64,000 nucleotides of DNA from assembly GCA_965197475.1 (NCBI GenBank), contig CBDANF010000003.1:928001-992000 (forward strand). Reading direction: 5' to 3'. Below the pieces are notes generated by a model that saw only the letters and a list, made by a program, of their open reading frames with translations, had not been told where the DNA came from and did no database searches. This stretch comes from Candidatus Poribacteria bacterium (lineage in GTDB: Bacteria; Poribacteria; WGA-4E; WGA-3G). How positions within the stretch are numbered: the first letter of the stretch is position 1; every line of letters starts with the position of its first letter. Below are positions 1-64,000 of the stretch, one piece after another. The position numbers and the translations under genes are program-made.

Positions 1-870
1 AGATCAGATATCCTGCACCAAGTCCCCCAGCAAGAGTCAACAGTCTACTGGGTGAAAACCAACTACCACCACTCGTTCGATTCATCCCTTTTTTAATTTC
101 CTTTGCTTTTCCCTTAGAACTTCTCGGCAAGTTCTCAATAGTTTTGTCACCTCCTCCAATTTTCCATCCAGGGCTTTCCGCTGTGGGCGGATACACGTTT
201 ATGTGATTTCCATCTGGGAAGGTAACATCATAATGGGGACCACCATGGCCTGAAGGGTCTTTTTTCCATATTTCTTCGTGTTCACCCTTTGCACCACCCC
301 CCTTGTGTCTGGCAGGCCCCCGGTCAGGCTCCCTGTACCCTGAGTCTCTTGGTGGTATGCGTGTGAGTTCCACGACTTGTGCGTTATTGCCAGAAACAAC
401 CTGATTCCCCAAAGCTAACACGTAGAAAGCCCATTCAACATCTCTACTATATGTGATGTTAAACTCATTTGTATCTTCACAGTATGTCACGGACTCAATG
501 GGAACCGTGAATTCGTCGTAAACTGTCACGGTGTAAGAGTCCGAGTCTGAATCTATCGGCACTGTCGGATCTTCCTGACCATCAACAGGGAAAACCTCTG
601 CTGTGATCTCGTACGCGTCGCCTATTGCACTACCACTGTTGAATATATATTCAAAATAAGAGGTCGTGTCTGTTCCATTACCGTAGTCTGTGTATGCCAA
701 CGTTCCAAATCCGGATTCACACGGACTTTTTACATACCAGAAAACAACTCTATAAGGTTGGTTAAATGAAGCTTGACTGTATTGCGTAGTACCTGAGATA
801 ATTGTGGTTAACCCTCCTGAACTTTGGCCAACGTAATCTACGGTGATCGCCGCATCAACGGCGGCGGAAA
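1..870 (-). pseudogene. 5'-truncated putative polymorphic toxin with Ntox37-like (BECR RNase) motif; runs off the window edge
   Basis: Manual translation shows an uninterrupted frame from the IS630 end to base 1 (ISAAVDAAITVDYVGQ...VFWYVKSPCESGFGT...WKKDPSGHGGPHYDVTFPDGNHINVYPP...). No start codon is visible before the IS630 boundary. Confidence 0.6.
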
Positions 871-2028
871 TAATACCATTTCTGAATAATTATATTCCAT
901 TTGCGACTTTCGTGAAATATTTAAAATTTGTGATTTGAGCAATAGCTGCCTTCGTATACTTTCTCAAGATTTGTGTGATTTTGTCCTGCATTTCCTCTAT
1001 TGACCCCAATGTGTGCTGAAACAATTTGGCTTTGATGTCTTGCCAGAGTCTTTCGATCGGGTTCAACTCTGGACTATAAGGGGGTAGAAAAATCAAGGCG
1101 ATATTGTCAGGAAGTTGTAGCGATTTCGCCTGATGAAAACGACCATTATCAAGCACAAGGACATTTAGCGTCTTTGGAAAAGTCTTTGCTAACTCATCAA
1201 TGCATACTTGGAAACAGACACCATTGAGCCAGGGCATTTCAAGGAAGAAACTTTCTCCTGTTATCGGTTCCACAGCTCCGTATAGATAAAGGCTCTGGTA
1301 AGTGTGATCAACATTGGCAATCGGTTTAACACCGCGTAAGGTGGGATGCCGAGACGACACAGGCAAAAGACCACACCTTGACTCGTCTTGGCAAAAAAGT
1401 CGGACGCTTTGAAAAGAAGATGCCTTCTCCGAAATCACCTCCTCAACTTTGGTAGCGAAGTTAGCAACGAACGCATCACACGCTACATCGTTTTTTTATG
1501 ACTTTTGCGAGGCACTTTGAGTTTCGCATTCCATTTATACCGAACTAACGCATGAACTGTTTTATAGTGCATTTGGACACCGAAGGTTTCTTCAATATAA
1601 TCTGTTATCTGTTGATAACTGGAAAAACCTTCTGGTTTTTGAAGTTCCGCTCGCAGCAGCTCTTGTTGTTCTTTGGATAACCGAGGGGGACACCCCGGGG
1701 AATAATCACGATCCAAAAGCGCATCAAGTCCTTTAGTCTCATAAGTCACTATCCAGTGTCCAATCGTTTTTCGGCTGACACCTAACCTCTCAGCGACTTG
1801 CTTGCGAGTTATTGCTTGACCACTACGAAATAGGTAAAGGGCTGTCAATCTTTGCTTTTGATAACCTACTGATGTCTTTCTCAACAGCCTTTTCAACTCT
1901 GAAACACTTTCTGTAATCTCTGGAGGCTTTATGTGCATTGGTATCAATCCTATGATTTGTATAATTGGAAAAAGTATAGCAGAAATTGAAAACTTTTAAA
2001 AGGATAAATATATACAAGAAATGGTATA
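871..2028 (-). mobile_element. IS630-family insertion sequence
   Basis: Terminal inverted repeats ATACCATTTCT (873) / AGAAATGGTAT (ends 2027) with flanking TA; two-ORF transposase inside. Confidence 0.85.
890..1947 (-). CDS. IS630 transposase (orfA HTH 1483-1947 + orfB DDE 890-1438), probably joined by -1 frameshift
   Basis: orfB has FCQDESR, VLDNGRFH and LPPYSPELNPIERLW motifs. An A7 slippery run lies at 1491-1497 at the end of orfA. Confidence 0.9.
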
Positions 2029-2160
2029 AATAGATGTGTCAAATTTTGTCAATAGTCTGGAAAGAAAGTCCATTAGTTATTATAACATTTCGCCCTGATG
2101 GGGCTGCTCCCAAGATGTATTTCCCACAAGTTTTCAATTAGTTTTCGGTATAAACCACTC

Positions 2161-2195
2161 GTAGATTGGGTTGAACACCGTGAAACCCAATCTAC
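2161..2195 (+). repeat. GTAG-type REP palindrome related to the RAYT-flanking REPs at 40 kb
   Basis: GTAGATTGGGTTGAACACCGTGAAACCCAATCTAC versus GTAGGTTGGGTTGAGCTTGCGAAACCCAAC at 39991. Confidence 0.7.
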
Positions 2196-2198
2196 TTA

Positions 2199-3251
2199 CT
2201 AACGGAAACGTATTGAAGCCCCAGCCGTGAACTGCAATCGGTTTATGAGTTGTATCCCCGTTAGATTTTGATACACCGGTATCTGAATCTCAAACGCCAA
2301 ACGGTTCCGTTGAAAAGGCACTCCTGTAGGGATCATAAAATCAGTTGAAATAGCGATGTCAAGCTGCGTGTTGCCCTGGGAATCTATTTGGTGGATTGGA
2401 CTTCTGTTTTGATTCAACTCAGGATCGCTGCTGCTGAACGCCGCTTTGTGTGAAAATAGAAGCCTCCCTCCAAATTGGAACCAATTGTTTACGCGTTGTG
2501 TGCTCCAAGCGGTCACAGTGAAAGTGTTGCCATGCCGATATTTGCGCGCATTTTGATGTAAGGGTAAGGAACTGAGCAATTGACTACCATAGCTCCAGTC
2601 CTCTTTTGTGCCGAAAAGGGTGACACCCGGACGCGCTTCATAGGAACCACTACCCAGTTGCATTGGGTAAGGTAACACCTCCCCGTCATCTCCCGTTTCT
2701 GCGATACTCCCAGTTGGTAATGAAATACCGATGTTTCCGGTGAGCGTAAAGTACTCTTTTTTTAATAGCGTGAGCAGCGCGTCAAATTTGACATCGCCAA
2801 AACCTTCACTGTCTCTATTATATATCCCGACAGGCTGTTTTTGATGGCCTCCTTGTTGCTGATATGAACCTTCCATCTGCATGATGTGCTCATGATAATT
2901 CATTATCGCCATCAAAGTAATATGATCATGCGGGACGTAGATGGCACTGTACATCTGTGTTGACGTAATCATATGCTTTGGTGCCAGCATATAATCTTGT
3001 AGCACATCTGCTGTTTCAAGCGTATCTGTGCCAGACTGCAATGCCTGCAAACCTATCACCGTGCCTCGGTAGCTGAACATTGCATCACCTGCTTTATGTC
3101 CATGGTCGGCTATTACACCAATAGGTGCGTTCCCATCAAGGCGAGGTGTTGAGGTATCCGCGAAAGTGACAGACAACGTGAGTAGAAAAAGGGTAATGCT
3201 GAGTGTTATTCCCAAAACATTTGGTTGCCAACGAAACTTTTTAAATAACAT
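2199..3251 (-). CDS. Putative outer-membrane 'transporter' family beta-barrel protein (MetA-pathway-like)
   Basis: Signal peptide, APIGVIADHGHKAG, GFGDVK, GISLPTGS and YPMQLGSGS motifs, and a C-terminal aromatic residue. Confidence 0.7.
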   Translation of the reverse strand: MLFKKFRWQPNVLGITLSITLFLLTLSVTFADTSTPRLDGNAPIGVIADHGHKAGDAMFSYRGTVIGLQALQSGTDTLETADVLQDYMLAPKHMITSTQMYSAIYVPHDHITLMAIMNYHEHIMQMEGSYQQQGGHQKQPVGIYNRDSEGFGDVKFDALLTLLKKEYFTLTGNIGISLPTGSIAETGDDGEVLPYPMQLGSGSYEARPGVTLFGTKEDWSYGSQLLSSLPLHQNARKYRHGNTFTVTAWSTQRVNNWFQFGGRLLFSHKAAFSSSDPELNQNRSPIHQIDSQGNTQLDIAISTDFMIPTGVPFQRNRLAFEIQIPVYQNLTGIQLINRLQFTAGASIRFR

Positions 3252-3261
3252 AATAATCTCC

Positions 3262-3303
3262 TCATTTAGTTCAAATACCCGCGTGGGGATTTGAACTAAA
3301 TGA
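3262..3303 (-). promoter_or_regulatory. Perfect 15-bp-stem hairpin abutting the RBS of the transporter gene
   Basis: TCATTTAGTTCAAAT-N12-ATTTGAACTAAATGA, directly followed on the minus strand by GGAG and ATG; no U-tract. Confidence 0.55.
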
Positions 3304-3377
3304 CGAAAGAACTAATGGAAAGCCTGCACTTGAACTACAACTTTAGTCCAAACACAAGCTTCTGAATTATCCTGAAT

Positions 3378-4826
3378 TTAGAATATTCCGTCAATCACTT
3401 CACCTTTGACCAACTCACGTGGTTGTTCTAAGTGATTCAGCACGATAGTGTGCGGGTCAATACCGAGCGTATGGTAAATCGTAGCGAGGATATCTCGCGG
3501 ATGCACAGGTTTTTCAAGCGGTGTTGAACCCGTAGCATCAGACTTACCGTAAACCTGACCACCTTTGACACCCGCACCAGCGATTAGACCGGTATAACAA
3601 TAGGGCCAGTGGTCACGTCCATCAGGTGCGTTACCATTACCAGAGGTACTAATACCCATTCGTGGTGAGCGACCAAATTCACCGATAGCAAGCACAAGCG
3701 TTTCCTCTAACATGCCGCGCTGATCTAAATCTTCAAGCAGTGAAGAAACCGCACTATCTAACTTGGGACAGTGTAGGTTTTTCAGTGGGCCGAAGTTCGC
3801 TGCATGCGTATCCCATGCCGTTTCATTCGGGTTGCCGTTTGCAACAGAGGGCCAGTTCACCTGTACGAAACGGGTGCCTGCTTCAACCAGTCGGCGTGCA
3901 AGGAGCGCGCTCTGACCAAATGTATGGCGACCGTATTTGTCACGCATTTCATCAGGTTCCTGCGACAAATCAAACGCATTACGTGCTTTCTGAGACAAAA
4001 TGAGATTATACGCTTTTTCATAATACTCGTTCAGCGCGTAAGAATCAGCCACTTTGTCAATTTCTGGCATATTGGCGTTAATCGTTTCAAGTAGCGTTTT
4101 GCGACGCTGTAACCGAGCAGGCGGAATTTCTGGACGTAGCGTCAAATCATCAAGTTTTATCTCTTTATTGGGGTCCTGGAAAAGAAAATATGGGTCATAA
4201 GCTCTGCCGAGGAAACCCGCATTTCCGCCTTTACCGATGATACCACTCTCCTGCATTGGACGCGGGAGTTGGACAGCTGCTAACATCGGTTCATCTGGCG
4301 GTCTGAACTTAGCGATATGTGCTGCAGCATTTGGATGATCTGCAGGAGACGGTGGGTCAAGTTGTCCCGAAGGTGCAACCTTGTCCGGTGTTTCACCTGT
4401 AACCATCTGATACATCGCAGCGGTGTGATTGAAAAGTCCAGCTGGCGTATAACTTACTGAACGGATAAGACATGCTTTATCCATCTGTTTCGCTAAACGC
4501 GGCATCGTCTCTGACAACTGAATACCGGGAACATTCGTTGGAATAGGATTAAATTCACCACGGATATTAGACGGAGCATCCGGCTTTGGATCCCAGATAT
4601 CAATGTGACTCGGTCCGCCTTGCAAAAAGAGCAGAATGACAGAATTTGCTTTGCCCCAACCGTTTAGAGGCATCGCGGGGTCAACTGTCGTGCTTGCCTT
4701 GGCTTGGAGTGACAATACTTGTGGCAGGCTAATGCCCAGCATCGCCGCGCCACCCACGCGGAGAAATTCCCGACGTGAGAACCCATCACATAATCTTCCG
4801 GGTGCTTGTGGTAACGAAATCATCAA
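3378..4826 (-). CDS. DUF1501 domain protein (Tat signal)
   Basis: SRREFLRVGG Tat motif, GGPSHIDIWDPKP, ARRLVEAG, WDTH, GEFGRSP and GRDHW. Confidence 0.9.
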   Translation of the reverse strand: MMISLPQAPGRLCDGFSRREFLRVGGAAMLGISLPQVLSLQAKASTTVDPAMPLNGWGKANSVILLFLQGGPSHIDIWDPKPDAPSNIRGEFNPIPTNVPGIQLSETMPRLAKQMDKACLIRSVSYTPAGLFNHTAAMYQMVTGETPDKVAPSGQLDPPSPADHPNAAAHIAKFRPPDEPMLAAVQLPRPMQESGIIGKGGNAGFLGRAYDPYFLFQDPNKEIKLDDLTLRPEIPPARLQRRKTLLETINANMPEIDKVADSYALNEYYEKAYNLILSQKARNAFDLSQEPDEMRDKYGRHTFGQSALLARRLVEAGTRFVQVNWPSVANGNPNETAWDTHAANFGPLKNLHCPKLDSAVSSLLEDLDQRGMLEETLVLAIGEFGRSPRMGISTSGNGNAPDGRDHWPYCYTGLIAGAGVKGGQVYGKSDATGSTPLEKPVHPRDILATIYHTLGIDPHTIVLNHLEQPRELVKGEVIDGIF

Positions 4827-4934
4827 TTATTTCCTCCATTATTACTGTGCTAACTTCCGATCTGGTTCACCAATCCATCCTTTGTAGCAGAGGTGACAAC
4901 CAAAGAAAACGGAGCGCACAAATCGGTTTCGGGC

Positions 4935-7424
4935 TTAACGGTTAAATAAAAACGCGGGACTATTGATTAATGCCCACAATAAATCTTGCGCGCCTTCCTC
5001 TTTCGATTCAGCTTTTGCAAGATGTTCAACCGCTGTCGTATATTCATTTTCCTCCGGTAACCGAGCAAATGTTGCAAGGTACAACTCTTCAACAAGGACA
5101 CGGTCGTCCTTATTGTCTTTGAGGAGTTTTGCAATTCGTCCATTTGGATCAATAATTGCATTCGCAACTGTCGGACCGTTAATAAGGTTCATTGCGTGTG
5201 CCAGGCTTACCTCCGTTGTCCGTTCACATTCACATGAACTTTCACGTTCTGGACGACCGAACAATTTCAAAAATCCATCATCCTTTACTCTGCTGTCCGG
5301 TAATTGTACAGCACGGAAGTTTTTCGGCACACCCTGAAACTTCGGTTGACTTCCCGTAGCAACACCGATAGCATCTAACAACTGTTCAGCTGTCAAACGT
5401 CGTGCGGTTGCGTGTGAGAAATTAATCGTATCCTCTTTGTTCCACTTGTTGGTCTTGATACTCTGTTGATAGGTGCGAGAACGGGCAAGTGTTTTCATGA
5501 TATGTTTCATGTCAAACCCGCTGTCCACGAAATCTTTCGTCAGCGCATCAAGCAAATCCGGATTACTGGGTGGGTTGCTTGTCCGTATATCATCAACCGG
5601 TTCAATGATACCGCGCCCCATGAAATAACTCCATATACGATTTGCACCTGCTTTTGCGAACATAGGATTCTCAGATGATGTGAGCCATTCAGCAAGAGAT
5701 TCACGTTGATCAGCAGCATCTTTCTGGACTTCGCCAAATGGAACAGATGGATTAACAACAGCTAACGTTCTCGGATGTTTAACCGGACTCGGACTAAAAC
5801 TAGCGTATACGATTTCATCACCCGGTAAACGTCCGTTTTTCAGCTTGACACCTGAGAAAAATGCGCCTAATTCGTAATACTGATTTTGCGTCCATACCTC
5901 AAACGGATGGTCATGACATTTATTACAGGCGAATCGAACGCCAAGGAAAAGTTGCGTCGTATTTTCCACAGCCGCAGTATATTCGCGCGAGACACGGAAA
6001 TAATTTGCTGCAGGATTGGCATAAGTACTGCCAGTAGCAGTAATCAGGTCATGCACAAATTGGTTATAGGGTCGATTTTTTGCAATTGACTCATGTATCC
6101 ATTCTTGGAAAAGCCACATGCCGCGTTCACCGAGGAATTTACGGTTCGATTGCAATAGGTCACCCCATTTATGTGTCCAATGGTCAACATATTCGGGTGT
6201 TTCGACCAGTATATCAATCAATTTTTCTCGCTTTTCCTTGGCAGGTGTTTTATCCGCAAGGAAACTCCGTACCTGTGCAGGATCTGGTGGAAGTCCTGTC
6301 ATATCGAAATAAATCCTACGAACGAACTCTTCATCTGTGCAAAGTTCAGATGGTAGAATCTTCAGTCGCTTCAGTTTGTTATGGACATGCGTATCAATGT
6401 AGTTGTATTCTGGTGTTTTAACCCATTCGTAACCACTCCGATCACCCATAACGATGATGCCGTTTGTGCTATATGCTCCCTCATATCGGGTTAGGATAGC
6501 GGTTTCTCCGCGGCGTTCTGCAGTTACCATACCGTCACCAGTTATTTTCGCAACTTCGTTGACACTACTGGTGAATTTTGCTTCACGGGTAACATCACGG
6601 GTCGTTCCATCTGGATAATGGGCAATTACCAACATTTGTTGTTTCGTCCCCGGCATAGACAATTCAGCGGATTCTGGAAACACCTCTAAGCTCTCAACAC
6701 GTTGGGTAGTTTCTACATCAGAGACAACCCCTTCACTTATCCACTGATGAATGAGATTGTAATCACGCGAATCCGGGACAATCACCTGACCCCCTTTGTG
6801 TGGCACTTCAGATGTTGTTTTGAGCAACATTAAACTCTGTTCGGGGAACGCACGATTAAACCGCCGTCCAGATATATCTTCAATCAGGAGTTCATAGTCA
6901 AAATCTGGATCGTAACCGCGCAGTGAAAGTTTGAAACCGTTTTTGCCTTTTGCAGAACCGTGGCAGGTGCCGCTATTACAACCGGCATGGCTTAGAATGG
7001 GCATCACATCTCGCACAAAACTCACTGGCGGTGCGTCAACGCTTGCAACGTTCACCGGTAATTCTGTGCTGATGCCTTTCACTGTAACCTTAATTGTTGC
7101 AGGACCAACTGAATTCGGAAAGATGTAACCATCTTCAAGCACCTTTACCCCTTCTGAGGTAGGTTTGAGAACTGCCGAAGACGTAACATCAACCCATTTT
7201 CCATCTTTAGTTTGCCCCGAAACAAGCACACGGCGACCATCGCGCGCATGCTCTAACGTCAACGACTCCGGGTGAGTCTTCAACGCTTTAATTTCAGGAA
7301 TGTCTACACTCGGTACAGCTTCCTCCATCTGGCTCCAACTTGAATGTTGAAATACCAAACAGCAGAAAAATACGATAAGGAGTGTAACAACCAAGTTATA
7401 CCTGAGTTTCACATTAACCTCCAA
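4935..7424 (-). CDS. DUF1549/DUF1553 planctomycete cytochrome-like protein with Ig-like (Big_2) domains
   Basis: GCNSGTCHG, FKLSLRGYDP, CNKCHDHPFE, NPPSNPDLLDAL, FGRPERESSCECER and WALINSPAFLFNR. Confidence 0.9.
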   Translation of the reverse strand: MEVNVKLRYNLVVTLLIVFFCCLVFQHSSWSQMEEAVPSVDIPEIKALKTHPESLTLEHARDGRRVLVSGQTKDGKWVDVTSSAVLKPTSEGVKVLEDGYIFPNSVGPATIKVTVKGISTELPVNVASVDAPPVSFVRDVMPILSHAGCNSGTCHGSAKGKNGFKLSLRGYDPDFDYELLIEDISGRRFNRAFPEQSLMLLKTTSEVPHKGGQVIVPDSRDYNLIHQWISEGVVSDVETTQRVESLEVFPESAELSMPGTKQQMLVIAHYPDGTTRDVTREAKFTSSVNEVAKITGDGMVTAERRGETAILTRYEGAYSTNGIIVMGDRSGYEWVKTPEYNYIDTHVHNKLKRLKILPSELCTDEEFVRRIYFDMTGLPPDPAQVRSFLADKTPAKEKREKLIDILVETPEYVDHWTHKWGDLLQSNRKFLGERGMWLFQEWIHESIAKNRPYNQFVHDLITATGSTYANPAANYFRVSREYTAAVENTTQLFLGVRFACNKCHDHPFEVWTQNQYYELGAFFSGVKLKNGRLPGDEIVYASFSPSPVKHPRTLAVVNPSVPFGEVQKDAADQRESLAEWLTSSENPMFAKAGANRIWSYFMGRGIIEPVDDIRTSNPPSNPDLLDALTKDFVDSGFDMKHIMKTLARSRTYQQSIKTNKWNKEDTINFSHATARRLTAEQLLDAIGVATGSQPKFQGVPKNFRAVQLPDSRVKDDGFLKLFGRPERESSCECERTTEVSLAHAMNLINGPTVANAIIDPNGRIAKLLKDNKDDRVLVEELYLATFARLPEENEYTTAVEHLAKAESKEEGAQDLLWALINSPAFLFNR

Positions 7425-7492
7425 ATGTGCTATGAAACTTAACGTAGCGGTGTAATCCGCTCTATTTACTTTTTACTTCTGATTTTGGTTTT

Positions 7493-8314
7493 TTACCTCT
7501 GGTTTTTCAAGTTTCCCCACATTATCGGCAACTTGCCGTATGAGGATACATCTAAATATTTCGATTCACTCACTAACCAATCAATAACGTTTTCTGTAAG
7601 TTGCTCTAACTGGTCAATATCTTTATTATTCGCGTGGTAGTTTGGAAGTCGCCAATTCATGTTGAATACCTTGCCTTTTCCTGCTTTCCAATAACCGAAA
7701 GCTGCAATACCATCACCCCAATCGTTCGCTGGGGGACCCTAAGCGTTGGCAAGCGTAATAAAATTCTTCCAAAGTTTGTTGTAATAGTCACCAGTATTCG
7801 GATATCCAGTCGAATTAACCTGAATCCTATCACCAAGTTTCGGTGTGTCTCCATCAATATTCTTTAGACCGTCAACTAATTTGTGGTCAAGTGTCTCTTG
7901 GAGTACGGTAATGCCGACGTTCTGTCCATCGTCTAGTACAGGCGGAAACCCACGCGGTTGAGCATCTTCCAACCCCATCGGTGTAGCATAACGAATAGCC
8001 CATGCTGTCAACAATACTGCACCGTCGCTTTCAGCGTAGTCCAAAAACGCATCAATTTCTGCAGCGGACAATGCACCCGGATCGGTATCTCCTTCGTGCC
8101 ACCACACAACGGCAAACTTTTTGAACGTTGTACTCTTAAGGTCGTTTTTAGCCAATTCTGTCGTCTTATATGTCTCTTTTGCGAAATCCAGTGCAGGCGA
8201 AGTAAACGGTCCGTTATCTCCAAGATAGACAAAACCGACCTCTACTGCAGCATTTCCTATATTTAAACTACATAATACCATTAAAGTCAAGCAAAATACA
8301 AGTTTTCTATACAT
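7493..8314 (-). pseudogene. Secreted protein (DUF4960-like) with in-frame TAG at 7739-7741; frame continues to a Poribacteria-type C-terminal motif
   Basis: After LANA-TAG the same frame reads GPPANDWGDGIAAFGYW...DVSSYGKLPIMWGNLKNQR-TAA (7493). Confidence 0.7.
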
Positions 8315-8419
8315 CTTTCCTCCTAACTACGACAAACTTTGGTTTGCTTCATTTGGGAGATTCTCATTTCTGATTGAAATGGTGGGCAGAATGCACATAA
8401 GGCATTCTGCATGATTGGA

Positions 8420-8779
8420 TTATTTAGACACTATATAAAGCGTAATCACTGCAAGTACAAGACTCGAAATTGTGAGAATCATGCGGTAGTCGTCAACATC
8501 TGATCTGGTGTGCAGTCCTTTATTTTTTGTAGAAGATGTTTCAGGTGGTGAAGGTAGAATAACTCTATTAGACGAGGAACTTGTAGAAACCGTTGTCCGA
8601 ACTTTACGTACAAGCCGCATCTCCATGATGCCGGTATTCGGGTTTTCTACCAACTTCCATTCTTCCACAGTTGTATCTGATGCCATTATTGGAACTTGTT
8701 CCGTAGAAATTGTATGTGTTGTGCCTGAACAACCATAAAGAAATATTAACGCAAGCACGATACCTGTGCAATAACACAC
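8420..8779 (-). CDS. Hypothetical lipoprotein/membrane protein
   Basis: Lipobox-like LYGC and a C-terminal hydrophobic helix. Confidence 0.55.
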   Translation of the reverse strand: MCYCTGIVLALIFLYGCSGTTHTISTEQVPIMASDTTVEEWKLVENPNTGIMEMRLVRKVRTTVSTSSSSNRVILPSPPETSSTKNKGLHTRSDVDDYRMILTISSLVLAVITLYIVSK

Positions 8780-8884
8780 TATTAAGGATGTTACCGTGTC
8801 TGATCTTTTTCATTTTGGTACTCCCGTTTCTTAATTATCACACTTTATACAAAATGAGCAACTATTTTTATGAGATAGACTCTA

Positions 8885-10339
8885 TTACATCGGTCCAACG
8901 CGTTCAGGACCTCTGTCCATAGCAAATATTGACGCATCAAAACTTCTTTTTAACAAATCAAATTTAGTATCTTGCTTTTCTGACACATGCCATAGGTTGT
9001 TGAACTCATCCGGGTCATCAACCAAATCGTAGAGTTCTCCCTCTTCGTAACCGTGATATACTACCAATTTATAACGCTTATCCCGATACATCGTTGCGAA
9101 TGTGTGGTCACGCATGTCAAGCGCATTATAATATTCACACCGGACGAAGTCACGATGATGGTTTGCATCTGTTTCACCTCGGAGAATAGGCAATAATGAT
9201 CGTCCGTGCATCTGATCAGGGATAGGTAAACCCGCTAATTCCAACAGTGTCGGTGTTTTGTCAACAAGTTCAACGAGGGCGTTGCTTTCTAAACCGCTTA
9301 CAAAATGCCCTGGCAAGGAGAAAATCAACGGCACCCTGACTAATCCCTCATAAAACCGGCACCCTTTTTGTATAAGTCCATGATCTCCGAGTGTCTCACC
9401 GTGGTCGCTCGTGAAAATGATAACAGTGTTTTCACGTTGCCCTGTTTCATCCAAGACTTCCAGCATCCGACCTAACTGATCGTCAATCAGTTTTATCATT
9501 GCATAATATGCAGCCTTGAGTGTCTTGGCATCCCTTCCACCCACAATCTCAGCTTTAGTTTTAGTGCGCGGTGATCGTGGTAAGATCGGATCCCGTATGT
9601 CTAATTCATCTGGTGTTTGGACTTTCGACTGAAAATCAATTTGACGCAATCGGTGCTGCTGTTCTAAATCACTCTCCCTGAAAAGCGGTTCGGGCATGTC
9701 CGCAGGATTAAACTTTTCCCTATATGATTGTGGCGAATTGAACGGTGGATGCGGGTCATAGATATTAACACTCACAAGCCAAGGTCCGTCCCGTTCCTCG
9801 CGAATGAACTCAATCGTCTTTTCTGCACACCAAGTCGTTTGGTGTAATTCTGGTGGAACGCCCTCCGGATTCCTATTTAACTCACCAAGTGTATACCCTT
9901 TTGAACGAACCCAATCTGCGTAGTCGTGACCTTCCTCCCAGTCATCTCGTGGTGCGTGACTATACTGCCAATATTGATAACCGTCGTTTGCACGTGGTTC
10001 TACTCGGCGAAAAGCACTTGCAAGGTGAAGTTTGCCAATTAAGCCACAATCATAACCGATGTCCGCAAGTATACGCGTTACAAGCGGAAATGTGTCTGGA
10101 AAATAATCGTTCCCGTTACCATTAACATGTGTAGCATTCGGATACATGCCTGTCAAAAAACTCACACGACTCGGAGTGCAAATAGGGCTTTGACAATACG
10201 CATGTGTAAATGCTACGCCTTCTGCAACCAAACTATCAATATTTGGTGTTGACACATGCGGATTGCCTAACGCGCCTATCGTGTCATAACGTTGTTGATC
10301 AGTGCAAATCCATAGGATATTCGGATGTTGAATAGACAT
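8885..10339 (-). CDS. Sulfatase (formylglycine-dependent, Cys-type)
   Basis: PNILWICTDQQR, CTPSR signature, GKLH and SDHG. Confidence 0.92.
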   Translation of the reverse strand: MSIQHPNILWICTDQQRYDTIGALGNPHVSTPNIDSLVAEGVAFTHAYCQSPICTPSRVSFLTGMYPNATHVNGNGNDYFPDTFPLVTRILADIGYDCGLIGKLHLASAFRRVEPRANDGYQYWQYSHAPRDDWEEGHDYADWVRSKGYTLGELNRNPEGVPPELHQTTWCAEKTIEFIREERDGPWLVSVNIYDPHPPFNSPQSYREKFNPADMPEPLFRESDLEQQHRLRQIDFQSKVQTPDELDIRDPILPRSPRTKTKAEIVGGRDAKTLKAAYYAMIKLIDDQLGRMLEVLDETGQRENTVIIFTSDHGETLGDHGLIQKGCRFYEGLVRVPLIFSLPGHFVSGLESNALVELVDKTPTLLELAGLPIPDQMHGRSLLPILRGETDANHHRDFVRCEYYNALDMRDHTFATMYRDKRYKLVVYHGYEEGELYDLVDDPDEFNNLWHVSEKQDTKFDLLKRSFDASIFAMDRGPERVGPM

Positions 10340-10415
10340 ATATTGTCCTATTTCAGGGCAATCTTTATATCGGGTTTACAAAACCCTCCTACAAGAAAAG
10401 ATAGCGGAACTCACA

Positions 10416-12020
10416 CTATTTGGCAGTCGCGGTAAATCCTGCTGTTTTAATGACTTTTGTAAGTTCATCAACTGTTACTGAGTTTTTCCGCACCTTAATA
10501 ACCGCCTGGTCGGGTAGAGAAACTTCAGCACTGATAACGTTTTGATGTTTTGTAAGTGCATCCTGCACTTTAGCGACACAAGCTCCTCACGTCATACCTG
10601 ACACTGCCAAGGCTACTTCCTCGCTAGCAGCCGTTTTAATTGGCACGGACATGAAAATGTTCAATTGTTTGCCAGAGTTAGCGTCAAATATACGGATTTT
10701 TCCATCAAAACCGCCCGTGGCGAGTTGCAGTTGCGCGCCATCAGGGTGAAAAGCAAGCGCAAACACACTCACAGTATCGCCCTGCATAGATAAAAGCCGT
10801 TTTCCGTTTGCTACGTTATAGATACGTGCTTCACCCGAAGAACCGCCGACTGCAAATTTGCTTCCATCTGCCGAAAAAGCGACTGATTGAATTGAACCCG
10901 ATTGAGGTTCATACGCACGGATAAGGTTGAAGTCTGTGTTGCCGACATCTCTACGGGTTTGACGGAACATTCTGTAAAGCCGAGGAATTCGGTCTTCTCC
11001 AACACTCAAAACCTGGTCTGCATTTGGGTGCCGCGCAATAGCGTTGATTTCTCCGTAGCCTTTGTTGCTTGAGTTAACATCGTCTACAAACGATCCTGTG
11101 TTTACTTCAACTAATTTGAGCGCAGTATCACGACTACAACTGACAAAATGTGTGCCGTCTGTAGAAAAAACAGTCCCGAACACCCAATCACCGTGATTAT
11201 CAAATTTTACAAGTTCCTTCTCGTCCGCAACAGAGATAACGCGTACTGTTTTATCTGAACTTCCAAACGCAACGCGACTGGCATCAGGTGAGAAAGAGAG
11301 TCCGTAGATCGTATCATAAGTGGAACGTATTGCTTTGGTGAGTTTATTTGTAGTGGTATCCCATAGCTGCACCTCGCCAAATTGTGCTGGGGAGCCACCT
11401 GCTACACCCAGTATTTTCCCGTCTTTGGTATAAACGATTGATTGTATCCGCCGCGCTTTTCCTACCAATCGTGCTTTTAGCTCAAAATTCTTTGTGTCAT
11501 ACAACAGAACTTCTCGGACGCCAGACACAGCGAGCATGCTTCCATCGGGTGAGTACGTCATAGCTGAAACAACCGGCGGCACCGTATAACTCGGGTAGTT
11601 TTCACCGTCCATTTCATCTGCTTTCGCGGGCGTATCATCTTTTGCTCCTTCAAGAATCCAACGTTGGATCAATGCTACCTCTTCAGCGGAGAGCGGTTCT
11701 TGGTTCTGCGGCATCGCAGGTGGGTCACCAGAGATAAGTTCAATTATTAAACTCTCATCCGGTTTTCCGGGGATGATTGCTTCTCCTGCCTTCCCACCTT
11801 GCTTGAGTTCAGCAAAAGATGTCACTATCAGATCGCCATTCGGATCGCCGGGGTGATGGCATCCTTGACAACTCCGTTTGAGAATGGGGAAAATCTGTGT
11901 GTGATAACTCACTGGTTCCTCTTTGGCATGGTTATCTGCCGCCACAAACGGACTCCACAGAACAAAACTGAGCAGAAAAATCCTTATATAATTCATAAAC
12001 TTCAATCTTAATATCTTCAT
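10416..12020 (-). CDS. Selenoprotein: planctomycete cytochrome c + WD40 propeller + C-terminal Sec-HMA domain (534 aa; UGA=Sec at 10587-10589)
   Basis: Signal peptide, CQGCH heme motif and WD repeats. Readthrough of the TGA gives VALAVSGMT-U-GACVAKVQDALTKHQNVISAEVSL...DELTKVIKTAGF, a complete HMA fold. A SECIS hairpin follows the UGA. Confidence 0.85.
10550..10586 (-). promoter_or_regulatory. Bacterial SECIS element
   Basis: After UGA: GGAGC-UUGU-GUCGCUA-AAGUGCA-GGA-UGCACUU-ACAA. The apical-loop G is at +24, and the apex resembles the fdhF SECIS (UGCAGGUCUGCA). Confidence 0.8.
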
Positions 12021-12429
12021 GTTTGTTGAAAAACCCTCCCTGTCGTTTCGGCACGTTTTTCAGCCAAGCTACATTACAAATGATATTTTAACATATACTT
12101 TGGGGATAATTATATCACAATTTCACCATACAATTCAAGAAAAATCACTTTTATAATTCAAATCTAAAAATACTTCTACATTTTTCAGAGTTTGCGGCGT
12201 TGATTAACGAAATTGATTGCGTCTCTTACATTCTCATAGCCCTGCGATGCACAACCTAAACACCCAATTAACTCCTCAATTCATGAGTTTTTTCTGTGTA
12301 ACATTTGCAATGGAAGTAACGTAATTTCTTAAACTTGCAATTTTCGAGTATTCACCGCGAAAAGTATTTTTTATTGTCATTCAAATTAAAATTTTCATGG
12401 AATAAGGTATTATAAAAGGAATTGATAGA

Positions 12430-13411
12430 ATGGAAAAACAAGTCTTGAAGTTGAGTTTATGTTTTTTGGGACTGCTGCTTATAGTTACGGGTGGGTGTGA
12501 AAAAGAAAAAACAGAAGACATTACCAAGGTAATACCCGCGACTGAGAAAAAACTTAATGTCGTCGCAACAATTAGCATGATTACCGATATTTTGAATAAT
12601 GTTGGCGGCGATAAAATTGATGTTACCGGAATTATCGGCGAAGGGATTGACCCGCATCTCTATAAACCGACTGCAAGAGATACTAAGCAACTAACGGAAG
12701 CAGATATTATTTTCTACAACGGGTTGAACCTTGAAGTGAGAATTACAGGCACCGTACTTGACAAAATGGCAGATAAAACGAAAGCTGTCGCCGTAACAGA
12801 TAGGATTGATCGTTCACGACTACGGGTAGCGTCTGAATTTCTGGGTGGTTATGACCCGCATGTGTGGCATGATGCATCGCTCTGGATGAATGCGACTGAA
12901 AGGGTGCGAGATACGTTAACTCAAGCTGACCCTAAAAATGCCGAATATTATCATTCTAACGCAAAGAATTACTTGGCAGCATTAGAAAAATTGCATATTG
13001 ACCTGCAAGCCCTCGCAGCACAGATACCTGCTAAGCGTAAGGTTCTTGTCACGACACACGATGCGTTCGGTTACCTCGGAGGTGCTTACGGTTTTCAGGT
13101 GCGCGGACTTTTGGGTATAAACACAGAAGACGAAGTCGGCATCGCCGATGTGAGGGAGCTCGCGGCGTTTATCATTGAACCGTAAAATCCCAACGATGTT
13201 TGTTGACACCTCATCCTCGTCTCGAGGCATTGAGGCTGTTCAAGCTGCTGTTCACGCAAACGGTTTCAATGTCAAAATCGGTGGTGGTCTTTTTGCTGAT
13301 GCAATGGGATCGCCCGGAACGTCTGAAGGGACGTATATCGGCATGATGCGCTACAACATTGATACCATCGTGAACTCGCTTCAAACTGAGTTGGCTTATC
13401 AGGAGCAATGA
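12430..13411 (+). pseudogene. TroA/MntA-type Mn/Zn/Fe ABC transporter solute-binding lipoprotein, frameshifted near 13180
   Basis: Lipobox, DPHLYKP, YDPHVW and THDAFGY motifs. The C-terminus (KIPTMFVD...LFADAMG...TYIGMM) lies in another frame. Confidence 0.8.
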
Positions 13412-13485
13412 GGATAGGATTGGTGGGTTATAGTAAAGCTTTTCATGCTGTAAGGCGGGGTCTCTGTGCCTCGCCACTTACATTG

Positions 13486-13859
13486 TCACGAAATCCATGA
13501 TTCAACATGTTCAGCAATTACCTCAATGTCGGTTATTGATCCATCCGCAATTTCATAACCTAACTTAATAATTGAATTATTGATGTCTTTACGCAGATCA
13601 CAATCGTTCAAATCTAAAAATTTGAGTGCGCACGTTAGACCGATACGCTTATTCCCATCCAGAAATATGTGCCTTGTTATTATATGACGGGCATATACAG
13701 CATCTTTTTGGAATATAAAGTTGGGTAGAGTTCCACATCACCAAATTTTGCACTTACTGCTTCGACTAAATAGTCCAACTGCTCTCTATGCAAAAACTGA
13801 TAATTACCCACTTGGGCCTCGGCAATGATTAGAATTTCCTCAATCGTCAAATATTTCAT
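13486..13859 (-). pseudogene. Fic/Doc (death-on-curing) family protein, frameshifted near 13712
   Basis: N-terminus MKYLTIEEILII...ELYPTL. The second frame reads FQKDAVYARHIITRHIFLDGNKRIG... (Doc motif HxFxDGNKR) to TGA at 13486. The ATG overlaps the TPR gene stop. Confidence 0.8.
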
Positions 13860-14088
13860 AGATTGCCGAGGGTTTTCCATGCGTAATCGTAATCTTTCAG
13901 TATTTTATCTAAGGCAATGAGAGAGTTATATTTCATGCATCTGGCAATCGCGAGGTCTAATTTAGCCCTTTCTCGCTTTTTGAGGCGTAACAAGGCTCCA
14001 TCGCGATAGTAATATGCCTCAGCAAAATCGGGATTGAGTGCTATCGCTTTGGAATAGTCAGCAATAGCAAGTTTTACCTGACTTTTTT

Positions 14089-15074
14089 GGCTCATGTAAA
14101 AAGTAAGTGCTATTTTTTCAAAGTTATGTTAGCGTGTTACCTATGGACTTTCCAATACAATCTCTCCTGGATGAAGAAAAAACTCAAGCGTGGGTGTTGG
14201 ATCATTTCCACCTTCAAGGGCTGTGTTGCCCAAAATGCCAAGCGAGCGTGGCGGAGGCACGCAAGTTCCGTCCGACTGAAACAAGTGGTCTACAAGTGTA
14301 TCGCTGCAAACACTGTGAGAGCATCTACAACCTCTATACCGGGACGGTCTTTGCTGGCACGCAGTTTCGTCCCTCACAGGTCGTTCTGCTTTTGCGCGGT
14401 GTCTGTCAAGGTGTTTCAAGTGCACAACTCGGGTGTGAACTGGGTCTAAGTCGTCAAACCGTTCTTTCTATAAGACGTAAACTCCAAACTTCGGCAGAGC
14501 AGATACAACCCGAAGCTGCTTTACCTGATGCTGAAGTCGAAACAGATGAGATGTTTCAAAACGCCGGTGAAAAAGGCGATAAGCACGTTGATGCTTCGGA
14601 TCCGCCGCGTCGGCGTGGCAATAAACGCAGGGGACATGGGACTTATGACAATGATCGTCCGCCTATTGTTGGGACGAAAGGTCGCGAAAGCGGTCTCCTG
14701 AGATTACGTGTTGTGCGGCACACCGATTCTGCGACGCTTTCAACACACGTTCATCAGTGGACGTTGCCGACTTCAACGGTGTATACGGATGGTTGGCGTG
14801 GCTATAACCGTATTCAGCGCGCCCGTGAGATTGTTCTCCATAAGGATGGCGAGTGGGCAAGAGACGCAGACGGTGATGGTCTTTACGAGATCCATACAAG
14901 GACGATTGAAGGTGCCTGGACGACGCTGCGAAACTTCCTTCGTCCCTTTCGTGGCGTTCATAAAAAGTTCCTCGCCGGTTACGTCGCAATCTGTGAGTTC
15001 GTCATGAATCTAAAAGCTGTCAGTGTTGATTTTATAGCAAAACTCGTCAAAAGCACTTACTCTTGACATGAGCG
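14089..15074 (+). mobile_element. IS1595-family IS (986 bp, no cargo)
   Basis: IRs GGCTCATGTAAAAAGTAAGTGCT / AGCACTTACTCTTGACATGAGCG; 8-bp TSD ACTTTTTT at 14081-14088 and 15075-15082. Confidence 0.9.
14107..15066 (+). CDS. IS1595 transposase
   Basis: Zn ribbon CPKC...CKHC, VETDEM, YTDGW and TIEGAW motifs. The true start is probably ATG at 14143. Confidence 0.9.
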   Translation: MLFFQSYVSVLPMDFPIQSLLDEEKTQAWVLDHFHLQGLCCPKCQASVAEARKFRPTETSGLQVYRCKHCESIYNLYTGTVFAGTQFRPSQVVLLLRGVCQGVSSAQLGCELGLSRQTVLSIRRKLQTSAEQIQPEAALPDAEVETDEMFQNAGEKGDKHVDASDPPRRRGNKRRGHGTYDNDRPPIVGTKGRESGLLRLRVVRHTDSATLSTHVHQWTLPTSTVYTDGWRGYNRIQRAREIVLHKDGEWARDADGDGLYEIHTRTIEGAWTTLRNFLRPFRGVHKKFLAGYVAICEFVMNLKAVSVDFIAKLVKSTYS

Positions 15075-16091
15075 ACTTTTTTTAGCATAGGCTAAACCAC
15101 GATTTTTATACGCAATCGCACCATTGGGATTTAATTCAATCGCTTTGTTATGGTCTTCAATGGCGCGATCAACTTCTCCTTTGTCCTTGTAAATCACACA
15201 TCGATTGTTATATGCACTTGTATAATCAGGTTCCAGTTCAATAGCTTTGTCATAGTTTTGCAGTGCCATATCCATTTCACCCATGATACTGTAAACCTTG
15301 CCGAGATTGTAATAAGCACCAGCATTATTCGGTTTTAGTTCTATTGACTTTTTAAGGTCTGTGAAGGCTTTTTCAATCTCACCTTTTGCGCCGTAAGCAC
15401 TTCCTCTATGGTTATAGGCCTCAGCATAATTTCGGTTCAACTCTATTGCTTTATTGTAGTTTTTAATAGCGAGATCTAACTCACCTTTTCTGAAGTAAGC
15501 ATTTCCGCGATTGTTATATGCACTAGCATCATCTGGGTCTAATTCTATCGCCTTGTTGTAGTCTTCAATGGCGCGATCAACTTTACCTTTACTGAAATAA
15601 GCTGTCCCGCGGTTGCTGTAAGTCATAACATGATACGGATCACATTCTATCGCCTTGTTAAAATCTTTGATCGCTCTGTCAACCTCACTGTTGCTGAAAT
15701 AGGCTGCCCCACGGATGTTATATGCCATAGCATAATTTGGGTTTAGATTTATTGCAGTGTCATAGTCTGTGAAGGCTTTGTCAAACTCGCCCTTTCTGTT
15801 GTAGGCATTTCCGCGATTGTAGTAGACAAGGGGACTATCTGGGTCAAGTTCTATTGCTTTGTTATAATCTTTCGCAATGAGTAGTTTTGGACTTGAGAAA
15901 AATTTTAAAAAATCGCTATAAAGCCTTGTGTCCACTGGGTTTATATGGTATAATATAGATAAGAAAATAGGGGGTTGGTAGCCCCCTAAATGAACACAAA
16001 AAGCGAGTTGCTTTTTGACGGTTCTAATCTTATCTGGTATTATATCAGAAATCCGTCAGAAAAAGCAACTCCTATTTCAAGGAGTTATCTG

Positions 16092-16973
16092 ATGGATTTG
16101 TTGAAGGTGATGGAGCGTTTTCCCGATCAAGAGAGTTGTATTTCGCATTTAGAGAAGATTCGGTGGCGAGGTAAACCTGTGTGTCCGCATTGTGAAAGCG
16201 ATCATATAGGAGAACGGACAGAAACAGAAATCGGTCGTATCGGTCGTTGGAACTGCCACGAGTGCCAAGTGAGTTTCAAGGTGACGTGCAGGTCGGTGTT
16301 TCACGGGACAAAGATAGCGTTACAGAAGTGGTTTTTGGCTATTTCGTTGATAACGAATGCGAAGAAAAGTTTGTCAAGTCATCAACTTGCGCGCGATTTA
16401 GACTTGAATCAAAAGACAGCATGGTATATCATGACTCGTATCCGTGCTGAAATGGCAAAGAAAGGTAACGTGCTACTACAAGGCATCATAGAGGCAGATG
16501 AAACTTACATCGGGGGTAAACCTCGTAAGCCTAATAAGAAGGAAGACCACGTGCCTGCCAAGCGTGGACGTGGAACAGAGAAAGACGCTATTATCGGGGC
16601 AGTACAGCGGGGCGGGAAAGTTGTAGCACAACTCGCTAAAGATTTGACAGGACGGACTATTTTAGACTTTATCCGAAGAGTCGTCAAAGTTGAGGATTCG
16701 GAGTTGATGACCGATGAGTATAAGGCGTATCTCGCTATCGGCAAGGAGATGAAACACCATATCATAGATCATCAAACGCAATTTGTTGAGGGTGATGTCC
16801 ACACAAACACAATTGAGGGGTTTTGGAGTCTACTCAAACGAGCTTGGTATGGAAGTCATCACCACTACTGGACTAAATATACGCCCCTGTATGTAGCAGA
16901 GGCGTGCTATAAATACAACTATAGGAGCATTGACAGTATCTTTGATAAGTTTGTTAATGAAAGTATGCGGTGA
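16092..16973 (+). CDS. IS1595 transposase (copy A, 293 aa)
   Basis: CPHC/CHEC Zn ribbon, IEADETYIGG, MTDEY and HTNTIEGFWSLLKR. SD AGGAG precedes ATG 16092. Confidence 0.93.
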   Translation: MDLLKVMERFPDQESCISHLEKIRWRGKPVCPHCESDHIGERTETEIGRIGRWNCHECQVSFKVTCRSVFHGTKIALQKWFLAISLITNAKKSLSSHQLARDLDLNQKTAWYIMTRIRAEMAKKGNVLLQGIIEADETYIGGKPRKPNKKEDHVPAKRGRGTEKDAIIGAVQRGGKVVAQLAKDLTGRTILDFIRRVVKVEDSELMTDEYKAYLAIGKEMKHHIIDHQTQFVEGDVHTNTIEGFWSLLKRAWYGSHHHYWTKYTPLYVAEACYKYNYRSIDSIFDKFVNESMR

Positions 16974-16982
16974 TGGACACAA

Positions 16983-17255
16983 CTAAAGGTATGCCTTATC
17001 AATCTTGTTCTTTTTGTCATCAGGATTTGAGGGAAAATGCTGTGGAAGTTCAAAAGTTGGCTTTCCATCTTTCAGAGCATCGATCATGTCAAGAGCAAAT
17101 TCCAACCTCTCATTGTCCGTGTCAAAAGGTTTCTGAATCACTACGCGAAAATTTGTATCAAGTTTTACAAGGGCGAGTTCTACAAAACTCTCTGTATGTA
17201 AGGCTAAAAGTGAAAAATCAACAGGATCGGAAGGCGGCTTGAATATTACCCACAT
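16983..17255 (-). CDS. IS cargo protein, 90 aa, unknown function (distant paralog of 26059-26331)
   Basis: Strong SD (AAAGGAGA); FDTDNERLEFALDMIDAL aligns ungapped with FKSKEEMLTTFDNFMDAL. Confidence 0.65.
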   Translation of the reverse strand: MWVIFKPPSDPVDFSLLALHTESFVELALVKLDTNFRVVIQKPFDTDNERLEFALDMIDALKDGKPTFELPQHFPSNPDDKKNKIDKAYL

Positions 17256-17311
17256 GGGTTTAGTCTCCTTTGGGGTTAGAGGGGACAGAGTCCCCTCGTT
17301 GGTTGGAATTG

Positions 17312-17701
17312 CTAATACCCGTATGGAGAATCAGCAGCTGAAATTAAAATTATCCAAAGTCCCACCATAGTGCCAGTTCCAATAACACATCCTATTGTAG
17401 CATGTGTTATTTGGTCGTTTTTCACAAGTTTTTGATAAATGCTTGTGTAATAAGCAACATATTCTGGTGATTTTCCAAGCAATTTTTCTGGTAGTACCGT
17501 TGGTGTGACAACATACGCAATTAACATACCGGTAACACCAAGTAGACAACCAACAGTTCCCCATATTTGAGTGTTTGCAAGTGTTGCATCACGTCGTGCA
17601 TCAAATATTGCTTGCGCAGCATCACTTGTTTGTTGTGCAAGTGTGAGATATGGCGTAGTGAATAACATCACAACCATTATAAACGACAAAGTTTTCATCA
17701 A
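17312..17701 (-). CDS. IS cargo exported/membrane protein, 129 aa
   Basis: Signal peptide plus two hydrophobic segments; AAAGGA SD. Confidence 0.7.
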   Translation of the reverse strand: MMKTLSFIMVVMLFTTPYLTLAQQTSDAAQAIFDARRDATLANTQIWGTVGCLLGVTGMLIAYVVTPTVLPEKLLGKSPEYVAYYTSIYQKLVKNDQITHATIGCVIGTGTMVGLWIILISAADSPYGY

Positions 17702-17768
17702 TGTTCCTTTTGTGAGGTAAAATGTGTATGTAGGGGATCAAAAGACCCCCTACATGTTTGCAAGCGGA

Positions 17769-17900
17769 TTATTTACACCGCTTGTGAGGTTTGACAGTTT
17801 CTTTCACCGTTGTGGCGGGACGGCGTTTGTCCGTGCCTTTGGGAAGGAACCGTCCATCTTTGGCATCGCGTACACGCGTGCCAGTGGCTTTTTTAGCCAT
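17769..17900 (-). CDS. IS cargo small basic protein, 43 aa (MAKKATGTRVRDAKDGRFLPK...RRPATTVKET)
   Basis: GAGG SD before ATG 17900. The RDAKxGxF...RRPATTVxET pattern is, from memory, seen in a widespread family of tiny hypothetical proteins. Confidence 0.65.
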   Translation of the reverse strand: MAKKATGTRVRDAKDGRFLPKGTDKRRPATTVKETVKPHKRCK

Positions 17901-18007
17901 AGTATACCTCACTTTGCTTGAGATAAATTGGTGCATAGCGTATTTCCAGTGCGTTATGCACTGTTCAAGCATATAAAATTGATACGTTAAACGGGTATCG
18001 TTCGTAG

Positions 18008-18084
18008 GTTCGTTTACACCTTTCTATGGGTGAGGGCAGGACACAACACAAGGAGTGTTGCGATAGAAATCCTGCCCAACGAAC
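18008..18084 (-). ncRNA. Putative pseudoknotted structured RNA (cargo-operon leader, copy A)
   Basis: GUUCGUU-GGGCAGGA-UUUCUAU-CGCAACAC-uccuu-GUGUUGUG-UCCUGCCC-ucaccc-AUAGAAA-ggugua-AACGAAC; same topology as 25426-25507. Confidence 0.75.
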
Positions 18085-18092
18085 TTGAGAAT

Positions 18093-18122
18093 AGTATAAC
18101 ATGGAAAGAATTTGAGTGTCAA
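18093..18122 (-). promoter_or_regulatory. Inward sigma70 promoter of IS copy A cargo operon
   Basis: TTGACA-N18-TATACT with a TG extended -10. Confidence 0.75.
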
Positions 18123-18168
18123 GTGAAAAATTTGAGAAAAAATTTCAAGTCCAAAACTACTCATTGCG

Positions 18169-18270
18169 AAAAACTATTCCAGTTATTACACAAACAATGA
18201 CACCGATCCAAAAAAATATTGAAATGATAGCTGGTGTTATCATTGTTTTAAAATTTAGAAAATCTTTCAT
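18169..18270 (-). pseudogene. DUF4282-like membrane protein, 3'-truncated by IS copy A
   Basis: MKDFLNFKTMITPAIISIFFWIGVIVCVITGIVF ends exactly at the IR. Confidence 0.65.
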
Positions 18271-18298
18271 GTGGATTCCCCCGTTTTATCCGTTAAGC

Positions 18299-19060
18299 TC
18301 AGGATTTGTTTTTCACACCTTCGGCCATCAATTTATATTCCGCCGCTCCCGATGCAATCCATCCGCCGACACCTACGAGTAGAAACTGCACACCTGCCTT
18401 CACATATTTTTCAACGGTATCATCCATCGCCAATATGCCAGCGACACGACCCGCATCTTGGATACGTGCCAATGCCGTATCAATAGTATTTTGCACATCG
18501 GGGTGGTTATGATTGCCAATATGTCCCATTGAAGTCGCTAAATCTGAGGGTGCTACAAAAAACACATCAATATGATCAACGCTGAGGATTTCGTCCAAAT
18601 TGTTTACTGCAACAATATCTTCAATTAAGACCACGAGCAACGTCTGTGAATTGGCGACCTCAAAATAGTTGTCCACACCGTAACCTTGACGACTCGTGAA
18701 CATGCCTCGATGTCCGATCGGTGCGAACTTTCCGCCATCAACAACATTTTGTGCTTCTGCTTTCGTGTTGACATGTGGCACGACGATGCCCATCGCACCA
18801 CAATCCAACGTGCGGTAGATAAGTGCTTGATCGTTACGATTGACACGTACCACAGATGTCATGCCCCACAGATCGCATGCGCGTGTGAGATTCCCCAGAT
18901 TTGACGCATCTACATTGCCATGTTCACCTTCTAACCACACGCTATCATATCCGTTTGGACCGAAGGCATCAATATCATCTGCGTTCGTCAATCCTGCGAT
19001 GATGTATGTGAGCTCACCATCAGCCAACTTCTGTTTTATCCGATTTGGTCTTATTTCCAT
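18299..19060 (-). CDS. HpcH/HpaI aldolase family protein
   Basis: EGEHG, VRV, LDCGAMGIVVPHV, LIED and APSDL. Confidence 0.9.
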   Translation of the reverse strand: MEIRPNRIKQKLADGELTYIIAGLTNADDIDAFGPNGYDSVWLEGEHGNVDASNLGNLTRACDLWGMTSVVRVNRNDQALIYRTLDCGAMGIVVPHVNTKAEAQNVVDGGKFAPIGHRGMFTSRQGYGVDNYFEVANSQTLLVVLIEDIVAVNNLDEILSVDHIDVFFVAPSDLATSMGHIGNHNHPDVQNTIDTALARIQDAGRVAGILAMDDTVEKYVKAGVQFLLVGVGGWIASGAAEYKLMAEGVKNKS

Positions 19061-19080
19061 AATGTTTTATGTTCTCTCTT

Positions 19081-20463
19081 TCAGTTATTGGGTTTTGTAA
19101 GGAATTCTGTCGGTAACACTTGATGTACAGTATCAATCACCAATTGTTCAACACCAGGAGCAAATCGGGTTGGCTGCCCGAAATAGATCATTGCACCGCC
19201 ACCTTCGTATCCACCTTCAGCTAACACGCGTTCTGATGGAATATAGCCGGGGAATGCGTTTGCATAAGCACTTACCCATAGTCTTGTAGCATCAAATTCC
19301 TTTTTCAGACGCAGCGAAAAATCTACTACCACCTCACTTGCAAGGAAAAGCACTGCCAATTCATCACCGAACGTCCATGCCTGTATCGGATAGGATATTT
19401 CCGTCTTGATTGATTGTCCGTTTTTTAACATTTCAAGATGTTTTTTCGCATGGTATGCGGGTGCACCACCTTGTGCAGCCCGTGCCTCCCATTCTTCATG
19501 GGTCGGGAGTTTATCAAACGGTAAATTCACTCTCTCAAATACGCCTATAGGGACATTGGAAATGCTTATTGCCTCTCGTTCAAGTTGGTGTTCAACCTCT
19601 TGTGCAAGTGCATGTCCGTGTTCTTTTGCATAAGCGAGACGTGTTTCAAATACCTCTTGCTTTCCTTCAGGCATTGGTCGCATCCGTGACTCTGGGTTTG
19701 CGTCAGCCCCACAGCTGATCGTTATTAAGGCAGTTACGTCGGGCTGCGCTTTTTGAATCTCTTCTTGTGCATATCCTGCCCAGTCTCCACAGATATGGTT
19801 GTCCGAACCTGCTAACGTTGTGCAATGGCATGCGTAACTTGCCCACACAGCACGCAAAGTGCCATCTGCATCAGTAAACTGCATGACAGGTAATGAATGA
19901 TCGACAGGTCCACCATCTGTGCGCCGATTTTTTGCGAAACCGAGTTCTCCGATGTTCCATGCTAATTGACACGGTTTTCGCCTTGTGAGTGCCTCCATTG
20001 TGACAGTTTCCATCCAGTTAGCAAGTTGACGGGTGTATCGGTCAATCTTTTCTTGTTCTTCTGGCGAAATATCGGAACTGAAAATGAACGATGCAGCGTT
20101 TGTCAGGCACGGCGCGCTATGCGTATGTGTGAAACATGCAACAAAATTCTCCCGTGAGATTCCAGTTTTATGTTCTACGCGATGGGACACTTCTTCGGTC
20201 AACTCATCAGGTAACCCGCAATTTTCTACGGTTACCATGACCACGGGACCCTCTGCATCGCTACCAATGGCGAGTGCCTTCGCCCATATCCGCTGAATAA
20301 TACCTTCGGATTTTGTTCTCCGACTTCCGTAACCGTTGAGTCGAATTGGGTAATCGGGAGTAATGTCAATTTGTGCAACGCCAACTTCAATAAGAGTATC
20401 TCTATCTGTCATTTGAATTTCCTTTATACTATGCCACTTTTTCAAAGATAATACGTTTTTCAC
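19081..20463 (-). CDS. Neutral/alkaline ceramidase-like N-terminal domain protein
   Basis: DITP, THTHSAP, YACHCT, YIPS and GGYEG. The start is probably at MTDRD (~20412). Confidence 0.8.
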   Translation of the reverse strand: MKNVLSLKKWHSIKEIQMTDRDTLIEVGVAQIDITPDYPIRLNGYGSRRTKSEGIIQRIWAKALAIGSDAEGPVVMVTVENCGLPDELTEEVSHRVEHKTGISRENFVACFTHTHSAPCLTNAASFIFSSDISPEEQEKIDRYTRQLANWMETVTMEALTRRKPCQLAWNIGELGFAKNRRTDGGPVDHSLPVMQFTDADGTLRAVWASYACHCTTLAGSDNHICGDWAGYAQEEIQKAQPDVTALITISCGADANPESRMRPMPEGKQEVFETRLAYAKEHGHALAQEVEHQLEREAISISNVPIGVFERVNLPFDKLPTHEEWEARAAQGGAPAYHAKKHLEMLKNGQSIKTEISYPIQAWTFGDELAVLFLASEVVVDFSLRLKKEFDATRLWVSAYANAFPGYIPSERVLAEGGYEGGGAMIYFGQPTRFAPGVEQLVIDTVHQVLPTEFLTKPNN

Positions 20464-21425
20464 TCCACTTCCATTGCATCGGCAAAAACATCCTCAAGAG
20501 AGTGCCTTACCTCTCTCAATTGACGAAGTTGGACACCCGTTTCATGTGCCAACTTAAAGAAAAATGTTCCATCAGTCTGCTCTTGTTCGTTTGATGTCAC
20601 GCGGACGTGCCCATCTGGTCTTAACTCCGTATCGTAGGGATAAGGTTCTAAAGCAGCAACGTAAGCATCGCGGTCACCTACAATTTTCAGATCAAACGCT
20701 TGCCCGTGATTTTTTCTGAGTTCTTCTATCTGTCCTTGGACGACAAGGCTTCCATGAGACAGTGCCATTACGTCCTTACACGCGGATTCAACATCTGGTA
20801 AGAGATGTGAAGATAACAGGACATCTATTCCCTTATCCACGGCAATGTCTTGAACGAGCAAAAGCATCTCCTCTCTTCCAGTTGTATCCATGCCATTTGT
20901 GGGTTCATCAAGCAGTAGCAACTTCGGATCATGCACTAAGGCTTGTGCTAACTTAACACGCTGCCGCATACCTACTGAATATCCGCTGATAGGTCGGTAG
21001 CGTTCTTCATCAACACCGACATAATATAGCACTTCGTGTGATCGCTGCATCGCATCACGCGACGGCATGCCGCAGAGTTGACCGGCATAAGCAACAAGTT
21101 GAACGGCATTCATCTGAGGGATTAAGCAATCATCTTCAGGCATATATCCGACCTGTTGTCGGATATATGCCTGTTCGGTTTGCACATCCAATCCGAACAC
21201 TTTTGCTTCACCTCGGCTCGGTTGAATAAAACCGAGTAGCATCTTAATCAACGTGCTTTTTCCTGCGCCGTTAGGGCCCAGTAATCCAACAGCACCACCC
21301 TCTAATTCTACAGATAACTCGTTTAGCGCAGGATTTGTGCCAAAAAAGACTGATACGTTTTTTATTTCAATTAGCATTTTGTTTATGGATATGCCTATTT
21401 TATTGAGACAGCATTGAAAGCACAC
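20460..21425 (-). CDS. ABC transporter ATP-binding protein
   Basis: GPNGAGKST, YSVGMRQR, LLLLDEPT and SSH. The start is probably at MLIEIK. Confidence 0.92.
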   Translation of the reverse strand: MCFQCCLNKIGISINKMLIEIKNVSVFFGTNPALNELSVELEGGAVGLLGPNGAGKSTLIKMLLGFIQPSRGEAKVFGLDVQTEQAYIRQQVGYMPEDDCLIPQMNAVQLVAYAGQLCGMPSRDAMQRSHEVLYYVGVDEERYRPISGYSVGMRQRVKLAQALVHDPKLLLLDEPTNGMDTTGREEMLLLVQDIAVDKGIDVLLSSHLLPDVESACKDVMALSHGSLVVQGQIEELRKNHGQAFDLKIVGDRDAYVAALEPYPYDTELRPDGHVRVTSNEQEQTDGTFFFKLAHETGVQLRQLREVRHSLEDVFADAMEVE

Positions 21426-21454
21426 TTACAAAGCGCGCCTACAAGCAATGTCTA

Positions 21455-22570
21455 TTATGAATAAATTCGGTTTACGCGTTTTCCTATATTTGTTAAGATT
21501 TCATACGGAATTGTATCGGCTCGTTCAGCTATTTCACCAATTCCGATCTCTTCATTCCCCTGTTTGCCTATCAACACGACTTCATCACCAACAGAGACGT
21601 TATCTGAAAGTTCTAACTTAACCACCATCACATCCATACAAACACGACCAAGAATAGGGCGGCGCACCCCCCTAATTAACACCTCACCGATGTTAGAAAG
21701 TGTTCTCGTATAACCATCACCGTAGCCAACTTGTATGCCTGCCACACGGATTCTGCGCTGTGCCTTATATGTCAATCCGTAACTTACACCTTCACCTATT
21801 TCAATAGAGTCTACCCATCCGACACGCGCCTTCCACGCGAGCGCAGGTTGCAACTGAATCGGTTTTTCCTTTGCGGGATAGATCCCGTATAGACTCAAGC
21901 CGGGACGGACAGCATCAAAATGAGATTCCAGTATCGCAAGAGCCGCCGCGCTGTTCGCGACATGTTTCAGCGGCACATTGGAAACACTCGTAAACACGGA
22001 AGAAAACCTGTTTAGTTGAAGATGTGCAAAACTTTTATCTACCTCGTCTGCTGTTGCAAGGTGTGTAAAAATACCTTCGATTTCAAGCCCAGGCAGTGTT
22101 TTTAGTGTTTCAAGAAATTGTGCTGTTTTGGTGTAGTGAATCCCACTTCGATTCATTCCGGTGTTAATATCAACGTGAACTTTTACTTTTTTTGTAGATG
22201 TAAGTTGCAATCGGGTCTTACCATCTTCTACTACTTTGTTCAACTTTTGCGCTAAAGTCAAATTATCAACCGCCGGAGTTAACTCATAGGTAACGATTTC
22301 TTCTGCACAATCCGGCAAAGGACTAAACAGAATTAGGATTGGCTTATGAATTCCTGTCTGACGCAGTTCAATGGCTTCGTCAACTGTTGCTACTGCAAAC
22401 ATATCCGCAATTGTTTGCAATGCCTCTGCAACAGGAATTGCACCGTGTCCGTAGGCATCCGCTTTCACAACAGCGATTAGCCGCTTTCCTGTGTGCGACT
22501 TTATCGCTTCAGCGTTGGCTCGAATTGCCCTCAAGTCAACTTCTGCGTGTGATTGGCTACTTGATCCCAC
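21455..22570 (-). CDS. alr: Alanine racemase
   Basis: AVVKADAYGHG, TGMNRSG, VRPGLSLYG, GYGDG and GRVCMD. Confidence 0.96.
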   Translation of the reverse strand: MGSSSQSHAEVDLRAIRANAEAIKSHTGKRLIAVVKADAYGHGAIPVAEALQTIADMFAVATVDEAIELRQTGIHKPILILFSPLPDCAEEIVTYELTPAVDNLTLAQKLNKVVEDGKTRLQLTSTKKVKVHVDINTGMNRSGIHYTKTAQFLETLKTLPGLEIEGIFTHLATADEVDKSFAHLQLNRFSSVFTSVSNVPLKHVANSAAALAILESHFDAVRPGLSLYGIYPAKEKPIQLQPALAWKARVGWVDSIEIGEGVSYGLTYKAQRRIRVAGIQVGYGDGYTRTLSNIGEVLIRGVRRPILGRVCMDVMVVKLELSDNVSVGDEVVLIGKQGNEEIGIGEIAERADTIPYEILTNIGKRVNRIYS

Positions 22571-22587
22571 AACTATTTCCTGTCGCG

Positions 22588-23343
22588 TTAACGTATTTCT
22601 GACAGAGTGCCTTCAACCCCGATCAACGTCAGTTTCTGTAACAACCATGCATCTTCCATTACGTTCACGATCTCCAGCGTAAGGGTAAGCTCATAATTCC
22701 CCGGGGCAGTAAGAATTGAGGAAACATCTACTTCATCTGCAATTATTAACGGTCCGTCGGGCTGTACGGCACCAATTGCGCGGTCTCGAATAACATTCGT
22801 CCCGTTGATAGCTATACTCAAAAACGCGCCTGCGCGCGCTGTCTCCTGAAGTATTTCATATCGCAACGTGATGTTCTCACGAAACAGTTCTTCAACGTTC
22901 AACCGATATGTCAAAGTCTGCGTGAAGGTGTTCCCTTGCCAATAGCGGTTTGGCATAACAACGATCGCATGACCGATATTTACTTCAATTCGAATGTCCT
23001 GACGTTTAGTTATTGTTCCATCAGACACTTCAAGGGTTATCATATAGGTGCCAGCCGATTCAGGTGCAACATAAACAACGCTTGTCCCATTCCCTGTAAT
23101 CCTTCCGCCGCTTGCGTCCCATTCGTAAACCAGCACCGCAGGATCCCCAGAATAGTTTACCGATGCTGTGATGGTTGTAGTATCACCAATATTGAGTGTT
23201 TGAGACTCGGATTCTAAATCAATATCAAGCATCTCCTTATCCATGCTCAGCAAGTTGTTTGTATCACAAGCTGATATTAGACTGGCTGCACACAATAAAC
23301 AGAGGATTTTAAAATAAAAAAATTGGGTGTTGTAGATTTCCAT
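22588..23343 (-). CDS. PKD/Ig-like domain lipoprotein
   Basis: Lipobox ISAC; YEW...G...V.Y.AP...GTY.ITLEVSDG. Confidence 0.7.
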   Translation of the reverse strand: MEIYNTQFFYFKILCLLCAASLISACDTNNLLSMDKEMLDIDLESESQTLNIGDTTTITASVNYSGDPAVLVYEWDASGGRITGNGTSVVYVAPESAGTYMITLEVSDGTITKRQDIRIEVNIGHAIVVMPNRYWQGNTFTQTLTYRLNVEELFRENITLRYEILQETARAGAFLSIAINGTNVIRDRAIGAVQPDGPLIIADEVDVSSILTAPGNYELTLTLEIVNVMEDAWLLQKLTLIGVEGTLSEIR

Positions 23344-23548
23344 TAATTCTATTATACTATAGAGACTGAATTTGTGCTATAATTAAAAGGTTTTATGTAG
23401 ATGGATCACATTGCATACTTATAGTTTTGATTGGCAAATTGCAGAACTAATGTTTTTGTGTATTTGCAGTCAAACGGGATTTTGATAGAGTTTAAAAACA
23501 TTTGTTTCTTAAAAATAGCGTTTTGGTTGATTTCAAAGGGAATTCAAA

Positions 23549-25297
23549 TTGTTACGTTTTCCGAATCCTGGATCAGACATTAACAGTTTCATCAGAATAT
23601 TCTACGAGATTTTTGATGCCCTAAAGGATCGAGAATCCTTTTCTTTAGATGACATAACATCAACTCTGGTTGAGCGCAACCTAGCTACTTCCTGTGGATT
23701 TGCTGGAGAAGAAGCCCTTTCACACTCAACACGGAAGGATAGGAGCCGTGATCCTTTGTATAATCAGTCCAAAATGTACTCTGAACTATTCAAAATATTA
23801 GGTTGGATCCATCCATTCAAGGGGAAACAATTAGACTTCCAATTTACTTTTTTTGGCGCACATGTCGTTAGGGCAATACAGGATCCGGCGGCGATTTTCA
23901 GAGAATCTGCTTTAGGAGTTGCTTATCCAAATGAAATTTTAGATGTCAAAGGTAACCACCAACTAAGACCATTTGCAACTATATTACGAACATTAGGGGC
24001 ACTAGACGGTTTGTTAGCACGCGATGAATTAATAATTGGTCCGATGTGTCTAGATAACGATCGAGACGATAATCTTTTCAGTAACATGATTAAGGAAATT
24101 CATACTTTAAGAGGTTATTGGAAAGCTTTAGATAACAAGATGAAAGAAATTGCCAACCAAAGAAACATTAAACCAAATACAATGAAAAATTACACACGAT
24201 TCCCTTTAGCAGTGTTAAGATGGACAGGTTGGACAAAAGATGAAACCATAAAAGTCATTTATGATAAGGCAATAAAATTTGACAAATTGACAGAAAAAGG
24301 GAAAATGGTTTTAGAATTTCTTGAAAAATGTAAAGATATTAGAAAATTCGATTTGGAAAAAATCAACAGAGAAACAAAAAACGCTATTATCCGATTCAGT
24401 TTTTATCAGATGTTAGAAAGAGCGGGTTTTGATACTGCTCCCGTTGATTCCATGCTTTCTAACGATAAAACTTTAATCACAAGTTACTTAGGTTCTGAAA
24501 ATCGTCCTGTCCTTTTTTCCCCATTCCAAGAAATGTCATCTGATTACCTACTGAATATTTTCCCCAATCCGTCAGGAAGCGAAACAACTCAAGCACGCCA
24601 AAAGTTGATTGCTTCAACTACTAATGTCGAAAGACGTGAATTTCTGTACTCTAATGTAGAACTTAAAATCAGTAGTGCATCAGATCTGAAGATTGTTGAA
24701 CCTGCCGATTTTAGGAACAAAATGCTGAATCAGAATATTGACGCACCGATACTGAATTTGTTCGAAATGGCAATTACAAAATATAGAAGTCTTGATCCTG
24801 CAATTGAACCTATTGCTATTCAATATTTAGATGCCAATCAGGATAAGTTCTATCCTCTGATTGTAAAACTGTTTAATGCAATTGGATATGATTGTAAACT
24901 TTCTCGGCCTGGAGTAAACTATGAAAGATGGGATGCAATGATTATAGATAAACAGCACTCTATGCCAATAGAGATTAAGTCTCCTGGAGAAGAAATATTT
25001 CTATCAGTCAAAGCTATCAGACAGGCATTGGAAAACAAAGTGATCCTACTTGCTAGGTCCGCGTATCCAACAAAGTTCCACGACACATCTCTCGTTGTCT
25101 GCTATAATTTGCCTAATAACCGGTCAGAAGTAAATTCACTGATTAACGATATTTTTGAAACTTATAAAATAGTAATTGGAGTGATAGATTTTAGATCTTT
25201 ACTAAAAATTGCTGGATCACAGTTATTTCTGACAAAACAACATCGTAAAGACCAATTGGAAAAGTTACATGGTATCATCAAATTATCGAATTCTTAA
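23549..25297 (+). CDS. Putative restriction endonuclease large subunit (N-terminal recognition region + C-terminal PD-(D/E)XK)
   Basis: C-terminal RWDAMI...PIEIK motif; low GC; clustered with two DNA methyltransferases. Confidence 0.75.
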   Translation: MLRFPNPGSDINSFIRIFYEIFDALKDRESFSLDDITSTLVERNLATSCGFAGEEALSHSTRKDRSRDPLYNQSKMYSELFKILGWIHPFKGKQLDFQFTFFGAHVVRAIQDPAAIFRESALGVAYPNEILDVKGNHQLRPFATILRTLGALDGLLARDELIIGPMCLDNDRDDNLFSNMIKEIHTLRGYWKALDNKMKEIANQRNIKPNTMKNYTRFPLAVLRWTGWTKDETIKVIYDKAIKFDKLTEKGKMVLEFLEKCKDIRKFDLEKINRETKNAIIRFSFYQMLERAGFDTAPVDSMLSNDKTLITSYLGSENRPVLFSPFQEMSSDYLLNIFPNPSGSETTQARQKLIASTTNVERREFLYSNVELKISSASDLKIVEPADFRNKMLNQNIDAPILNLFEMAITKYRSLDPAIEPIAIQYLDANQDKFYPLIVKLFNAIGYDCKLSRPGVNYERWDAMIIDKQHSMPIEIKSPGEEIFLSVKAIRQALENKVILLARSAYPTKFHDTSLVVCYNLPNNRSEVNSLINDIFETYKIVIGVIDFRSLLKIAGSQLFLTKQHRKDQLEKLHGIIKLSNS

Positions 25298-25388
25298 GCA
25301 AAAGAAAACATCCAAAAGACTAAAAACAATAGCAAAAGATATCGCAATGAGTAGTTTTGGACTTGAAAATTTTTCTCAAATTTTTTAC

Positions 25389-25417
25389 TTGACAAAATCC
25401 TGCCAGTATAGTATCCT
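25389..25417 (+). promoter_or_regulatory. Inward sigma70 promoter of IS copy B cargo operon
   Basis: TTGACA-N17-TATCCT; the -35 lies in the conserved subterminal sequence shared with copy A. Confidence 0.7.
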
Positions 25418-25425
25418 ATTAACAT

Positions 25426-25507
25426 CACGAAAACTTTGGTAGAGAATGTTACCCGCGTCGCAAGGCGCGGTCTCTACCATAACCAAGTAACATTGGAAAG
25501 TTTCGTG
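25426..25507 (+). ncRNA. Putative pseudoknotted structured RNA (cargo-operon leader, copy B)
   Basis: CACGAAAACUUU-GGUAGAGA-AUGUUAC-CCGCGUC-gcaa-GGCGCGG-UCUCUACC-auaaccaa-GUAACAU-ugg-AAAGUUUCGUG, with a GNRA tetraloop. Confidence 0.75.
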
Positions 25508-25628
25508 TGTATAGTTCTCGTGAACCAAACAGTTAACATCATATTTATAGAATCAGCGACATAATAATCGCTTTGCATTTAGCTTATTACATCGCTGAAA
25601 CCACTCCCTTTTACACAAGGAGACTATT

Positions 25629-26003
25629 ATGTCTTTGTTTTCAGATTGGAAAGAACGCAGGAAACACAAAGATAGAGATAAGTGGCTTATAAGGGAATTC
25701 CCTCGTCTTGCATTGACACATTATGAAACCTTGCGTGATCTAAACCCTTCTGATACTCCCAAAAAGCAATTGTATGAAACGATTATTAGAGGGTTTGCTC
25801 TCACCTTTGGTGTGCCCAATGAAAAGCGCGATGAATTTACCGAATGCATTTTGCATACAGCAACTCTTGGTGAACCATCTGAACCTTTTGGTTTACGTAT
25901 GATTGTTGTCTCACTTATATGCTCGACATGGAGCTTAAAGAGTGAACTATCTATTGCTGTAGCAATAACCAGCGTGTCAGAAGTAATCCCCGAATACTTA
26001 TAA
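25629..26003 (+). CDS. IS cargo protein, 124 aa, unknown function
   Basis: AAGGAG SD; no recognisable motif; unrelated to the copy A cargo. Confidence 0.65.
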   Translation: MSLFSDWKERRKHKDRDKWLIREFPRLALTHYETLRDLNPSDTPKKQLYETIIRGFALTFGVPNEKRDEFTECILHTATLGEPSEPFGLRMIVVSLICSTWSLKSELSIAVAITSVSEVIPEYL

Positions 26004-26058
26004 CAACTCTGACAACGAGGGGACCCTGTCCCCTCTAACTCCAAAGGAGATTAAAATC

Positions 26059-26331
26059 ATGTTTTTCGTTGAATATACCGAAAATAATGAAAGAAAAGCA
26101 TTAAACTTGGCTATGTGTCAGAGAATTGAAACTGAAGAACGCCACATAAGCGCAAAAAGTAGTTTCTACATCTACATACATCACAAAGAACGCGCAAAAA
26201 TGGTGTTAGAATTCAAATCAAAAGAGGAAATGTTAACCACTTTTGATAATTTTATGGACGCACTCAACCGGTGTCAAGCTCACTTGTTTTCCCAGAATGT
26301 TTTGTCTGAGGAACATTATCGGCAGTCCTGA
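26059..26331 (+). CDS. IS cargo protein, 90 aa, unknown function
   Basis: AAAGGAGA SD; weak similarity to 16983-17255. Confidence 0.65.
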   Translation: MFFVEYTENNERKALNLAMCQRIETEERHISAKSSFYIYIHHKERAKMVLEFKSKEEMLTTFDNFMDALNRCQAHLFSQNVLSEEHYRQS

Positions 26332-26493
26332 ATTCTTCAACATACCTGTGAAATGCATCGATGAAATATTCAGCAACGATACAAAATTCTTCAAAGAATT
26401 CTGTTTCAGAAAGAGCAGATCTTGAAGGACTATCACTTTTCTTATCTAGTCCGTGCTGACTCAATACATCTGCCATAGAATCTCTAACTTCTC

Positions 26494-27375
26494 TCACAAC
26501 ATACTTTCGTTGACAAACTTGACAAACAAGCTGTCAACGCTCCTATAGTTATACTTATAGCACGCTTCCGCCACATACAGCGGTGTGTATCCTGTCTGAT
26601 AATGGTGATGCTGTCCATACCAAGCCCGTTTGAGTAGTGACCAGAACCCTTCAATCGTGTTTGTATGTGTATCACCATCAGCAAACTGCACCTTGTGGTT
26701 GATAACAGCGTGCTTCATTTCCTTTCCAATAGCGTTGTAAGCCTGATACTCATCGGTTATTAGTTCCGAGTCCTTTAGGTTTACAGCACTCCGAATAAAC
26801 TCAAGGATAGTGCGTCCTGTGAGGTTATGTGCCACCTGTGCGACAACCCTACCCCCACGTTGCACTGCTCCTATTATAGCAGTTTTCTCCGTTCCTCTGC
26901 CACGTTTATGTGGTTCATCATCTTCACGTTTGTTCTTTTTACGAGGTTTACCGCCAATATAGGTCTCATCTGCTTCAATGATACCTTGTAGTAAAGCCCC
27001 GCCTTTCTTTGCCATTTCAGCACGAATACGTGCCATCATAAACCATGCTGTCTTTTGATTCAAGTCTAAATCGCGCGCCAGTTGATGCCTTGACAAACTT
27101 TTCTTCGCATTCGTTATCAACGAAATAGCCAAAAACCACTTCTGTAACGCTATCTTTGTCCCGTGAAACACCGACCTGCACGTCACCTTGAAACTCACTT
27201 GGCACTCGTGGCAGTTCCAACGACCGATACGACCGATTTCTGTTTCTGTCCGTTCTCCTATATGATCGCTTTCACAATGCGGACACACAGGTTTACCTCG
27301 CCAACGAATCTTCTCTAAATGTGCAATACAACTCTCTTGATCGGGGAAACGTTCCATGACCTTGATTAAATCCAT
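26494..27375 (-). CDS. IS1595 transposase (copy B, 293 aa)
   Basis: Same motifs as copy A; N-terminal ~110 aa nearly identical to copy A. Confidence 0.93.
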   Translation of the reverse strand: MDLIKVMERFPDQESCIAHLEKIRWRGKPVCPHCESDHIGERTETEIGRIGRWNCHECQVSFKVTCRSVFHGTKIALQKWFLAISLITNAKKSLSRHQLARDLDLNQKTAWFMMARIRAEMAKKGGALLQGIIEADETYIGGKPRKKNKREDDEPHKRGRGTEKTAIIGAVQRGGRVVAQVAHNLTGRTILEFIRSAVNLKDSELITDEYQAYNAIGKEMKHAVINHKVQFADGDTHTNTIEGFWSLLKRAWYGQHHHYQTGYTPLYVAEACYKYNYRSVDSLFVKFVNESML

Positions 27376-28597
27376 CAGATAACTCCTTGAAATAGGAGTT
27401 GCTTTTTCTGACGGATTTCTGATATAATATCAGATAAGATTAGAACCTTCAGAAAGCAACTCTGCTTTTTGGGTTAATTGGGAGGCTACAACCTCCCTTT
27501 TTTCTTATCTATATTATACCATATAAACCTTGTCTACACAAGGGTTTATCACACTTTTTCACATGTTTTTTGCAAGTCCAAAACTACTTACTGTGAAAGA
27601 TATTATTCCTATTTCAATTGAATGGGGCGAGAGTGCAAAACAACCTATAATAAAATTTTCTGACGGTGGGCAGGTATTAGGTTCTTGTATCCACTGTATG
27701 AATCCGCCTTGTATTGAATATACAGGTAACGAAATTTACTCAGAAACATTTCGGGAGTTTCCTTCAGATAGAAACTTAGAAGTATGTCCAACTAAAGCAA
27801 TAAACTGGCCTCAGGACAACGATTCCCCTACAATAGATAGTGAAGCATGTATCTTCTGCGGTATATGCGTTAGCCGCTGCCCCGTTGCAGCAATTTACCT
27901 TGACTCGGAAGTAGGAACAGCTATATTAAACGATCAACCAAACGAGTACTTTCTACTTCAAAACGAAGAAGTTTCTGAAAAGGTTCAAAAACCTTTACTT
28001 CAGAAGTTTTCGCAAATCTCTGAAAATGGAATTTTCCTATTAGAAAACGAACACATTCTCCAGCAGTTCTTTGAAAAATTTAAGTCCGTCGCTACTGGAC
28101 AAAGTACCCAGTTCCCTAACCATCTTGTTCGCAACTTAATGATAGAGTTAGGTATTAATACATTGATGAGTCGGCGTGGAGACACTAATATTCGAATGGA
28201 CATTGTTTTTGAACAAATTGGAAAAACTTGCGGAACATGTGAAGTGGAATTAGGCAATGGAGTACTAGATGCGCCCAGAAACCTACTTGATAACGTTGCA
28301 GTTTTGGTATCAAGATACAAAATTAGCAAAGAGAACATTTTGCCGTTAGTCGTGACTTTTTCATTACCTAATCACCGTTCAGAATATTGGAATGTAATAA
28401 AAGATATAAAACAAGTGTTAAACCTAAAAATTAATTCTCTGACTGTTGGGATGTTAGTTTTGTTGGTTTGGAACAGAGTTAAAGTATCTCTCGATTCAAG
28501 TGAGATCTTTTATGCTGACTCAGAACAATATTCTGTAAGGGAGAAATTTGAATCTGTACTTGGAAGAGAACTAAATGTTACAATGGGTTATCCTGGG

Positions 28598-29500
28598 TTA
28601 CTGGAAAGCCAAAAGTAGATTTGAGTTGGACTCCTTCCAGTCGTAAATTCTTTTCTCGGCAATTTCAACATACCGTGGGTTGAGCTCAAACCCTAAATAG
28701 TGTCTGCCTTCCATCAATGCTGCTAAACATTCAGTCCCACTGCCAGCAAAAGGAACGAAAACCAAGTTGCCTTCCATAGAAAAATGTTTCACGATCCGCC
28801 TTGAAATTGACAAAGGTTTTTGGGTAGGATGATCCACCTTTTCATTTGCAAACCTGCGACCAGCTAGTGTTGGAAATTGCCAGACATCACCAGCTAACCT
28901 TCCTTCTGGATGCGGCTGCCACACCTTACCATTCTTACTAATCTTATGCTTTAGACGTTCCTGACTCTTATAAGGTTCGCGAATTGGTTTATATATAAAG
29001 TCGTTAGTTTTCGTCATCCAAAGAAGAGGTTCATAATGAGCAGCGGGTTTTTTAGTGTAGCCAGAAAAACCGTTTTCATAATTCCATATAAATAATCGAC
29101 CGTACTCCATTCCCATTTCCATTAAGTCAACCTGTAAATAACAAATATACTTATGGATACCATAGACAAATAAAGAACCATTTTCGCTCAAGACTCGATA
29201 GCATTCTTGTAACCATTGCTGACACCAGTCCCGCCAGACAGTTAAATCTTCAAAATATTGATTTATCCCGAAGTCTTTTCCTATATTATATGGCGGATCT
29301 GCTATAATTAATTCCGCAAATTGATCGGGGATTTTTTTTATAAGTTTAAGAGCATCGCCCTCAATAATCATATTTTTCATATTACTAATGGAATACTTGA
29401 AATAACAGAATATACTGATGATGGATATTGGGAATATAACAAAACGGGTACCCGTACGGATAAAGTTTCTTATTAGGCTGTTCAAGCATTGAAACTCCAA
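28598..29500 (-). CDS. Amino-DNA methyltransferase, beta class (DPPY; m6A or m4C)
   Basis: ADPPYN precedes HPTQKP and PFAGSGT. The start is probably at MKNMIIEG (~29380). Confidence 0.9.
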   Translation of the reverse strand: MEFQCLNSLIRNFIRTGTRFVIFPISIISIFCYFKYSISNMKNMIIEGDALKLIKKIPDQFAELIIADPPYNIGKDFGINQYFEDLTVWRDWCQQWLQECYRVLSENGSLFVYGIHKYICYLQVDLMEMGMEYGRLFIWNYENGFSGYTKKPAAHYEPLLWMTKTNDFIYKPIREPYKSQERLKHKISKNGKVWQPHPEGRLAGDVWQFPTLAGRRFANEKVDHPTQKPLSISRRIVKHFSMEGNLVFVPFAGSGTECLAALMEGRHYLGFELNPRYVEIAEKRIYDWKESNSNLLLAFQ

Positions 29501-30428
29501 TCAACTGAATTGTTTTATTACACAAATTCTGATATAAATCGGAATGAAATGGGTAAAATTTTGACCCATGGCGGAAGTCACTAACAACGATTGCCATATA
29601 ACGTTTATTTTCAATTTTAGCAGCAATTTTACGAAAGACATTTGTCAGTTCTTGCAAAAATTTTTCGTATTTCTCAATATTACCTAAATCACTTTGGTTG
29701 TCTGAATATTGGGTGGCTAAATTGTTTGAGAGTCTTTCTTCTTTTACTTTATGATCTCCATTTTTCGTTAAAATATTCCAGTATGGAGGGCTAGTGACCA
29801 TAAATTGGAATTGTTCATCTCTAAAATTGGAAAGAGCAGCACGAATGTCGTTGCAGACTACTTTTTGGTCATGGTCGGTTCCAATTTCTACAGCTAATCG
29901 TTCTTCTGCTAACTCTGCCCACGTGGAACTCAATTCTACACCTGTACCCTTCCGAGTAAGAATAGCACAAGCTTTCAAAGTGGATCCAACCCCACAAAAT
30001 GGATCAAGAACTTGTTCATCACTTTTTGTGAAAAAACGAATTAATCGCCCGACATCTTGATACGAGAAAGGCGCAGGATGAAGTTTCTCATAGAAGGTAT
30101 GAGGGTGCCCTTTTCCTAATCCCTTCTGTCTCCAGCTAGATTTTGTTTCCTGAATCCATACTCTTCCGGGTAAATCGTTAAGGTGATTCTGATTAGAGTA
30201 CTTATCGTCAGACCTGGTCTCAATATACAAAGTATGTTTTGCTTCATCACGGCAAACTTTGCTCATCGCCAAAGCAATTTTTGAGACAGGTACCCCAAAT
30301 TCCCGCACAGCTTTAAGGTTTTTTACCGATACATGTGTATCAAATAATTCAAGTTGAGTGTCTTTAACATAATCTGCTGCGTTAACTGAAGAAACATCAC
30401 TTGGAAATATAGTTCCCGAAGTATTCAT
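29385..30428 (-). CDS. DNA methyltransferase, alpha-class order, SPPY (probably m4C)
   Basis: HPAPF, then DPFCGVGST before TSPPYW. Confidence 0.88.
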   Translation of the reverse strand: MNTSGTIFPSDVSSVNAADYVKDTQLELFDTHVSVKNLKAVREFGVPVSKIALAMSKVCRDEAKHTLYIETRSDDKYSNQNHLNDLPGRVWIQETKSSWRQKGLGKGHPHTFYEKLHPAPFSYQDVGRLIRFFTKSDEQVLDPFCGVGSTLKACAILTRKGTGVELSSTWAELAEERLAVEIGTDHDQKVVCNDIRAALSNFRDEQFQFMVTSPPYWNILTKNGDHKVKEERLSNNLATQYSDNQSDLGNIEKYEKFLQELTNVFRKIAAKIENKRYMAIVVSDFRHGSKFYPFHSDLYQNLCNKTIQLIGVSMLEQPNKKLYPYGYPFCYIPNIHHQYILLFQVFH

Positions 30429-30600
30429 TCATTTGTCCTCGTCTTGCTCTAAAATGCTTATGTTAAAATCCATGATGCTAAGCACTCACTGTTTACAGAT
30501 AACAAAAGTTTGTAAACTATTATAGACAAATTGGTAAACATACACGTACTTACACGACATTCTATTATACCATAAGTACTACATCCATACCATAAAAAAA

Positions 30601-31374
30601 TCATCTGTCCAATAGAGATTTGCCCCGAAACCATAGGAATAATAAAATGAATACGATTGAATTCACTAACAACATCGTTGAAATAGCGTTCAGTTCAGGT
30701 GTGATACCGAACTTAAGGCTTGAATATATATGCACTGACAGCGTTGTATATCCAACGCCAGCGGTAAAGAAAGTAATCACAAAGTCGTCTATTGAGAGCG
30801 TGAAAGCGAGCAGTGCGCCGCCGATAATCCCTGGTGTGATGAGCGGAAAAGTTATCTGCCAGAAAGCGTGCCATTCGTTAGCACCAAGATCAAGTGCTGC
30901 CTCCTCTATCGTGTCATCATAACCTTGTAAACGGGCACGGACTACTATTGTAATGTATGCGATATTAAAAACTACATGTGCAAGAATTACCGATGTTAAA
31001 CCTAACGGAATTTTGACCTGCACATAAAACGTCAGCAATGCTATCGCTAAAACGATATCTGGAATAATTAGCGGTAGATAGAGTGATCGAATTAAGGTAT
31101 TGCGTAACCGAAACCGATATTTTTCTATTGCGAGTGCTGCTGCTGTTCCGATGACTGTTGAGATGAATGTCGCGACACATGCAATAACCAAACTATTTCT
31201 GCACGCGCGCCAAACATCCGGATTCTTAAACAGTTTTGCATACCATCCAAGCGAGAACCCTTCCCAAACTGCAATCTGATCTCCACTATTGAATGAGAAC
31301 ACAACAACGACTAAGATCGGAACATAGAGAAAGAGAAAAACCAATACGATGTTGATTTCAAGAAGTCGTTTCAT
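30601..31374 (-). CDS. potC: Spermidine/putrescine ABC permease PotC
   Basis: FLYVPI...FSFN, EEAALDLGA, FTLSIDDFVIT and PELNA. Confidence 0.88.
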   Translation of the reverse strand: MKRLLEINIVLVFLFLYVPILVVVVFSFNSGDQIAVWEGFSLGWYAKLFKNPDVWRACRNSLVIACVATFISTVIGTAAALAIEKYRFRLRNTLIRSLYLPLIIPDIVLAIALLTFYVQVKIPLGLTSVILAHVVFNIAYITIVVRARLQGYDDTIEEAALDLGANEWHAFWQITFPLITPGIIGGALLAFTLSIDDFVITFFTAGVGYTTLSVHIYSSLKFGITPELNAISTMLLVNSIVFILLFLWFRGKSLLDR

Positions 31375-31417
31375 TCTTCTTCACTAAACGGTAGTAGCCG
31401 TGAGATAGTCACATCTT

Positions 31418-32266
31418 CTAAGTTTCTGCAGATTCACTGCCTTGCAAAGCACGGAAATATAGCACTGTTCCTGCAAGTACTATACCCATAAGCATAAATG
31501 AGAGTGCAGACCCAAACGGAAAGTCTCGCGCTGTTCTAAATTGTCTTTCAATCACATTTCCGATAAAACTCACCTTTCCGCCACCAAGGATATCTGGCGT
31601 TAGAAATGCACCGACCGTCGGAATAAAAACTAACATTGATCCTGCAAGGATACCGGGAAGGCTTAGCGGTAAGGTTATGTGCCAAAAGGCATGCCGTGGC
31701 GATGCTCCCAAATCTTTCGCTGCATCTATCAGAGACAAATCCAGTTGCTCCAATGCTGCGTATAGCGGCAGAATCATAAACGGCAGATAACCGTAAACCA
31801 ATCCTATCTGCACTGCGAAAGGTGTATTGAGTAGTTCAAGCGGTTGAAAACCTGGAATTAGAAGGGCTAAAAAACTGTTTAGAAGACCTTCGGTGCGTAA
31901 AATCAGTATCCACGCGTAGGTGCGGATGAGGAAGTTTATCCAAAACGGCACAACCACGAGCAGTAACAACACATTTCGCCATATTGGTCTGTAGCATGCC
32001 AGATAATAGGCGAACGGATAACCTACAACGAGGCAAATCGCTGTGCAGACGAATGCTGTTGATACCGAACGCCAGAGGGTGCCGAGATAGAGTTTGTCGA
32101 ACAGGCGTTGATAGTTTTCCAGCGTGAAGTTCCATTCTATCCCGCCGTAGGTGCCGCGCTCCAGAAAACTATAGATGAATACAGAGATGAGTGGAAGAAG
32201 GAAGAAACAAATTAGCCAGAAGATAACGGGGGAGAGTAGGATTAGTAGGCGGTAATTACGACGCAT
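31418..32266 (-). CDS. potB: Spermidine/putrescine ABC permease PotB
   Basis: PFWINFLIRTYAW, YLPFMILPLY and AAKDLGA. Confidence 0.88.
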   Translation of the reverse strand: MRRNYRLLILLSPVIFWLICFFLLPLISVFIYSFLERGTYGGIEWNFTLENYQRLFDKLYLGTLWRSVSTAFVCTAICLVVGYPFAYYLACYRPIWRNVLLLLVVVPFWINFLIRTYAWILILRTEGLLNSFLALLIPGFQPLELLNTPFAVQIGLVYGYLPFMILPLYAALEQLDLSLIDAAKDLGASPRHAFWHITLPLSLPGILAGSMLVFIPTVGAFLTPDILGGGKVSFIGNVIERQFRTARDFPFGSALSFMLMGIVLAGTVLYFRALQGSESAET

Positions 32267-35261
32267 TTTCTTTCAAAAATTGGCGGATATTGTTCTGTAT
32301 GTTCCACGGATCGGTGATTTCAAGAAAATCCCAGTACCCAAATTCGCCGCAACCGTTCACTGCTGGTAACCACATATTTTTGATAGTATTGACCTTCTGA
32401 ACTTTATCTTCCCTTGGCATGCCAGAAACTTCAAGAATTAGGTTCACAATATCGTTAGAACCGTTTTTTCCTCTACGAATACGGGCAATAAAGTCAGGAA
32501 CATATTGACGGCTTTCCCCGTTGTGATTGATGTATGGAATCGTGAAACCCAAGTTGTGGTTTTTGACATACGCAATTACCTCATCCATTTGTTCAAGTGC
32601 CTGCGCGGTCTTCTGCTCCCAAGATTCTGTGTCAGCGACAACATGCGAAATGTGACATTTGTCTGGTTTTGTTTCCCATGTCGGACGTGAGGTTTCAAAT
32701 AAGACATCTGATGTTGATCCAGTACGCCCTTTTATACGAGAGGAATGTGGAAAAATTGGGAGGAAAATCTTCTCTGAAGAAGCATTTTCAGAATTTGTTC
32801 CTACAGATTGTTGTCCAGCATTGAGAATTCCCATGTGGATCCGATATGCAGCCTTTCGCGCGATTTCGCCAATGTGAAAAAACTGAGGATAGGTGTTGTC
32901 TTTATAGGTAACACATTCTTGCATCCATCGGCGCGTGATACGAAGTAACTGTGGAAAAAGCCACCATTTCGATTTATTATCACTGTCACATAGGTAATTT
33001 TCCATAAGTACTCTGGTGAGATAGAACTCTGTTTGCTGGCTGCGGAACTTCGTCAGATAAGGCAATTCAACCTCTTTTGTCACTCCAGTAATAGCCTCAA
33101 TTTCTATACGTGACGGAATCTCTGCAGTAGAAAGTTCATAGTGAGAATCTTCAGTAAAAGTGGCATCCAACTTTTCTGATGGGAGGCAAGGACGATATCC
33201 AGCTATTCTCGGAAATGTGATTTCGCATTTCGCCTTTCTTTCAGGCAGTGCCTTAACTTCTATCACAGGATTAGGTTGTATCGCTTTTCCACTGCCGGTC
33301 GCAGGAATAAATGAGAACGGCACCCCATATACCTCCGCGTATTCTGGCGGAAAAGTTTCCAACTCTATATCATTGTCATTGACCTTGATAGTTGTCTTTT
33401 CCACATCGTAAGTGGAGCGGCGTAAGCCTCTGCCGACAACCTGTTCGCAGAGCAGCTGCGTGCTAAAAGCACGTACGCCAAGGATATGCGTTACCCGCCT
33501 TGCATCCCATCCTTCACTTAACATTGACACTGAAACGACACACTTAATCTGCTCCCCAAGTTTATCCTTTTTACCAACGGTATTTAGCACTTCACGCAAT
33601 ATTTCCTCATTTGAAACTTTTTCTACATTCAGCCTACGTTTGAACTGTTCTATCTGTGTTTTGGCTGCTTCCCTAAACGCACCTCTCAATGCTTCACCAG
33701 ATTCCAACTGGTTGCTATCAATGATTAGCGTGCTTAACTTTTCACTCCACTCACCGTTTTCCTCATTGCTAAAAATCGGCAAATTTCCTTTGACAATTAC
33801 CTTTTCTCCATCAGCGGTTAGTTTCTCCCATCCGGCAATCCAGTCGTAAACGAGTTTGGACACCTTTGTATTGTTGCAAACGACAATCATCACAGGTGGT
33901 GTTAATCCGTGTTGGTCTTTCTGCCATAAGTCATACGCCTTTTCATAATTGGTATAGAGGCTTTGGAGTGCTGTCTCCAATTCTTGTGGCAGCTGCGGTT
34001 CTCCGTCCGTAGAAATTCCAGTAAGTTTAGTACGAATAGTATCCCAGAGGCGGCGATAAATCGGATCTCTTGCCATTGTATCGTCTGCAACAGGGACACG
34101 AGGAACTTTTGCGATTCCACTTTCGATTGCATCTATCAATGCAAAATCGGATGCTACCCACGGAAACAAAACGCCTTCTCTGAGTTTCTTTCCACTCGGC
34201 GTAGTAGTGGAATAGCCTGAACCGCTCAGAAAGAACGGGGTAGCAGACAAATCGTAAACAGTTTTTACATTGAGTTTCGATTTCACCGCTTCAATTCCAC
34301 TTATCCACAAACGTACATCGTCTTCGGTTAAGTCTGATTTCTCATCTTTTTTACGATGGTAACAGTGATGTGCCTCATCGTTCAGCACAATGATATTTTT
34401 CTTCCTGCCGAGACTCCGACAGACCCGCGCAACCATCTCATCAGGTGTTTCTATGAAATTTTTTGCACTTTCTTCTCCGAGAACCTGTTCACTTACTTTG
34501 CTCAATTTTTCCTTTTTTCGGGTCTGAAAAGCGTGGTAGTTCGTAATGACGATTTTCGTCTGACATAACGTGTCAAAGTCACCGTGGGGAAGCAAGTTCA
34601 TTTTTCGATAGTCGTTTTCAGGATTTTCCGGTAGGAGGACCTGCAATCGATCGCGAATTGTCACACCAGGCGTGACAATGAGAAAAGCATCTGTGTAACG
34701 TTCGCTTCGGAGATTAGCTATTTTGTTCAACGTGTGATACACGATGAGCATTGCCATAACCACCGTCTTACCGGTGCCTGTTGCCATCTTGAATGCAATT
34801 CGGTATAGATCGGGATTTGCTTCCTTATTCGCGCTTAAAAGTGTTTGGTGGAATGCGTCGCCGCGATTTTTGTTTTCACATTCATTCAGATAGATAGCAG
34901 TCTCCACAGCCTCGCGTTGACAGAAAAAGAGGCGCGGTTCGTTTTCGGGATTGTTCCAATATTCAAGCAAACGTCTTGTAGTTGGGGTTACACCAGGATA
35001 ACCGCTGTTCCGCCATGCTGTTACTTGCGCGCGCACTTTGTTGATAAAAACGTTTGCCTCCCGAAGTTCTGGGTCAGGAAGAAGCGACATTTGCACGTCC
35101 TGTGACTGTTTTTTCGGTTTCGGCATCGGGATAAAGTATTCACTTCTACGTCTACCTTCGGTAATATCTTCTGTTATTCCACGGTCTGTAAATTTGAAGT
35201 GCCGTTGCGGTTCCTCATAAGGACTGTTGATTACAGGATTCTCTATTGTAACTTTTGACAT
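32256..35261 (-). CDS. res: Type III restriction endonuclease Res subunit
   Basis: KMATGTGKT, DEAHH, SATP, EGWD, QVVGRGLRR and C-terminal YVPDF...LEVSG. Start moved to MSKVTIENP. Confidence 0.92.
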   Translation of the reverse strand: MSKVTIENPVINSPYEEPQRHFKFTDRGITEDITEGRRRSEYFIPMPKPKKQSQDVQMSLLPDPELREANVFINKVRAQVTAWRNSGYPGVTPTTRRLLEYWNNPENEPRLFFCQREAVETAIYLNECENKNRGDAFHQTLLSANKEANPDLYRIAFKMATGTGKTVVMAMLIVYHTLNKIANLRSERYTDAFLIVTPGVTIRDRLQVLLPENPENDYRKMNLLPHGDFDTLCQTKIVITNYHAFQTRKKEKLSKVSEQVLGEESAKNFIETPDEMVARVCRSLGRKKNIIVLNDEAHHCYHRKKDEKSDLTEDDVRLWISGIEAVKSKLNVKTVYDLSATPFFLSGSGYSTTTPSGKKLREGVLFPWVASDFALIDAIESGIAKVPRVPVADDTMARDPIYRRLWDTIRTKLTGISTDGEPQLPQELETALQSLYTNYEKAYDLWQKDQHGLTPPVMIVVCNNTKVSKLVYDWIAGWEKLTADGEKVIVKGNLPIFSNEENGEWSEKLSTLIIDSNQLESGEALRGAFREAAKTQIEQFKRRLNVEKVSNEEILREVLNTVGKKDKLGEQIKCVVSVSMLSEGWDARRVTHILGVRAFSTQLLCEQVVGRGLRRSTYDVEKTTIKVNDNDIELETFPPEYAEVYGVPFSFIPATGSGKAIQPNPVIEVKALPERKAKCEITFPRIAGYRPCLPSEKLDATFTEDSHYELSTAEIPSRIEIEAITGVTKEVELPYLTKFRSQQTEFYLTRVLMENYLCDSDNKSKWWLFPQLLRITRRWMQECVTYKDNTYPQFFHIGEIARKAAYRIHMGILNAGQQSVGTNSENASSEKIFLPIFPHSSRIKGRTGSTSDVLFETSRPTWETKPDKCHISHVVADTESWEQKTAQALEQMDEVIAYVKNHNLGFTIPYINHNGESRQYVPDFIARIRRGKNGSNDIVNLILEVSGMPREDKVQKVNTIKNMWLPAVNGCGEFGYWDFLEITDPWNIQNNIRQFLKENAS

Positions 35262-35298
35262 TTGGATACCTTCTTTCAGTCTTAGGTTGGGTGTTCTC

Positions 35299-35790
35299 TT
35301 AACAGATAAGGTCAACATTAACGCCATGGTTTGCAAGCGCGTTCGTAAATTGAAGCCAGCCTCTATCTATCGCCAATAAAATAGTCGCTGTTTGTCCAGA
35401 TTCCTTCTGATACGCAAGCACAACAGCAATAAATTTTCGATCATTTTTGTGGAAACTCGTTAACGCGTCATCGCTGTTTGGAAACTCTTCAAAATCTGTG
35501 CCGTTTCCCGCTAATGGTGTGATCTTAATCATCGTACAAATGTCTGGATACCTCCAATTTTGCAGCAATCTTTTCACAAAACCGTCACCAACCCCTTTTT
35601 GTCTAACTACATTTGCATTTCTCTTGTACTCATTAAGAATTCTCCATCTATCGTCAACAACTGTCCTTATCTGTTGTAAAGTAATCTGTTTAAGTCGCTG
35701 CTGACAACGTTCTATGCAGTCCAAAGAGGCATGGTCTGCTTCGCCATTTGCGATGACGATAACGTTCGTATCTACGATAACTGCGTTCAT
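35299..35790 (-). CDS. PIN-domain-like nuclease (copy 2)
   Basis: VIVDTNV, EY, DRKFIAV and DRGW acidic pattern. Confidence 0.7.
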   Translation of the reverse strand: MNAVIVDTNVIVIANGEADHASLDCIERCQQRLKQITLQQIRTVVDDRWRILNEYKRNANVVRQKGVGDGFVKRLLQNWRYPDICTMIKITPLAGNGTDFEEFPNSDDALTSFHKNDRKFIAVVLAYQKESGQTATILLAIDRGWLQFTNALANHGVNVDLIC

Positions 35791-37028
35791 TAACCCTCCA
35801 TTTTCTTTCGGCGTTCCATTTCTGCTTCAGCTCTTGCAAACAGCTCGCCCATCTCATTGCCAAAAAAGTTTTCTGGCCAGTTTGAAATGTTCCCAAATTC
35901 ATCCATTTTTAAGCGTTCAATATTAGAAACGCCTTCATCGTTCCGACAAAAATAGAGGGCAGTTTTATCAACGCTAATCTTTTCTTCAGCGATGCGCCGC
36001 TGCAAACGATTTAGCAGGTGTTCACTATGGCTTTCTACCAGAATCTGCAAGTTGCGTTCATTGACAACCTCTATTAGAAGATCCGCCAATTCAGATTGAA
36101 CCTTTGGATGAAGGTGAATACCGGGTTGTTCCAGAATCAATGTTGAACCCACTGGGGCATAGTAACAAAGCACTAAAACCGGTAAAAATTGGGATAAACC
36201 GTAACCCATGTCAGGCAGGTTTACCTTAGCACTGTCAGCTGTTTTTTGAATAAAAACATCATAATCCCGATCCACATTTGCCCCAGTCCGTTCAATTAAA
36301 AAAGAATATGCGAGTTCCATCTCTCGGAGCCACGCAGAGATTCGTTCCTCAATTGGAACATTTTTCCCCTCATAAGGTGTTGTTTGTCGATCTATGCGCG
36401 CGGAAAGTAGAGCGGAAATCATTTCCTCACCGCGTTGTCCTATACTTTCAGGATGCGTCCCTTCCCAATGATAGTGGCGTTGTGGTTGAATACGGACCGG
36501 ACCAATGTAACGAACGCGATCAAAAAGTTCCTTAAGTTCAGATGTAAATTGATTTTTTGAATTCTCAGCTGATCCAGACCAACAGAGTTCTTCGTAGATT
36601 CTTTGTGAGAAATCCGCGCATATTAATTCCTGATCTCCATACTTGAAACGGTAATAACCTTTTAGGCCAGGTAGCGTATTCTCTTGCCATAGGGCAGTAA
36701 CTTCAAAAGTGAAACTGTCAACAGTCAGTGGATTGACTTCAATGGTAAATGGATTTTGAATCTTACATCCAAACCCTAACTCAAGTGATTCCTCTACGTT
36801 ATGCCCATGAATTACCTCACGGAAACTTCCAAGATTGACAAGAGAATTTTCATCACCGAAGAAGAGGATCTCCTCGGTTCCAATCGTCTGCTTAAGCAAT
36901 AGCAGCATCTGCAACAGGCTACTCTTCCCAGAACTATTTGTCCCGAAAAAGCCTGTCAACGGTGCAAGTTTCACCTCAACACTATCTTTCCACGACTTGA
37001 AGTTTTTCATTCGGATATGCGTAATCAT
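35790..37028 (-). CDS. ABC/AAA_21-type ATPase with DUF3696-like C-terminus (copy 2)
   Basis: MKNFKSW, GTNSSGKSS, MGYGLSQ, LEQPGIHLHP, ESHSEH and WPENFF. Confidence 0.85.
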   Translation of the reverse strand: MITHIRMKNFKSWKDSVEVKLAPLTGFFGTNSSGKSSLLQMLLLLKQTIGTEEILFFGDENSLVNLGSFREVIHGHNVEESLELGFGCKIQNPFTIEVNPLTVDSFTFEVTALWQENTLPGLKGYYRFKYGDQELICADFSQRIYEELCWSGSAENSKNQFTSELKELFDRVRYIGPVRIQPQRHYHWEGTHPESIGQRGEEMISALLSARIDRQTTPYEGKNVPIEERISAWLREMELAYSFLIERTGANVDRDYDVFIQKTADSAKVNLPDMGYGLSQFLPVLVLCYYAPVGSTLILEQPGIHLHPKVQSELADLLIEVVNERNLQILVESHSEHLLNRLQRRIAEEKISVDKTALYFCRNDEGVSNIERLKMDEFGNISNWPENFFGNEMGELFARAEAEMERRKKMEG

Positions 37029-37143
37029 TTTTTCTTCTCCATGTTGACATATTATAACGTGAGCTCCGTTTAACTTTAATGCACAATGGAATCGGTGCTG
37101 CAAACGCTTAGCCTTTTTATTCCTCACAATCGAGAGAACTCTC

Positions 37144-38082
37144 TTACTCCCACAGTAGGACTTTTCCATCTCCACAACCACTTACAAGTGTATAACTATC
37201 TGGCGAAAAACACAGATTGTTAACTTGTGCTGTATGTTCAGTAAGCGTTTTCAACTGTTTGCCTGTGTCAACATCCCATAGCAGAATTACGCCGTCTTCA
37301 TGTCCACTGGCAAGTATGCAACCATCCGTGCTAAAAGCGAGAGCGCGCGCATAAGCGTCACTCCCCTGCCTTGTAAATGCTTGGCGTTGTTCACCGGTAG
37401 CAACATCCCATAAATCAATACTGTGGTCCCAAAGTCCGCCACCAGAGGCAAGTGTACGACCATCCGGACTGAAAACTGTGCAAAAGGCTCCGCCGTTTAC
37501 CACTGCAAGAGTTTTGAGGCATGCACCTGTGGTAATGTCCCATAAACTAATCGGACATGGGCCGTCAAGAACGTTCTTTTCACATTCACTTATAGCGAGC
37601 ATTTTAGCATCCGGACTAAAAACTACTCCTAAAAAGCCGCCGTTGTCGTTCGCAATAAAGGTTTGCTCCAGCGTACATGTAGCAGTGTTAAACAAGTGAA
37701 TCTTTTCAACATCCCAATCCGACATCCCCCAAACCCTGGCTGCAAACGAGTTTCCATCAGGACTGAAAGCAATGAAATCACCTTCGTAATCGTGGACAGT
37801 TCTTAATTGTCTACCATTAGATGCCTTTGAAAAGCAAATCACCCCGTCTTCACTTCCACTAATGATCGTGTCCCCATCGGCACTGAAAACCATAGCGGTA
37901 ATAGGTGCCATGTCTGCTGTGATCAGAGCAATTTCTAACCCCGTTTGTGCATCGTAAATCAAAATGCTGCTGGTCCGGGTTACAGCTATTCGGTCACCAT
38001 TCGGAGGAAACCTGATGTCATTTATTGTGCCCGTACCGAGGGGTTGTGCCCATTCAGGTAAATTATCATGGTTTATTTTCAT
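37144..38082 (-). CDS. WD40-repeat protein
   Basis: Repeated FSPDG..LASG..D..I.LWD units. Confidence 0.88.
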   Translation of the reverse strand: MKINHDNLPEWAQPLGTGTINDIRFPPNGDRIAVTRTSSILIYDAQTGLEIALITADMAPITAMVFSADGDTIISGSEDGVICFSKASNGRQLRTVHDYEGDFIAFSPDGNSFAARVWGMSDWDVEKIHLFNTATCTLEQTFIANDNGGFLGVVFSPDAKMLAISECEKNVLDGPCPISLWDITTGACLKTLAVVNGGAFCTVFSPDGRTLASGGGLWDHSIDLWDVATGEQRQAFTRQGSDAYARALAFSTDGCILASGHEDGVILLWDVDTGKQLKTLTEHTAQVNNLCFSPDSYTLVSGCGDGKVLLWE

Positions 38083-38164
38083 AATATTATCTCCTATTGG
38101 TAGTTTTCATGCTGTCGCATAAATGTAATCATTTTCAATCCCTTTCTTTACCCTTATGTGTTCA

Positions 38165-38683
38165 TTAGGTGTCCTCTTCACAGATAAGGTCAACGGTAAC
38201 TCCGTAGTTTACCAGCGCGTTCATAAATTCAAGCCAACCTCTATCTATTGCCAATAAGATCGTTGGCACTTGTTCGGCATCACGCTGATACACAAGTGCA
38301 ACAGCAACAAATTTTTTATCTTTTTTGTGGAAATTATTTAATGCCGCGTCATCATTAGGAAATTCCTCAAATTCGGTGCCGTTTTCAACTAACGGGGTGA
38401 TTTGAACCGTGATAACCGTTTCGGGATAACTTTTTGGATTATAAAATCTTCTCTTCAATTCCAGCCAAAACCGATCTCCGAATCCACGTCCCTTTTCGTT
38501 CAGATTGTTTCTGTACTCTTGAATAAATCGTTTCTTGTCATCAAGTAAAACCATTTCCGGACCTCTGAGAATTTCAGCAAGTCTTGCTCGGCAACGGATA
38601 ACACACTCCTTTGATGCTTGCGGCGCAGCAGCCTTGCCATTTGCGACTACCATGACGTTCGTATCAATAATAACAGCGTCCAT
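38165..38683 (-). CDS. PIN-domain-like nuclease (copy 1)
   Basis: VIIDTNV, DKKFVAV and DRGW; paralog of 35299-35790. Confidence 0.7.
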   Translation of the reverse strand: MDAVIIDTNVMVVANGKAAAPQASKECVIRCRARLAEILRGPEMVLLDDKKRFIQEYRNNLNEKGRGFGDRFWLELKRRFYNPKSYPETVITVQITPLVENGTEFEEFPNDDAALNNFHKKDKKFVAVALVYQRDAEQVPTILLAIDRGWLEFMNALVNYGVTVDLICEEDT

Positions 38684-39930
38684 TAACCCTCCGTTCCTTT
38701 TTCCGCTATGCTTTCGACCTGTTTGTCTGTCATCGCGAACATATCACCCATTACATCACCGAAGAAGTTTTCAGGCCAATTTTTAATGTCACCGGATTCG
38801 CTGTCTACATCTAACTTTTCAATTTCAGAAACACCTTCATCGTTCCGACAAAAATAGAATGCAGTCTGACCTGCAGCAATCCTTTCTTCGACGATTCGTC
38901 TTTGCAAACGAGTTAACAGATGTTCACTGTGGCTTTCTACCAGAATCTGTAGTTTCCGCTCCGTGATAACCTCTATAAAGAAGTCCGCGAGTTCAGATTG
39001 AACTTTTGGATGAAGATGAACGCCAGGTTGCTCCAGAATCAGCGTTGAACCTTCCTCCACATAGTAGCAATAAATTAGCATAGGTAAAACATCAGCTAAG
39101 CCATATCCCATGTCTGCTAATGTCACTTCCGCGCTGCTGGGGCTTTTTCGGATGCGAACTTCGTAATTTTGATCGTCTAAAGACTTGGTCGGAATAACCC
39201 GAAACGAATGGGCGAGCTCCATCTTTTGAAGCCACTCTGAAATCCGATCTTCAATTAGTACTGCGTCCTCTTTATTAGAGGATTTTAACTTCCGCACCCC
39301 CGCCGAAAGGACGGCATCAATTGCCCCACCTCCCCATTGGTCAATCCCTTTCGGATGTGTGCCTTTCCAATGATGGTGGCGTTGCGGTTGAATACGGACC
39401 GGACCAATGTAACGAACGCGATCAAAAAGTTCCTTAAGTTCAGATGTAAATTGATTTTTTGAACTCTCAGCTGATCCAGACCAACAGAGTTCTTCGTAGA
39501 TTCTTTGTGAGAAATCCGCGCATATTAATTCCTGATCTCCATACTTGAAACGGTAATAACCTTTTAGGCCAGGTAGCGTATTCTCTTGCCATAGGGCAGT
39601 AACTTCAAAAGTGAAACTGTCAACAGTCAGTGGATTGACTTCAATGGTAAATGGATTTTGAATCTTACATCCAAACCCTAACTCAAGTGATTCCTCTACG
39701 TTATGCCCATGAATTACCTCACGGAAACTTCCAAGATTGACAAGAGAATTTTCATCACCGAAAAAGAGAATTTCTTCGGTACCAATTGTCTGCTTAAGCA
39801 ATAGCAGCATCTGCAACAAGCTACTTTTCCCAGAACTATTTGTCCCGAAAAAACCCGTTAACGGCGCAAGTTCAACCTTACCACTATCCGCCCACGACTT
39901 GAAGTTTTTCATTCGCATAAATGTAATCAT
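38683..39930 (-). CDS. ABC/AAA_21-type ATPase with DUF3696-like C-terminus (copy 1)
   Basis: Same motifs as copy 2; start MITFMRMKNFKSW. Confidence 0.85.
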   Translation of the reverse strand: MITFMRMKNFKSWADSGKVELAPLTGFFGTNSSGKSSLLQMLLLLKQTIGTEEILFFGDENSLVNLGSFREVIHGHNVEESLELGFGCKIQNPFTIEVNPLTVDSFTFEVTALWQENTLPGLKGYYRFKYGDQELICADFSQRIYEELCWSGSAESSKNQFTSELKELFDRVRYIGPVRIQPQRHHHWKGTHPKGIDQWGGGAIDAVLSAGVRKLKSSNKEDAVLIEDRISEWLQKMELAHSFRVIPTKSLDDQNYEVRIRKSPSSAEVTLADMGYGLADVLPMLIYCYYVEEGSTLILEQPGVHLHPKVQSELADFFIEVITERKLQILVESHSEHLLTRLQRRIVEERIAAGQTAFYFCRNDEGVSEIEKLDVDSESGDIKNWPENFFGDVMGDMFAMTDKQVESIAEKGTEG

Positions 39931-39990
39931 TTTTTCTGCCTCCGTGTTGACGCTATTTGTCTGAACCAGGGTTTTCAAGATTAGCAGACC

Positions 39991-40020
39991 GTAGGTTGGG
40001 TTGAGCTTGCGAAACCCAAC
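39991..40020 (+). repeat. GTAG REP flanking RAYT
   Basis: GTAG-GTTGGGTT-gagcttgcga-AACCCAAC, inverted relative to the copies at 40.6-40.8 kb. Confidence 0.85.
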
Positions 40021-40032
40021 AAATGATCCTTT

Positions 40033-40581
40033 TCATTCATTACCAACATCCAAATCAAACGAAACCCCACCACTTGATCCCCACAATATGTCATACAATC
40101 CAACTTGCACATAATTATGAAAACTTGAGTATTTCCAATCTTTTGGGGATTTCACGAAACCATGTTTGACCGGATTGTAGTGAATGTACTCGACATGTTT
40201 AGTAAAATCTTCATCGTCTCGAATAGTATGTTCCCAAAATCTACGCTGCCAAAATGCTCGTTCCTGTTTACTTTGGCGTGATTTTGATATAACATTTTCA
40301 TATCTAATTTGGCAATGACGACTGAAGTAGCTTTTGATTAACCGCCATCGCATTGAGTAATCGGCATCACCTTCGGGCAAAGTCCAGATGCTGTGCATGT
40401 GATCAGGAAGCAGAACAAAGGCATTGATTTCCATAGGATGCCGCTGCATCGTATATCGAAATGCTTGCCTCAGTAATTTTACGTTATCTGGAATGCAAAG
40501 GAAACGTCTACGATCGTGGGTGGCAAGAGTAAAGAAATATGTTCCACCCTTGATTTTTGACCGGTGATATCTCATACACAT
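40033..40581 (-). CDS. REP-associated tyrosine transposase (RAYT, IS200-like HUH)
   Basis: GGTYFFT, LPDHMH, WQRRFWEHTIRD and YIHYNPVKHG. Confidence 0.93.
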   Translation of the reverse strand: MCMRYHRSKIKGGTYFFTLATHDRRRFLCIPDNVKLLRQAFRYTMQRHPMEINAFVLLPDHMHSIWTLPEGDADYSMRWRLIKSYFSRHCQIRYENVISKSRQSKQERAFWQRRFWEHTIRDDEDFTKHVEYIHYNPVKHGFVKSPKDWKYSSFHNYVQVGLYDILWGSSGGVSFDLDVGNE

Positions 40582-40772
40582 AACCTTTATTTTGAATGAT
40601 GCGTTGGGTTTCGCAAGCTCAACCCAACCTACAGACTGAACTCATACACATAACCTTTATTTTGAATGATGCGTTGGGTTTCGCAAGCTCAACCCAACCT
40701 ACAGACTGAACTCATACACATAACCTTTATTTTGAATGATGCGTTGGGTTTCGCAAGCTCAACCCAACCTAC
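40571..40772 (-). repeat. Tandem repeat, ~2.9 x 70 bp, each unit containing a REP plus the RAYT translation start
   Basis: Unit CTCATACACATAACCTTTATTTTGAATGATGCGTTGGGTTTCGCAAGCTCAACCCAACCTACAGACTGAA starts at 40571, 40641 and 40711. Confidence 0.92.
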
Positions 40773-40786
40773 GGGCTACTGAACTG

Positions 40787-43474
40787 CTAAACCTTATACT
40801 CCTTCATCACTTCATCACCATAATGATTGATGACCTTTACCGCAATTTTCCCAGACTCAGGCTTGGCAAACGGGATGCTCTCTGTCCGATACAGTGCCTC
40901 CCACGCCTCCTCGTTAACTTCTGCTTTGAGTGCCTTTTGCAGCTGCTTATACGGTTCGTTTTCACCTGTGAAATATGCATGCCGCACAAAAAACGCTTCG
41001 CCGTTGTAAGCAGTATCAATGAACCAACATGCGATATCCTCTGGTGTATTCGAACGGAGTAATCCTTTCACTGGATCGTATACATCTACACCTAAGAGTT
41101 TGACAGAGATGGCGCCATCTTCATTTTCATCAATTTCAATATCAGGTTCCCCGAACACCATGAACAGATTGCCTTCACCTGTGTTTTTAAGCTCGCGCAC
41201 CATCAACTCAGGACTAATTTTGACAGGAAGTATCGGTAAACTCCCAATTCGCGTGTCCTCATCAGCGGTATACCCCTCAAATGCGAATGCTGCAACAATA
41301 AGCAGGTCGTACTCAGAGATTTTTCGCACAGCCTCCTTTGCAGCTTCCCGCATCCACTGCTTACCGACGGTATCATACTGCGGTCCGATGCTGATAGCAA
41401 CGCTCTGTGTTTTTTCGTCTTTGTCTGTCCACACACCTTCGGCATGGAGCCACTCACCGGGATGTTCCTCTAACCAATCAAAGGTGATGCGCTGTTCCTT
41501 GAGACGATTTTGCACGCCTGCTGTTTTGAGATGTTCAAGGATATGTTTGTGGTAATCTTGCACATTTTCAGGGGACGCAGACGGTGGCGCAGCACTCTCT
41601 ACGTCGGCAGGGTCAAAGACAAGATTCGGGGATAAACTTTCCACAGTGAAGGGACCTGTGACGCGAATCCGTTTTTTGTCTTGATAAGGTTGATCATAAA
41701 GAACTTCACTTTTGGCACGTTTCGCAGTTGATGCATCCATCGTCAATTGCCGTTCGCGTTTAAGTGAGAGCCATTCACGATGCATTTTTTGAAATTCCGT
41801 GTCCCATTCCGTATCGGTTTCAGTTGGCACCTCCCACTCTTCCCAATTTTGCCCGATAAGGCGGTTCATTTCGGCACGAAGCGGATCTAATTTCTCGGCA
41901 TATTCGGCATGGATATTGTCAATTTCTGTGTTATTTGCCATGTCTGAGAGGCTAACATACGGTGCAGTTTTATAGGAAAAACCACTCTTGATATCGTCTG
42001 CGTCTTGAAGGCGGTAGTAGGGATATTTGGCAGACATCAAACGAGTACGTGCCAATGCAAGAGCTACCTTTGAAGTATCTACTGTTATCCAACGTCTTCC
42101 CCACTGCTCTGCTACATAAGCAGTTGTGCCGCTGCCACACGTCGGATCAAGGACTAAGTCCCCTGGATCAGTTGTCATGAGTATACACCTTTGGATCACC
42201 TTAGGATTTGTTTCAACGACGTAAGTTTTTCCTGAACGTCCCCCTGCAGTATCTATCCATAGATTAGTAGTAGAACGTCCAGGAGAATCAGCTGGGTACC
42301 GAATATAACGTAGAGATTTTCCAGGAGCGAGAAGTCTGCCCTGTTTTGCCATTCGGTCTAATCCATCACGACTTGCTGCCCAACCTCTGTCGCTTGTAGG
42401 AACAAAAACTTTCCCTTCAAACTCGTAAGGATACGTTGCGTCACCAGCAGTTTGTGATGTCACTGAATAATCTACAAATCTCCGGCTTCCTTCAGGTAGC
42501 AAAGAAGGATCTTCTTTCTCCTTTCTTGTCATTCCACGGCGCGTACCATCTGGCAATTCAACCTTTTCGTAGGATTTTAGGAGAGGATCAGCAGAACGTT
42601 CATCCCATTCCATGTATAGTTGACGGTACTTCATCTCGTTTTTATCTTTTGCATACCATAATAGATAATCAAAAACTGAAGATATGGAAGAAGATGATGT
42701 CAATTCACCTCTTGTCCATGCCACAGTGGTAACAGCATTTTCACCACCAAATACCTCATCTAACACACATCGGACGAGATGGACGTTCTCATCGCTAATC
42801 TGGACGAAAATACTACCTGAATTGTGGAGCAATTCGTATGCAACGGTAAGCCGGTCACGAAGATAAGTGAGATAAGAGTGAATGCCCAACTCCCACGTAT
42901 CACGGAATGCTTTAATCTGTTCGGGTTGCGGTGTTACGCCTTCTATTTTCGCATCATCAACGCTCTGCTTTCGAGTACTAACCTGCCAATTACTACTAAA
43001 TTTGATACCGTAAGGCGGATCAAAAAAGATTGTCTGTACACTATTTTTAAATCCCTCTTTTTCTGCAAGAGAGTTCATGACTGCAAGCGAATCGCCAAGG
43101 ATAAAACGGTTATGCCAGTTTTGCTCGTGTTGGTAAAACTCAATTTTCTGGTCAAAGTCAAGGTCGTCGAATCCTTCAAAGAGTGTTCCAATCTGGTCTG
43201 ATTCCTTCTGCTGTTGCGCGCGAAGCACTTCAATGATGGCTTGCGGTTGGATATGCTCCTGAATGTAGATAGGAACGGCTTGCACCGCAAGATCATCATC
43301 GTTCTGCTGGTCTTTACCTTTCCAAACTAATTGCGGGTCAAGGGCAATATCGCGCGGGTAACGTGTTGGTGCGAAGTCATCATTTTCAGCAAAGCCGCTC
43401 AGTTCTTGGGTTGGGTTGTTAGGAAGTTTGTCGGTATGTTCATAATGGTTAATAGGTTTTTTCGGCATAGGCAA
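40787..43474 (-). CDS. mod: Type III R-M methyltransferase Mod subunit
   Basis: FDPPYG, LDPTCGSGTT and C-terminal KIAVKVINHYGDEV. Confidence 0.92.
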   Translation of the reverse strand: MPMPKKPINHYEHTDKLPNNPTQELSGFAENDDFAPTRYPRDIALDPQLVWKGKDQQNDDDLAVQAVPIYIQEHIQPQAIIEVLRAQQQKESDQIGTLFEGFDDLDFDQKIEFYQHEQNWHNRFILGDSLAVMNSLAEKEGFKNSVQTIFFDPPYGIKFSSNWQVSTRKQSVDDAKIEGVTPQPEQIKAFRDTWELGIHSYLTYLRDRLTVAYELLHNSGSIFVQISDENVHLVRCVLDEVFGGENAVTTVAWTRGELTSSSSISSVFDYLLWYAKDKNEMKYRQLYMEWDERSADPLLKSYEKVELPDGTRRGMTRKEKEDPSLLPEGSRRFVDYSVTSQTAGDATYPYEFEGKVFVPTSDRGWAASRDGLDRMAKQGRLLAPGKSLRYIRYPADSPGRSTTNLWIDTAGGRSGKTYVVETNPKVIQRCILMTTDPGDLVLDPTCGSGTTAYVAEQWGRRWITVDTSKVALALARTRLMSAKYPYYRLQDADDIKSGFSYKTAPYVSLSDMANNTEIDNIHAEYAEKLDPLRAEMNRLIGQNWEEWEVPTETDTEWDTEFQKMHREWLSLKRERQLTMDASTAKRAKSEVLYDQPYQDKKRIRVTGPFTVESLSPNLVFDPADVESAAPPSASPENVQDYHKHILEHLKTAGVQNRLKEQRITFDWLEEHPGEWLHAEGVWTDKDEKTQSVAISIGPQYDTVGKQWMREAAKEAVRKISEYDLLIVAAFAFEGYTADEDTRIGSLPILPVKISPELMVRELKNTGEGNLFMVFGEPDIEIDENEDGAISVKLLGVDVYDPVKGLLRSNTPEDIACWFIDTAYNGEAFFVRHAYFTGENEPYKQLQKALKAEVNEEAWEALYRTESIPFAKPESGKIAVKVINHYGDEVMKEYKV

Positions 43475-43548
43475 ATCTCCTTTCTCTTAATTTCATGCAA
43501 ACCCGAGATTCAAACAAAGAATCCCCAGATTTCCAATTGAATTTAGTA

Positions 43549-44607
43549 TCAACTGTCGTGACTTTGTAATCCTATTTCATCAAGCGTCTCTGCGGTCAAT
43601 GCTTTGTCAAAGATCAAATCAAGGCGGGCAAGACTCTGTATTAAGTTAATCTCGTTTTTAACAGACTCAGGAACAGTAGAAAATCGGGATTGTAGCAGTT
43701 TGATGATGTCTTCCCGTTTCGCTTGTTCTCTGCCTTGTTCTCTGCCTTGTTCAATACCTTGTTCTCTGAGAACGTCTGCCATTGACTTTGCCATGTTTTC
43801 TACCTCCATATTGTGTGTATGTTGTTCAACAAGCCGTATCAAGTCTTCATGTTCTTCAGCAGGATGCCGATGTAGGATAAACAAAATCAAATAGGTGATT
43901 GCCTTGCGTCGCTGCGGTGCTTGTGCTTCATCAAGCGTAATAAGGTGCGACACCGCTTCAAGCAGCACATTACTTAGCGTATCCTTATCAGCATTTTCCT
44001 TTTGAAGAACTGTTAGCAACCACCCTAATAGATGGTCTGTCTTTGTTAGCTCTGCTGCCTCTGTTTCATTTACGCTTAGAAACAACGTGTCAAATTTTGG
44101 AACAAACCGCGTGAGCACATCAGGAATATCCATTATCGCATTGAGGGTAAGCGGATTATTCCATTGCTTCTCACCAGTGTAATATACAATCGGAAGAATC
44201 GGACGAAACCGCGACTTACTTTTAGGCACATTGTTAGATTCCCATTCCCTGCGTTGAAAATCCCAAATTTGCATCATGTAAAACAACACACGGAAACCCA
44301 TTATCGGGTCAACCGTGGATTGATGTTCAATGAGAATATAGATAAGCAGTTCATCTGTTCCTGATTCGGTCTGAAAAGGCGCGCTAAACACCATGTCAGA
44401 CTCTTGTTCGCGAAGCGTGTCAGGAATAAAACTCCTGTTAATCTGTGAGAGACGATCGAAATCAATATACGTCACTAATTCACTTGCAAGGATTTCTAAC
44501 AAGCCTTGGACGAACTCTTTGTCTTCAAACAGCCATCGTGTACTTCGGTCAGGAAAGTGTTCAATCGGGATGTCAAGTAAATTGGGTATTTCTGGTTCTT
44601 TTGTCAT
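43549..44607 (-). CDS. Rpn family recombination-promoting nuclease/putative transposase
   Basis: ESDMVF...YILIEHQS, PIVYYTG and an EQGIEQGREQGREQ tail. Confidence 0.88.
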   Translation of the reverse strand: MTKEPEIPNLLDIPIEHFPDRSTRWLFEDKEFVQGLLEILASELVTYIDFDRLSQINRSFIPDTLREQESDMVFSAPFQTESGTDELLIYILIEHQSTVDPIMGFRVLFYMMQIWDFQRREWESNNVPKSKSRFRPILPIVYYTGEKQWNNPLTLNAIMDIPDVLTRFVPKFDTLFLSVNETEAAELTKTDHLLGWLLTVLQKENADKDTLSNVLLEAVSHLITLDEAQAPQRRKAITYLILFILHRHPAEEHEDLIRLVEQHTHNMEVENMAKSMADVLREQGIEQGREQGREQAKREDIIKLLQSRFSTVPESVKNEINLIQSLARLDLIFDKALTAETLDEIGLQSHDS

Positions 44608-44675
44608 AGTCTCTATTACATCAAAGCATCTTGCAACTCAACGCCAGACGGTTCAACATCAATCGGATAATCAGA

Positions 44676-45863
44676 TTAATCAGCAGCAGGTGCGAAGGTT
44701 TCAGGATTCTCTGCAGCTGCATCGTAATCGTCAATTAGTTTTGTAATAACAGGATTATCACCACAAAGCGGGCAATTTTCATCTCGCGAGACTTTCATTT
44801 CGCGATAAGTCATACCGAGCGCATCGTAAAGGATAAGTCTGCCGATAAGTGGCTCCCCGATACCGATAATATACTTAATTGCTTCCGTCGCCATCATTAC
44901 GCCAATTACGCCTGGGAGCACGCCCAGGACACCAGCCTCATTTCAGCTTGGCACCATGCCCGGTGGTGGTGGCGTGGGATACATGCATCGGTAGCACGGA
45001 CCTTCGTTCGGTTTAAAGAGGGTTACCTGTCCTTCAAACTGGAAAATACTGCCGTGAACGATCGGTTTATTCATAAGCACCGCAGCATCGTTAACGAGAA
45101 AACGGGTCGCAAAGTTATCACATCCATCCACAATTAGGTCATATTCAGAGAAAATCTCTTCAACATTGTCAGCAGTCAAACGGAGATTATACGGTGTAAT
45201 CTCAACATCCGGATTAAGCGACTTGATAGTCGTTGTAGCGGACTGAACTTTTGGTGTCCCGACAGCTTCTGTGCGATGGAGTATCTGACGCTGCAGGTTG
45301 CTTAACTCCACCACATCTGAATCAATAATGCCCATGTGTCCGATGCCAGCAGCACCAAGATAAACCCCCGCGGGTGAACCTAATCCACCTGCACCGACAA
45401 GCAAGACCTTCGCATCAAGCAGCTTCGCTTGACCACGTTCACCTACTTCTGTGAGCATAAAGTGTCGACTGTATCGGTCAAGCTGCTCATGGGACATCTC
45501 TTTATCTTGTGCGGTTGGAAAACCAGCGGCTGACCAATCTCGGTATCCACCTGCCATGGACACGGTATCTGTATATCCCATTTCACGAAGCGATTTTGCT
45601 GCGAGAAGCGAACGGAGCCCAGCAGCACAATAGACGACAACCTTTTGGTCCCGGTCAGGAATATAATCTTCAACAGAAAATTCCAGCATGCCACGTGTGA
45701 CGTGAACAGCATCGGGGATATAGCCCGCGCGATACTCATCTTCATCGCGAACATCCAGAAGCACAAAGTCGCTGCTGTTCTCCTGATCCGCTTTCACGTC
45801 AGCAACGGTCACTTCTGGAATTTCTGTTTTTGCCTCCTCTACGATTTGCCTATAGGACTTCAT
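44676..45863 (-). CDS. moeB: Selenoprotein rhodanese-MoeB fusion (395 aa; UGA=Sec at 44943-44945)
   Basis: Rhodanese CAAGLRS, GAGGLG, SNLQRQ and CYRC. PPPPGMVPS-TGA-NEAGVLGVLPGVIG is in frame where homologs have Cys; CPLC follows downstream. Confidence 0.9.
44901..44942 (-). promoter_or_regulatory. Bacterial SECIS element of moeB
   Basis: After UGA: AAUGAG-GCUGGU-GU-CCUGGG-cgugcu-CCCAGG-CGUA-AUUGGC; loop G at +22. Confidence 0.7.
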
Positions 45864-46058
45864 ATATTGTTCTCCAAAGTTTTATGTTTCTGTTTTGCCA
45901 AGACTGATTATCCCATAAGTTGAGAGGTGACAATCAGTCTACTATGATGACGATTCGCAATTTCTATTTTCGCAAGTGAGTGTCCGAAAATGTCATGGAT
46001 TCATCTCTAATCCTAAAACGATTATACCATGATTTCCTATCCTTGTCAACCATTTTGC

Positions 46059-46262
46059 CAGAGCCATTCAATTTTCGAAATACATATTGTTGTATAGGTT
46101 ATCATCATGTGTGGTCTGGCTTTTCACGCCACACATGATGGACTTCACCTTAGAGATTAGTCTAAAATCATTTGAGGTGAAAAATGACAAACAAAAGTCT
46201 CGTCATCTACTTGAAATGTTAGCAGAAGTTCCTGATTCTCGCAAGTCACAAGGCAAACGCTC
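46059..46262 (+). pseudogene. ISAs1-family transposase N-terminal remnant
   Basis: HLLEMLAEVPDSRKSQGKR matches the ISAs1 N-terminal pattern (L..vpDpR...GKR), then homology stops. Confidence 0.6.
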
Positions 46263-46463
46263 CCCGACAAACACCCATTTGCAATTTCTACCGAGATGTG
46301 TTAGAATAGGTCTATAATATATTATTGGAAACTACACCTACATTCAAATTGCCCGGAAGACGAATCGCTCTGATAGTGCCTTCATAACTATTTTCTCTAT
46401 TGTCTGTGCTGACACTGCTTGCTACTGGAAATGTTCCTATTTCTATATCTGTTATAAGGAGAG

Positions 46464-47168
46464 ATGATGACACTTTTCAAAAGGTATATTGCGCTGCTTT
46501 TGATTTTTATCGGCATCGCGCTGTTATGGAACACTGTTGTAATGTATCCGCTCAAAATCTTCGTTGTGTTTATGCACGAAGTGAGCCATGGACTTGCAGC
46601 GTATGCCACGGGTGGCAGTATCGTCGAAATTGAGGTTAATCCTCAACAAGGAGGGCTTGCGCTCACAAGGGGAGGCTCTCGGTTTTGGACCCTCACCGCA
46701 GGTTATCTCGGTAGTCTGTTGTGGGGTGGTATTATCTTGCTTTTGGCAGCGAGAACGCACTTGGGTAAAGTGATTAGTGTGTTGATCGGTATCGGCATGG
46801 TAGCTATCTCTATCGGTTTTGGTTCTAATATGTTTACGATCCTTTTCGGTGTCGGTTTTGGGGTAGTACTTATTGCTGTCGGATTGTTCCTTCCAGAGGT
46901 GATCAATGATTGGATATTACGGATCATTGGCGTAACAAGTTGCCTCTATGTAATTCTTGACATCAAGAGTGATGTTTTGGATCGGTCACATTTACGTTCA
47001 GATGCTCGGATGCTTGCAGAAGTGACATCTCTTCCGACAGAGTTTTGGGGCATATTGTGGATTGTCATCGCCATTGGGTTAACTTTCTGGTTTCTCTACA
47101 TCGCTGGGAAATCACCTGATTCTACAAATGCGGGTAGTACAGACTCTGTTTCTACGGATATGCGTTAA
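46464..47168 (+). CDS. M50B-like membrane metallopeptidase
   Basis: HEVSHG, AGYLG and SDA motifs with multiple TM helices. Confidence 0.88.
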   Translation: MMTLFKRYIALLLIFIGIALLWNTVVMYPLKIFVVFMHEVSHGLAAYATGGSIVEIEVNPQQGGLALTRGGSRFWTLTAGYLGSLLWGGIILLLAARTHLGKVISVLIGIGMVAISIGFGSNMFTILFGVGFGVVLIAVGLFLPEVINDWILRIIGVTSCLYVILDIKSDVLDRSHLRSDARMLAEVTSLPTEFWGILWIVIAIGLTFWFLYIAGKSPDSTNAGSTDSVSTDMR

Positions 47169-47377
47169 TTCTTAAGTGGGCCGAAGTCTATATTGTAATA
47201 GTTAAGCAGCCACACGCAGATACCTAACAGAAATAGAGGAATACAGATAAGCAGGATAAGGATAAAAAATCCCCATATCCAGGAACCTTTAGATTTTGCG
47301 ACGGTTGCCAAACGAGCGATCAACACCCCACCACCTATCAAAATAATAACAACGAGACCGAGTATCACCATCATCAT
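47165..47377 (-). CDS. Small two-TM hypothetical protein
   Basis: Two hydrophobic helices; AAGGA SD. Confidence 0.5.
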   Translation of the reverse strand: MMMVILGLVVIILIGGGVLIARLATVAKSKGSWIWGFFILILLICIPLFLLGICVWLLNYYNIDFGPLKN

Positions 47378-47392
47378 TTTTCTTTCCTTTCT

Positions 47393-49303
47393 ATGAAGCC
47401 TCCAACGAAAAGTCCAATCACGTTACGTGCAACACTGATTGGCATTGCCCTCATTCCACTTAACAGTTATTGGATTCTACATCTCAGTTATATATGGGAT
47501 TCTAATCGTCCCACAAGTTTGGCGTTGCTGTTCAATGTGCTGTTTACGTTACTTGTTCTCATTGCGCTCAATACCTTATTGCGCCGGTTGCGCTCAACGT
47601 TTGCGTTTACACAAAGCGAACTGTTAACTATCTATGCGATGCTGTGCCAAGCTTCTGTTTTTGCTGGACGCGACATGTTACAAGTGTTAGTTCCGTTAAT
47701 GGGTAACAGCTTTTGGTATGCAACACCCGAAAACGAGTGGGCACAACTCTTTCATCAACATCTCCCTGACTGGCTTGTTGTCAGTAAGCACGATATATTA
47801 CAGGGTTTCTATGAAGGCGAATCCACATTTTATCTTCAAGCGCACCTACAGGCGTGGTTGTTACCAACGCTAATATGGGTAGGCTTCTGTCTCGTTATCG
47901 GTGTAACAATGCTCTGTCTCAATGTGCTTTTACGCAAGCAGTGGCAAGAGCATGAACGACTCACCTATCCGATTTCCCAACTTCCCCTTGAAATCACGCA
48001 AGGAAAAAACCGATTTTTCAATCGACGGATGATGACTGTGGGGTTGTGCATCGCTGCTGGACTGAACCTTCTCTATAGTTTACACCAAATCAATCCTGTT
48101 TTCCCTACAATTCCGCTCTATCACAGTTTCAGTCTCACCGAAAAGCCGTGGAGTGCAATGAATAATCCCGGATTTCGCATTAGTTTCTTCCCGTTTGCGA
48201 TCGGTGTTGGCTTCCTGATTCCACTTGATTTGGGTTTTTCCTGCTGGTTTTTTCATCTGTTTTGGCACTTTCAACGGATTATCGGTGAAAGTTTCGGGTG
48301 GCGCAGTGCTATTGGATTTCCGAGAGAAATGGCACAAATTCGAGGTGTGTGGATAGCCTTATTTCTCTGGACACTGTGGATGGGACGTTCACATGTTAAG
48401 GTCGTGTTGAAGACTGTGTTCGGCAGTCGTGCCTTAACTAATAGCGATGAAGGTGAGGCGTTGCGCTACAAAACGGCAGTGGTGGGAGCACTGATTGGAT
48501 TCATCTTGATTGTGGCGTTTTGTTTAAAAGCTGGGATGTCTCTGTGGTTTGCTGCGCTGTTCTTTGTGCTATATTTTGCAATGTCAATTACTATTACCCG
48601 CATCCGCGCGGAATTGGGTCCACCTGCACACGACCTATACAACGCGGGTCCTGACTTGCTATTGACAGATGCATTCGGGACACGACGTATCGGTAATCGC
48701 AACCTATCAGTGATGTCGCTGTTCTTCTGGCTGAATCATCTCTCTTATCGTGCGCATCCGATGCCGCATCAATTGGAGGCTTTAAAACTCGCACATCAAA
48801 CCCGCTTTAATGCCACGCAACTTTTGTGGGTATTAACGATCGCGATTTTTGTCGGTGCACTTTCGGCTGCATGGGGACACCTACACCTTTCTTATCAGGT
48901 TGGTTTAGAGAATGCACGTTCATGGTATGCCCGTGCAGCTTTCAATCGACTCGCTGGATGGCTCTATAATCCCAGTGACACGAACTTCAGCGGATTGTTG
49001 TATACTGCTGGCGGATTTGTTTTCGCTGGAAGTCTACTAATGTTGCGATGGCGATTTATTCAGTGGCCCCTACATCCTGTTGGATATGTTGTTTCAAGTT
49101 GGTGGACGTTTACCGGACTTTGGTTTCCACTTCTAATCAGTTGGACAGTTAAACGGATTCTGCTTTCAACGGGTGGTGTTCGGTTATATCGGCGTGCCAT
49201 ACCGTTTTTTATTGGTTTGGTTATTGGGGACGTTATCGTTGCATCTATTATTAGCATTTTTGGATTGTTCTTTGATTTTCGAGTCGTCTATCTCAGTTGG
49301 TAG
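47393..49303 (+). CDS. Polytopic membrane protein (DUF6785/OPT-like putative transporter)
   Basis: RKQWQEHERLTYPI, RIRAELG, WPLHPVGY and PFFIGL; many TM helices. Confidence 0.7.
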   Translation: MKPPTKSPITLRATLIGIALIPLNSYWILHLSYIWDSNRPTSLALLFNVLFTLLVLIALNTLLRRLRSTFAFTQSELLTIYAMLCQASVFAGRDMLQVLVPLMGNSFWYATPENEWAQLFHQHLPDWLVVSKHDILQGFYEGESTFYLQAHLQAWLLPTLIWVGFCLVIGVTMLCLNVLLRKQWQEHERLTYPISQLPLEITQGKNRFFNRRMMTVGLCIAAGLNLLYSLHQINPVFPTIPLYHSFSLTEKPWSAMNNPGFRISFFPFAIGVGFLIPLDLGFSCWFFHLFWHFQRIIGESFGWRSAIGFPREMAQIRGVWIALFLWTLWMGRSHVKVVLKTVFGSRALTNSDEGEALRYKTAVVGALIGFILIVAFCLKAGMSLWFAALFFVLYFAMSITITRIRAELGPPAHDLYNAGPDLLLTDAFGTRRIGNRNLSVMSLFFWLNHLSYRAHPMPHQLEALKLAHQTRFNATQLLWVLTIAIFVGALSAAWGHLHLSYQVGLENARSWYARAAFNRLAGWLYNPSDTNFSGLLYTAGGFVFAGSLLMLRWRFIQWPLHPVGYVVSSWWTFTGLWFPLLISWTVKRILLSTGGVRLYRRAIPFFIGLVIGDVIVASIISIFGLFFDFRVVYLSW

Positions 49304-49419
49304 TGTATCACAGGGTTTAGCCACGGTTATTGGATTCTCAAGTCTATTTATTCCGAAAGATTTAGAATAAAAAGTTATCTTGAAATTTTCAGGCATACCT
49401 GCTATTATTATTATTCATA

Positions 49420-50349
49420 ATGAATACAACAGACTTGTCACTCAGCGTGAATATTGGCGGGATTCGGATGCGGAACCCTGTGATGACTGCGTCGGGAACG
49501 TTCGGCTACGGCAGTGAATACGCGGATTTCGTAGACCTGAATCGACTCGGTGCGGTTGTCGTTAAAGGTGTTACAAGCGTGCCGTGGCCCGGCAATCCGA
49601 TGGACCGCATTATGGAAACTCCGTCCGGCATGCTCAACGCGATTGGGCTGCAAAATGTCGGGGTAGATGGGTTCATTACAGAAAAGTTACCTTATCTTCA
49701 AGATTTTGACGTTCCGGTGATTGTTAATGTCTGTGGCAAAACAGTTGAAGAATACTTAATAGTCGTAGAGAAGTTAAGCGAGGCGGATGGTGTTGCTGGA
49801 GTGGAACTCAATATCTCCTGTCCGAATCTAAATTGCGGAGGCATGAGTTTCGGTGTTGATGCGACTTTAGCACATCAACTTGTCAAAGCGGTGAGAGCGA
49901 AGACGCATTTACCGCTATTGGTGAAATTGTCGCCAAATGTCACGGATATTACCGAGATCGCACGCGCCGTTGAAGATGCTGGAGCAAATGCACTTTCTGC
50001 GATTAACACGTTGATCGGTATGGCAATCAACGCGGAGACACGCAAACCGGAACTTGCAAACGTCACGGGCGGTCTCTCAGGTCCTGCGATAAAACCTGTC
50101 GCTTTACGATTGGTTTGGGAGGTTTACAAAAGTGTTTCTATCCCAATTGTTGGGATGGGCGGTATTATGAGCGCGACAGATGCCGTGGAATTTTTCATCG
50201 CTGGGGCATCTGCTATCGCTGTCGGTACAGCGAACTTTGTCAATCCACAGGCATCAATGGAAGTCGTGAATGGCATCCACGACTATCTTGAGAAGGTGGA
50301 CATGAAATCAATAAAGGAATTGGTTGGGAGTTTGAAAGTCGGTGAGTAG
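49420..50349 (+). CDS. pyrD: Dihydroorotate dehydrogenase family 1 catalytic subunit
   Basis: ASGTFGYG, NAIGLQN, ELNISCPN, KLSPN and GGLSGPAIKP. Confidence 0.95.
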   Translation: MNTTDLSLSVNIGGIRMRNPVMTASGTFGYGSEYADFVDLNRLGAVVVKGVTSVPWPGNPMDRIMETPSGMLNAIGLQNVGVDGFITEKLPYLQDFDVPVIVNVCGKTVEEYLIVVEKLSEADGVAGVELNISCPNLNCGGMSFGVDATLAHQLVKAVRAKTHLPLLVKLSPNVTDITEIARAVEDAGANALSAINTLIGMAINAETRKPELANVTGGLSGPAIKPVALRLVWEVYKSVSIPIVGMGGIMSATDAVEFFIAGASAIAVGTANFVNPQASMEVVNGIHDYLEKVDMKSIKELVGSLKVGE

Positions 50350-50413
50350 TAATCGTTAAAATCTGGGTATGAAAGGGATAAAGCGCACATAGAACACGCG
50401 TTATAGGAGAACA

Positions 50414-51493
50414 ATGCGACATCTGGTAACACTTGACGAATTATCGAATTTTGAAATTGAGCAGATTTTTCGCCTCGCAGCAGGAATGCAGTCACAATTA
50501 GAGACGTGGGCAGGAATCTGTCGTAGCAAATTGCTTGCCACGCTCTTTTATGAACCGAGTACACGGACACGGTTATCCTTTGAAAGTGCTATGGAACGTC
50601 TCAACGGCGGAACACTTGGCTTCGCAGATCCAAGTTCTACCTCTGTCACAAAAGGTGAAACCCTCGCTGACACCGCACGGATGGTAACGAACTACGCGGA
50701 CATCATTGTCGTGCGGCACAGTTGGGCAGGTTCGGCGCGAGTCATGGCGAGTTACGCGAATATTCCGGTAATCAACGGCGGAGACGGCAGTCACGCACAT
50801 CCGACACAAGCACTCACGGACCTCTATACAATTATTCGACGGAAATCGCAGGTGCAAGATTTAACCGTTGGCATCTGTGGTGATCTTCGGTATGGACGCG
50901 CGGCACACTCGTTTGCATTAGCCGTTGCAAGATTCGGTGGAAACCTCGTCCACATTGCTCCAAATGGGTTACAGATGCCGCCATGGGTGCTTACGCGGTT
51001 AGCACAAATCCACGGGCAGAAACCCATTGAGGTAGAAAGTGTCACAGAAGTAATCGAAACGCTTGATGTTATCTATGTTAATCGACTTCAGGAGGAACGG
51101 CTTCCATCAAATGTAGATGCAGAAACGGTGCGCGGTAGTTATTTGCTGAACGCTGCAGTGATGAAAAGTGCTAAACCGGATGCGATGATTATGCACCCGC
51201 TCCCACGCGTCAACGAACTTGCTTATGAGTTAGATGATGACCCGCGCGCTGCCTATTTTGAACAATCTGCAAATGCTGTGCCGGTTCGGATGGCATTGAT
51301 TGCAAGTCTCATGGGGTTGGAACAACTTATCTTGACACAACCCCCGAAGCGAAACATCAGTGGATCGTCCCATCAATGTGAAAACGCAAACTGTGTCACT
51401 CATCACGAGACCTATCTTGCTCCAGAACGTGAAACGTTTAAGGGCAATACAGAGGTGCATGCATGTGCCTACTGTGGTAACCTGCTTTCGTGA
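50414..51493 (+). CDS. pyrB: Aspartate carbamoyltransferase with fused C-terminal PyrI-type zinc domain
   Basis: FYEPSTRTRLSF, HPTQ and MHPLPR, with tail CENANC...CAYC. Confidence 0.93.
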   Translation: MRHLVTLDELSNFEIEQIFRLAAGMQSQLETWAGICRSKLLATLFYEPSTRTRLSFESAMERLNGGTLGFADPSSTSVTKGETLADTARMVTNYADIIVVRHSWAGSARVMASYANIPVINGGDGSHAHPTQALTDLYTIIRRKSQVQDLTVGICGDLRYGRAAHSFALAVARFGGNLVHIAPNGLQMPPWVLTRLAQIHGQKPIEVESVTEVIETLDVIYVNRLQEERLPSNVDAETVRGSYLLNAAVMKSAKPDAMIMHPLPRVNELAYELDDDPRAAYFEQSANAVPVRMALIASLMGLEQLILTQPPKRNISGSSHQCENANCVTHHETYLAPERETFKGNTEVHACAYCGNLLS

Positions 51494-51532
51494 TAAATAT
51501 CAAAATCCGCTGTTTTCACACGCAAAGATAGC

Positions 51533-53089
51533 CTACTCATCCTCAGATTCTGCCGCTTCAGGTATTTTGGATACCAATCCATCTTTTTCTATGACTGCAT
51601 GACGTGCCATTCGCCATAGATGTCCTTTGGGACTCACTGACTGCCACCCACTCTCGTGTAATGAGACTGCAACAAAATCCTTCTCTGAATCAGGTGCGTC
51701 ATCGGGAAATATATCATGAGTTGTCCAGTTGGTATAGGTAACCGGTTCACCGCTATCCCATCGCCATTCACCCTCTTTGTCAACATCGTTGAGTCCAATC
51801 CAAAACGGTATATTACTAAAGATTACATCAAGCCAAAACTGTTCATCTTCGTTGTTGATTGATACGAGGTGAGCACCTTCCTTGATAGCCTTCCGTTGCG
51901 CATCGTGCCAATCTTGACATTGAATTTTGGCATAAGCGTGTCCATTTTCGGGGTTAATGATCCAGACTATTTTTGCTGGTTTAGCTGGTGGTCGGATGAT
52001 CGGTTTACGGACACCTTCATTGCCGGGAAGGTTTTTAACAAGACGACGGACTGTTTCCTCATCAAGTTCTTTAATCTTACCACTGGGTCGTTTAGCATCA
52101 ACTGGATTCCCATCAAGTTTTATAACAATTTTTTCAGGATGTACGTCTTTTTTGAGGAGAAAAGGTCCTGCCCCACCAGTGAAACCCCCATAAGTAATTG
52201 AAAGCGTATAATATCCCGGATCATCTCTGTATTGTGTAAAATTACCTTCAGCATCAGTGAAACAACTGGTTCCGTGTGTTCCACTGCCACCACCAAACTC
52301 TCCACCTGTGTAGCGCATAGAGAGGCGAGCTCGGACATTCGCAACAGAGGTGCCATCTGCATAAACAATCTGTGCACGTATTTTAAGACGTTGCTTAACG
52401 GTAATTTTGACATCTTCAAGGTGGATATCTGGTTTAAGTCCAAACATGAAACTCTCAATAGGACCCCACCTATCGGGATAGTAAAATGTGATCTTATTTA
52501 GACGAATGGAGATAATCGGCATTTCTGACTCCTCGCCACCCATTATAAATTCCATTGGAATATGCATTGCTTGTTGAGGTTTATTTGGGTCAATCTTCTC
52601 CATTGCATCCAACATTTTCTTTGGAACGGCTATTATTTGAACATGCCCTGGCAGAATATTGGTTGCACTGAAAGCACCTTCTGCATCTGTCTCCACCTTA
52701 GCCATGCTACGCGGCATTCCTGGTTGGTGTTTACCAACATGTTGTGCAAGTTGTTCATGAAGAAGATGCGGTGGCATAATCACCGGGTGAACATCACCTT
52801 TTACATTTTGCAGTGATAGAATCATGAAAGTGAATCCAGCTAAAGGTTTTCCCTCTGTGTCCACTACTTTGCCTGATAGTCCACTTGTCATCTGTTCATT
52901 AGGTTCTACAGGTTGCTCTTGAGCCACAACTCCTGTTACGGCGAACGACAGTATGAGTGTGTATGCTAATAGTATTTTGGCGGCATTAATACGTTTCATA
53001 GTCGTAACTCCTTGTATATTAATGTATAGAGTGCTATTCAGCATCTTCGTCTGGTATAGGTACACCAATAATGATACCGTCTTTTTCAA
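51533..53089 (-). CDS. Secreted carboxypeptidase-regulatory-like + C-type lectin domain protein
   Basis: Signal peptide (start probably MKRINA), SGKVVD repeat, and INPENGHAY...AHLVSIN...WIGLND...EGEWRW...YTNW. Confidence 0.85.
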   Translation of the reverse strand: MKKTVSLLVYLYQTKMLNSTLYINIQGVTTMKRINAAKILLAYTLILSFAVTGVVAQEQPVEPNEQMTSGLSGKVVDTEGKPLAGFTFMILSLQNVKGDVHPVIMPPHLLHEQLAQHVGKHQPGMPRSMAKVETDAEGAFSATNILPGHVQIIAVPKKMLDAMEKIDPNKPQQAMHIPMEFIMGGEESEMPIISIRLNKITFYYPDRWGPIESFMFGLKPDIHLEDVKITVKQRLKIRAQIVYADGTSVANVRARLSMRYTGGEFGGGSGTHGTSCFTDAEGNFTQYRDDPGYYTLSITYGGFTGGAGPFLLKKDVHPEKIVIKLDGNPVDAKRPSGKIKELDEETVRRLVKNLPGNEGVRKPIIRPPAKPAKIVWIINPENGHAYAKIQCQDWHDAQRKAIKEGAHLVSINNEDEQFWLDVIFSNIPFWIGLNDVDKEGEWRWDSGEPVTYTNWTTHDIFPDDAPDSEKDFVAVSLHESGWQSVSPKGHLWRMARHAVIEKDGLVSKIPEAAESEDE

Positions 53090-54317
53090 GGATTGCTTTT
53101 TCAGTTAAGCTTGCAGTCGGACTCCCTTCGCGTGCCCGTTGCCATTTTCCAGTCACCCCGATAAGGACAGAATAATTTTTACTCGTCTTCTCGTCCTTTT
53201 CAGTTGATTTATCGGACTTTGCTATGAGCTGCTGAGTGTCCCAATTAGTGTAAGTAACTGGATCACCATTATCCCACTGTTTGTCACCTTTTTTTACTCC
53301 GTCAGTGAATCCAATCCAATAGTTTTCTTTCCCAAAGACATCAAGTATCCATTGTTGTTCTTCCTTATTATTGATGGAAACGAGATGTGCACCTTGTTCA
53401 GTCGCTTGAGCAAGTGCTTCTTCAGGTGTTTGGCAATTGATTCTCTTGTACGCATGCCGATTTGCGGGGTTTATAGCCCACACACCTTCGGTCCGACGCT
53501 TGATGGCGGCTTGCATACGTTCTGGGTCACGAAGACGTACCGCTTGTCTTACTACCTCAGGTTTGCGGGGTTGAATGGGATTTTCCTTTAGAGTCAAGGT
53601 GAGTCCATCAAGTCGTTGCCCTTCTTCAAGCAATACCTCCTTTGATTCTACAGATTGCCCCCGAAATGTTACAGAGACAGTATAATATGCCGGACTATTA
53701 ACATATTCCACAAAATAGCCGTCAGCATCAAGGGAAGTTGTGCCGCTACTACGACCTCTGCCTGTTCCATCTTTGCTGCGGCTTTTTACACTAAGATTAA
53801 CCCTTGCACCGCTTAGTGGGGTGCCGTCTGCAGCAAGTACCTGTCCACGTATCCGCATCCGTAGTTTAACGATAATCTTCACATCTTTTATATCTGTTTC
53901 TTCTTCAATACCAAAAGGAAATCCCTCGTGACGATTAAACTGATGTGGGTGAGTATAGAAGGTTATCCCTTGCATTTCAAGGTAACGAACTTCATAGTCT
54001 GGATCGCGTTCAGGAAATAGAATTAATTTATTAACTGAAGGTGAAACAATGTTTTCAATTGAAAAAGCACCTGTTGCATCAGTATTACTCGGTTGCGGAG
54101 GTGGAAAGATAGGTTCTTGTCTATGCATATTGCGTCGTCCATGGATAAAGTTACCTTTGAATGAATTAACGCTAACGACAACATCGGGAACAGGTTTTCC
54201 TGATTCGTCAACAACTTTTCCTGAAATGGTTGCTGCAAAACATTGGATGGATGCAGCAAGGAAAATTGTTAAACTTCCTATCAAAACTGCTAATGAGGTG
54301 GAGTGAAAAAGGTTCAT
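53034..54317 (-). CDS. Secreted carboxypeptidase-regulatory-like + C-type lectin domain protein (paralog)
   Basis: Same architecture: INPANRHAY, AHLVSIN, WIGFTD and YTNW. Confidence 0.85.
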   Translation of the reverse strand: MNLFHSTSLAVLIGSLTIFLAASIQCFAATISGKVVDESGKPVPDVVVSVNSFKGNFIHGRRNMHRQEPIFPPPQPSNTDATGAFSIENIVSPSVNKLILFPERDPDYEVRYLEMQGITFYTHPHQFNRHEGFPFGIEEETDIKDVKIIVKLRMRIRGQVLAADGTPLSGARVNLSVKSRSKDGTGRGRSSGTTSLDADGYFVEYVNSPAYYTVSVTFRGQSVESKEVLLEEGQRLDGLTLTLKENPIQPRKPEVVRQAVRLRDPERMQAAIKRRTEGVWAINPANRHAYKRINCQTPEEALAQATEQGAHLVSINNKEEQQWILDVFGKENYWIGFTDGVKKGDKQWDNGDPVTYTNWDTQQLIAKSDKSTEKDEKTSKNYSVLIGVTGKWQRAREGSPTASLTEKAILEKDGIIIGVPIPDEDAE

Positions 54318-54436
54318 TGTGAATGCCTCCTTCTGTCAGGTTCGGCGAGTGTATTGAAATAAATTTGGGTCGTATAAAATTATTATACCTTATGTAGAAG
54401 TTATTGGCAATATTAAGGAGTAAGTAGCAGAATTAT

Positions 54437-54610
54437 TCAGTTTTCGTTTCCTAAACCAGAAGTGTGAGATAGTTCCTCAGCAATCGGATTTCCCCACTCA
54501 TCAACAACACGACCAGAAAATGTTCCAGCGAGACTCTGGGAGGATATAGCAAACAAAAACACGAGACTCCCGACAAGAACTGTCAGGGGTCTGAAATAAA
54601 AAAGTTTCAT
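54437..54610 (-). pseudogene. Truncated N-terminus of a further paralog
   Basis: MKLFYFRPLTVLVGSLVFLFAISSQSLAGTFSGRVVDEWGNPI matches the start of 53034-54317; GAGGAG SD. Confidence 0.7.
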
Positions 54611-54761
54611 TGTGAAGATCTCCTCTTATGAATAATGCGGTCGTAGGGACACTTTGTAAGCGGGTTTACAAAGTTGACGTAACTGAAGTCTTACTCTGTG
54701 TACCCATAGAAGCAATTTATGTGCCAAATCCGGAACCGCTGAATATACGGGAATCTCGGTA

Positions 54762-54796
54762 AAAAAATGAACCCTGCACAAAAACGTGCAGGGTTT
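54762..54796 (-). terminator. Probable intrinsic terminator downstream of the ECF gene
   Basis: AACCCTGCAC-N6-GTGCAGGGTT followed by CATTTTTTT on the minus strand. Confidence 0.6.
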
Positions 54797-54938
54797 GCTC
54801 ATGCTGCACATTATGGGATAAGTGCAAACTATTACCGAACTGATAAATCACTTTTAGTGTGAGGTCCCCGTTGAATACCAAACGCGCATTTAGCGGGATT
54901 CACGGTCCGCACTGCATTAGGTGTTACTTGGGAGGTAG

Positions 54939-57113
54939 TCATTTTGGAGCAATCGGTGCGCTATTAAACCTAAATATTAGATTGTCATACCGTTGCCCCG
55001 GTTCAAGACGGACAGGTTTAGCGGTTGCCTTAAGTCCTTGGTACTCTATCGAAAACGTGTAGGAGAAAGTAGCATCTTTCTCGTCCAAATAATGGACAAA
55101 ATAACCATCAGCATCTACCCAAAGTTTGTCCCTTGCACTACGCCCGCCATGTCCACTATGACCGAAGTTGTAAGTAAGTGTCAAACGATCATTAGTAAGT
55201 GGCGTTCCGTCTTTAAATAGGACACGTCCCTGAACATGCATCCTTGGCTGCACGGTGACCACTACATCCTTAATATGCGTTCCTGGTAAAACTCCGAAAG
55301 CAATTTCTTCAAAATCAACGCGCGGATAAAAGGTAATTCCGTTGATCTGGAGAGATAAAATTTCAACATCAGGTTCATAATCGTAATGACTTGTTCCGAA
55401 CCCGTAAGTCTCAAATTCCTTAATATATGGCTTTAATCTGTGAAACGGGAGTTGGTTAGCACGTGAATTAAAATCTTTGATAATCGTCTCAAAATCTTCA
55501 GGTAGGCGTTTATCTATGTTGTAAGGAAGGGCACCGAAATATTGTGGTACTGAAGTAACACCGGTTATGGAAAACCGACCTTCTACATCAGTCTGAGTAC
55601 GCCGTAACTGAGGATAACCGTCAGGTAATATTGCAGTCCAGAACATCTCATCTGGATCAATGTTATGGGGACCAATAAAAATAGGTAAATCAGCAACCGG
55701 ATTTCCATCTGGATCGACAACACGCCCGGTAAAGTTTCCCGTGCCTCTCTGTGCAATATAGTGGGGCGAAGATCCATGAGTGGCACTTTTCTGTTGAGCT
55801 TTCGCTCGGTTTTGTAGTGGATCTCGTACAGTAATTTCAACATTTGTAATGTCTTCACCTTGCTCCGTTTCAAGCACAATACCATTACTTCCACCCATTT
55901 TATTTGGAAAGAGATAAAGTTCACCGATCCGGACCTTTATTATTCTCGCTTCCGGTCTATAGAAAGGGAGTGTTCCTAACAGCACTGCACTTTGATTGAA
56001 GTCTCTGATTGTGAAATTGCCATCTCGGTTGATTTCCGCTGGAAACGCGAGCAAGCCACCATGAATGCTGGTAGGGTTACCGATCACAATTGGAAACCAA
56101 GCACCCCTGCCATCTTTGACAGGAAAAATAGCTATCTTGACATCGTCAATAGGCTTCTTTGCCTCATCAACAACGCGCCCGGAGGCAGAAGAGGAAAACT
56201 TGGCATTAGGACTTTGATTTGCTCCTTCGCTTTTATCTGGAGCATCCACGTTCCCAATCTGATTTCGCACATCAGGATCAGATGGAAGGTTCATCATTAC
56301 GGCTGCATCAACGATGTCTACTGTCATCTCGGATGTTGCGTCAAGGTTGTAGGGTTGCTGAAAGCGGGCAAGGTGTTGCGCACCGAGTCCCAGCATCAGT
56401 GCTACCAAAATGAGCGTTGAGGTGGCAATTACCCACGGCATGATCGGTTTACTTCCCGAAGGTGTAGCGGGGTCAATCTGTGCTCCAGTTTCTTTGAGAG
56501 TTCTGATTATATTCTCAGTTAAGGTGGTTGAGGGTTGGAAACTTCCCAAGGTTTCACGTACCATGTGATCCTCCTTCTGTAAACGTTGGCGGGCGCGATG
56601 GAGACGGCTTTTCACCGTGTTCAACGATACGCCCAAAAATTCACTTATCTCTTTACATGAACTTCCAGCAAGGTAATGGAGTGTCATGACGATCCGTTCG
56701 CTCTCTGGCAATTTTTGGAGGAGATGTTTGACAAGGTCAATCCGTCTTTCCGAGGCACGTTCTTCATGCTGTTTTGCCGTATATTCGGAATAGAGGTGTT
56801 CCTCAAGTTCTACTATCGGCACGGTTTCCAGCGATTGCATCTGAGGTGCTTTCTTTTCGAACCATGTGCTACACAAGCGATTCGCGATAACATAGAGCCA
56901 TCCTGCAAACAGATTTGGATTTTTCAACGTACCGAGTTTCCTATAAGCTCTCAGGAACGTGTCTTGTGTTATCTCTTCGGCAACATGGAAATCCCCGATT
57001 TTTCGCCATGCAAGTGCGTGTACCCGCTTTTGATATTTACGCACTAAGGTAGTAAACGCATCTTGATCACTAAATATGGTGCGATTAATCAGTTCAAAGT
57101 CGGTATTTTCCAT
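54939..57113 (-). CDS. ECF sigma-70 factor fused to TM helix and extracytoplasmic carboxypeptidase-regulatory-like repeats
   Basis: AEEITQDTFLRAY, FAGWLYVIA and TVKSRLHRAR; TM WVIATSTLILVALMLG; SGRVVD/TGRVVD repeats. Confidence 0.9.
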   Translation of the reverse strand: MENTDFELINRTIFSDQDAFTTLVRKYQKRVHALAWRKIGDFHVAEEITQDTFLRAYRKLGTLKNPNLFAGWLYVIANRLCSTWFEKKAPQMQSLETVPIVELEEHLYSEYTAKQHEERASERRIDLVKHLLQKLPESERIVMTLHYLAGSSCKEISEFLGVSLNTVKSRLHRARQRLQKEDHMVRETLGSFQPSTTLTENIIRTLKETGAQIDPATPSGSKPIMPWVIATSTLILVALMLGLGAQHLARFQQPYNLDATSEMTVDIVDAAVMMNLPSDPDVRNQIGNVDAPDKSEGANQSPNAKFSSSASGRVVDEAKKPIDDVKIAIFPVKDGRGAWFPIVIGNPTSIHGGLLAFPAEINRDGNFTIRDFNQSAVLLGTLPFYRPEARIIKVRIGELYLFPNKMGGSNGIVLETEQGEDITNVEITVRDPLQNRAKAQQKSATHGSSPHYIAQRGTGNFTGRVVDPDGNPVADLPIFIGPHNIDPDEMFWTAILPDGYPQLRRTQTDVEGRFSITGVTSVPQYFGALPYNIDKRLPEDFETIIKDFNSRANQLPFHRLKPYIKEFETYGFGTSHYDYEPDVEILSLQINGITFYPRVDFEEIAFGVLPGTHIKDVVVTVQPRMHVQGRVLFKDGTPLTNDRLTLTYNFGHSGHGGRSARDKLWVDADGYFVHYLDEKDATFSYTFSIEYQGLKATAKPVRLEPGQRYDNLIFRFNSAPIAPK

Positions 57114-57159
57114 GTTTCTTCTCCAAAATTGGTTATCTCATAATACAAGACGAAGTCAT

Positions 57160-58148
57160 ATTGAGTAAAACATAAGGATGTGGTAGAATAGGGAAAGAAA
57201 AGGATATAGTTTATGTCTCTTTTTTTCACTGGACATCCACATTTACTTTATGAAAGGTTTTATTATGGCAGACGAAACTCAAAAGGTTCCGAGATACAAA
57301 GGTATTCCCAAGCAGGTTTCCCACAAGGATTTTAATCGTTATATCTTGCCCCATCTAAAGAAACGAGTGAAAGGGCCAAAGCCCAAACTCTCCTTCTATA
57401 AGATATTCAACTATATCCTCTATGTTTTGCATACTGGCATTCAATGGGAGCGGCTCCGCACACGGCGTCCTGAACTCCATTGGTCTAATGTCTATAAATG
57501 GCATAATAGATGGTCAAAAGACGGCTCTTATCAGAAACTTTTTGAAGCGTCTATCATACATCTGCTTGATACCGATCAACTTGACACCTCTCAACTTCAT
57601 GGTGATGGGTCAAATACCGTCGTAAAAAAAGGGGCAATGGCATCGGTTATTCGGGACACAAACATCAGAAAGGTGAAAAAGAGTTGACCATCACCGACAA
57701 TCAAGGGTTCATCGTCAGTCCGATAACCACCAAACCGGTCAATCACCATGGGACAACGATTTTGCCCGAAGCATTCGCAGATTTTATCACCTTTACCCAT
57801 CGCATTGGGATGGATCTCAGCGCATCTGCGCTAACGCTGGATTCCGGTTTTGATTCCAAAGAGGATCATAAGATTATCAAAGAACAAGGGCTTATCCCAG
57901 TGATCTATCCGAACCGACGGAATGCCAAAGAACCTATTGTCATCGCTCGCAAGTTCCGGTGGTTTAGGAAAGATATGGACAAAAACCGATATAAAGTAGA
58001 GCGAACTTTCGGTTGGCAAGGGACTTATCGGAAACCCGCTCTTAGCTACGATAAACTTAAAGAAACCCGTTTAGGTTTTCGTTATTTAGCATATTCAATG
58101 ATAAACTTTCGGGGGACTTTCAACGATGCTTAGCTCGTACTCGCTATG
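57160..58148 (+). mobile_element. IS5-family IS with two-ORF frameshifted transposase (57250-57687, 57684-58133)
   Basis: LYVLHTGIQW, HGDGS, LDSGFDS and RYKVERTFGW motifs; A7G4 slippery site at 57624-57634. IRs are weak, so the ends are approximate. Confidence 0.8.
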
Positions 58149-58157
58149 AGTTCCCTA

Positions 58158-59327
58158 TCAAAATGTGGTGCGTAAGGTTTGTGCTTGTCCTGTCTCAGCT
58201 GATCGATAACCAGCATCAAAAATCTCTATGACGTGTCGCGCATGCTCCGCAGTAACGATGGTAGGTTTATCCTCACGGATCCAGTCAACAAGCTGCATGA
58301 TGTCTTCATACACATGTGCTTCCCGTATGCTTAGGTGCGGTCCGATGACGTGCGGTAGTTCCCCTTTTGGCGCATCAATCGGTTTGCCGTTGATGGTGCT
58401 GCCTTCAATTACACCTGCTGTCCCGTTAATTGCCAATCCGCCTTTGATGGCGTGCCCTGCCGCTGCACCGTAGATAAAACCGAAGAAGGCATCACCGAAG
58501 TCAAGCAGAATAAAGGTGTTATCGTCCATATCGCATGGAAGCATCTCGCCTCGGAATTCACGTTCCTTGACGCGCACACCTGAGAAAGCGGTCACCCGCT
58601 GGACGGGTCCAAGGATGCCAGTCATCGTATGCAATCCGTAAACGGTCATGTCGTAGAGTGGACCGCCACCCGGTTTTCGGAAGTACCACGCGGGGTTGAT
58701 GTTTGAGAGGACATCGTCACCATGTCGGACAGATTCACCCTCGTGGTATCTACCGAAAGAGGAACCGGTTGCTGCCCACGTCAATGTTCCAATTGCTCCA
58801 TCGTTAATGAGCCTACGGATTTCTTGATGAATCGGACGCAGCATCTGTCCGGGGGATGCCACTAATTTGACACCTTTGCGTGCTGCTGATTCGATCAGAT
58901 CATCTGCCTCATCAACGGTGGTTGTCATTGTCTTGTTGAAATGCGCATGTAGACCGTGTTCAATAGCGAGTTTTCCCTGCTCGTAATGAAGCCCGATTGG
59001 CGATGCGATGCTGACAGCATCAACATGTCCATCTGCCAATAGTTCTTCGTAAGTTTCGTAGGCGTGTGGAACATTGAATTTTTCGGATGCGGCTTGTGCT
59101 CTGCCGGGGACTGGGTCGCAGACAGCGGTAACCTGTAATCTATCTTGAACGTCATCTTGTGTGAGGTGCGGTAGAATTCCTCGCACAGCAATGCTTCCGA
59201 CACCAACTACACCGATACGAACTCTGTCATTAGTCGCCATGATATTTCTCCAAAAGGCATGAAAATATATTATTGCCGCCACGATGTTTGGTGTTGCCAC
59301 CCGACAGCGTTTTTGAGTTTGTCGCAA
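58158..59327 (-). CDS. Gfo/Idh/MocA family oxidoreductase
   Basis: IGVVGVGSIA and GGGPLYD. The start is probably at MATNDR (~59240). Confidence 0.9.
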   Translation of the reverse strand: MRQTQKRCRVATPNIVAAIIYFHAFWRNIMATNDRVRIGVVGVGSIAVRGILPHLTQDDVQDRLQVTAVCDPVPGRAQAASEKFNVPHAYETYEELLADGHVDAVSIASPIGLHYEQGKLAIEHGLHAHFNKTMTTTVDEADDLIESAARKGVKLVASPGQMLRPIHQEIRRLINDGAIGTLTWAATGSSFGRYHEGESVRHGDDVLSNINPAWYFRKPGGGPLYDMTVYGLHTMTGILGPVQRVTAFSGVRVKEREFRGEMLPCDMDDNTFILLDFGDAFFGFIYGAAAGHAIKGGLAINGTAGVIEGSTINGKPIDAPKGELPHVIGPHLSIREAHVYEDIMQLVDWIREDKPTIVTAEHARHVIEIFDAGYRSAETGQAQTLRTTF

Positions 59328-60154
59328 TTGATAAACGATTGATGTCCTTGAAGCGTCCGAACTTTTGGAAGAAATTCCGGCTTAAAACGCTCCACCAGTT
59401 CAAGAGAGGGTTCTAAAGCAGAGGTGTCATCTGCATTAAGAAAGTAAACATCGTGCGGCGGCAGTGTGTCCGCCTTTTCCATGATCAAGCGGTGCGCGCT
59501 CGCTACGTCTTCACTTCCTACCCAACACCAGAGCCAAGGTGTCCAACCTTTTGTTGACTTCGCATTTTCTGCCATCTGTTTTCTTCGTTCTTCTGGTGTG
59601 ATACCGGCGGGACGGGTGATGTAGGTCCGGATGCCGTAGGCACGTGTATAACTCGCCAATAGGTCTTCACCACAACGTTTAGAGAAACTATAGGAATCTT
59701 CCGGATAGCAGGGATGCTCTTCGTCCAATGGCAGATAATCTATCGGCATGTGGGTTTTGCTAATGCGAAACCCGTGCCCCAATGCACAATTACTGCCGGA
59801 CATCACCACCGTTTTCACGTCTGCTTCAATTGCGGCTTGCATGAGGTAGTAGGTGCCGAGCATATTGGTTTTGAAAGTTGCATCAAATGGGATGCCTTTC
59901 TCTGCGGCACTTGTACGTAAATCGGGATGGTCAACAGGATTGGGTTGTGCGCCGAGATGTTGGATTGCGTCTACGCCTTCTACAGCGCGTTGGCAGTCCT
60001 CGAAATTGTTTAGATCGCCTAGAATAAATGGTAGTTTAGAAAATTCATCAGGGGGTTGTCTGCGAGACATTAGAACAAGTGTATGTTTTTCTGCCAATTC
60101 CCGGATGACATACGTGCCGAGTCTACCGCTTGCACCAGTTATCAATACTTTCAT
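59270..60154 (-). CDS. NAD-dependent epimerase/dehydratase
   Basis: ITGASGRLG and YSFSK. Confidence 0.9.
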   Translation of the reverse strand: MKVLITGASGRLGTYVIRELAEKHTLVLMSRRQPPDEFSKLPFILGDLNNFEDCQRAVEGVDAIQHLGAQPNPVDHPDLRTSAAEKGIPFDATFKTNMLGTYYLMQAAIEADVKTVVMSGSNCALGHGFRISKTHMPIDYLPLDEEHPCYPEDSYSFSKRCGEDLLASYTRAYGIRTYITRPAGITPEERRKQMAENAKSTKGWTPWLWCWVGSEDVASAHRLIMEKADTLPPHDVYFLNADDTSALEPSLELVERFKPEFLPKVRTLQGHQSFINCDKLKNAVGWQHQTSWRQ

Positions 60155-60345
60155 GAAAAACCTTCCATATTAATTTAACGCAACGTTTACGTTGAATTCA
60201 GTTGACAGGTGTCAGTGTGTTGTTTATTATTGTAATAGTATTATACTAAAGTTTGGGCAATTTCTGTCTGTTTCATGTTGTGTTCTCAAGTATTCTATTT
60301 TTCTATGAGTTTGTGCAAAGTTGTAACTCACAGAAAACTATTATA

Positions 60346-60619
60346 ACGTGAGTTTGATAATTAAAAACTGGTAAATAGAGAACCCCTTTGTTATTATGAA
60401 GTATATCAAATACGGACAAAGGAGTTCTCTGATGGATATCATAACACTTTTCTGTGAAATTGACGACTTTTTTCTTGCGTCCGAACAATATCAAGCACAA
60501 CACCAGTTACTGGAAATCCCCGGAACAAGCAATACCCGTGGCAGACTTCGGTGTCTTCATCCGAGCGAAGTCATGACGATACTTGTGCATTTTCATCAGA
60601 AGCAGTATAAAAATCTGAG
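60346..60619 (+). pseudogene. IS982-family transposase 5' fragment truncated by IS1
   Basis: MDIITLFCEIDDFF...LHPSEVMTILVHFHQ...YKN with AGGAG SD; ACGTGAGTTTGATAA end-like sequence. Confidence 0.75.
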
Positions 60620-61560
60620 AGTATTGGTTAAATAATGATATTCATGTTTTCTATTCCGTCGAGTTTTAAAATGTCAAACACGTTGCCATTGACACGAAAT
60701 CGTGCGAACAAAGCAATCGTCAAATCCACCATTTCTATGCTTTTGGAAACAATAATGGACTTGCGCTTGAAGCGTCCGAACCAGTGGCGCATCCGACCAT
60801 TGTTGCGTTCAATGCGATGCGTCTCCGCTTTATCCTGAACATGTTTTACGGCAGGTAGGACCGACTCATAGACCTGCCATTTGTCTGTGTAATATATCTT
60901 AGCATTGAGGGTTGAGAGCCTTGCCGTGAGTTTTTCAAGGGTTTGTTTATCACGCCCACCACATTCCCAGTCAATGAGGTATCCTGTGTTTCTGTCAAGT
61001 GCCTTCCATATCCAGAGTTTGTTTTTCTTGTTCCCAATATAGTGCCACATCTCATCAAGTTCCAAGCAGACGGTGGTGCCGGGTGTGAGTGTTTGTTTCG
61101 GTGCCTGTTTTTTAGCAAAGGTGCGTATCCATTGAAGCACAGTTGTTACGTGGCATCCGACAAGTTTTGAGATAGCATTCATTGAGATGCCGTGGCAATA
61201 TAAGAGAACGGCGAGAGTTTTCTGTGCTTGTGGTTTCCCCCGGGGTGTTGTGCGCGTCCATTGATAACCGCAGTTTTTGCATTTATAGCGTTGTTTAGTT
61301 TTGACGAACCCGTTTTTGACGAAGTGAGTGTGTTGACATCTTGGGCAATTCTTCATGGTGTCCTCTATAGAGCAGCGAGTTTGTTTTCAATAAGGATATA
61401 GGTTTTAGATACATCTGTCAATCAAAATCAGTTTATTAGTTTGATTTTGATTGACAATTTTTGTCATAAGTGTTATCATTAACTCTACTCTAATTGAAAT
61501 GTGATGCAGAGTGGTTCAGAGGGTACCCACTAATTACCGCATCATTATTTAACCAATACC
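60620..61560 (-). mobile_element. IS1-family IS (single-ORF transposase 60628-61356)
   Basis: IRs GTATTGGTTAAATAATGAT / ATCATTATTTAACCAATAC(C); CPRC...CKNC, ELDEMW, YTDKW and IERNN motifs. No TSD is visible. Confidence 0.88.
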
Positions 61561-61649
61561 CTCTTGTCTGTGTGAGGTACGGCTATTTTGTGTGATACGC
61601 AAGCGAATAGACGCAACGCAGAAAGCCCATACCCCTTTACAGAAACACA

Positions 61650-63233
61650 TTGGAAATTAGCTACCTGTCAAGTATGACGCAGGCAGCTAATAAAGGAGAT
61701 ACGGATATGATGGCATTTGTAAAAGATTATTGGAAATCTTCTCTACTCGGTGCCCTTGGCGCACTCGTGTTGCTCTACATCGGGATCTTTATTTATGACA
61801 GATTGATCCCGAACGCAACACGAGAAGTAGCAAGTGCAGACACCCACAACACCGCGAAACCACCTCCACCCGGTGCAACACCCGGCGGACATTGGCACGG
61901 AGGCGAATGGCACGACGCACCGCAGACCTCGCCGCCAAAAATCAAACGCGTGCGTACCAAGACGAATACCCGCCAAAACCCTTCCCTGAAGAACATTGGT
62001 CCCATAATTCCCATTACTAGTCCCAAGCCGCCGCCATCTCTTCCAACAGATATCCAAACGCGCCTCAAACAGATATATCGGCAAATGGTTGCAGCAGGAA
62101 CAATGTACGAGATACAGGATGGCAGCCTTGAAATTACCGAGGCAGCGCACAAACGAAGGTATGAAGTGCTTGTCGGTGATATGATCCCAGAGGATGCTGT
62201 CGCCTTCCTTGAAACACACGGAATTTATAACCCCATCATTTTAGACAAACTGGAACCTCGTCGTGCTATTGACTATCTCTATAAAGTGAAGGCGCGTCAG
62301 AAAGACAGAGAAACCTATGCAAGAAGTGTCCTTGCCAGAGACCCAGGCAATCCGGATGCCCAAATGGTGCTGCTGAGTACTGAACCAGATAACGCAACAG
62401 CGGCCGCAGGATACCGAAACATTGTCGCTAAGGATCCTAAAAACATCCGTGTGCTCAACAGATTAGGATATCGACTGCATTACGACCATCCAGAAGAGGC
62501 AATTCAGTACCTAAAGAAAGCAAACAACCTTGACGCTACACGCGGTTTATATAATTTGGGGTTGGCGTATGAACGACTCGGCGATGTCAAAACCGCATGG
62601 CTCTACTACAGAAAGCAGCAAACGATACAGAACGGTGACCTCGTTGTCCTACACAAACGCGCGATTGAAATGGGCAAACCCTTATATAAGTCGATTTCGC
62701 GCACATCTTCCCCGATACCTGAATCCGATGAAATGCTAATGGACATCGGAGATATGACACACGAAGAAACGTTTGCACCGGTTGCTGAAGAAACCCCTCG
62801 GCTCCCGGAACTCCTACCCGAAGAACGCCACACATCGGAAAATCAACCGATAAACAAAGAAGACCGAAAAGCTGCACGTGCTGAAGCTGCACGTGCAGAA
62901 TTCCAACGACAGCAGACAGAATTCCAACAGCACGCTGCCGCACAGCGAGAGTTGGAAGAATTCCTCAAATGGGCGGAAAGCATCATGACCGCTGACGAGT
63001 CTATTGACTTTGATGACTTCCTCTCAAAGGAGTTCGCGGCACACCTCAAGGGTGGCGATGCCCTGTTTGAACCGGAACGTACCGTCCGCGCTTTTGAAAT
63101 GATTGAACGATACGGTCCTAAAAAAGGCTTACAGAAGCTTAAAGAAAAGGACCCCGAACTTGCGAAACAGATGGAACGTCTTATTGAAGAAAGGCGACCA
63201 CCTCGCCGCAACAACCCACAAAACAGAAAATAA
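61650..63233 (+). CDS. Membrane-anchored TPR-containing hypothetical protein with GGHWHGGEWH motif
   Basis: N-terminal TM (start probably MMAFVK after AAGGAG), TPR-like LYNLGLAYERLGD and a coiled coil. Confidence 0.75.
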   Translation: MEISYLSSMTQAANKGDTDMMAFVKDYWKSSLLGALGALVLLYIGIFIYDRLIPNATREVASADTHNTAKPPPPGATPGGHWHGGEWHDAPQTSPPKIKRVRTKTNTRQNPSLKNIGPIIPITSPKPPPSLPTDIQTRLKQIYRQMVAAGTMYEIQDGSLEITEAAHKRRYEVLVGDMIPEDAVAFLETHGIYNPIILDKLEPRRAIDYLYKVKARQKDRETYARSVLARDPGNPDAQMVLLSTEPDNATAAAGYRNIVAKDPKNIRVLNRLGYRLHYDHPEEAIQYLKKANNLDATRGLYNLGLAYERLGDVKTAWLYYRKQQTIQNGDLVVLHKRAIEMGKPLYKSISRTSSPIPESDEMLMDIGDMTHEETFAPVAEETPRLPELLPEERHTSENQPINKEDRKAARAEAARAEFQRQQTEFQQHAAAQRELEEFLKWAESIMTADESIDFDDFLSKEFAAHLKGGDALFEPERTVRAFEMIERYGPKKGLQKLKEKDPELAKQMERLIEERRPPRRNNPQNRK

Positions 63234-63279
63234 AAGGTTCCCATATTTGAAACCCCTTTCACAAAAAAGGAGAACTATT

Positions 63280-64000
63280 ATGAGAATTATATCAATTTTA
63301 GCTTGCACCCTTTACCTTCTGTGTCTTTTCAACCATGGAGGCACCACTCTCGTGGCAGAGCAAACAGAATCCATAGATATTAATGTGACAAACCATGAAA
63401 CCTTGCTTCAAGGTTGGCGACCGTACGCTGACACCGATCTGACGTTTGAGATAAAGGTCACCGTACCTGCCGATTTTGCAAGTGGCAAGCTGGTCGCAGC
63501 ACTCCAGAATGTGACAAACTACCTTGGTAAAAGTGGAAATGTGCCCAACAGAATTGTCTGTCCAACCGAAAAAGAGATAGCTGACCGCGAATCGTTTGAG
63601 ACTAACTTTCCGGAACATAGCGAAAATCTGCCTGAGCTTAGGTGCGAAACAGGTTCTTCCAGCACAGACCAAAGTCTTGATCTACAGCTGTTTAAGGAAA
63701 AGGAAATAGACGGCCAAATGGTGAATGTAAATGTCGGTTGGTCGATGGATGAGAGTACATTCAGTTACACCTTCAGTACCAATGACGAAGGGAAGGTGTC
63801 AACGATTAATCTCCGCGTTGACTGTATGGACTATGCCGCTTATGGCGAATTAGTATTGACCGCATCAGGTTCTGGCTACACATCAAACACAATCGTCATA
63901 AAGATACCCAAAGATACAAATGGGAACAAAATTGCCGACTCCTGGCAAAACGATATTACTGTGGACTACGATCCAGATGCCGATACTGATACAGGTCCCA
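63280..64000 (+). CDS. Secreted hypothetical protein, partial (runs off the window)
   Basis: AAGGAG SD; MRIISILACTLYLLCLF... open to the window end, with DTNGNKIADSW Ca-binding-like motif. Confidence 0.7.
   Translation, partial: MRIISILACTLYLLCLFNHGGTTLVAEQTESIDINVTNHETLLQGWRPYADTDLTFEIKVTVPADFASGKLVAALQNVTNYLGKSGNVPNRIVCPTEKEIADRESFETNFPEHSENLPELRCETGSSSTDQSLDLQLFKEKEIDGQMVNVNVGWSMDESTFSYTFSTNDEGKVSTINLRVDCMDYAAYGELVLTASGSGYTSNTIVIKIPKDTNGNKIADSWQNDITVDYDPDADTDTGP

Follow-up and report, generated by a model that had tools for sequence, protein, structure and literature searches.

An apparent stop codon in a gene of Candidatus Poribacteria almost certainly encodes selenocysteine (Sec), placed in the metal-binding loop of a C-terminal heavy-metal-associated (HMA) domain. 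If so, public annotations truncate a conserved exported protein. The gene lies in a 64,000-nucleotide stretch of contig CBDANF010000003.1, which is called the window here (Table 1). The best overall explanation, to which we give a probability of roughly 80%, is an exported Sec-HMA selenoprotein in which UGA codon 478 would be decoded with the help of a SECIS element, the Sec would form part of a soft-metal site, and the protein would act as a partner in a conserved gene module. Comparison of related genomes strongly supports the selenoprotein reading as a whole.

Table 1. Features of the selenoprotein gene and of the module that it heads (positions in the window).
Feature	Position	Strand	Details
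Full selenoprotein CDS	10416..12020	-	534 aa plus TAG stop (10416-10418); public gene calls end at 10587
Probable signal peptide, ~residues 1-28	11937..12020	-	K/R-rich start, hydrophobic IFLLSFVLWSPFV, then VAA/D; by eye
PSCyt1 (Planctomycete cytochrome c)	11709..11870	-	Pfam PF07635, 38.7 bits (cut-off 22); residues 51-104
Haem c motif CQGCH	11856-11870	-	Residues 51-55, within PSCyt1
WD40 beta-propeller, ~residues 150-465	10626..11573	-	Pfam WD40 families; beta-strand blades in model
HMA domain, residues 466-534	10419..10625	-	PF00403, 38.9 bits (cut-off 24.8); TGA splits the domain
UGA codon 478, probably read as Sec	10587..10589	-	First ligand of the putative GMT-U-GA-C metal site
Cys481, second ligand of the UxxC site	10578..10580	-	Kept in 24/24 aligned proteins; TGT/TGC in all 74 DNA rows
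Candidate bacterial SECIS	10554..10570	-	7-bp stem AAGUGCA / UGCACUU, loop GGA (10561-10563); 17-33 nt after UGA
Sulfatase gene	8885..10339	-	Pfam Sulfatase, 167.9 bits; between the selenoprotein and DUF1549/1553 genes
Exported 191-aa protein	7739..8314	-	No match to Pfam at E <= 1e-5; accompanies the module in f1 (syntenic in 7/8 f1 genomes examined)
PSCyt2 + PSD1 (DUF1549/DUF1553) protein, module partner	4935..7424	-	Pfam, 161.1 and 160.2 bits
DUF1501 protein, module partner	3378..4826	-	Pfam, 350 bits; twin-arginine motif SRREFLR

On the minus strand, an open reading frame of 477 aa runs from 12020 to 10587 and closes with a TGA at 10589-10587. As the initial annotation had pointed out, this codon falls exactly at the first Cys of an HMA motif (GMT-U-GA-C). 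Reading it as U extends the translation to 534 aa, up to the TAG at 10418-10416, with the context ...AVSGMT-U-GACVAKVQDAL.... The further claim that the frame goes on for 56 aa as an HMA domain also holds: we counted 56 residues after U, and because the PF00403 match spans residues 471-529, the domain starts upstream of the TGA and ends downstream of it.

Among the best 25 of the 45 Pfam families matched by the protein, we found solely PSCyt1, WD40-type and HMA families; a P-type ATPase domain was not among them. Residues ~1-28 are a probable signal peptide of the Sec type, judging by eye from the sequence, and the AlphaFold model has a helix at residues 2-21 of this putative signal peptide. 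The PSCyt1 haem domain is poorly modelled (pLDDT <50); its residues C51, Q52, G53, C54 and H55 are unchanged across 24 aligned sequences. The beta-strand blades of the WD40 region are confident in the model, and the closest solved structures by sequence for this region are WD40 proteins. The HMA fold is beta-alpha-beta-beta-alpha-beta, with a CxxC loop between strand 1 and helix 1. The modelled tail has the same order of elements (strand 466-474, helix 479-490, strands 495-501 and 505-511, helix 517-526, strand 530-533), with U478 and C481 at the start of helix 479-490 and a mean pLDDT of 74-92 in the 10-residue blocks of residues 461-534.

By sequence, the tail matches the HMA domains of Cu ATPases, MerP and CopZ, and its closest solved relatives are all metal-binding domains. 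Scores against CopZ, MerP and the N-terminal domain of MerA are alike and all below cut-off, and NCBIfam ATPase matches are confined to the HMA stretch, far below their cut-offs. MerP, the periplasmic Hg(II)-binding protein (TIGR02052; PDB 1afi, 1osd), is likewise an exported HMA protein with a GMTCxxC-type loop, although it has Cys rather than Sec and belongs to mer operons; the tail scores 34 bits against 1afi and 36.2 against TIGR02052, below the cut-off of 92.55.

Sec-containing HMA-like proteins have been reported before, as was stated at the outset, and are present in published selenoprotein lists. The accessible part of a 2026 review catalogues P-type ATPases and NF041115 as Sec-containing and places both among the metal proteins (PMC13188914), so what is new here is the architecture and not the principle. 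The UxxC motif of the catalogued ATPase is shared with the tail described here. In the pump, this motif presumably lies in the HMA domain, with Sec in place of the first Cys of CxxC, and that domain makes up the cytoplasmic N-terminal end of a membrane protein; here, by contrast, the HMA domain stands at the C-terminal end of an exported protein with haem c and WD40 parts. NF041115 ('UxxU_metal_bind') is a metal-binding (seleno)protein that the same part of the review enters as 'putative mercuric reductase' (PMC13188914). No NCBIfam model matches the tail better; its scores, 38.9 bits with the whole protein and 44.3 with the tail alone, lie below the cut-off of 95. The tail match and the UxxU motif suggest an HMA-type fold for NF041115, the first ligand being Sec; however, it is a stand-alone protein of ~74 aa with two Sec residues (UxxU), whereas we find one Sec (UxxC) in a fused domain. 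The terms WD40, Planctomyc, PSCyt, DUF1549 and Poribacteria have no occurrences in the review (PMC13188914). Titles and opening lines of abstracts on selenocysteine in Poribacteria give no account of this protein, and supplementary tables of selenoproteome surveys may list the family. The protein would add an exported, haem-linked setting to the few known Sec-in-HMA metal sites.

Whether metal binding is the function of the Sec478/Cys481 site at all seems to us about evenly balanced. The same selenoprotein may instead use UxxC as a redox-active selenylsulfide, whose partner in electron exchange would be the haem c domain or else a substrate of the DUF1501 module. Fusion to a haem c domain with an invariant CxxCH is consistent with such a role, and in the accessible parts of published lists the majority of prokaryotic selenoproteins are taken to be redox proteins that carry UxxC/CxxU motifs (PMC9312934). 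The genome (92.7% complete) also lacks mer genes hinting at a dedicated metal route, with no MerT found and no MerA above cut-off (best MerA-like match 388.7 vs 454.45). However, in fold and motif the domain corresponds to HMA metal sites (GMTCxxC, PF00403), the closest solved relatives bind metal and both catalogued Sec-HMA families are filed as metal proteins, and we therefore consider the redox role unlikely.

For the exported Sec-HMA selenoprotein, decoding of the UGA would depend on a SECIS element. A SECIS-like hairpin, AAGUGCA-GGA-UGCACUU with a loop G at +24, had been described from the sequence of the window and was located at 10570-10554, with loop G residues at +24 and +25 when numbered from the first base past the UGA. 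In the consensus bSECIS model, the apical loop has 3-9 nt and the upper stem 4-16 bp (PMC13188914, Fig. 2 legend). The accessible part of the same source also gives a G within the first two loop positions (usually G then G/U), a spacing of 16-37 nt from UGA to apical loop and a minimum free energy of <= -7.5 kcal/mol (PMC13188914). The 3-nt loop, 7-bp stem, GGN loop sequence and 23 nt from UGA to loop all lie within these limits. By itself, the hairpin has a folding energy of -6.4 kcal/mol, which falls short of the -7.5 limit, and the stretch from the UGA to +36 reaches -8.9 kcal/mol only by adding an unrelated 3-bp helix.

The hairpin is strongly conserved among the Sec forms. All seven stem pairs form in 63 of 74, the Val485 codon is GUG in all 74, and the loop is GGN in all 74, as against GAA, GAG or AAC in the nine Cys forms. 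Synonymous heterozygosity at codons 484-489 is 0.019 (gene mean 0.425), the lowest of 530 windows, and pS at the hairpin codons is 0.04 vs 0.60-0.65 elsewhere in the gene. Two paralogous Sec-HMA genes in the genome carry this hairpin as well, at an identical offset, and in one of them the loop is GUC. A whole-genome scan for the core motif of the hairpin gave nine occurrences, three of which stand 21 nt after an HMA TGA; one further hit with a TGA 21 nt upstream is a chance match in a frame full of TGAs.

Other tests of the hairpin were negative. Across the 74 sequences, compensatory double changes occurred at none of the seven pairs, which showed only wobble changes, and shuffles did equally well; this criterion is our own addition and lies outside the bSECIS model. 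RNAalifold drew a 5-nt loop on 5 bp, which also lies within the limits of the model, but found no conserved lower stem in the 74-sequence alignment, and an 81-nt stretch folded no better than shuffled sequence (z = -0.32). No Rfam SECIS family was found in the whole window at gathering thresholds or in 10380-10700 at E <= 10, the only matches being two chance ones to snoRNAs. The Cys forms retain four to six of the seven pairs, so part of the stem reflects either ancestry or the need to encode the V-Q-x-A-L peptide. If the candidate is a SECIS, it is a very small one that sits inside the codons of helix 1 and confines residue 487 to codons beginning with G.

A complete Sec machinery, named in the initial annotation as a check on its reading, is present in the genome. 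The genes selA (610.8 bits), selB (349.8 bits) and selD (370.4 bits) all score above their cut-offs, and selD carries one TGA itself. A tRNA-Sec with anticodon UCA (75.1 bits, above cut-off) adjoins selB, and ARAGORN also calls it as tRNA-SeC (tca). Read-through of UGA478 by other means, with Trp or Cys inserted by near-cognate tRNAs or with TGA reassigned, would likewise keep the downstream frame under selection, but we regard it as highly improbable. TGA serves as an ordinary stop that ends 296 of the 1395 long frames in the genome and three of the 14 neighbouring genes, and the orthologues in family f4 genuinely terminate at a TGA, indicating that TGA is not reassigned. The homologous residue is Cys, the classic partner of Sec, at a metal/redox ligand position, and a conserved hairpin with an invariant GG loop stands at SECIS distance in a genome with the full machinery.

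The selenoprotein reading is further supported by the conservation of the codon. In family f1, all 111 full-length matches have TGA at this codon; they come from 110 of the 112 genomes and contain one TGA each, and these 110 independent assemblies exclude a sequencing error. Together with the very low synonymous diversity of the six hairpin codons, this places the observation beyond chance. Within the genus, a full-length orthologue with exactly one TGA, matched over residues 1-534, is present in 35 of the 36 other genomes. The Sec form extends beyond f1 to one genome of f3 (G081) and four of f4, and the TGA stands at codon 478 in all 74 Sec-form sequences aligned. In nine genomes of the sister genera g6 and g17, a Cys codon (TGC/TGT) replaces it, giving continuous proteins, and the database protein P0122 is such a Cys form, reading GMTCGAC. 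Loss of the Sec trait does not account for the Cys forms, as selA is retained in all five Cys-form genomes tested. Homologues without the HMA tail also exist (G045 and G054), and the protein of genus g7 is HMA-less.

The frame after the TGA is also constrained. From the TGA to the TAA or TAG, the distance is exactly 57 codons, without gaps, in 35 of 36 orthologues, and pN/pS is 0.22 downstream of the TGA (codons 479-534) and 0.14 upstream, values indicating that the codons after the TGA are under purifying selection. Both the retention of TGA or Cys at codon 478 and the conserved downstream frame had been set out beforehand as checks, and both came out in favour of the selenoprotein. The sole open reading frame 3' of the TGA has 50 aa, from a GTG at 10568.

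Public gene calls stop at the UGA in all 120 best database relatives, which have 446-494 aa and cover at most 89% of the 534-aa query, and in 32 of 33 matches from a search with the tail. In an exhaustive HMMER search, the 81-aa tail was compared with 1.84 billion representatives, and the best 150 of 3086 matches were taken; because multi-HMA proteins dominate these 150, the search is uninformative on WD40-HMA fusions outside Poribacteria. The least likely reading of all is that UGA478 is a true stop, with the protein ending at residue 477 and the tail an untranslated relic or a separate small ORF: these public calls, the HMA-less homologues and a hairpin without covariation support agree with it, but the tail is under selection at a fixed length, the 50-aa ORF would lack the first HMA strand and the metal loop (the strand and GMT being encoded upstream of the TGA), the Cys forms are continuous, and a relic would not survive intact in 110 genomes and three families. 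Databases would accordingly miss a conserved domain and a selenoprotein family across a candidate phylum of sponge symbionts.

The selenoprotein gene is the first of a conserved module whose other members include DUF1549/1553 and DUF1501 genes. The order selenoprotein gene, DUF1549/1553, DUF1501 on one strand was found in 11 of 12 genomes from 10 genera, which upholds the tie to the DUF1501-DUF1549/1553 system drawn in the initial annotation. In 11 of 12 genomes the DUF1501 protein occurs in synteny, with 82-97% identity. The sulfatase gene is at this place in seven of the eight f1 genomes examined and absent from the four genomes of f3 and f4. We also considered a ZnuA-like neighbour (12430-13185) as a functional partner and rejected it, as it lies beside the gene in none of the 12 relatives examined.

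Similar clusters have been described in Planctomycetes and Verrucomicrobia, comprising DUF1501, PPC, PSCyt1-Big_2-PSCyt2-PSD1 and PSCyt1-WD40 proteins (Kamneva et al., 2012; PMC3542564). As here, the accessible text describes PSCyt1 followed by WD40, adjoining PSCyt2/PSD1 and Tat-signal DUF1501 proteins; in contrast, it describes no HMA domain and no selenocysteine, and 'HMA' and 'heavy metal' have no occurrences in it (PMC3542564). The PPC gene of those clusters is missing here, and the sulfatase and the 191-aa protein lie between instead. The host also differs, being Candidatus Poribacteria, and proteins 75-87% identical bear Poribacteria source names.

Based on these comparisons, we propose that a minimal mRNA hairpin (GUGCA-GGN-UGCAC) recruits SelB carrying Sec-tRNA(UCA), whereupon UGA478 would be decoded as selenocysteine and not as a stop. 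The product would be a single exported protein of 534 residues, with a signal peptide, a haem c domain (PSCyt1), a WD40 propeller and a C-terminal HMA domain with a GMT-Sec-G-A-Cys loop. In the periplasm, a soft metal ion may be bound by Sec478 and Cys481; as to its identity we can only guess, Cu(I) being our first choice and Hg(II) or Cd(II) the next. The selenoprotein would act beside the DUF1549/1553 haem-motif protein and the Tat-exported DUF1501 enzyme. When selenium is lacking, termination at the UGA would give a 477-residue protein without the HMA domain, of which there are natural counterparts among the HMA-less homologues; the selenium-dependent isoforms suggested in the initial annotation are to this extent a reasonable idea.

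Perhaps selenium gates the Sec-HMA domain, which would serve the PSCyt1-WD40 subunit as a detachable sensor or trap for metal, in a module that acts on, or is controlled by, a periplasmic soft metal. UGA decoding would tune this by giving the full-length protein when selenium is present and, when it is not, an HMA-less form like that of genus g7. We put this forward as speculation that is probably wrong in at least some part. DUF1501/PSCyt modules are abundant and unexplained, and the metal-binding appendix of one subunit offers a clue to what they do that can be put to the test; a selenium-gated sensor or trap, if true, would be the first functional handle on them. Each genome encodes three exported UxxC HMA proteins, and one relative has two tandem Sec-HMA domains, which would point to lineage-wide, selenolate-based handling of periplasmic metal in these sponge symbionts.

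On sequence grounds, the minus-strand gene interrupted by an in-frame TGA would encode a selenoprotein: with the UGA decoded as selenocysteine (Sec), its product would be a single exported protein with a haem c domain, a propeller and an HMA domain. The initial annotation had placed the called stop at the first cysteine of the HMA motif, with the frame continuing past it as an HMA domain and a SECIS-like hairpin following; it was correct in detail, down to the sequence and place of the hairpin. The residues surrounding position 478 in the read-through are ...AVSGMT-U-GACVAKVQDAL..., and by its Pfam limits the HMA domain begins upstream of the TGA and finishes downstream. An AlphaFold model (24 aligned input sequences; mean pLDDT 74.6, pTM 0.68) folds residues 466-533 into a beta-alpha-beta-beta-alpha-beta domain, with mean pLDDT of 74-92 in 10-residue blocks across residues 461-534. 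Both U478 and C481 sit where helix 479-490 begins. Model confidence is good for the propeller but not for the haem domain (48-108).

Features of the target gene, its product and its downstream neighbours (window coordinates or protein residues)
Feature	Location	Strand	Details
Annotated-stop ORF	ATG 12020 to TGA 10589-10587	minus	477 aa
Read-through frame (TGA = U)	12020 to TAG 10418-10416	minus	534 residues
PSCyt1 domain	residues 51-104	minus	Pfam, 38.7 bits
WD40-type families	residues about 150-465	minus	Pfam
HMA domain PF00403	residues 471-529	minus	Pfam, 38.9 bits, cut-off 24.8
Hairpin AAGUGCA-GGA-UGCACUU	10570-10554	minus	17-33 nt after UGA
191-aa exported protein	downstream of target	minus	no Pfam family
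PSCyt2/PSD1 (DUF1549/DUF1553) protein	downstream of target	minus	
DUF1501 protein	downstream of target	minus	twin-arginine motif
Phenol_MetA_deg-like protein	downstream of target	minus	

Searching 60 relatives with the read-through protein, we found a full-length orthologue in 35 of 36 further genomes from the genus (77-91% identical, one in-frame TGA each); the only one without is G016, an assembly of 300 contigs. In the extracted sequences, the TGA has an identical codon position in all 36 sequences from the genus, as it does in four genomes from Poribacteria family f4, and genome G044 has TGC there. A phylum-wide search of 176 genomes, using the last 144 residues, detected the gene in 110 of the 112 genomes of the source genome's family, f1 (source genome counted), and all 111 f1 matches have one TGA, with G101 contributing two copies. 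The two f1 genomes without a match are drafts of 300 and 170 contigs. The site lacks a stop in nine genomes (genera g6 and g17), and TGT or TGC was confirmed in sequences extracted from eight of these in addition to G044. Orthologues therefore do conserve TGA or cysteine at this position, and TGA versus TGC/TGT at one codon is, to judge from the codons, a classic Sec/Cys pair. This pair, together with conservation across genomes, excludes a misread TGC or TGT as the source of the TGA. Loss of the Sec trait was likewise rejected as the cause of the Cys forms, since selA is kept in 5/5 Cys-form genomes tested. Orthologues in two genus g7 genomes (G045 and G054; loci L063 and L064) stop just past the WD40 propeller and have no HMA tail, indicating that the HMA domain is an optional addition to the protein.

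The tail downstream of the UGA is also predicted to be translated. Its frame is conserved: the distance from TGA to TAA/TAG is exactly 57 codons, without gaps, in 35/36 genus orthologues, and pN/pS (Nei-Gojobori, 36 sequences) is 0.22 for codons 479-534 vs 0.14 for codons 30-477. The sole separate ORF in the tail (50 aa, GTG start at 10568) would be without strand 1 and the metal loop. The Sec machinery is confirmed in the source genome, with selA (610.8 bits), selB (349.8 bits), selD (370.4 bits) and a tRNA-Sec directly adjoining selB (75.1 bits; ARAGORN: tRNA-SeC, anticodon tca) all above their cut-offs. TGA is otherwise an ordinary stop, closing 296/1395 long frames and 3/14 nearby genes, and is the true stop codon of the f4 orthologues.

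The evidence on whether the hairpin is a SECIS element points both ways. It fits the published bacterial model in loop size, stem length, loop G and spacing (16-37 nt from the UGA in the Fig. 2 legend; PMC13188914). In an alignment of 74 Sec-form sequences, 66 of them distinct, covering five f1 genera, one f3 genus and f4, all seven base pairs form in 63, six in 9 and five in 2, and the loop is GGN in 74/74. The Val485 codon is GUG in 74/74 and the Ala488 codon GCA in 72/74. Within the genus, synonymous heterozygosity at codons 484-489 is 0.019 vs a gene mean of 0.425, the lowest of 530 six-codon windows, and pS is 0.04 there vs 0.60-0.65 elsewhere. The second loop G is missing in the Cys forms (A in 9/9), a difference representing one or two independent events because these forms are limited to two genera. 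The evidence against deserves equal weight. No hairpin pair shows a compensatory double change among the 74 Sec forms, and column shuffles do equally well. RNAalifold retains only five pairs and finds no lower stem, the isolated hairpin folds at -6.4 kcal/mol, an 81-nt stretch does not exceed shuffled sequence in stability, and Rfam has no match to the region. The nine Cys forms retain 4-6 of the seven stem pairs; part of the stem is thus attributable to the V-Q-x-A-L peptide or to common ancestry.

Five same-strand genes lie downstream, the first being a sulfatase. Of 12 genomes representing 10 genera, 11 preserve the gene order target, DUF1549/1553, DUF1501, and the three are directly adjacent in Cys-form genomes and f4. 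Only in f1 do the sulfatase and 191-aa genes intervene between the target and DUF1549/1553 (window 7739-10339, minus; loci L105-L116), and genus g11 has the 191-aa gene and no sulfatase. DUF1501 modules with PSCyt/PSD1 and PSCyt1/WD40 proteins have been described in Planctomycetes and Verrucomicrobia, in a module description that mentions neither HMA nor heavy metals (Kamneva et al., 2012; PMC3542564). On the other side, a ZnuA-like gene (12430-13185, plus; matching only profile positions 1-204 of 263) faces away from the target, followed by two IS1595-type transposase frames (14107-15066 and 15990-16973, both plus). A ZnuA gene adjoins the orthologue in 0/12 relatives examined, so this flank looks rearranged.

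The best NCBIfam match of the tail is NF041115 ('UxxU_metal_bind'), at 38.9-44.3 bits and below its cut-off of 95. CopZ, MerP, MerTP and the MerA N-terminal domain give similar scores, all below cut-offs. This places the target outside both catalogued Sec-HMA families, P-type ATPases and NF041115. The terms WD40, PSCyt, DUF1549, Planctomyc and Poribacteria are absent from the main text of the review (PMC13188914). Selenocysteine at an HMA metal site is a known kind; the architecture and context are, as far as searched, new. The best 120 relatives in a 5.8-billion-protein collection, all 446-494 aa, end at the UGA, so the HMA tail is absent from the annotated proteins; those with a source name are entered as 'hypothetical protein [Candidatus Poribacteria bacterium]' or 'WD40 repeat protein'. 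With residues 425-534 as query, a search that relies on shared words and may miss fusions in other phyla returned 33 proteins, with the tail covered only by the Cys-form P0122. Judged by its sequence, the target is a genuine and conserved selenoprotein whose annotation is systematically wrong.

Compared with cysteine, selenocysteine has a lower pKa and binds soft metals with higher affinity, and the putative selenolate-thiolate pair would bind a soft metal. Cu(I) is favoured because a copper P-type ATPase (598 bits) is encoded in the genome, where no MerT was found and no MerA exceeds the cut-off. By sequence, HMA domains of copper ATPases are the closest solved structures, followed by MerP and CopZ. 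The putative site may instead capture Hg(II) or Cd(II), or a putative selenylsulfide may have a redox role beside the haem. When selenium is scarce, termination at the UGA would yield a putative protein resembling the natural HMA-less homologues.

Other selenoprotein candidates were also seen. The selD gene (locus L011, G000:C3:3099237-3100163) has one in-frame TGA, in VKCAG-U-ASK, with a hairpin (AGCUC-CGGGU-GAGCU) 12-26 nt downstream, and is predicted to be a second selenoprotein gene, independent of the target, whose hairpin has a G-rich loop. Two tandem small genes at G000:C3:1876423-1877335 (minus) encode exported HMA proteins that resemble lipoproteins and carry an in-frame TGA (GMTUGAC and GMVUGAC), and both share the target's hairpin at an identical offset; with the target, they make three exported UxxC HMA selenoprotein candidates. 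The core motif is present at 9 sites in the 5.7-Mb genome, 3 of which belong to these genes. A pyridine-nucleotide-disulfide-oxidoreductase-like frame with one in-frame TGA (G000:C2:1319378-1320052; weak MerA-family match, 71.9 bits) is possibly another selenoprotein. The genus g15 orthologue (L110, G081:C1:395000-408500, about 1500-3370; also L073) has a tandem pair of HMA domains, both with a TGA and hairpin of their own (SGMTUGAC ... TGMTUGAC), and its product would contain two selenocysteines. In G101, the C-terminal propeller and Sec-HMA region occurs in two tandem copies about 1 kb apart (L074, G101:C53:6140-7730), the second within a shorter open frame of 274 aa.

What the first reader, a model, noticed from the sequence alone, without database searches (positions are those of the whole stretch)
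15873..27595. Family of modular gene-shuttling IS1595 transposons: shared ends and transposase, exchangeable hairpin-delimited cargo
Seen: copies A (15873-18168) and B (25343-27595) share IRs, length (~2.3 kb), a 293-aa transposase and a convergent cargo operon, but carry different middle cargo. A has a 43-aa basic and a 129-aa membrane protein; B has a 124-aa protein. Every cargo gene is preceded by a hairpin plus a strong SD: TGCTTGA..GTGCATA..TATGCAC..TCAAGCA before the 43-aa gene, ATGTAGGGG..CCCCTACAT at ~17728-17755, and TCAGCGA..TAATAA..TTATTA..TCGCTGA at ~25553-25598. B has a perfect 8-bp TSD, so the whole unit transposed recently. Established: IS1595 derivatives with passenger genes exist. 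Inference: the fixed promoter, RNA leader, variable slot and fixed last module look like an expression platform that captures and swaps small genes, analogous to an integron but with no integrase.
Basis: partly seen in the sequence, partly recalled or inferred. Interest (0 to 1): 0.85.

Follow-up and report, generated by a model that had tools for sequence, protein, structure and literature searches.

The report
Cargo-carrying IS1595 transposons with leader RNA
Two real copies of a large family of small jumping genes in a sponge-symbiont (Poribacteria) genome carry shuffled sets of tiny passenger genes, expressed from a built-in promoter and a previously undescribed folded RNA leader that the same bacteria also place in front of TnpB genes.

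Summary
A (15873-18168) and B (25343-27595) are IS1595-family elements with 23-24-bp inverted repeats, a 293-aa zinc-ribbon/DDE transposase and a convergent passenger operon. B has a perfect 8-bp duplication.

The genome holds 40 end-paired elements in at least 10 types. They are transporter IS (tIS), a known kind.

The modular reading is largely right:
- Homology between types breaks at the transposase stop and at two conserved hairpin+SD junctions.
- All four combinations of two p43 subtypes with two slot-gene families occur.
- Sister transposases carry different cargo.

Three corrections:
- The last module is not fixed.
- Cargo-less and leader-only relatives are multicopy.
- A lacks a duplication because copies recombine (24 cross-copy half-duplication matches against 2.1 expected).

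Homologous recombination at conserved junctions therefore explains the swapping better than an integron-like mechanism.

The main new result concerns the RNA leader. It is a 78-nt three-way-junction RNA with a 7-bp pseudoknot that covaries in every position. It has no Rfam match and occurs in 107 of 151 Poribacteria genomes searched. In 16 of 29 best-per-genome sites it lies directly upstream of TnpB genes.

Cargo function remains unknown.

The parts
15873..18168 (+). Element A (2296 bp), an IS1595-family transporter IS. The 24-bp perfect IRs are at 15873-15896 and 18145-18168. It has no target duplication.
   Evidence: There are 6 copies of 2296 bp plus 3 length variants in the genome.
16092..16973 (+). 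Transposase A, 293 aa from the conserved MDLLKVMERF start. The ORF is open from 15990.
   Evidence: Pfam DDE_Tnp_IS1595 3e-36 and Zn_ribbon_IS1595 1.5e-9. dN/dS against B is 0.11.
18093..18122 (-). Inward-facing sigma70-like promoter of the cargo operon: TTGACA-18-TATACT with an upstream TG.
   Evidence: 11 of 12 matches, the best site in the element.
18008..18084 (-). Pseudoknotted leader RNA (P1, P2a-bulge-P2b, P3). The bulge UUUCUAU pairs with the P3 loop AUAGAAA.
   Evidence: CM R2 gives 53.2 bits, E 6.7e-12. Covariation.
17915..17971 (-). Nested hairpin (TGCTTGA..GTGCATA..TATGCAC..TCAAGCA) followed by the SD GAGG, upstream of p43.
   Evidence: The sequence is conserved in the E, G020, G036 and G009 elements.
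17769..17900 (-). p43, a 43-aa very basic protein (first cargo gene).
   Evidence: It is 88-95% identical in three other genomes, with dN/dS 0.08-0.13. No family found.
17728..17755 (-). Junction hairpin HP1 (ATGTAGGGGG..CCCCTACAT). It is followed by CACCTCAC and an SD, and forms the upstream border of the variable slot.
   Evidence: The homology break between A and E lies here.
17312..17698 (-). Slot gene p128, with a signal-peptide-like N-terminus and hydrophobic segments.
   Evidence: Relatives are 50% and 39% identical in G020 and G159. No Pfam or NCBIfam family.
17256..17301 (-). Junction HP2 (hairpin 17279-17297, GAGGGGACTCTGTCCCCTC) plus the SD AAGGAG. It forms the downstream border of the slot.
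   Evidence: I3. It is 85-95% identical in types A-E while the transposases are 75-83%. Compensatory variants occur in other genomes.
16983..17255 (-). Last-module protein p90A (beta4-alpha fold, unknown function). Its end lies 10 nt from the transposase stop.
   Evidence: The family has 72 clusters. AF2 pLDDT 83. No PDB fold match.
25343..27595 (-). Element B (2253 bp), with the transposase on the minus strand. The 8-bp duplication AAAGATAT lies at 25335-25342 and 27596-27603.
   Evidence: There are 4 copies in the genome.
26494..27375 (-). Transposase B, 293 aa.
   Evidence: Pfam DDE_Tnp_IS1595 2.5e-37 and Zn_ribbon_IS1595 9.5e-10.
25389..25417 (+). Cargo promoter of B: TTGACA-17-TATCCT.
   Evidence: 10 of 12 matches.
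25426..25507 (+). Leader RNA of B. The bulge AUGUUAC pairs with the loop GUAACAU.
   Evidence: R2 gives 76.8 bits, E 1.1e-18.
25553..25598 (+). Hairpin TCAGCGA..TAATAA..TTATTA..TCGCTGA ahead of the SD of p124.
25629..26003 (+). Slot gene p124 (unknown function).
   Evidence: No family.
26013..26058 (+). Junction HP2 of B (hairpin 26017-26035) plus the SD AAGGAG.
26059..26331 (+). Last-module protein p90B, a divergent member of the same family (23% identical to p90A).
   Evidence: It is 52% identical to the G036 homologue.
26264..26497 (-). 77-aa ORF on the transposase strand. It overlaps the transposase stop and the end of p90B.
   Evidence: Its homologue in G036 is 41% identical, with dN/dS 0.37.

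Best explanation
A and B are two sibling transporter insertion sequences (tIS) of the IS1595 family in a Candidatus Poribacteria genome.

Shown:
- Each element is bounded by the IR CGCAATRAGTAGTTTTGGACTTG and encodes a zinc-ribbon/DDE transposase.
- Each inserts with an 8-bp AT-rich duplication and moves as a whole unit, cargo included.
- Just inside the cargo-side IR lies a strong sigma70-type promoter that fires inward.
- The transcript begins with a 78-nt structured leader, then runs through one to three small genes, each with a strong SD.
- The genes are separated by two conserved GC-rich hairpins (HP1 and HP2) and converge on the transposase gene.
- The cargo sets are mosaics.

Inferred:
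- Mosaics arise by ordinary homologous recombination or gene conversion between the many co-resident and incoming paralogous elements. The short conserved stretches (IR-promoter-leader, HP1+SD, HP2+SD, transposase 3' end) serve as crossover sites.
- The junctions are conserved because they are expression signals, that is, intercistronic stem-loops plus ribosome-binding sites.
- The leader is a cis-acting 5' module. I think it most likely stabilises or insulates the mRNA through a 5'-terminal P1 stem and a compact pseudoknot. Poribacteria mobile elements of unrelated families share it.
- In the tIS the same transcript probably also runs antisense into the transposase gene and damps transposition.

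Cargo proteins are real genes of unknown function.
For: Family and mobility:
- Pfam domains.
- 40 end-paired elements, 11 with perfect 8-bp duplications.
- Type clusters A x9, B x4, C x6, D x4, F x7, G x5 and singletons.

Mosaicism:
- D against E is 95.5% over the transposase and unrelated from the transposase stop to HP2. It is then 96% from exactly HP2 through the DUF805 gene.
- A against E shares HP2 (91%) and the p43 region (78%), but the slot gene is unrelated.
- HP1 and HP2 are conserved in other genomes, with stem-preserving changes.
- All four combinations of A-like or E-like p43 with the mem128 or DUF805 slot gene occur: G000-A and G020, G068, G000-E, G159.
- The B and E transposases are sisters (99/99) with different cargo. 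The p43+DUF805 pair also sits beside a distant transposase in L102.

Recombination is frequent:
- 24 half-duplication matches between different copies, against a null mean of 2.1 and a maximum of 7 in 200 shuffles.

Promoter:
-.

Leader:
- A descriptor scan gave 28 hits in 7 sequence variants, against 3 in reversed-sequence controls.
- 94.9% of cells are paired against 72.1% in shuffles, 26 of 28 pairs have double changes, and slid controls give 38-44%.
- All 7 pseudoknot pairs covary, although the covariance model contained no pseudoknot.
- G-U pairs fit only the cargo strand.

Cargo is coding:
- p43 dN/dS is 0.08-0.13.
- The last-module family has 72 clusters.

Cargo-strand terminator-like hairpins lie only near the far (left) end and inside the transposase gene.
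Against: - No experiment or read-level RNA data was available. The element is present in four sponge metatranscriptome runs only as assembled contigs, which cannot show starts, strand or processing.
- No donor of the swapped modules was found in this genome, so each exchange is inferred from end states.
- The junction segments are short (about 45-70 nt) for efficient RecA recombination.
- Their position exactly at module borders would also suit a site-specific process.
- Missing duplications could in part be assembly errors at repeats.
- The antisense-control and stabiliser roles are inference only.
- In the leader, P2b and the central pseudoknot positions vary much more than the nearly fixed P2a stem. 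A pure stabiliser does not predict this.
Confidence: 0.72

Rival explanations
1. Dedicated cassette exchange. HP1 and HP2 are folded single-strand recombination sites, analogous to attC. The IS1595 transposase or a host recombinase uses them to capture and swap single genes, so the element is an integrase-less integron.
For: Homology breaks coincide with the hairpins. The stems are kept by compensatory changes across genomes. One gene sits in each slot, and a fixed upstream promoter drives them.
Against: The elements contain no recombinase ORF. HP1 and HP2 have different sequences and each is fused to an SD, as expected of expression signals. No arrays of repeated sites or free cassettes were seen. 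The other breakpoint is simply the end of the transposase gene. General recombination between copies is demonstrably common.
Confidence: 0.1
2. No swapping. An ancestral element carried all modules, and present types differ only by lineage-specific loss and divergence.
For: Deletion derivatives exist: a 2080-bp A variant, leader-only L058, and L067 with a p43/last-module fusion. D has frameshifted transposase and DUF805 genes.
Against: Unrelated genes occupy the same position between the same junctions. The four-combination pattern and the transposase/cargo incongruence need recombination. D and E are 95-96% identical on both sides of a wholly unrelated last module.
Confidence: 0.06
3. The leader and hairpins are DNA-level structures needed for transposition (end recognition or single-strand intermediates), not RNA elements.
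For: The leader lies next to the IR in the tIS. In TnpB elements it lies just inside a hairpin-rich region that I took, untested, for the IS200/IS605-type left end. Structure conservation alone cannot separate ssDNA from RNA.
Against: IS1595 relatives without the leader are multicopy: F x7, L052 type x15 and L069 type x6, with no CM hit. The leader always follows a -35/-10 pair at a fixed short distance and precedes an SD and ATG. G-U pairs occur on one strand only. It also precedes a methylase gene and a host miaA-like gene.
Confidence: 0.04

Closest known systems
Transporter IS (tIS) of the IS1595 family
   Same: A single zinc-ribbon/DDE transposase of the IS1595 type, short terminal IRs and an 8-bp duplication. 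Passenger genes unrelated to transposition lie inside the IRs. The class is defined in 10.1101/2021.05.26.445724 (passage read).
   Different: Here at least five cargo types coexist in one genome with a common cassette-like layout (promoter, structured leader, hairpin+SD junctions) and clear reassortment. Which ISfinder subgroup the ends fit (ISNha5-like CGGnnT is recalled, not tested) was not determined.
Integron gene cassettes (attC / IntI / Pc)
   Same: One fixed promoter drives exchangeable single genes bounded by hairpin-forming sequences.
   Different: There is no integrase and no common attC-like site, and only one to three slots are present. The unit moves by DDE transposition, and exchange is best explained by homologous recombination.
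Mobile insertion cassettes / non-autonomous IS derivatives
   Same: Types H (1465 bp, C3:3407940-3409404) and J (965 bp, C3:4003175-4004139) have the family IRs and perfect 8-bp duplications but no transposase.
   Different: They lack the leader (no hit) and the junction hairpins. H carries a 279-aa protein with a weak DUF4238 match.
Transposon-encoded structured RNAs (TnpB omega-RNA, IS110 bridge RNA, IS200 5' UTR)
   Same: A structured RNA encoded inside a mobile element next to its end. It is frequently associated with TnpB genes (16 of 29 sites).
   Different: It lies 5' of tnpB, directly after a promoter and 10-15 nt before the start codon, not at the 3' end where omega-RNA lies. Weak HgcC and sot0042 hits mark that 3' region. 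No guide-like segment matching flanks was looked for. The same RNA heads cargo operons of a DDE transposon. There is no Rfam match at E<=1.

Membership tests
IS1595 family | DDE transposase matching the IS1595/ISXO2-like catalytic domain | tested here: met
   PF12762 E 3e-36 (A) and 2.5e-37 (B), above the curated cutoff.
IS1595 family | N-terminal zinc-ribbon DNA-binding domain | tested here: met
   PF12760 E 1.5e-9 and 9.5e-10, above the cutoff.
IS1595 family | Short terminal inverted repeats and an 8-bp target duplication | tested here: met
   IRs. There are 11 of 40 perfect 8-bp duplications, and 24 further halves are matched across copies.
Transporter IS (tIS) | Passenger genes inside the IRs that move with the element | tested here: met
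   Whole units including cargo are >=99.6% identical at 9 (A) and 4 (B) loci. B, E and one C copy have duplications.
Integron | IntI tyrosine recombinase next to the cassette array | tested here: not met
   The only long ORF in any of the 12 representative elements A-J is the transposase, a methylase or an inserted IS3-like gene. A genome-wide IntI search was not done.
Integron | A common attC-type recombination site at each cassette border | tested here: not met
   HP1 (ATGTTAGGGGTC..) and HP2 (GAGGGGAC..GTCCCCTC) are different sequences. The third border is the transposase stop.
Any Rfam 15 RNA family (for the leader) | Covariance-model match at or near the gathering score | tested here: not met
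   No hit at E<=1 on the leader in three searches. The only hits lie elsewhere and are far below gathering.
TnpB omega-RNA | RNA overlapping the 3' end of tnpB and the right end of the element, with a 3' guide | tested here: not met
   The leader starts 87-95 nt before the TnpB match on the same strand in 11 of 16 sites, including the two TnpB genes used as queries. In the other five the match starts 179-428 nt downstream. It also occurs without TnpB.

The most novel reading that the evidence does not exclude
The 78-nt leader is a new class of functional RNA that acts as a portable expression module for unrelated mobile elements: an IS1595 DDE transposon, IS200/IS605 TnpB elements and orphan methylases. 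One stem (P2a) is nearly fixed, while the central positions of the covarying 7-bp pseudoknot vary freely. This pattern suggests a recognised protein- or RNA-polymerase-binding scaffold with an element-specific 'barcode'. Possible roles are a processive antitermination or processing RNA, or a self-cleaving insulator. In that reading the conserved hairpin junctions downstream are true cassette borders that let elements trade genes.
Probability: 0.2. Interest if true: 0.85.

Novelty: new variant of a known kind. Interest (0 to 1): 0.62.

Why it matters
IS1595 elements with passengers are catalogued, but little is known about how such minimal transposons acquire and exchange genes. This single long-read genome, together with about 150 related genomes, gives a natural series. 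It runs from a plain IS, through an IS with promoter and leader, to elements with one to three reassorted small genes, with breakpoints at defined non-coding junctions. That makes the origin of passenger-carrying IS directly testable.

Separately, the leader is a well-supported structured RNA absent from Rfam. It has more than a thousand copies restricted to two Poribacteria families and usually sits immediately 5' of TnpB genes. A conserved 5' RNA in front of RNA-guided nuclease genes is unreported in the papers I could search. It could bear on how TnpB expression is controlled, and it could yield a compact, sequence-tolerant 5' UTR module.

Tried and rejected
- Cargo function, families. Pfam and NCBIfam gave nothing for p43, p128, p124, p90A/B, p78, p83, p164, p175 or p77. 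Only the E and D slot gene is DUF805.
- Cargo function, homologues. The word-indexed protein search found only the query itself. Cluster look-ups gave 'hypothetical protein' in Poribacteria and one implausible source name.
- RNA evidence. The four metatranscriptome runs are kept as contigs. Contig breaks at 18008, 18011 and 18084 coincide with the leader borders. They are equally expected from assembly-graph branching at a variable segment, so I draw nothing from them.
- Alignment. MAFFT misaligned the five leaders, so I built the model stepwise.
- Chance hits. The SraB hit (24.5 bits against a gathering score of 130) is a chance terminator-like match.
- Type I. Its leader (L009) fits the nested helices but not the pseudoknot.
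- Composite transposon. A and B as one composite transposon is rejected. The outer flanks differ and B has its own duplication.
- HP1 survey. The exact-pattern survey found it in only 7 of 112 genomes, and one of those looks like chance. The p43-type cassette is therefore rare, and the A-type variant of HP1 escapes that pattern.
- Literature. Searches for 'Poribacteria-1', for Poribacteria + 'RNA motif' + transposase, and for TnpB + leader + pseudoknot + IS1341 found no description of the leader. The main text of PMC5737381 has no mention of Poribacteria. Its supplements, which list the individual motifs, could not be seen.

Full report
**1. What is at the coordinates**

ORF listing, repeat search and alignment show two elements in opposite orientation.
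- A is 15873-18168, with the transposase on the plus strand.
- B is 25343-27595, with the transposase on the minus strand.
- They share 1076 nt (left end plus transposase) at 82%, the cargo-side end at 53 nt and 96%, and an internal 50-nt segment at 90% (17252-17301 and 26013-26062). The rest of the cargo region does not align.
- Both transposases match DDE_Tnp_IS1595 and Zn_ribbon_IS1595 above the curated cutoffs.
- B is flanked by the perfect 8-bp repeat AAAGATAT. A is not.

**2. The genome-wide family**

The window is C3:928001-992000 of a 5.70-Mb, 3-contig assembly. BLASTN and an IR scan found 40 end-paired elements. They cluster at 97% as follows:

| Type | Copies and size |
|---|---|
| A | 9 (six of 2296 bp, two of 2420 bp, one of 2080 bp) |
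| B | 4 |
| C | 6 (1970 bp) |
| D | 4 (2298 bp; transposase and DUF805 gene frameshifted) |
| E | 1 (2404 bp) |
| F | 7 (1139 bp, no cargo) |
| G | 5 (about 2450 bp), plus one of 3469 bp carrying an inserted IS3-like gene pair |
| H, I, J | single elements without a transposase |

Relatives fetched with the transposase all carry Candidatus Poribacteria titles, apart from two 'uncultured bacterium' contigs and one short contig binned as Gammaproteobacteria (79 loci).

**3. Why A has no duplication**

- Eleven of 40 elements have perfect duplications.
- Among the other 29, 24 half-duplications match a half at a different copy, in direct or inverted sense. Within-flank shuffles gave a mean of 2.1 and a maximum of 7 in 200.
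- Whole pairs are reciprocally swapped. Examples are the B copies at C2:263228 and C2:1429522 and the C copies at C3:2472772 and C3:2586070.
- A's left flank pairs with the A copy at C2:98957.

Recombination between copies, giving inversions and rearrangements, is therefore common. Assembly error at repeats cannot be fully excluded.

**4. Cargo architecture**

Read on the cargo strand, every cargo type has the same order:
1. The IR.
2. A -35/-10 pair. In A this is TTGACA-18-TATACT with TG, 11 of 12 matches. In B it is TTGACA-17-TATCCT, 10 of 12.
3. A structured leader.
4. The genes.

The genes by type are:
- A and E: p43, HP1+SD, slot gene, HP2+SD, last module.
- B, C and D: slot gene, HP2+SD, last module.

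The slot genes are unrelated to one another: p128 (A), DUF805 (E and D; E 4.8e-22), p124 (B) and p78 (C). The last modules of A, B, C and E belong to one divergent family. D has an unrelated 83-aa gene.

p43 is under strong purifying selection (dN/dS 0.08-0.13) and the other genes show pN<pS, so these are genes. None has an assignable function.

**5. Is the cargo modular?**

Pairwise BLASTN of representatives gives sharp borders.
- D and E are 95.5% identical up to the transposase stop and unrelated across the last module. They are again 96% identical from exactly HP2 onward.
- A and E share HP2 and the p43 region but not the slot gene.
- HP2 is 85-95% identical in A-E, although some transposases are only 75-83% identical.
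- HP1 and HP2 recur in elements of other genomes with stem-preserving differences. Examples are GAGGGGG/CCCCCTC in G036 and AGGGAC/GTCCCT in G020.

Across genomes the modules reassort:

| p43 subtype | Slot gene | Where found |
|---|---|---|
| A-like | mem128 | G000-A, G020 |
| A-like | DUF805-like | G068 |
| E-like | DUF805 | G000-E |
| E-like | mem128 | G159 |
| A-like | p164, with a B-type last module | G036 |

In the transposase tree, B and E are sisters (99/99) with different cargo, and A groups with C. The tree has 21 rows. D was left out because its transposase is frameshifted. L102 has a long branch.

Cargo is dispensable for spread. F (x7), the L052 type (x15) and the L069 type (x6) have no cargo. 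The L058 type (x5) keeps only the promoter and leader. L067 is a deletion that fuses p43 to a last module.

**6. Mechanism of exchange**

I found no recombinase in any element. The junction hairpins are two different sequences, each fused to an SD, and the third border is the end of the transposase gene. Together with the recombination signal of section 3, the economical explanation is homologous recombination or gene conversion at short conserved regulatory stretches. A site-specific process is not excluded.

**7. The leader RNA**

*Fold.* Folding the five leaders showed one common fold with different sequences:
- a P1 stem;
- P2a (GGUAGAGA-like, nearly fixed);
- a 7-nt bulge;
- the P2b hairpin;
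- a P3 hairpin whose loop is the exact complement of the bulge.

*Detection in this genome.* A strict descriptor found 28 sites in this genome, in 7 sequence variants, against 3 in reversed-sequence controls.

*Covariation.* I built a covariance model stepwise. It aligned 42 hits, 41 of them distinct. On that alignment:
- 94.9% of cells pair, against 72.1% in shuffles and 38-44% when partners are slid;
- 26 of 28 pairs show double changes;
- all 7 pseudoknot pairs covary, although the model cannot encode a pseudoknot.
The nested helices are fitted to the model, so their counts lean towards it.

*Database status.* Rfam 15 has no match at E<=1.

*Distribution.*
- 35 of 61 genomes in a relatives draw have a match, including 31 of 36 other genomes of the genus.
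- 107 of 151 genomes across the phylum draw have a match. These are family f1 at 90 of 99 and genus g6 of f3 at 16 of 20. None was found in the other families searched. More than 1200 matches were reported.

*Context.* I examined the best site in each of 29 other genomes.
- In 16, a TnpB homologue follows on the same strand. In 11 of these the match starts 87-95 nt after the leader start. In the other five it starts at 179-428 nt.
- In 4, the site lies within 260 nt of an IS1595 IR.
- The other 9 have different neighbours or are cut by a contig end.
- Four of four TnpB candidates tested carry OrfB_IS605 and Cas12f1-like_TNB.
- In this genome the leader also precedes a TnpB gene and a last-module homologue (L019) and a 757-aa N6-methylase (L009).

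*Function.* The leader is a promoter-proximal 5' module shared by unrelated mobile elements. Its function is inferred, not shown.

**8. Expression**

Four sponge metatranscriptome runs of one study hold 76-98% of the sampled words of the A cargo region. Their contigs cover 15871-18172 but not the flanks. This shows presence in RNA libraries only.

On the cargo strand, terminator-like hairpins occur inside the transposase gene and near the left end (16881-16905, 15968-15988, and others), not after the last module. This is why I suggest antisense read-through.

**9. Comparison and verdict**

These are members of the IS1595 family and of the tIS class. The variant features are a cassette-like passenger operon with reassorted modules and a new structured leader shared with TnpB elements. 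Calling the system an integron analogue describes how it looks, not a demonstrated mechanism.

Noticed in passing
window 14107-15066 (+): A third, divergent IS1595-type transposase ORF (319 aa; DDE_Tnp_IS1595 E 1.8e-12) lies just left of A. It is not part of the A-G family defined by the IR core.
   Followed up: no
window 15057-15935 (-): A TPR-repeat ORF with seven 102-nt tandem units (D1) has its only start codon inside the left end of A. A seems to have interrupted or replaced the 5' part of a TPR gene.
   Followed up: no
G000 C2:1207542-1209961 and C3:2858111-2860530 (L006): Two A copies are 2420 bp long. About 41 bp inside the p128 gene is replaced by about 165 bp, which truncates the protein to 98 aa.
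   Followed up: no
G000 C3:3407940-3409404 (L007) and C3:4003175-4004139 (L008): These are transposase-less elements with the family IRs and perfect 8-bp duplications. One carries a 279-aa protein with a weak DUF4238 match, the other only small ORFs.
   Followed up: partly
G000 C3:1699146-1702189 (L009); also L097: A 3-kb segment between degenerate IR-like ends holds the leader in front of a 757-aa N6_Mtase/Methylase_S protein. In another Poribacteria genome an IS1595 element carries a 434-aa methyltransferase-like ORF (DPPF motif seen in the translation, no family search) as its only cargo.
   Followed up: partly
L019 (G000 C3:2860531-2868000): Beside an A2 copy lie two items. One is a TnpB gene with the leader. 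The other is a second leader followed, about 400 nt on, by a 127-aa last-module homologue, two small ORFs and a methylase fragment. Weak HgcC and sot0042 Rfam hits mark TnpB 3' ends and a region upstream of a leader.
   Followed up: partly
L144 (G020 C1:2628700-2631700): A promoter+leader copy sits in front of a 335-aa IPP transferase (miaA-like) gene. It may be a mobile promoter-leader driving a host gene.
   Followed up: no
L102 / L026 (G009): The IR, promoter, leader, p43 and a truncated DUF805 gene lie on the same strand as, and upstream of, an IS1595 transposase. This is a rearranged or inverted cargo arm.
   Followed up: no
window 23549-29500: B is inserted between a 582-aa ORF and a 362-aa Fer4-domain ORF, which are followed by a 300-aa ORF whose translation looks like a DNA methyltransferase (DPPY motif, no family search). 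The listed start of the 362-aa ORF (27530) lies inside B's end, so its true start is probably further downstream.
   Followed up: no

Follow-up and report, generated by a model that had tools for sequence, protein, structure and literature searches.

A three-way-junction RNA with a loop-bulge kissing contact heads cargo genes of IS1595 transposons and other selfish genes in Candidatus Poribacteria

Introduction

Structured RNAs encoded by transposons have recently proved central to the function of the elements that carry them. Among these, the omega RNAs of TnpB and IscB and the bridge RNA of IS110 are structured guide RNAs encoded inside insertion sequences. In the fold-back inhibition of IS10 and in the hok mRNA, with its tac and fbi segments, alternative pairings of the 5' end set the translatability of the message, and they depend on the transcript start or on 3' processing. 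The antitoxin RNAs of type III toxin-antitoxin systems, ToxI and its relatives, are pseudoknotted and have a unit of 34-45 nt. In the purine and THF-I riboswitches and in the hammerhead and pistol ribozymes, all of which have conserved cores, the arms are held parallel by loop-loop or loop-bulge contacts. For homing-endonuclease genes of phage T4 (I-TevI, segB and mobE; seg43(25)), leader hairpins are thought to limit translation; these simple hairpins bury the ribosome-binding site, and transcription from the late promoter of the gene itself begins within them (PMC2988022).

Here we analyse a window of 64,000 nt from Candidatus Poribacteria bacterium GCA_965197475.1 (contig CBDANF010000003.1, positions 928,001-992,000 of the forward strand). 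In a preliminary description of this stretch, a pseudoknotted RNA fold with covarying sequence had been noticed at the head of the cargo operons of two IS1595 transposons.

Results

Two transposons with a common leader fold

The window holds two mutually inverted elements of the IS1595 family. Element A (15873-18168, 2296 nt) carries its leader and cargo on the reverse strand, and element B (25343-27595, 2253 nt), one of four copies of its class in the genome, carries them on the forward strand. The layout of element B is inverted repeat, promoter, leader RNA, two cargo ORFs, convergent transposase gene and inverted repeat. Family membership rests on the transposase with its N-terminal zinc ribbon, which Pfam identified on the element A copy (15990-16973, forward strand, 327 aa; DDE_Tnp_IS1595, E 3.9e-36; Zn_ribbon_IS1595, E 1.8e-9), and on terminal inverted repeats of 23 nt at both ends. 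The transposase half of element B, with its gene on the reverse strand (26494-27375), is 82% alike in DNA to that of element A, and the halves with motif and cargo cannot be aligned past the promoter. In each element small cargo ORFs converge on the transposase gene. Element B has two of them on the forward strand (25629-26331), of 124 aa (25629-26003) and 90 aa (26059-26331). Element A has three on the reverse strand (16983-17903): 17769-17903 encodes a basic peptide of roughly 44 aa, 17312-17701 a protein of 129 aa that has hydrophobic stretches, and 16983-17255 a protein of 90 aa. The cargo proteins of both elements gave no family match in Pfam, NCBIfam or PADLOC.

As had been proposed, the motif heads the cargo genes of both elements. 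It occupies 25426-25507 on the forward strand (copy B, from sequence reading, folding and covariation) and 18008-18084 on the reverse strand (copy A, from sequence reading and folding), and every pairing given in the preliminary description was found in the two copies. In copy B, P1 pairs 25426-25437 with 25497-25507 and P2 pairs GGUAGAGA (25438-25445) with UCUCUACC (25471-25478). The bulge AUGUUAC (25446-25452) is complementary to GUAACAU (25487-25493), and P3 is CCGCGUC-GCAA-GGCGCGG (25453-25470). A joining strand (25479-25482) leads to P4 (CCAA/UUGG, 25483-25486 with 25493-25496), whose loop, 25487-25493, is the pseudoknot strand. In copy A, P1 pairs 18084-18078 with 18014-18008, P2 pairs 18077-18070 with 18041-18034, and P3 spans 18062-18042; the bulge UUUCUAU (18069-18063) is complementary to AUAGAAA (18027-18021), which is the loop of P4 (CACC/GGUG, 18032-18029 with 18020-18017).

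In this architecture P1 closes a three-way junction, of which one arm consists of P2, the 7-nt bulge and P3, and the other is the P4 hairpin. Since the 7-mer complementary to the bulge is in both window copies the loop of P4, a hairpin that itself covaries, the so-called pseudoknot is a loop-bulge kissing contact within a three-way junction; P4 had been missed in the preliminary description. In both copies the minimum-free-energy fold is the nested part of this structure (z -6.25 and -5.80; none of 200 shuffles was as good). Good folds are also obtained for the antisense strands (z -4.10 and -5.97), so that folding energy alone cannot assign the strand. Folding of the whole leaders gave no additional convincing conserved helix.

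Conservation of the fold

Covariation was counted over 105 matches, which reduce to 75 distinct rows, with the structure including the pseudoknot; the chimeric copy L061, one further locus (L072) and some non-Poribacteria loci were left out, and three truncated rows were kept. In these 75 distinct homologues standard pairs fill 96.1% of the 2359 pair cells. The corresponding value was 76.1% in shuffles, a control that overstates significance because the rows are related by descent, and 34.5-43.3% when partners were slid by 1-3 columns, a control that is free of that weakness. Thirty of the 32 pairs change on both sides. These comprise all pairs of P1 (7/7; 89.0% of cells paired, the lower figure being due to two alignment registers), of P3 (7/7; 98.3%), of P4 (3/3; 95.8%) and of the pseudoknot (7/7; 97.1%), and six of the eight pairs of P2 (99.3%), the first of which is G-C in 65 of the 75 rows. 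The alignment was fitted to the nested helices and favours them; the pseudoknot was absent from the search model, and its covariation is therefore independent of the fitting. A compensated change in the kissing pair is seen between the variants B and B' of this genome (AUGUUAC/GUAACAU and AUGUUAG/CUAACAU, respectively).

G-U cells outnumber A-C cells by 117 to 29, which points to an RNA of the promoter-sense strand. Thus, both the covariation with pairing maintained and the RNA-level structure on the strand of the promoter that lies upstream of P1, which had been proposed from two copies, were borne out. It is the covariation in 75 distinct homologues, and not the structure descriptor used for finding candidates, that excludes chance, and it is close to certain that the motif is a real, conserved, sense-strand RNA structure.

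Promoter and RNA contigs

Both window copies lie behind a promoter. In element B this is a sigma-70-type TTGACA-17-TATCCT (25389-25417, forward strand), with a predicted start 1-2 nt before P1, and in element A it is TTGACA-18-TATACT with an extended TG (18093-18122, reverse strand; 11 of 12 matches). Among 82 distinct copies, 68 have a -35/-10 pair whose -10 box ends 6-12 nt (mode 8) 5' of P1, against one of 82 when, as a control, the position was shifted by 60 nt. The TTGACA promoter that had been placed about 10 nt before the fold is thus present in both elements, but the box about 8 nt from P1 is the -10 and not the -35. By this sequence geometry, the fold is predicted to begin 0-2 nt from the 5' end of the transcript. 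On the 3' side of the motif no terminator was found in element A, and element B has only a weak terminator-like site of 5 pairs about 50 nt downstream.

The leader and cargo of element B are spanned by contigs from four sponge metatranscriptome runs, all belonging to a single study; these contigs show neither ends, strand nor level, DNA carry-over is possible and the element is multi-copy. Their starts in the four runs (25387-25402) were considered as a transcription start and rejected, as they probably mark the point at which element variants diverge. Uncovered flanks in the RNA contigs carry no evidential weight.

A duplicated closing strand

A near-copy of the 3' strand of P1 (P1'), here named P1'' and overlooked in the preliminary description, lies 6-12 nt downstream of the motif. 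In copy B it is found at 25513-25523 (forward strand), as an alternative partner of the P1 5' strand, and in copy A it is ACGAAC at 18000-18005 (reverse strand). Between +3 and +32, 48 of 78 copies contain a perfect partner for the 7-nt 5' strand of P1, compared with six of 78 in a window further downstream and none of 78 on the reversed strand. Moreover, the triplets of P1 5' strand, P1' and P1'' covary in more than ten different sequences, such as CATAGTT/AACTATG/AACTATG, TATTGCT/AGCAATA/AGCAATA and CATTACA/AGTAATG/AGTAATG. When P1' was blocked, six of the seven leaders tested had a best fold that closed with P1'', which cost 0.3-5.8 kcal/mol, and RNAalifold on 13 leaders of the IS1595 type picked P1:P1''. 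These folding results suggest that P1' and P1'' make up a two-state closing helix with nearly iso-energetic alternatives.

In the tnpB elements a GGAG box lies in the spacer and the start codon stands at the end of P1''. In the GIY-YIG and IS1595 leaders the start codon is further on than P1'' (by about 25 nt in GIY-YIG), and outside the tnpB elements P1'' does not overlap the ribosome-binding site, so that the motif cannot in general serve to gate the start codon.

Occurrence in the genome and in the phylum

The IS1595 inverted repeat, with up to 3 mismatches allowed, occurs 74 times in the genome (0 for the reversed pattern) and forms 34 pairs. Five IS1595 variants of the motif have one inverted repeat and one architecture, with different sequences even in bulge and loop: A (nine copies, in elements of 2296, 2420 and 2080 nt), B (four copies, 2253 nt), B' (four copies, 2298 nt), C (six copies, 1970 nt) and D (one copy, 2404 nt). 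The topology reported for the two window copies is therefore kept in further ones. The motif was not found in seven cargo-free IS1595 copies of 1139/1140 nt.

Three copies outside IS1595, E1, E2 and F, were found with a structure descriptor, which with G-U pairs allowed is unspecific (31 matches, 11 of them distinct, in the genome; 12, all distinct, in the reversed genome) and was used only for finding candidates. E and F are supported by covariance-model scores (33 and 22.5 bits), promoters and P1''. E2 sits behind a hairpin and promoter typical of an IS605-type left end and about 20 nt upstream of a 401-aa ORF that matches OrfB_IS605 and the Cas12f-like TNB domain, and is thus TnpB. Counting the decayed copy G, the genome has 29 copies. 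Its seven variants share almost no sequence, and copies of one variant are identical at 4-10 different sites. In the chimeric copy L061 the 5' half of one variant is joined to the 3' half of another, with P1 and the pseudoknot lost.

A covariance model (R1) was built with a hand-written structure from B, B' and C, three variants that aligned well, since MAFFT did not bring all eight variants into register; a second model (R2) was built from 30 matches. R1 matched 36 of 61 related genomes (family f1, 32/36; f3, 3/8; f2, 0/9; f4, 0/7) and R2 matched 96 of 151 genomes sampled across the phylum (f1, 78/99; f3, 17/26; seven other families, 0/25), where the motif was found in two families only; these counts are lower bounds for a B/C-like consensus, the first-look filter missing A, D, E and F even in their own genome. 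The exact pattern of the P2 strands occurs in 71 stretches of species-representative genomes, nearly all titled Candidatus Poribacteria. R2 matched all four MAG contigs with this pattern and none of four pattern matches in Bryobacterales, Paenibacillaceae, Alphaproteobacteria and Bacteroidales, which are thus not the motif. In viral and metagenome collections, 10 of 14 matches were true copies.

Genes behind the leader

An ORF on the same strand follows the motif in most of 84 distinct copies. In about 34 of them a TnpB-like N-terminus, as judged by eye, starts 7-16 nt after the motif, and all five tnpB-like ORFs tested matched OrfB_IS605 and the Cas12f-like TNB domain in Pfam. Other downstream genes were confirmed as N6_N4 DNA methylases (three tested), one MvaI/BcnI restriction enzyme and one GIY-YIG protein, and the remaining ORFs encode basic peptides of 42-56 aa or small proteins whose N-termini are signal-like. 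Two viral contigs have the motif and a GIY-YIG homing endonuclease gene (PHROG homing endonuclease, E 5.5e-20) adjoining a portal gene (E 1.5e-11). The tnpB, methylase, restriction-enzyme and GIY-YIG contexts indicate that the motif belongs to selfish genes generally and not to IS1595. Together with the cargo-free IS1595 copies that have no motif, they overturn the earlier view of it as a feature of IS1595 as such.

In three genomes, units of the motif are repeated in tandem every 84 nt behind a single consensus promoter, three units in one genome and two in each of the others; these arrays sit at a solitary IS1595 end between host genes. No convincing ORF, no toxin-like ORF and no P1'' were found behind them. 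Two of the array loci are syntenic, in genomes of close relatives (91-95% DNA identity); an array locus common to two close relatives only says little through its retention.

Searches for described families

No Rfam 15 family matched the motif. The 64-kb window gave 0 matches at the gathering score, the region 17700-25800 at E<=10 gave only chance U8 and mir-1781 matches away from the motif, and 20 loci with diverse copies at E<=1 gave only mir-3912, also away from it. The comparison with Rfam, which the preliminary description had left pending, thus brought no known family, either for the window or for the 20 diverse loci. A motif named 'Poribacteria-1' had been mentioned there as a possible relative; as these scans were empty, it does not match the motif if it is in Rfam 15. 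RF03042, RF03043, RF03044 and RF03046, considered under that name, are porB, Prevotella-2, Proteo-phage-1 and Pseudomonadales-1. Among the papers listed for IS1595 passengers, TnpB leaders and Poribacteria noncoding RNA, none describes the motif by title or abstract, and none reports an RNA for IS1595 elements, in agreement with what had been stated at the outset. The name was found neither in the literature searched nor in the main text of a 2017 report of 224 motifs (PMC5737381). We therefore describe the motif as a new structured RNA family without an Rfam match, with the reservation that 'Poribacteria-1', sought by name only, may be described in the supplements of that report.

Discussion

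The best reading of the motif, which we hold tentatively and at somewhat less than an even chance, is that of a cis-acting, bistable 5'-terminal leader controlling translation or stability. It is favoured because the promoter is fixed, the motif is 5'-terminal, no strong terminator follows and an ORF lies behind. The leader RNA would be transcribed from its own promoter, with the fold starting near the predicted 5' end; P2 would stack on P1, and the P4 loop would pair with the bulge and lock both arms side by side. The 5'-terminal strand could then close the junction with either P1' or P1''. Keeping the 5' end base-paired in a compact fold might stabilise or insulate the mRNA, and the exchange of P1' for P1'' would gate the stretch just downstream. 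In the tnpB elements this stretch would be the start codon, hidden or freed, with less translation of potentially harmful nucleases as the outcome; elsewhere the two strands may just keep the 5' end paired. The motif would thus be a portable cis-acting leader for selfish genes, and by analogy the T4 homing-endonuclease leaders offer a precedent for structures restraining translation of such genes.

Of the functions listed in the preliminary description, the leader or 5' stabiliser is thus the one that fits best, whereas the absence of unpaired bases that are conserved speaks against a ligand riboswitch and a ribozyme, and a type III antitoxin does not agree with what is found in the window. 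Some points stand against a cis-acting leader. A plain hairpin would be sufficient for 5' protection, which leaves the elaborate fold unaccounted for, and the tandem arrays, with neither a convincing ORF nor P1'', fit an RNA that acts by itself.

These arrays behind one promoter are one reason to consider a stable small RNA, carried along by mobile elements, that would act in trans after its release. It might be an antitoxin-like RNA, or might serve as decoy or sponge, its target being an RNA-binding protein or a nuclease of the host. A fold that is conserved while its sequence is free is what shape recognition would lead one to expect, many copies are present per genome (29 here) and cleavage could take place in the AU-rich spacer that follows P1'. 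However, 68 of 82 copies have their own promoter directly before an ORF, the terminator is missing in element A and weak in B, the proteins encoded downstream are too varied for the RNA to have a single cognate protein, and the array locus is common to two close relatives only. We consider such a trans-acting RNA rather unlikely.

It is doubtful, though worth stating, that the motif represents a new class of portable bistable RNA module that acts by itself, through shape-binding of a host factor or through the closing-helix switch, and that is passed as an 'expression head' among unrelated selfish elements, namely IS1595 transposons, IS605-type tnpB elements, restriction-modification genes and phage homing endonucleases. 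The non-coding arrays would then be domesticated copies. In any case, one compact pseudoknotted fold, whose covariation is exceptionally clear, is common to four unrelated kinds of selfish gene in an uncultivated phylum of sponge symbionts. Its design is unusual in including a duplicate closing strand, P1'', through which a conformational switch can be put directly to the test. If the motif is a module for expression or stability, mobile DNA can carry its own unit of promoter and leader between elements, and RNA engineering would gain a small, sequence-free scaffold; an action in trans would make it a new class of mobile-element RNA.

The absence of a conserved unpaired core, together with the set of selfish genes, argues against a metabolite riboswitch or a known ribozyme. 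Metabolite riboswitches have an unpaired, conserved pocket for the ligand and go with genes of one pathway. In a riboswitch reading of the motif, the junction or the kissing contact would bind a small molecule or ion and thereby select P1:P1' or P1:P1''. A promoter-proximal leader with two alternative closing helices suits this idea, as do the tandem arrangements, which occur in some riboswitch classes, and a three-way junction with a distal tertiary contact recalls the purine and THF-I aptamers. Nevertheless, it is very improbable, given that variants A to F have no conserved unpaired core and junction strands of 0, 1-4 and 0-6 nt, that the seven variants of the genome have almost no common sequence, and that the genes behind the motif encode TnpB and other selfish nucleases (a restriction enzyme, GIY-YIG), methylases and small proteins of unknown function rather than metabolic or transport proteins.

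A self-cleaving ribozyme that trims the 5' leader, with P1' and P1'' exchanged after cleavage, must be regarded as more improbable still. Small ribozymes are common beside selfish genes, and the order of P2, bulge, P3, P2', linker and bulge partner resembles an HDV-like nested pseudoknot or a permuted pistol fold, but no base is invariant across variants A to F. HDV-like ribozymes have a nested double pseudoknot with a P3 of 3 bp, a P1.1 helix, an unpaired J4/2 with the catalytic C and a G-U at the base of P1. In the motif P3 has 7-8 bp with a tetraloop or pentaloop, so that P1.1 cannot form; the bases before the 3' pseudoknot strand, equivalent to J4/2, are paired in the covarying P4, and the first pair of P2 is G-C in 65 of 75 rows. 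The hammerhead core is CUGANGA, GAAA and UH, and the short junction strands of the motif are not conserved. In pistol ribozymes a hairpin loop forms a pseudoknot with an internal loop, bases are conserved and cleavage takes place on the 3' side of the internal loop; the loop-bulge pairing is present in the motif, but P3 runs directly into P2', so that no base faces the bulge at the position of pistol cleavage.

A folded single-strand recombination site in DNA, similar to the attC of integrons and serving the exchange of cargo genes, would account for a sequence-free structure before very different cargo genes and for the joined halves of two variants in L061, but the excess of G-U over A-C, the promoter at a fixed distance, a loop-bulge pseudoknot of a kind that is not known from folded DNA sites and the look of L061 as a damaged copy make it scarcely credible. 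The probability left over from all the readings named here falls to something that we have not considered.

Among described systems, the omega and bridge RNAs are, like the motif, structured non-coding RNAs within insertion sequences, and the motif lies partly beside tnpB. In contrast to them it stands on the 5' side of tnpB, within the left end, and has a promoter of its own, and it also heads methylase, restriction-enzyme and homing-endonuclease genes. As a transposon guide RNA of either kind it was rejected, its variant copies being identical at 4-10 different sites, with no segment that varies with the flanking DNA. ToxI and its relatives resemble it in being pseudoknotted, right behind a promoter and ahead of protein genes, and in the tandem arrays of some genomes, but the unit of the motif is longer, at about 75-84 nt. 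A ToxIN-like type III system, in which short RNA repeats in tandem are followed by a terminator and then by the gene of an endoribonuclease toxin, was rejected for the window, where each element has a single unit, the terminator is absent (A) or is a weak site of 5 pairs (B), and the cargo has no match in PADLOC, Pfam or NCBIfam.

With IS10 and hok the motif has in common that a segment near the 5' end is complementary to the region where translation starts and that the 5'-terminal strand has two alternative partners. Those systems have no conserved module of junction and pseudoknot, and the P1'' of the motif overlaps the start codon only in the tnpB elements. Like the purine and THF-I riboswitches and the hammerhead and pistol ribozymes, the motif holds two arms parallel, but it does so without a conserved core. 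In the T4 homing-endonuclease leaders an RNA structure likewise lies directly 5' of a selfish nuclease gene, with a promoter in fixed register; the motif differs from them as a three-way junction with a kissing contact, whose predicted start includes the whole fold and which leaves the ribosome-binding site outside.

Additional structures within and beside the IS1595 elements

Besides the cargo leader, the two IS1595-family transposons of the window, elements A (15873-18168) and B (25343-27595), have further hairpins. Immediately 5' of the transposase start codon there is a hairpin, located at about 15955-15990 (plus strand) in element A, with the corresponding end of element B near 27380-27480 (minus strand). 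This hairpin covaries among element classes (GGGGGUUGGUAGCCCCC versus GGGAGGUUGUAGCCUCCC) and may mask the ribosome-binding site. In the cargo operon of element A, an imperfect conserved hairpin, GUGCAUAACGCA ... UACGCUAUGCAC (17931-17963, minus strand), lies between the leader and the ORF for a basic peptide of 42-56 aa. The same hairpin was found in many relatives, in several IS1595 cargo operons from different genomes, and is a candidate for a second RNA element or for an operator. Elements A and B also have in common a 50-nt block (17252-17301 and 26013-26062) that is 90% alike within different surrounding cargo. A Shine-Dalgarno box lies in this block together with the hairpin GAGGGGAC...GUCCCCUC, and the 90-aa ORF begins there.

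The inverted repeat of element A overlaps the 5' end of a 292-aa ORF (15057-15935, minus strand). Seven 102-nt repeats (15105-15871) lie within this ORF, and its sequence looks like that of a putative TPR-type repeat protein.

Elsewhere in the window, three tandem 70-nt repeats (40571-40780), each with the hairpin GGGUUGAGCUUGCGAAACCCAAC, have inverted partners about 570-710 nt upstream, at 39970-40027. A region is also duplicated at 35287-36698 and 38165-39600, with 74-90% identity and a spacing of about 2.9 kb.

Aberrant and tnpB-associated copies of the motif

Some copies of the leader motif at other loci are aberrant. The copy at 1501-1575 of locus L061, from genome G023, is chimeric, with a 5' half like that of locus L036 and a 3' half like that of locus L044; neither P1 nor the set of kissing pairs is intact, and the copy looks like a recombinant of two leaders. 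In variant G, a decayed copy in the window's own genome (G000:C3:1701533-1701603, minus strand, equal to L034 3534-3604), the kissing pairs are lost because a repeat of part of P2 has replaced the bulge. The intact relative, at locus L050, has AUAUGAG/CUCAUAU.

Two further copies, E1 and E2, lie outside IS1595 at locus L031 of the window's genome, which also contains a CRISPR-like array on the minus strand (about 6640-6900, G000:C3 about 2862640-2862900). The array has four 37-nt repeats, the final one degenerate, and spacers of about 40 nt, and directly downstream of it is the intact tnpB element of E2. One extra lone repeat (8751-8787, G000:C3 2864751-2864787, also minus) adjoins the truncated tnpB left-end copy that bears E1.
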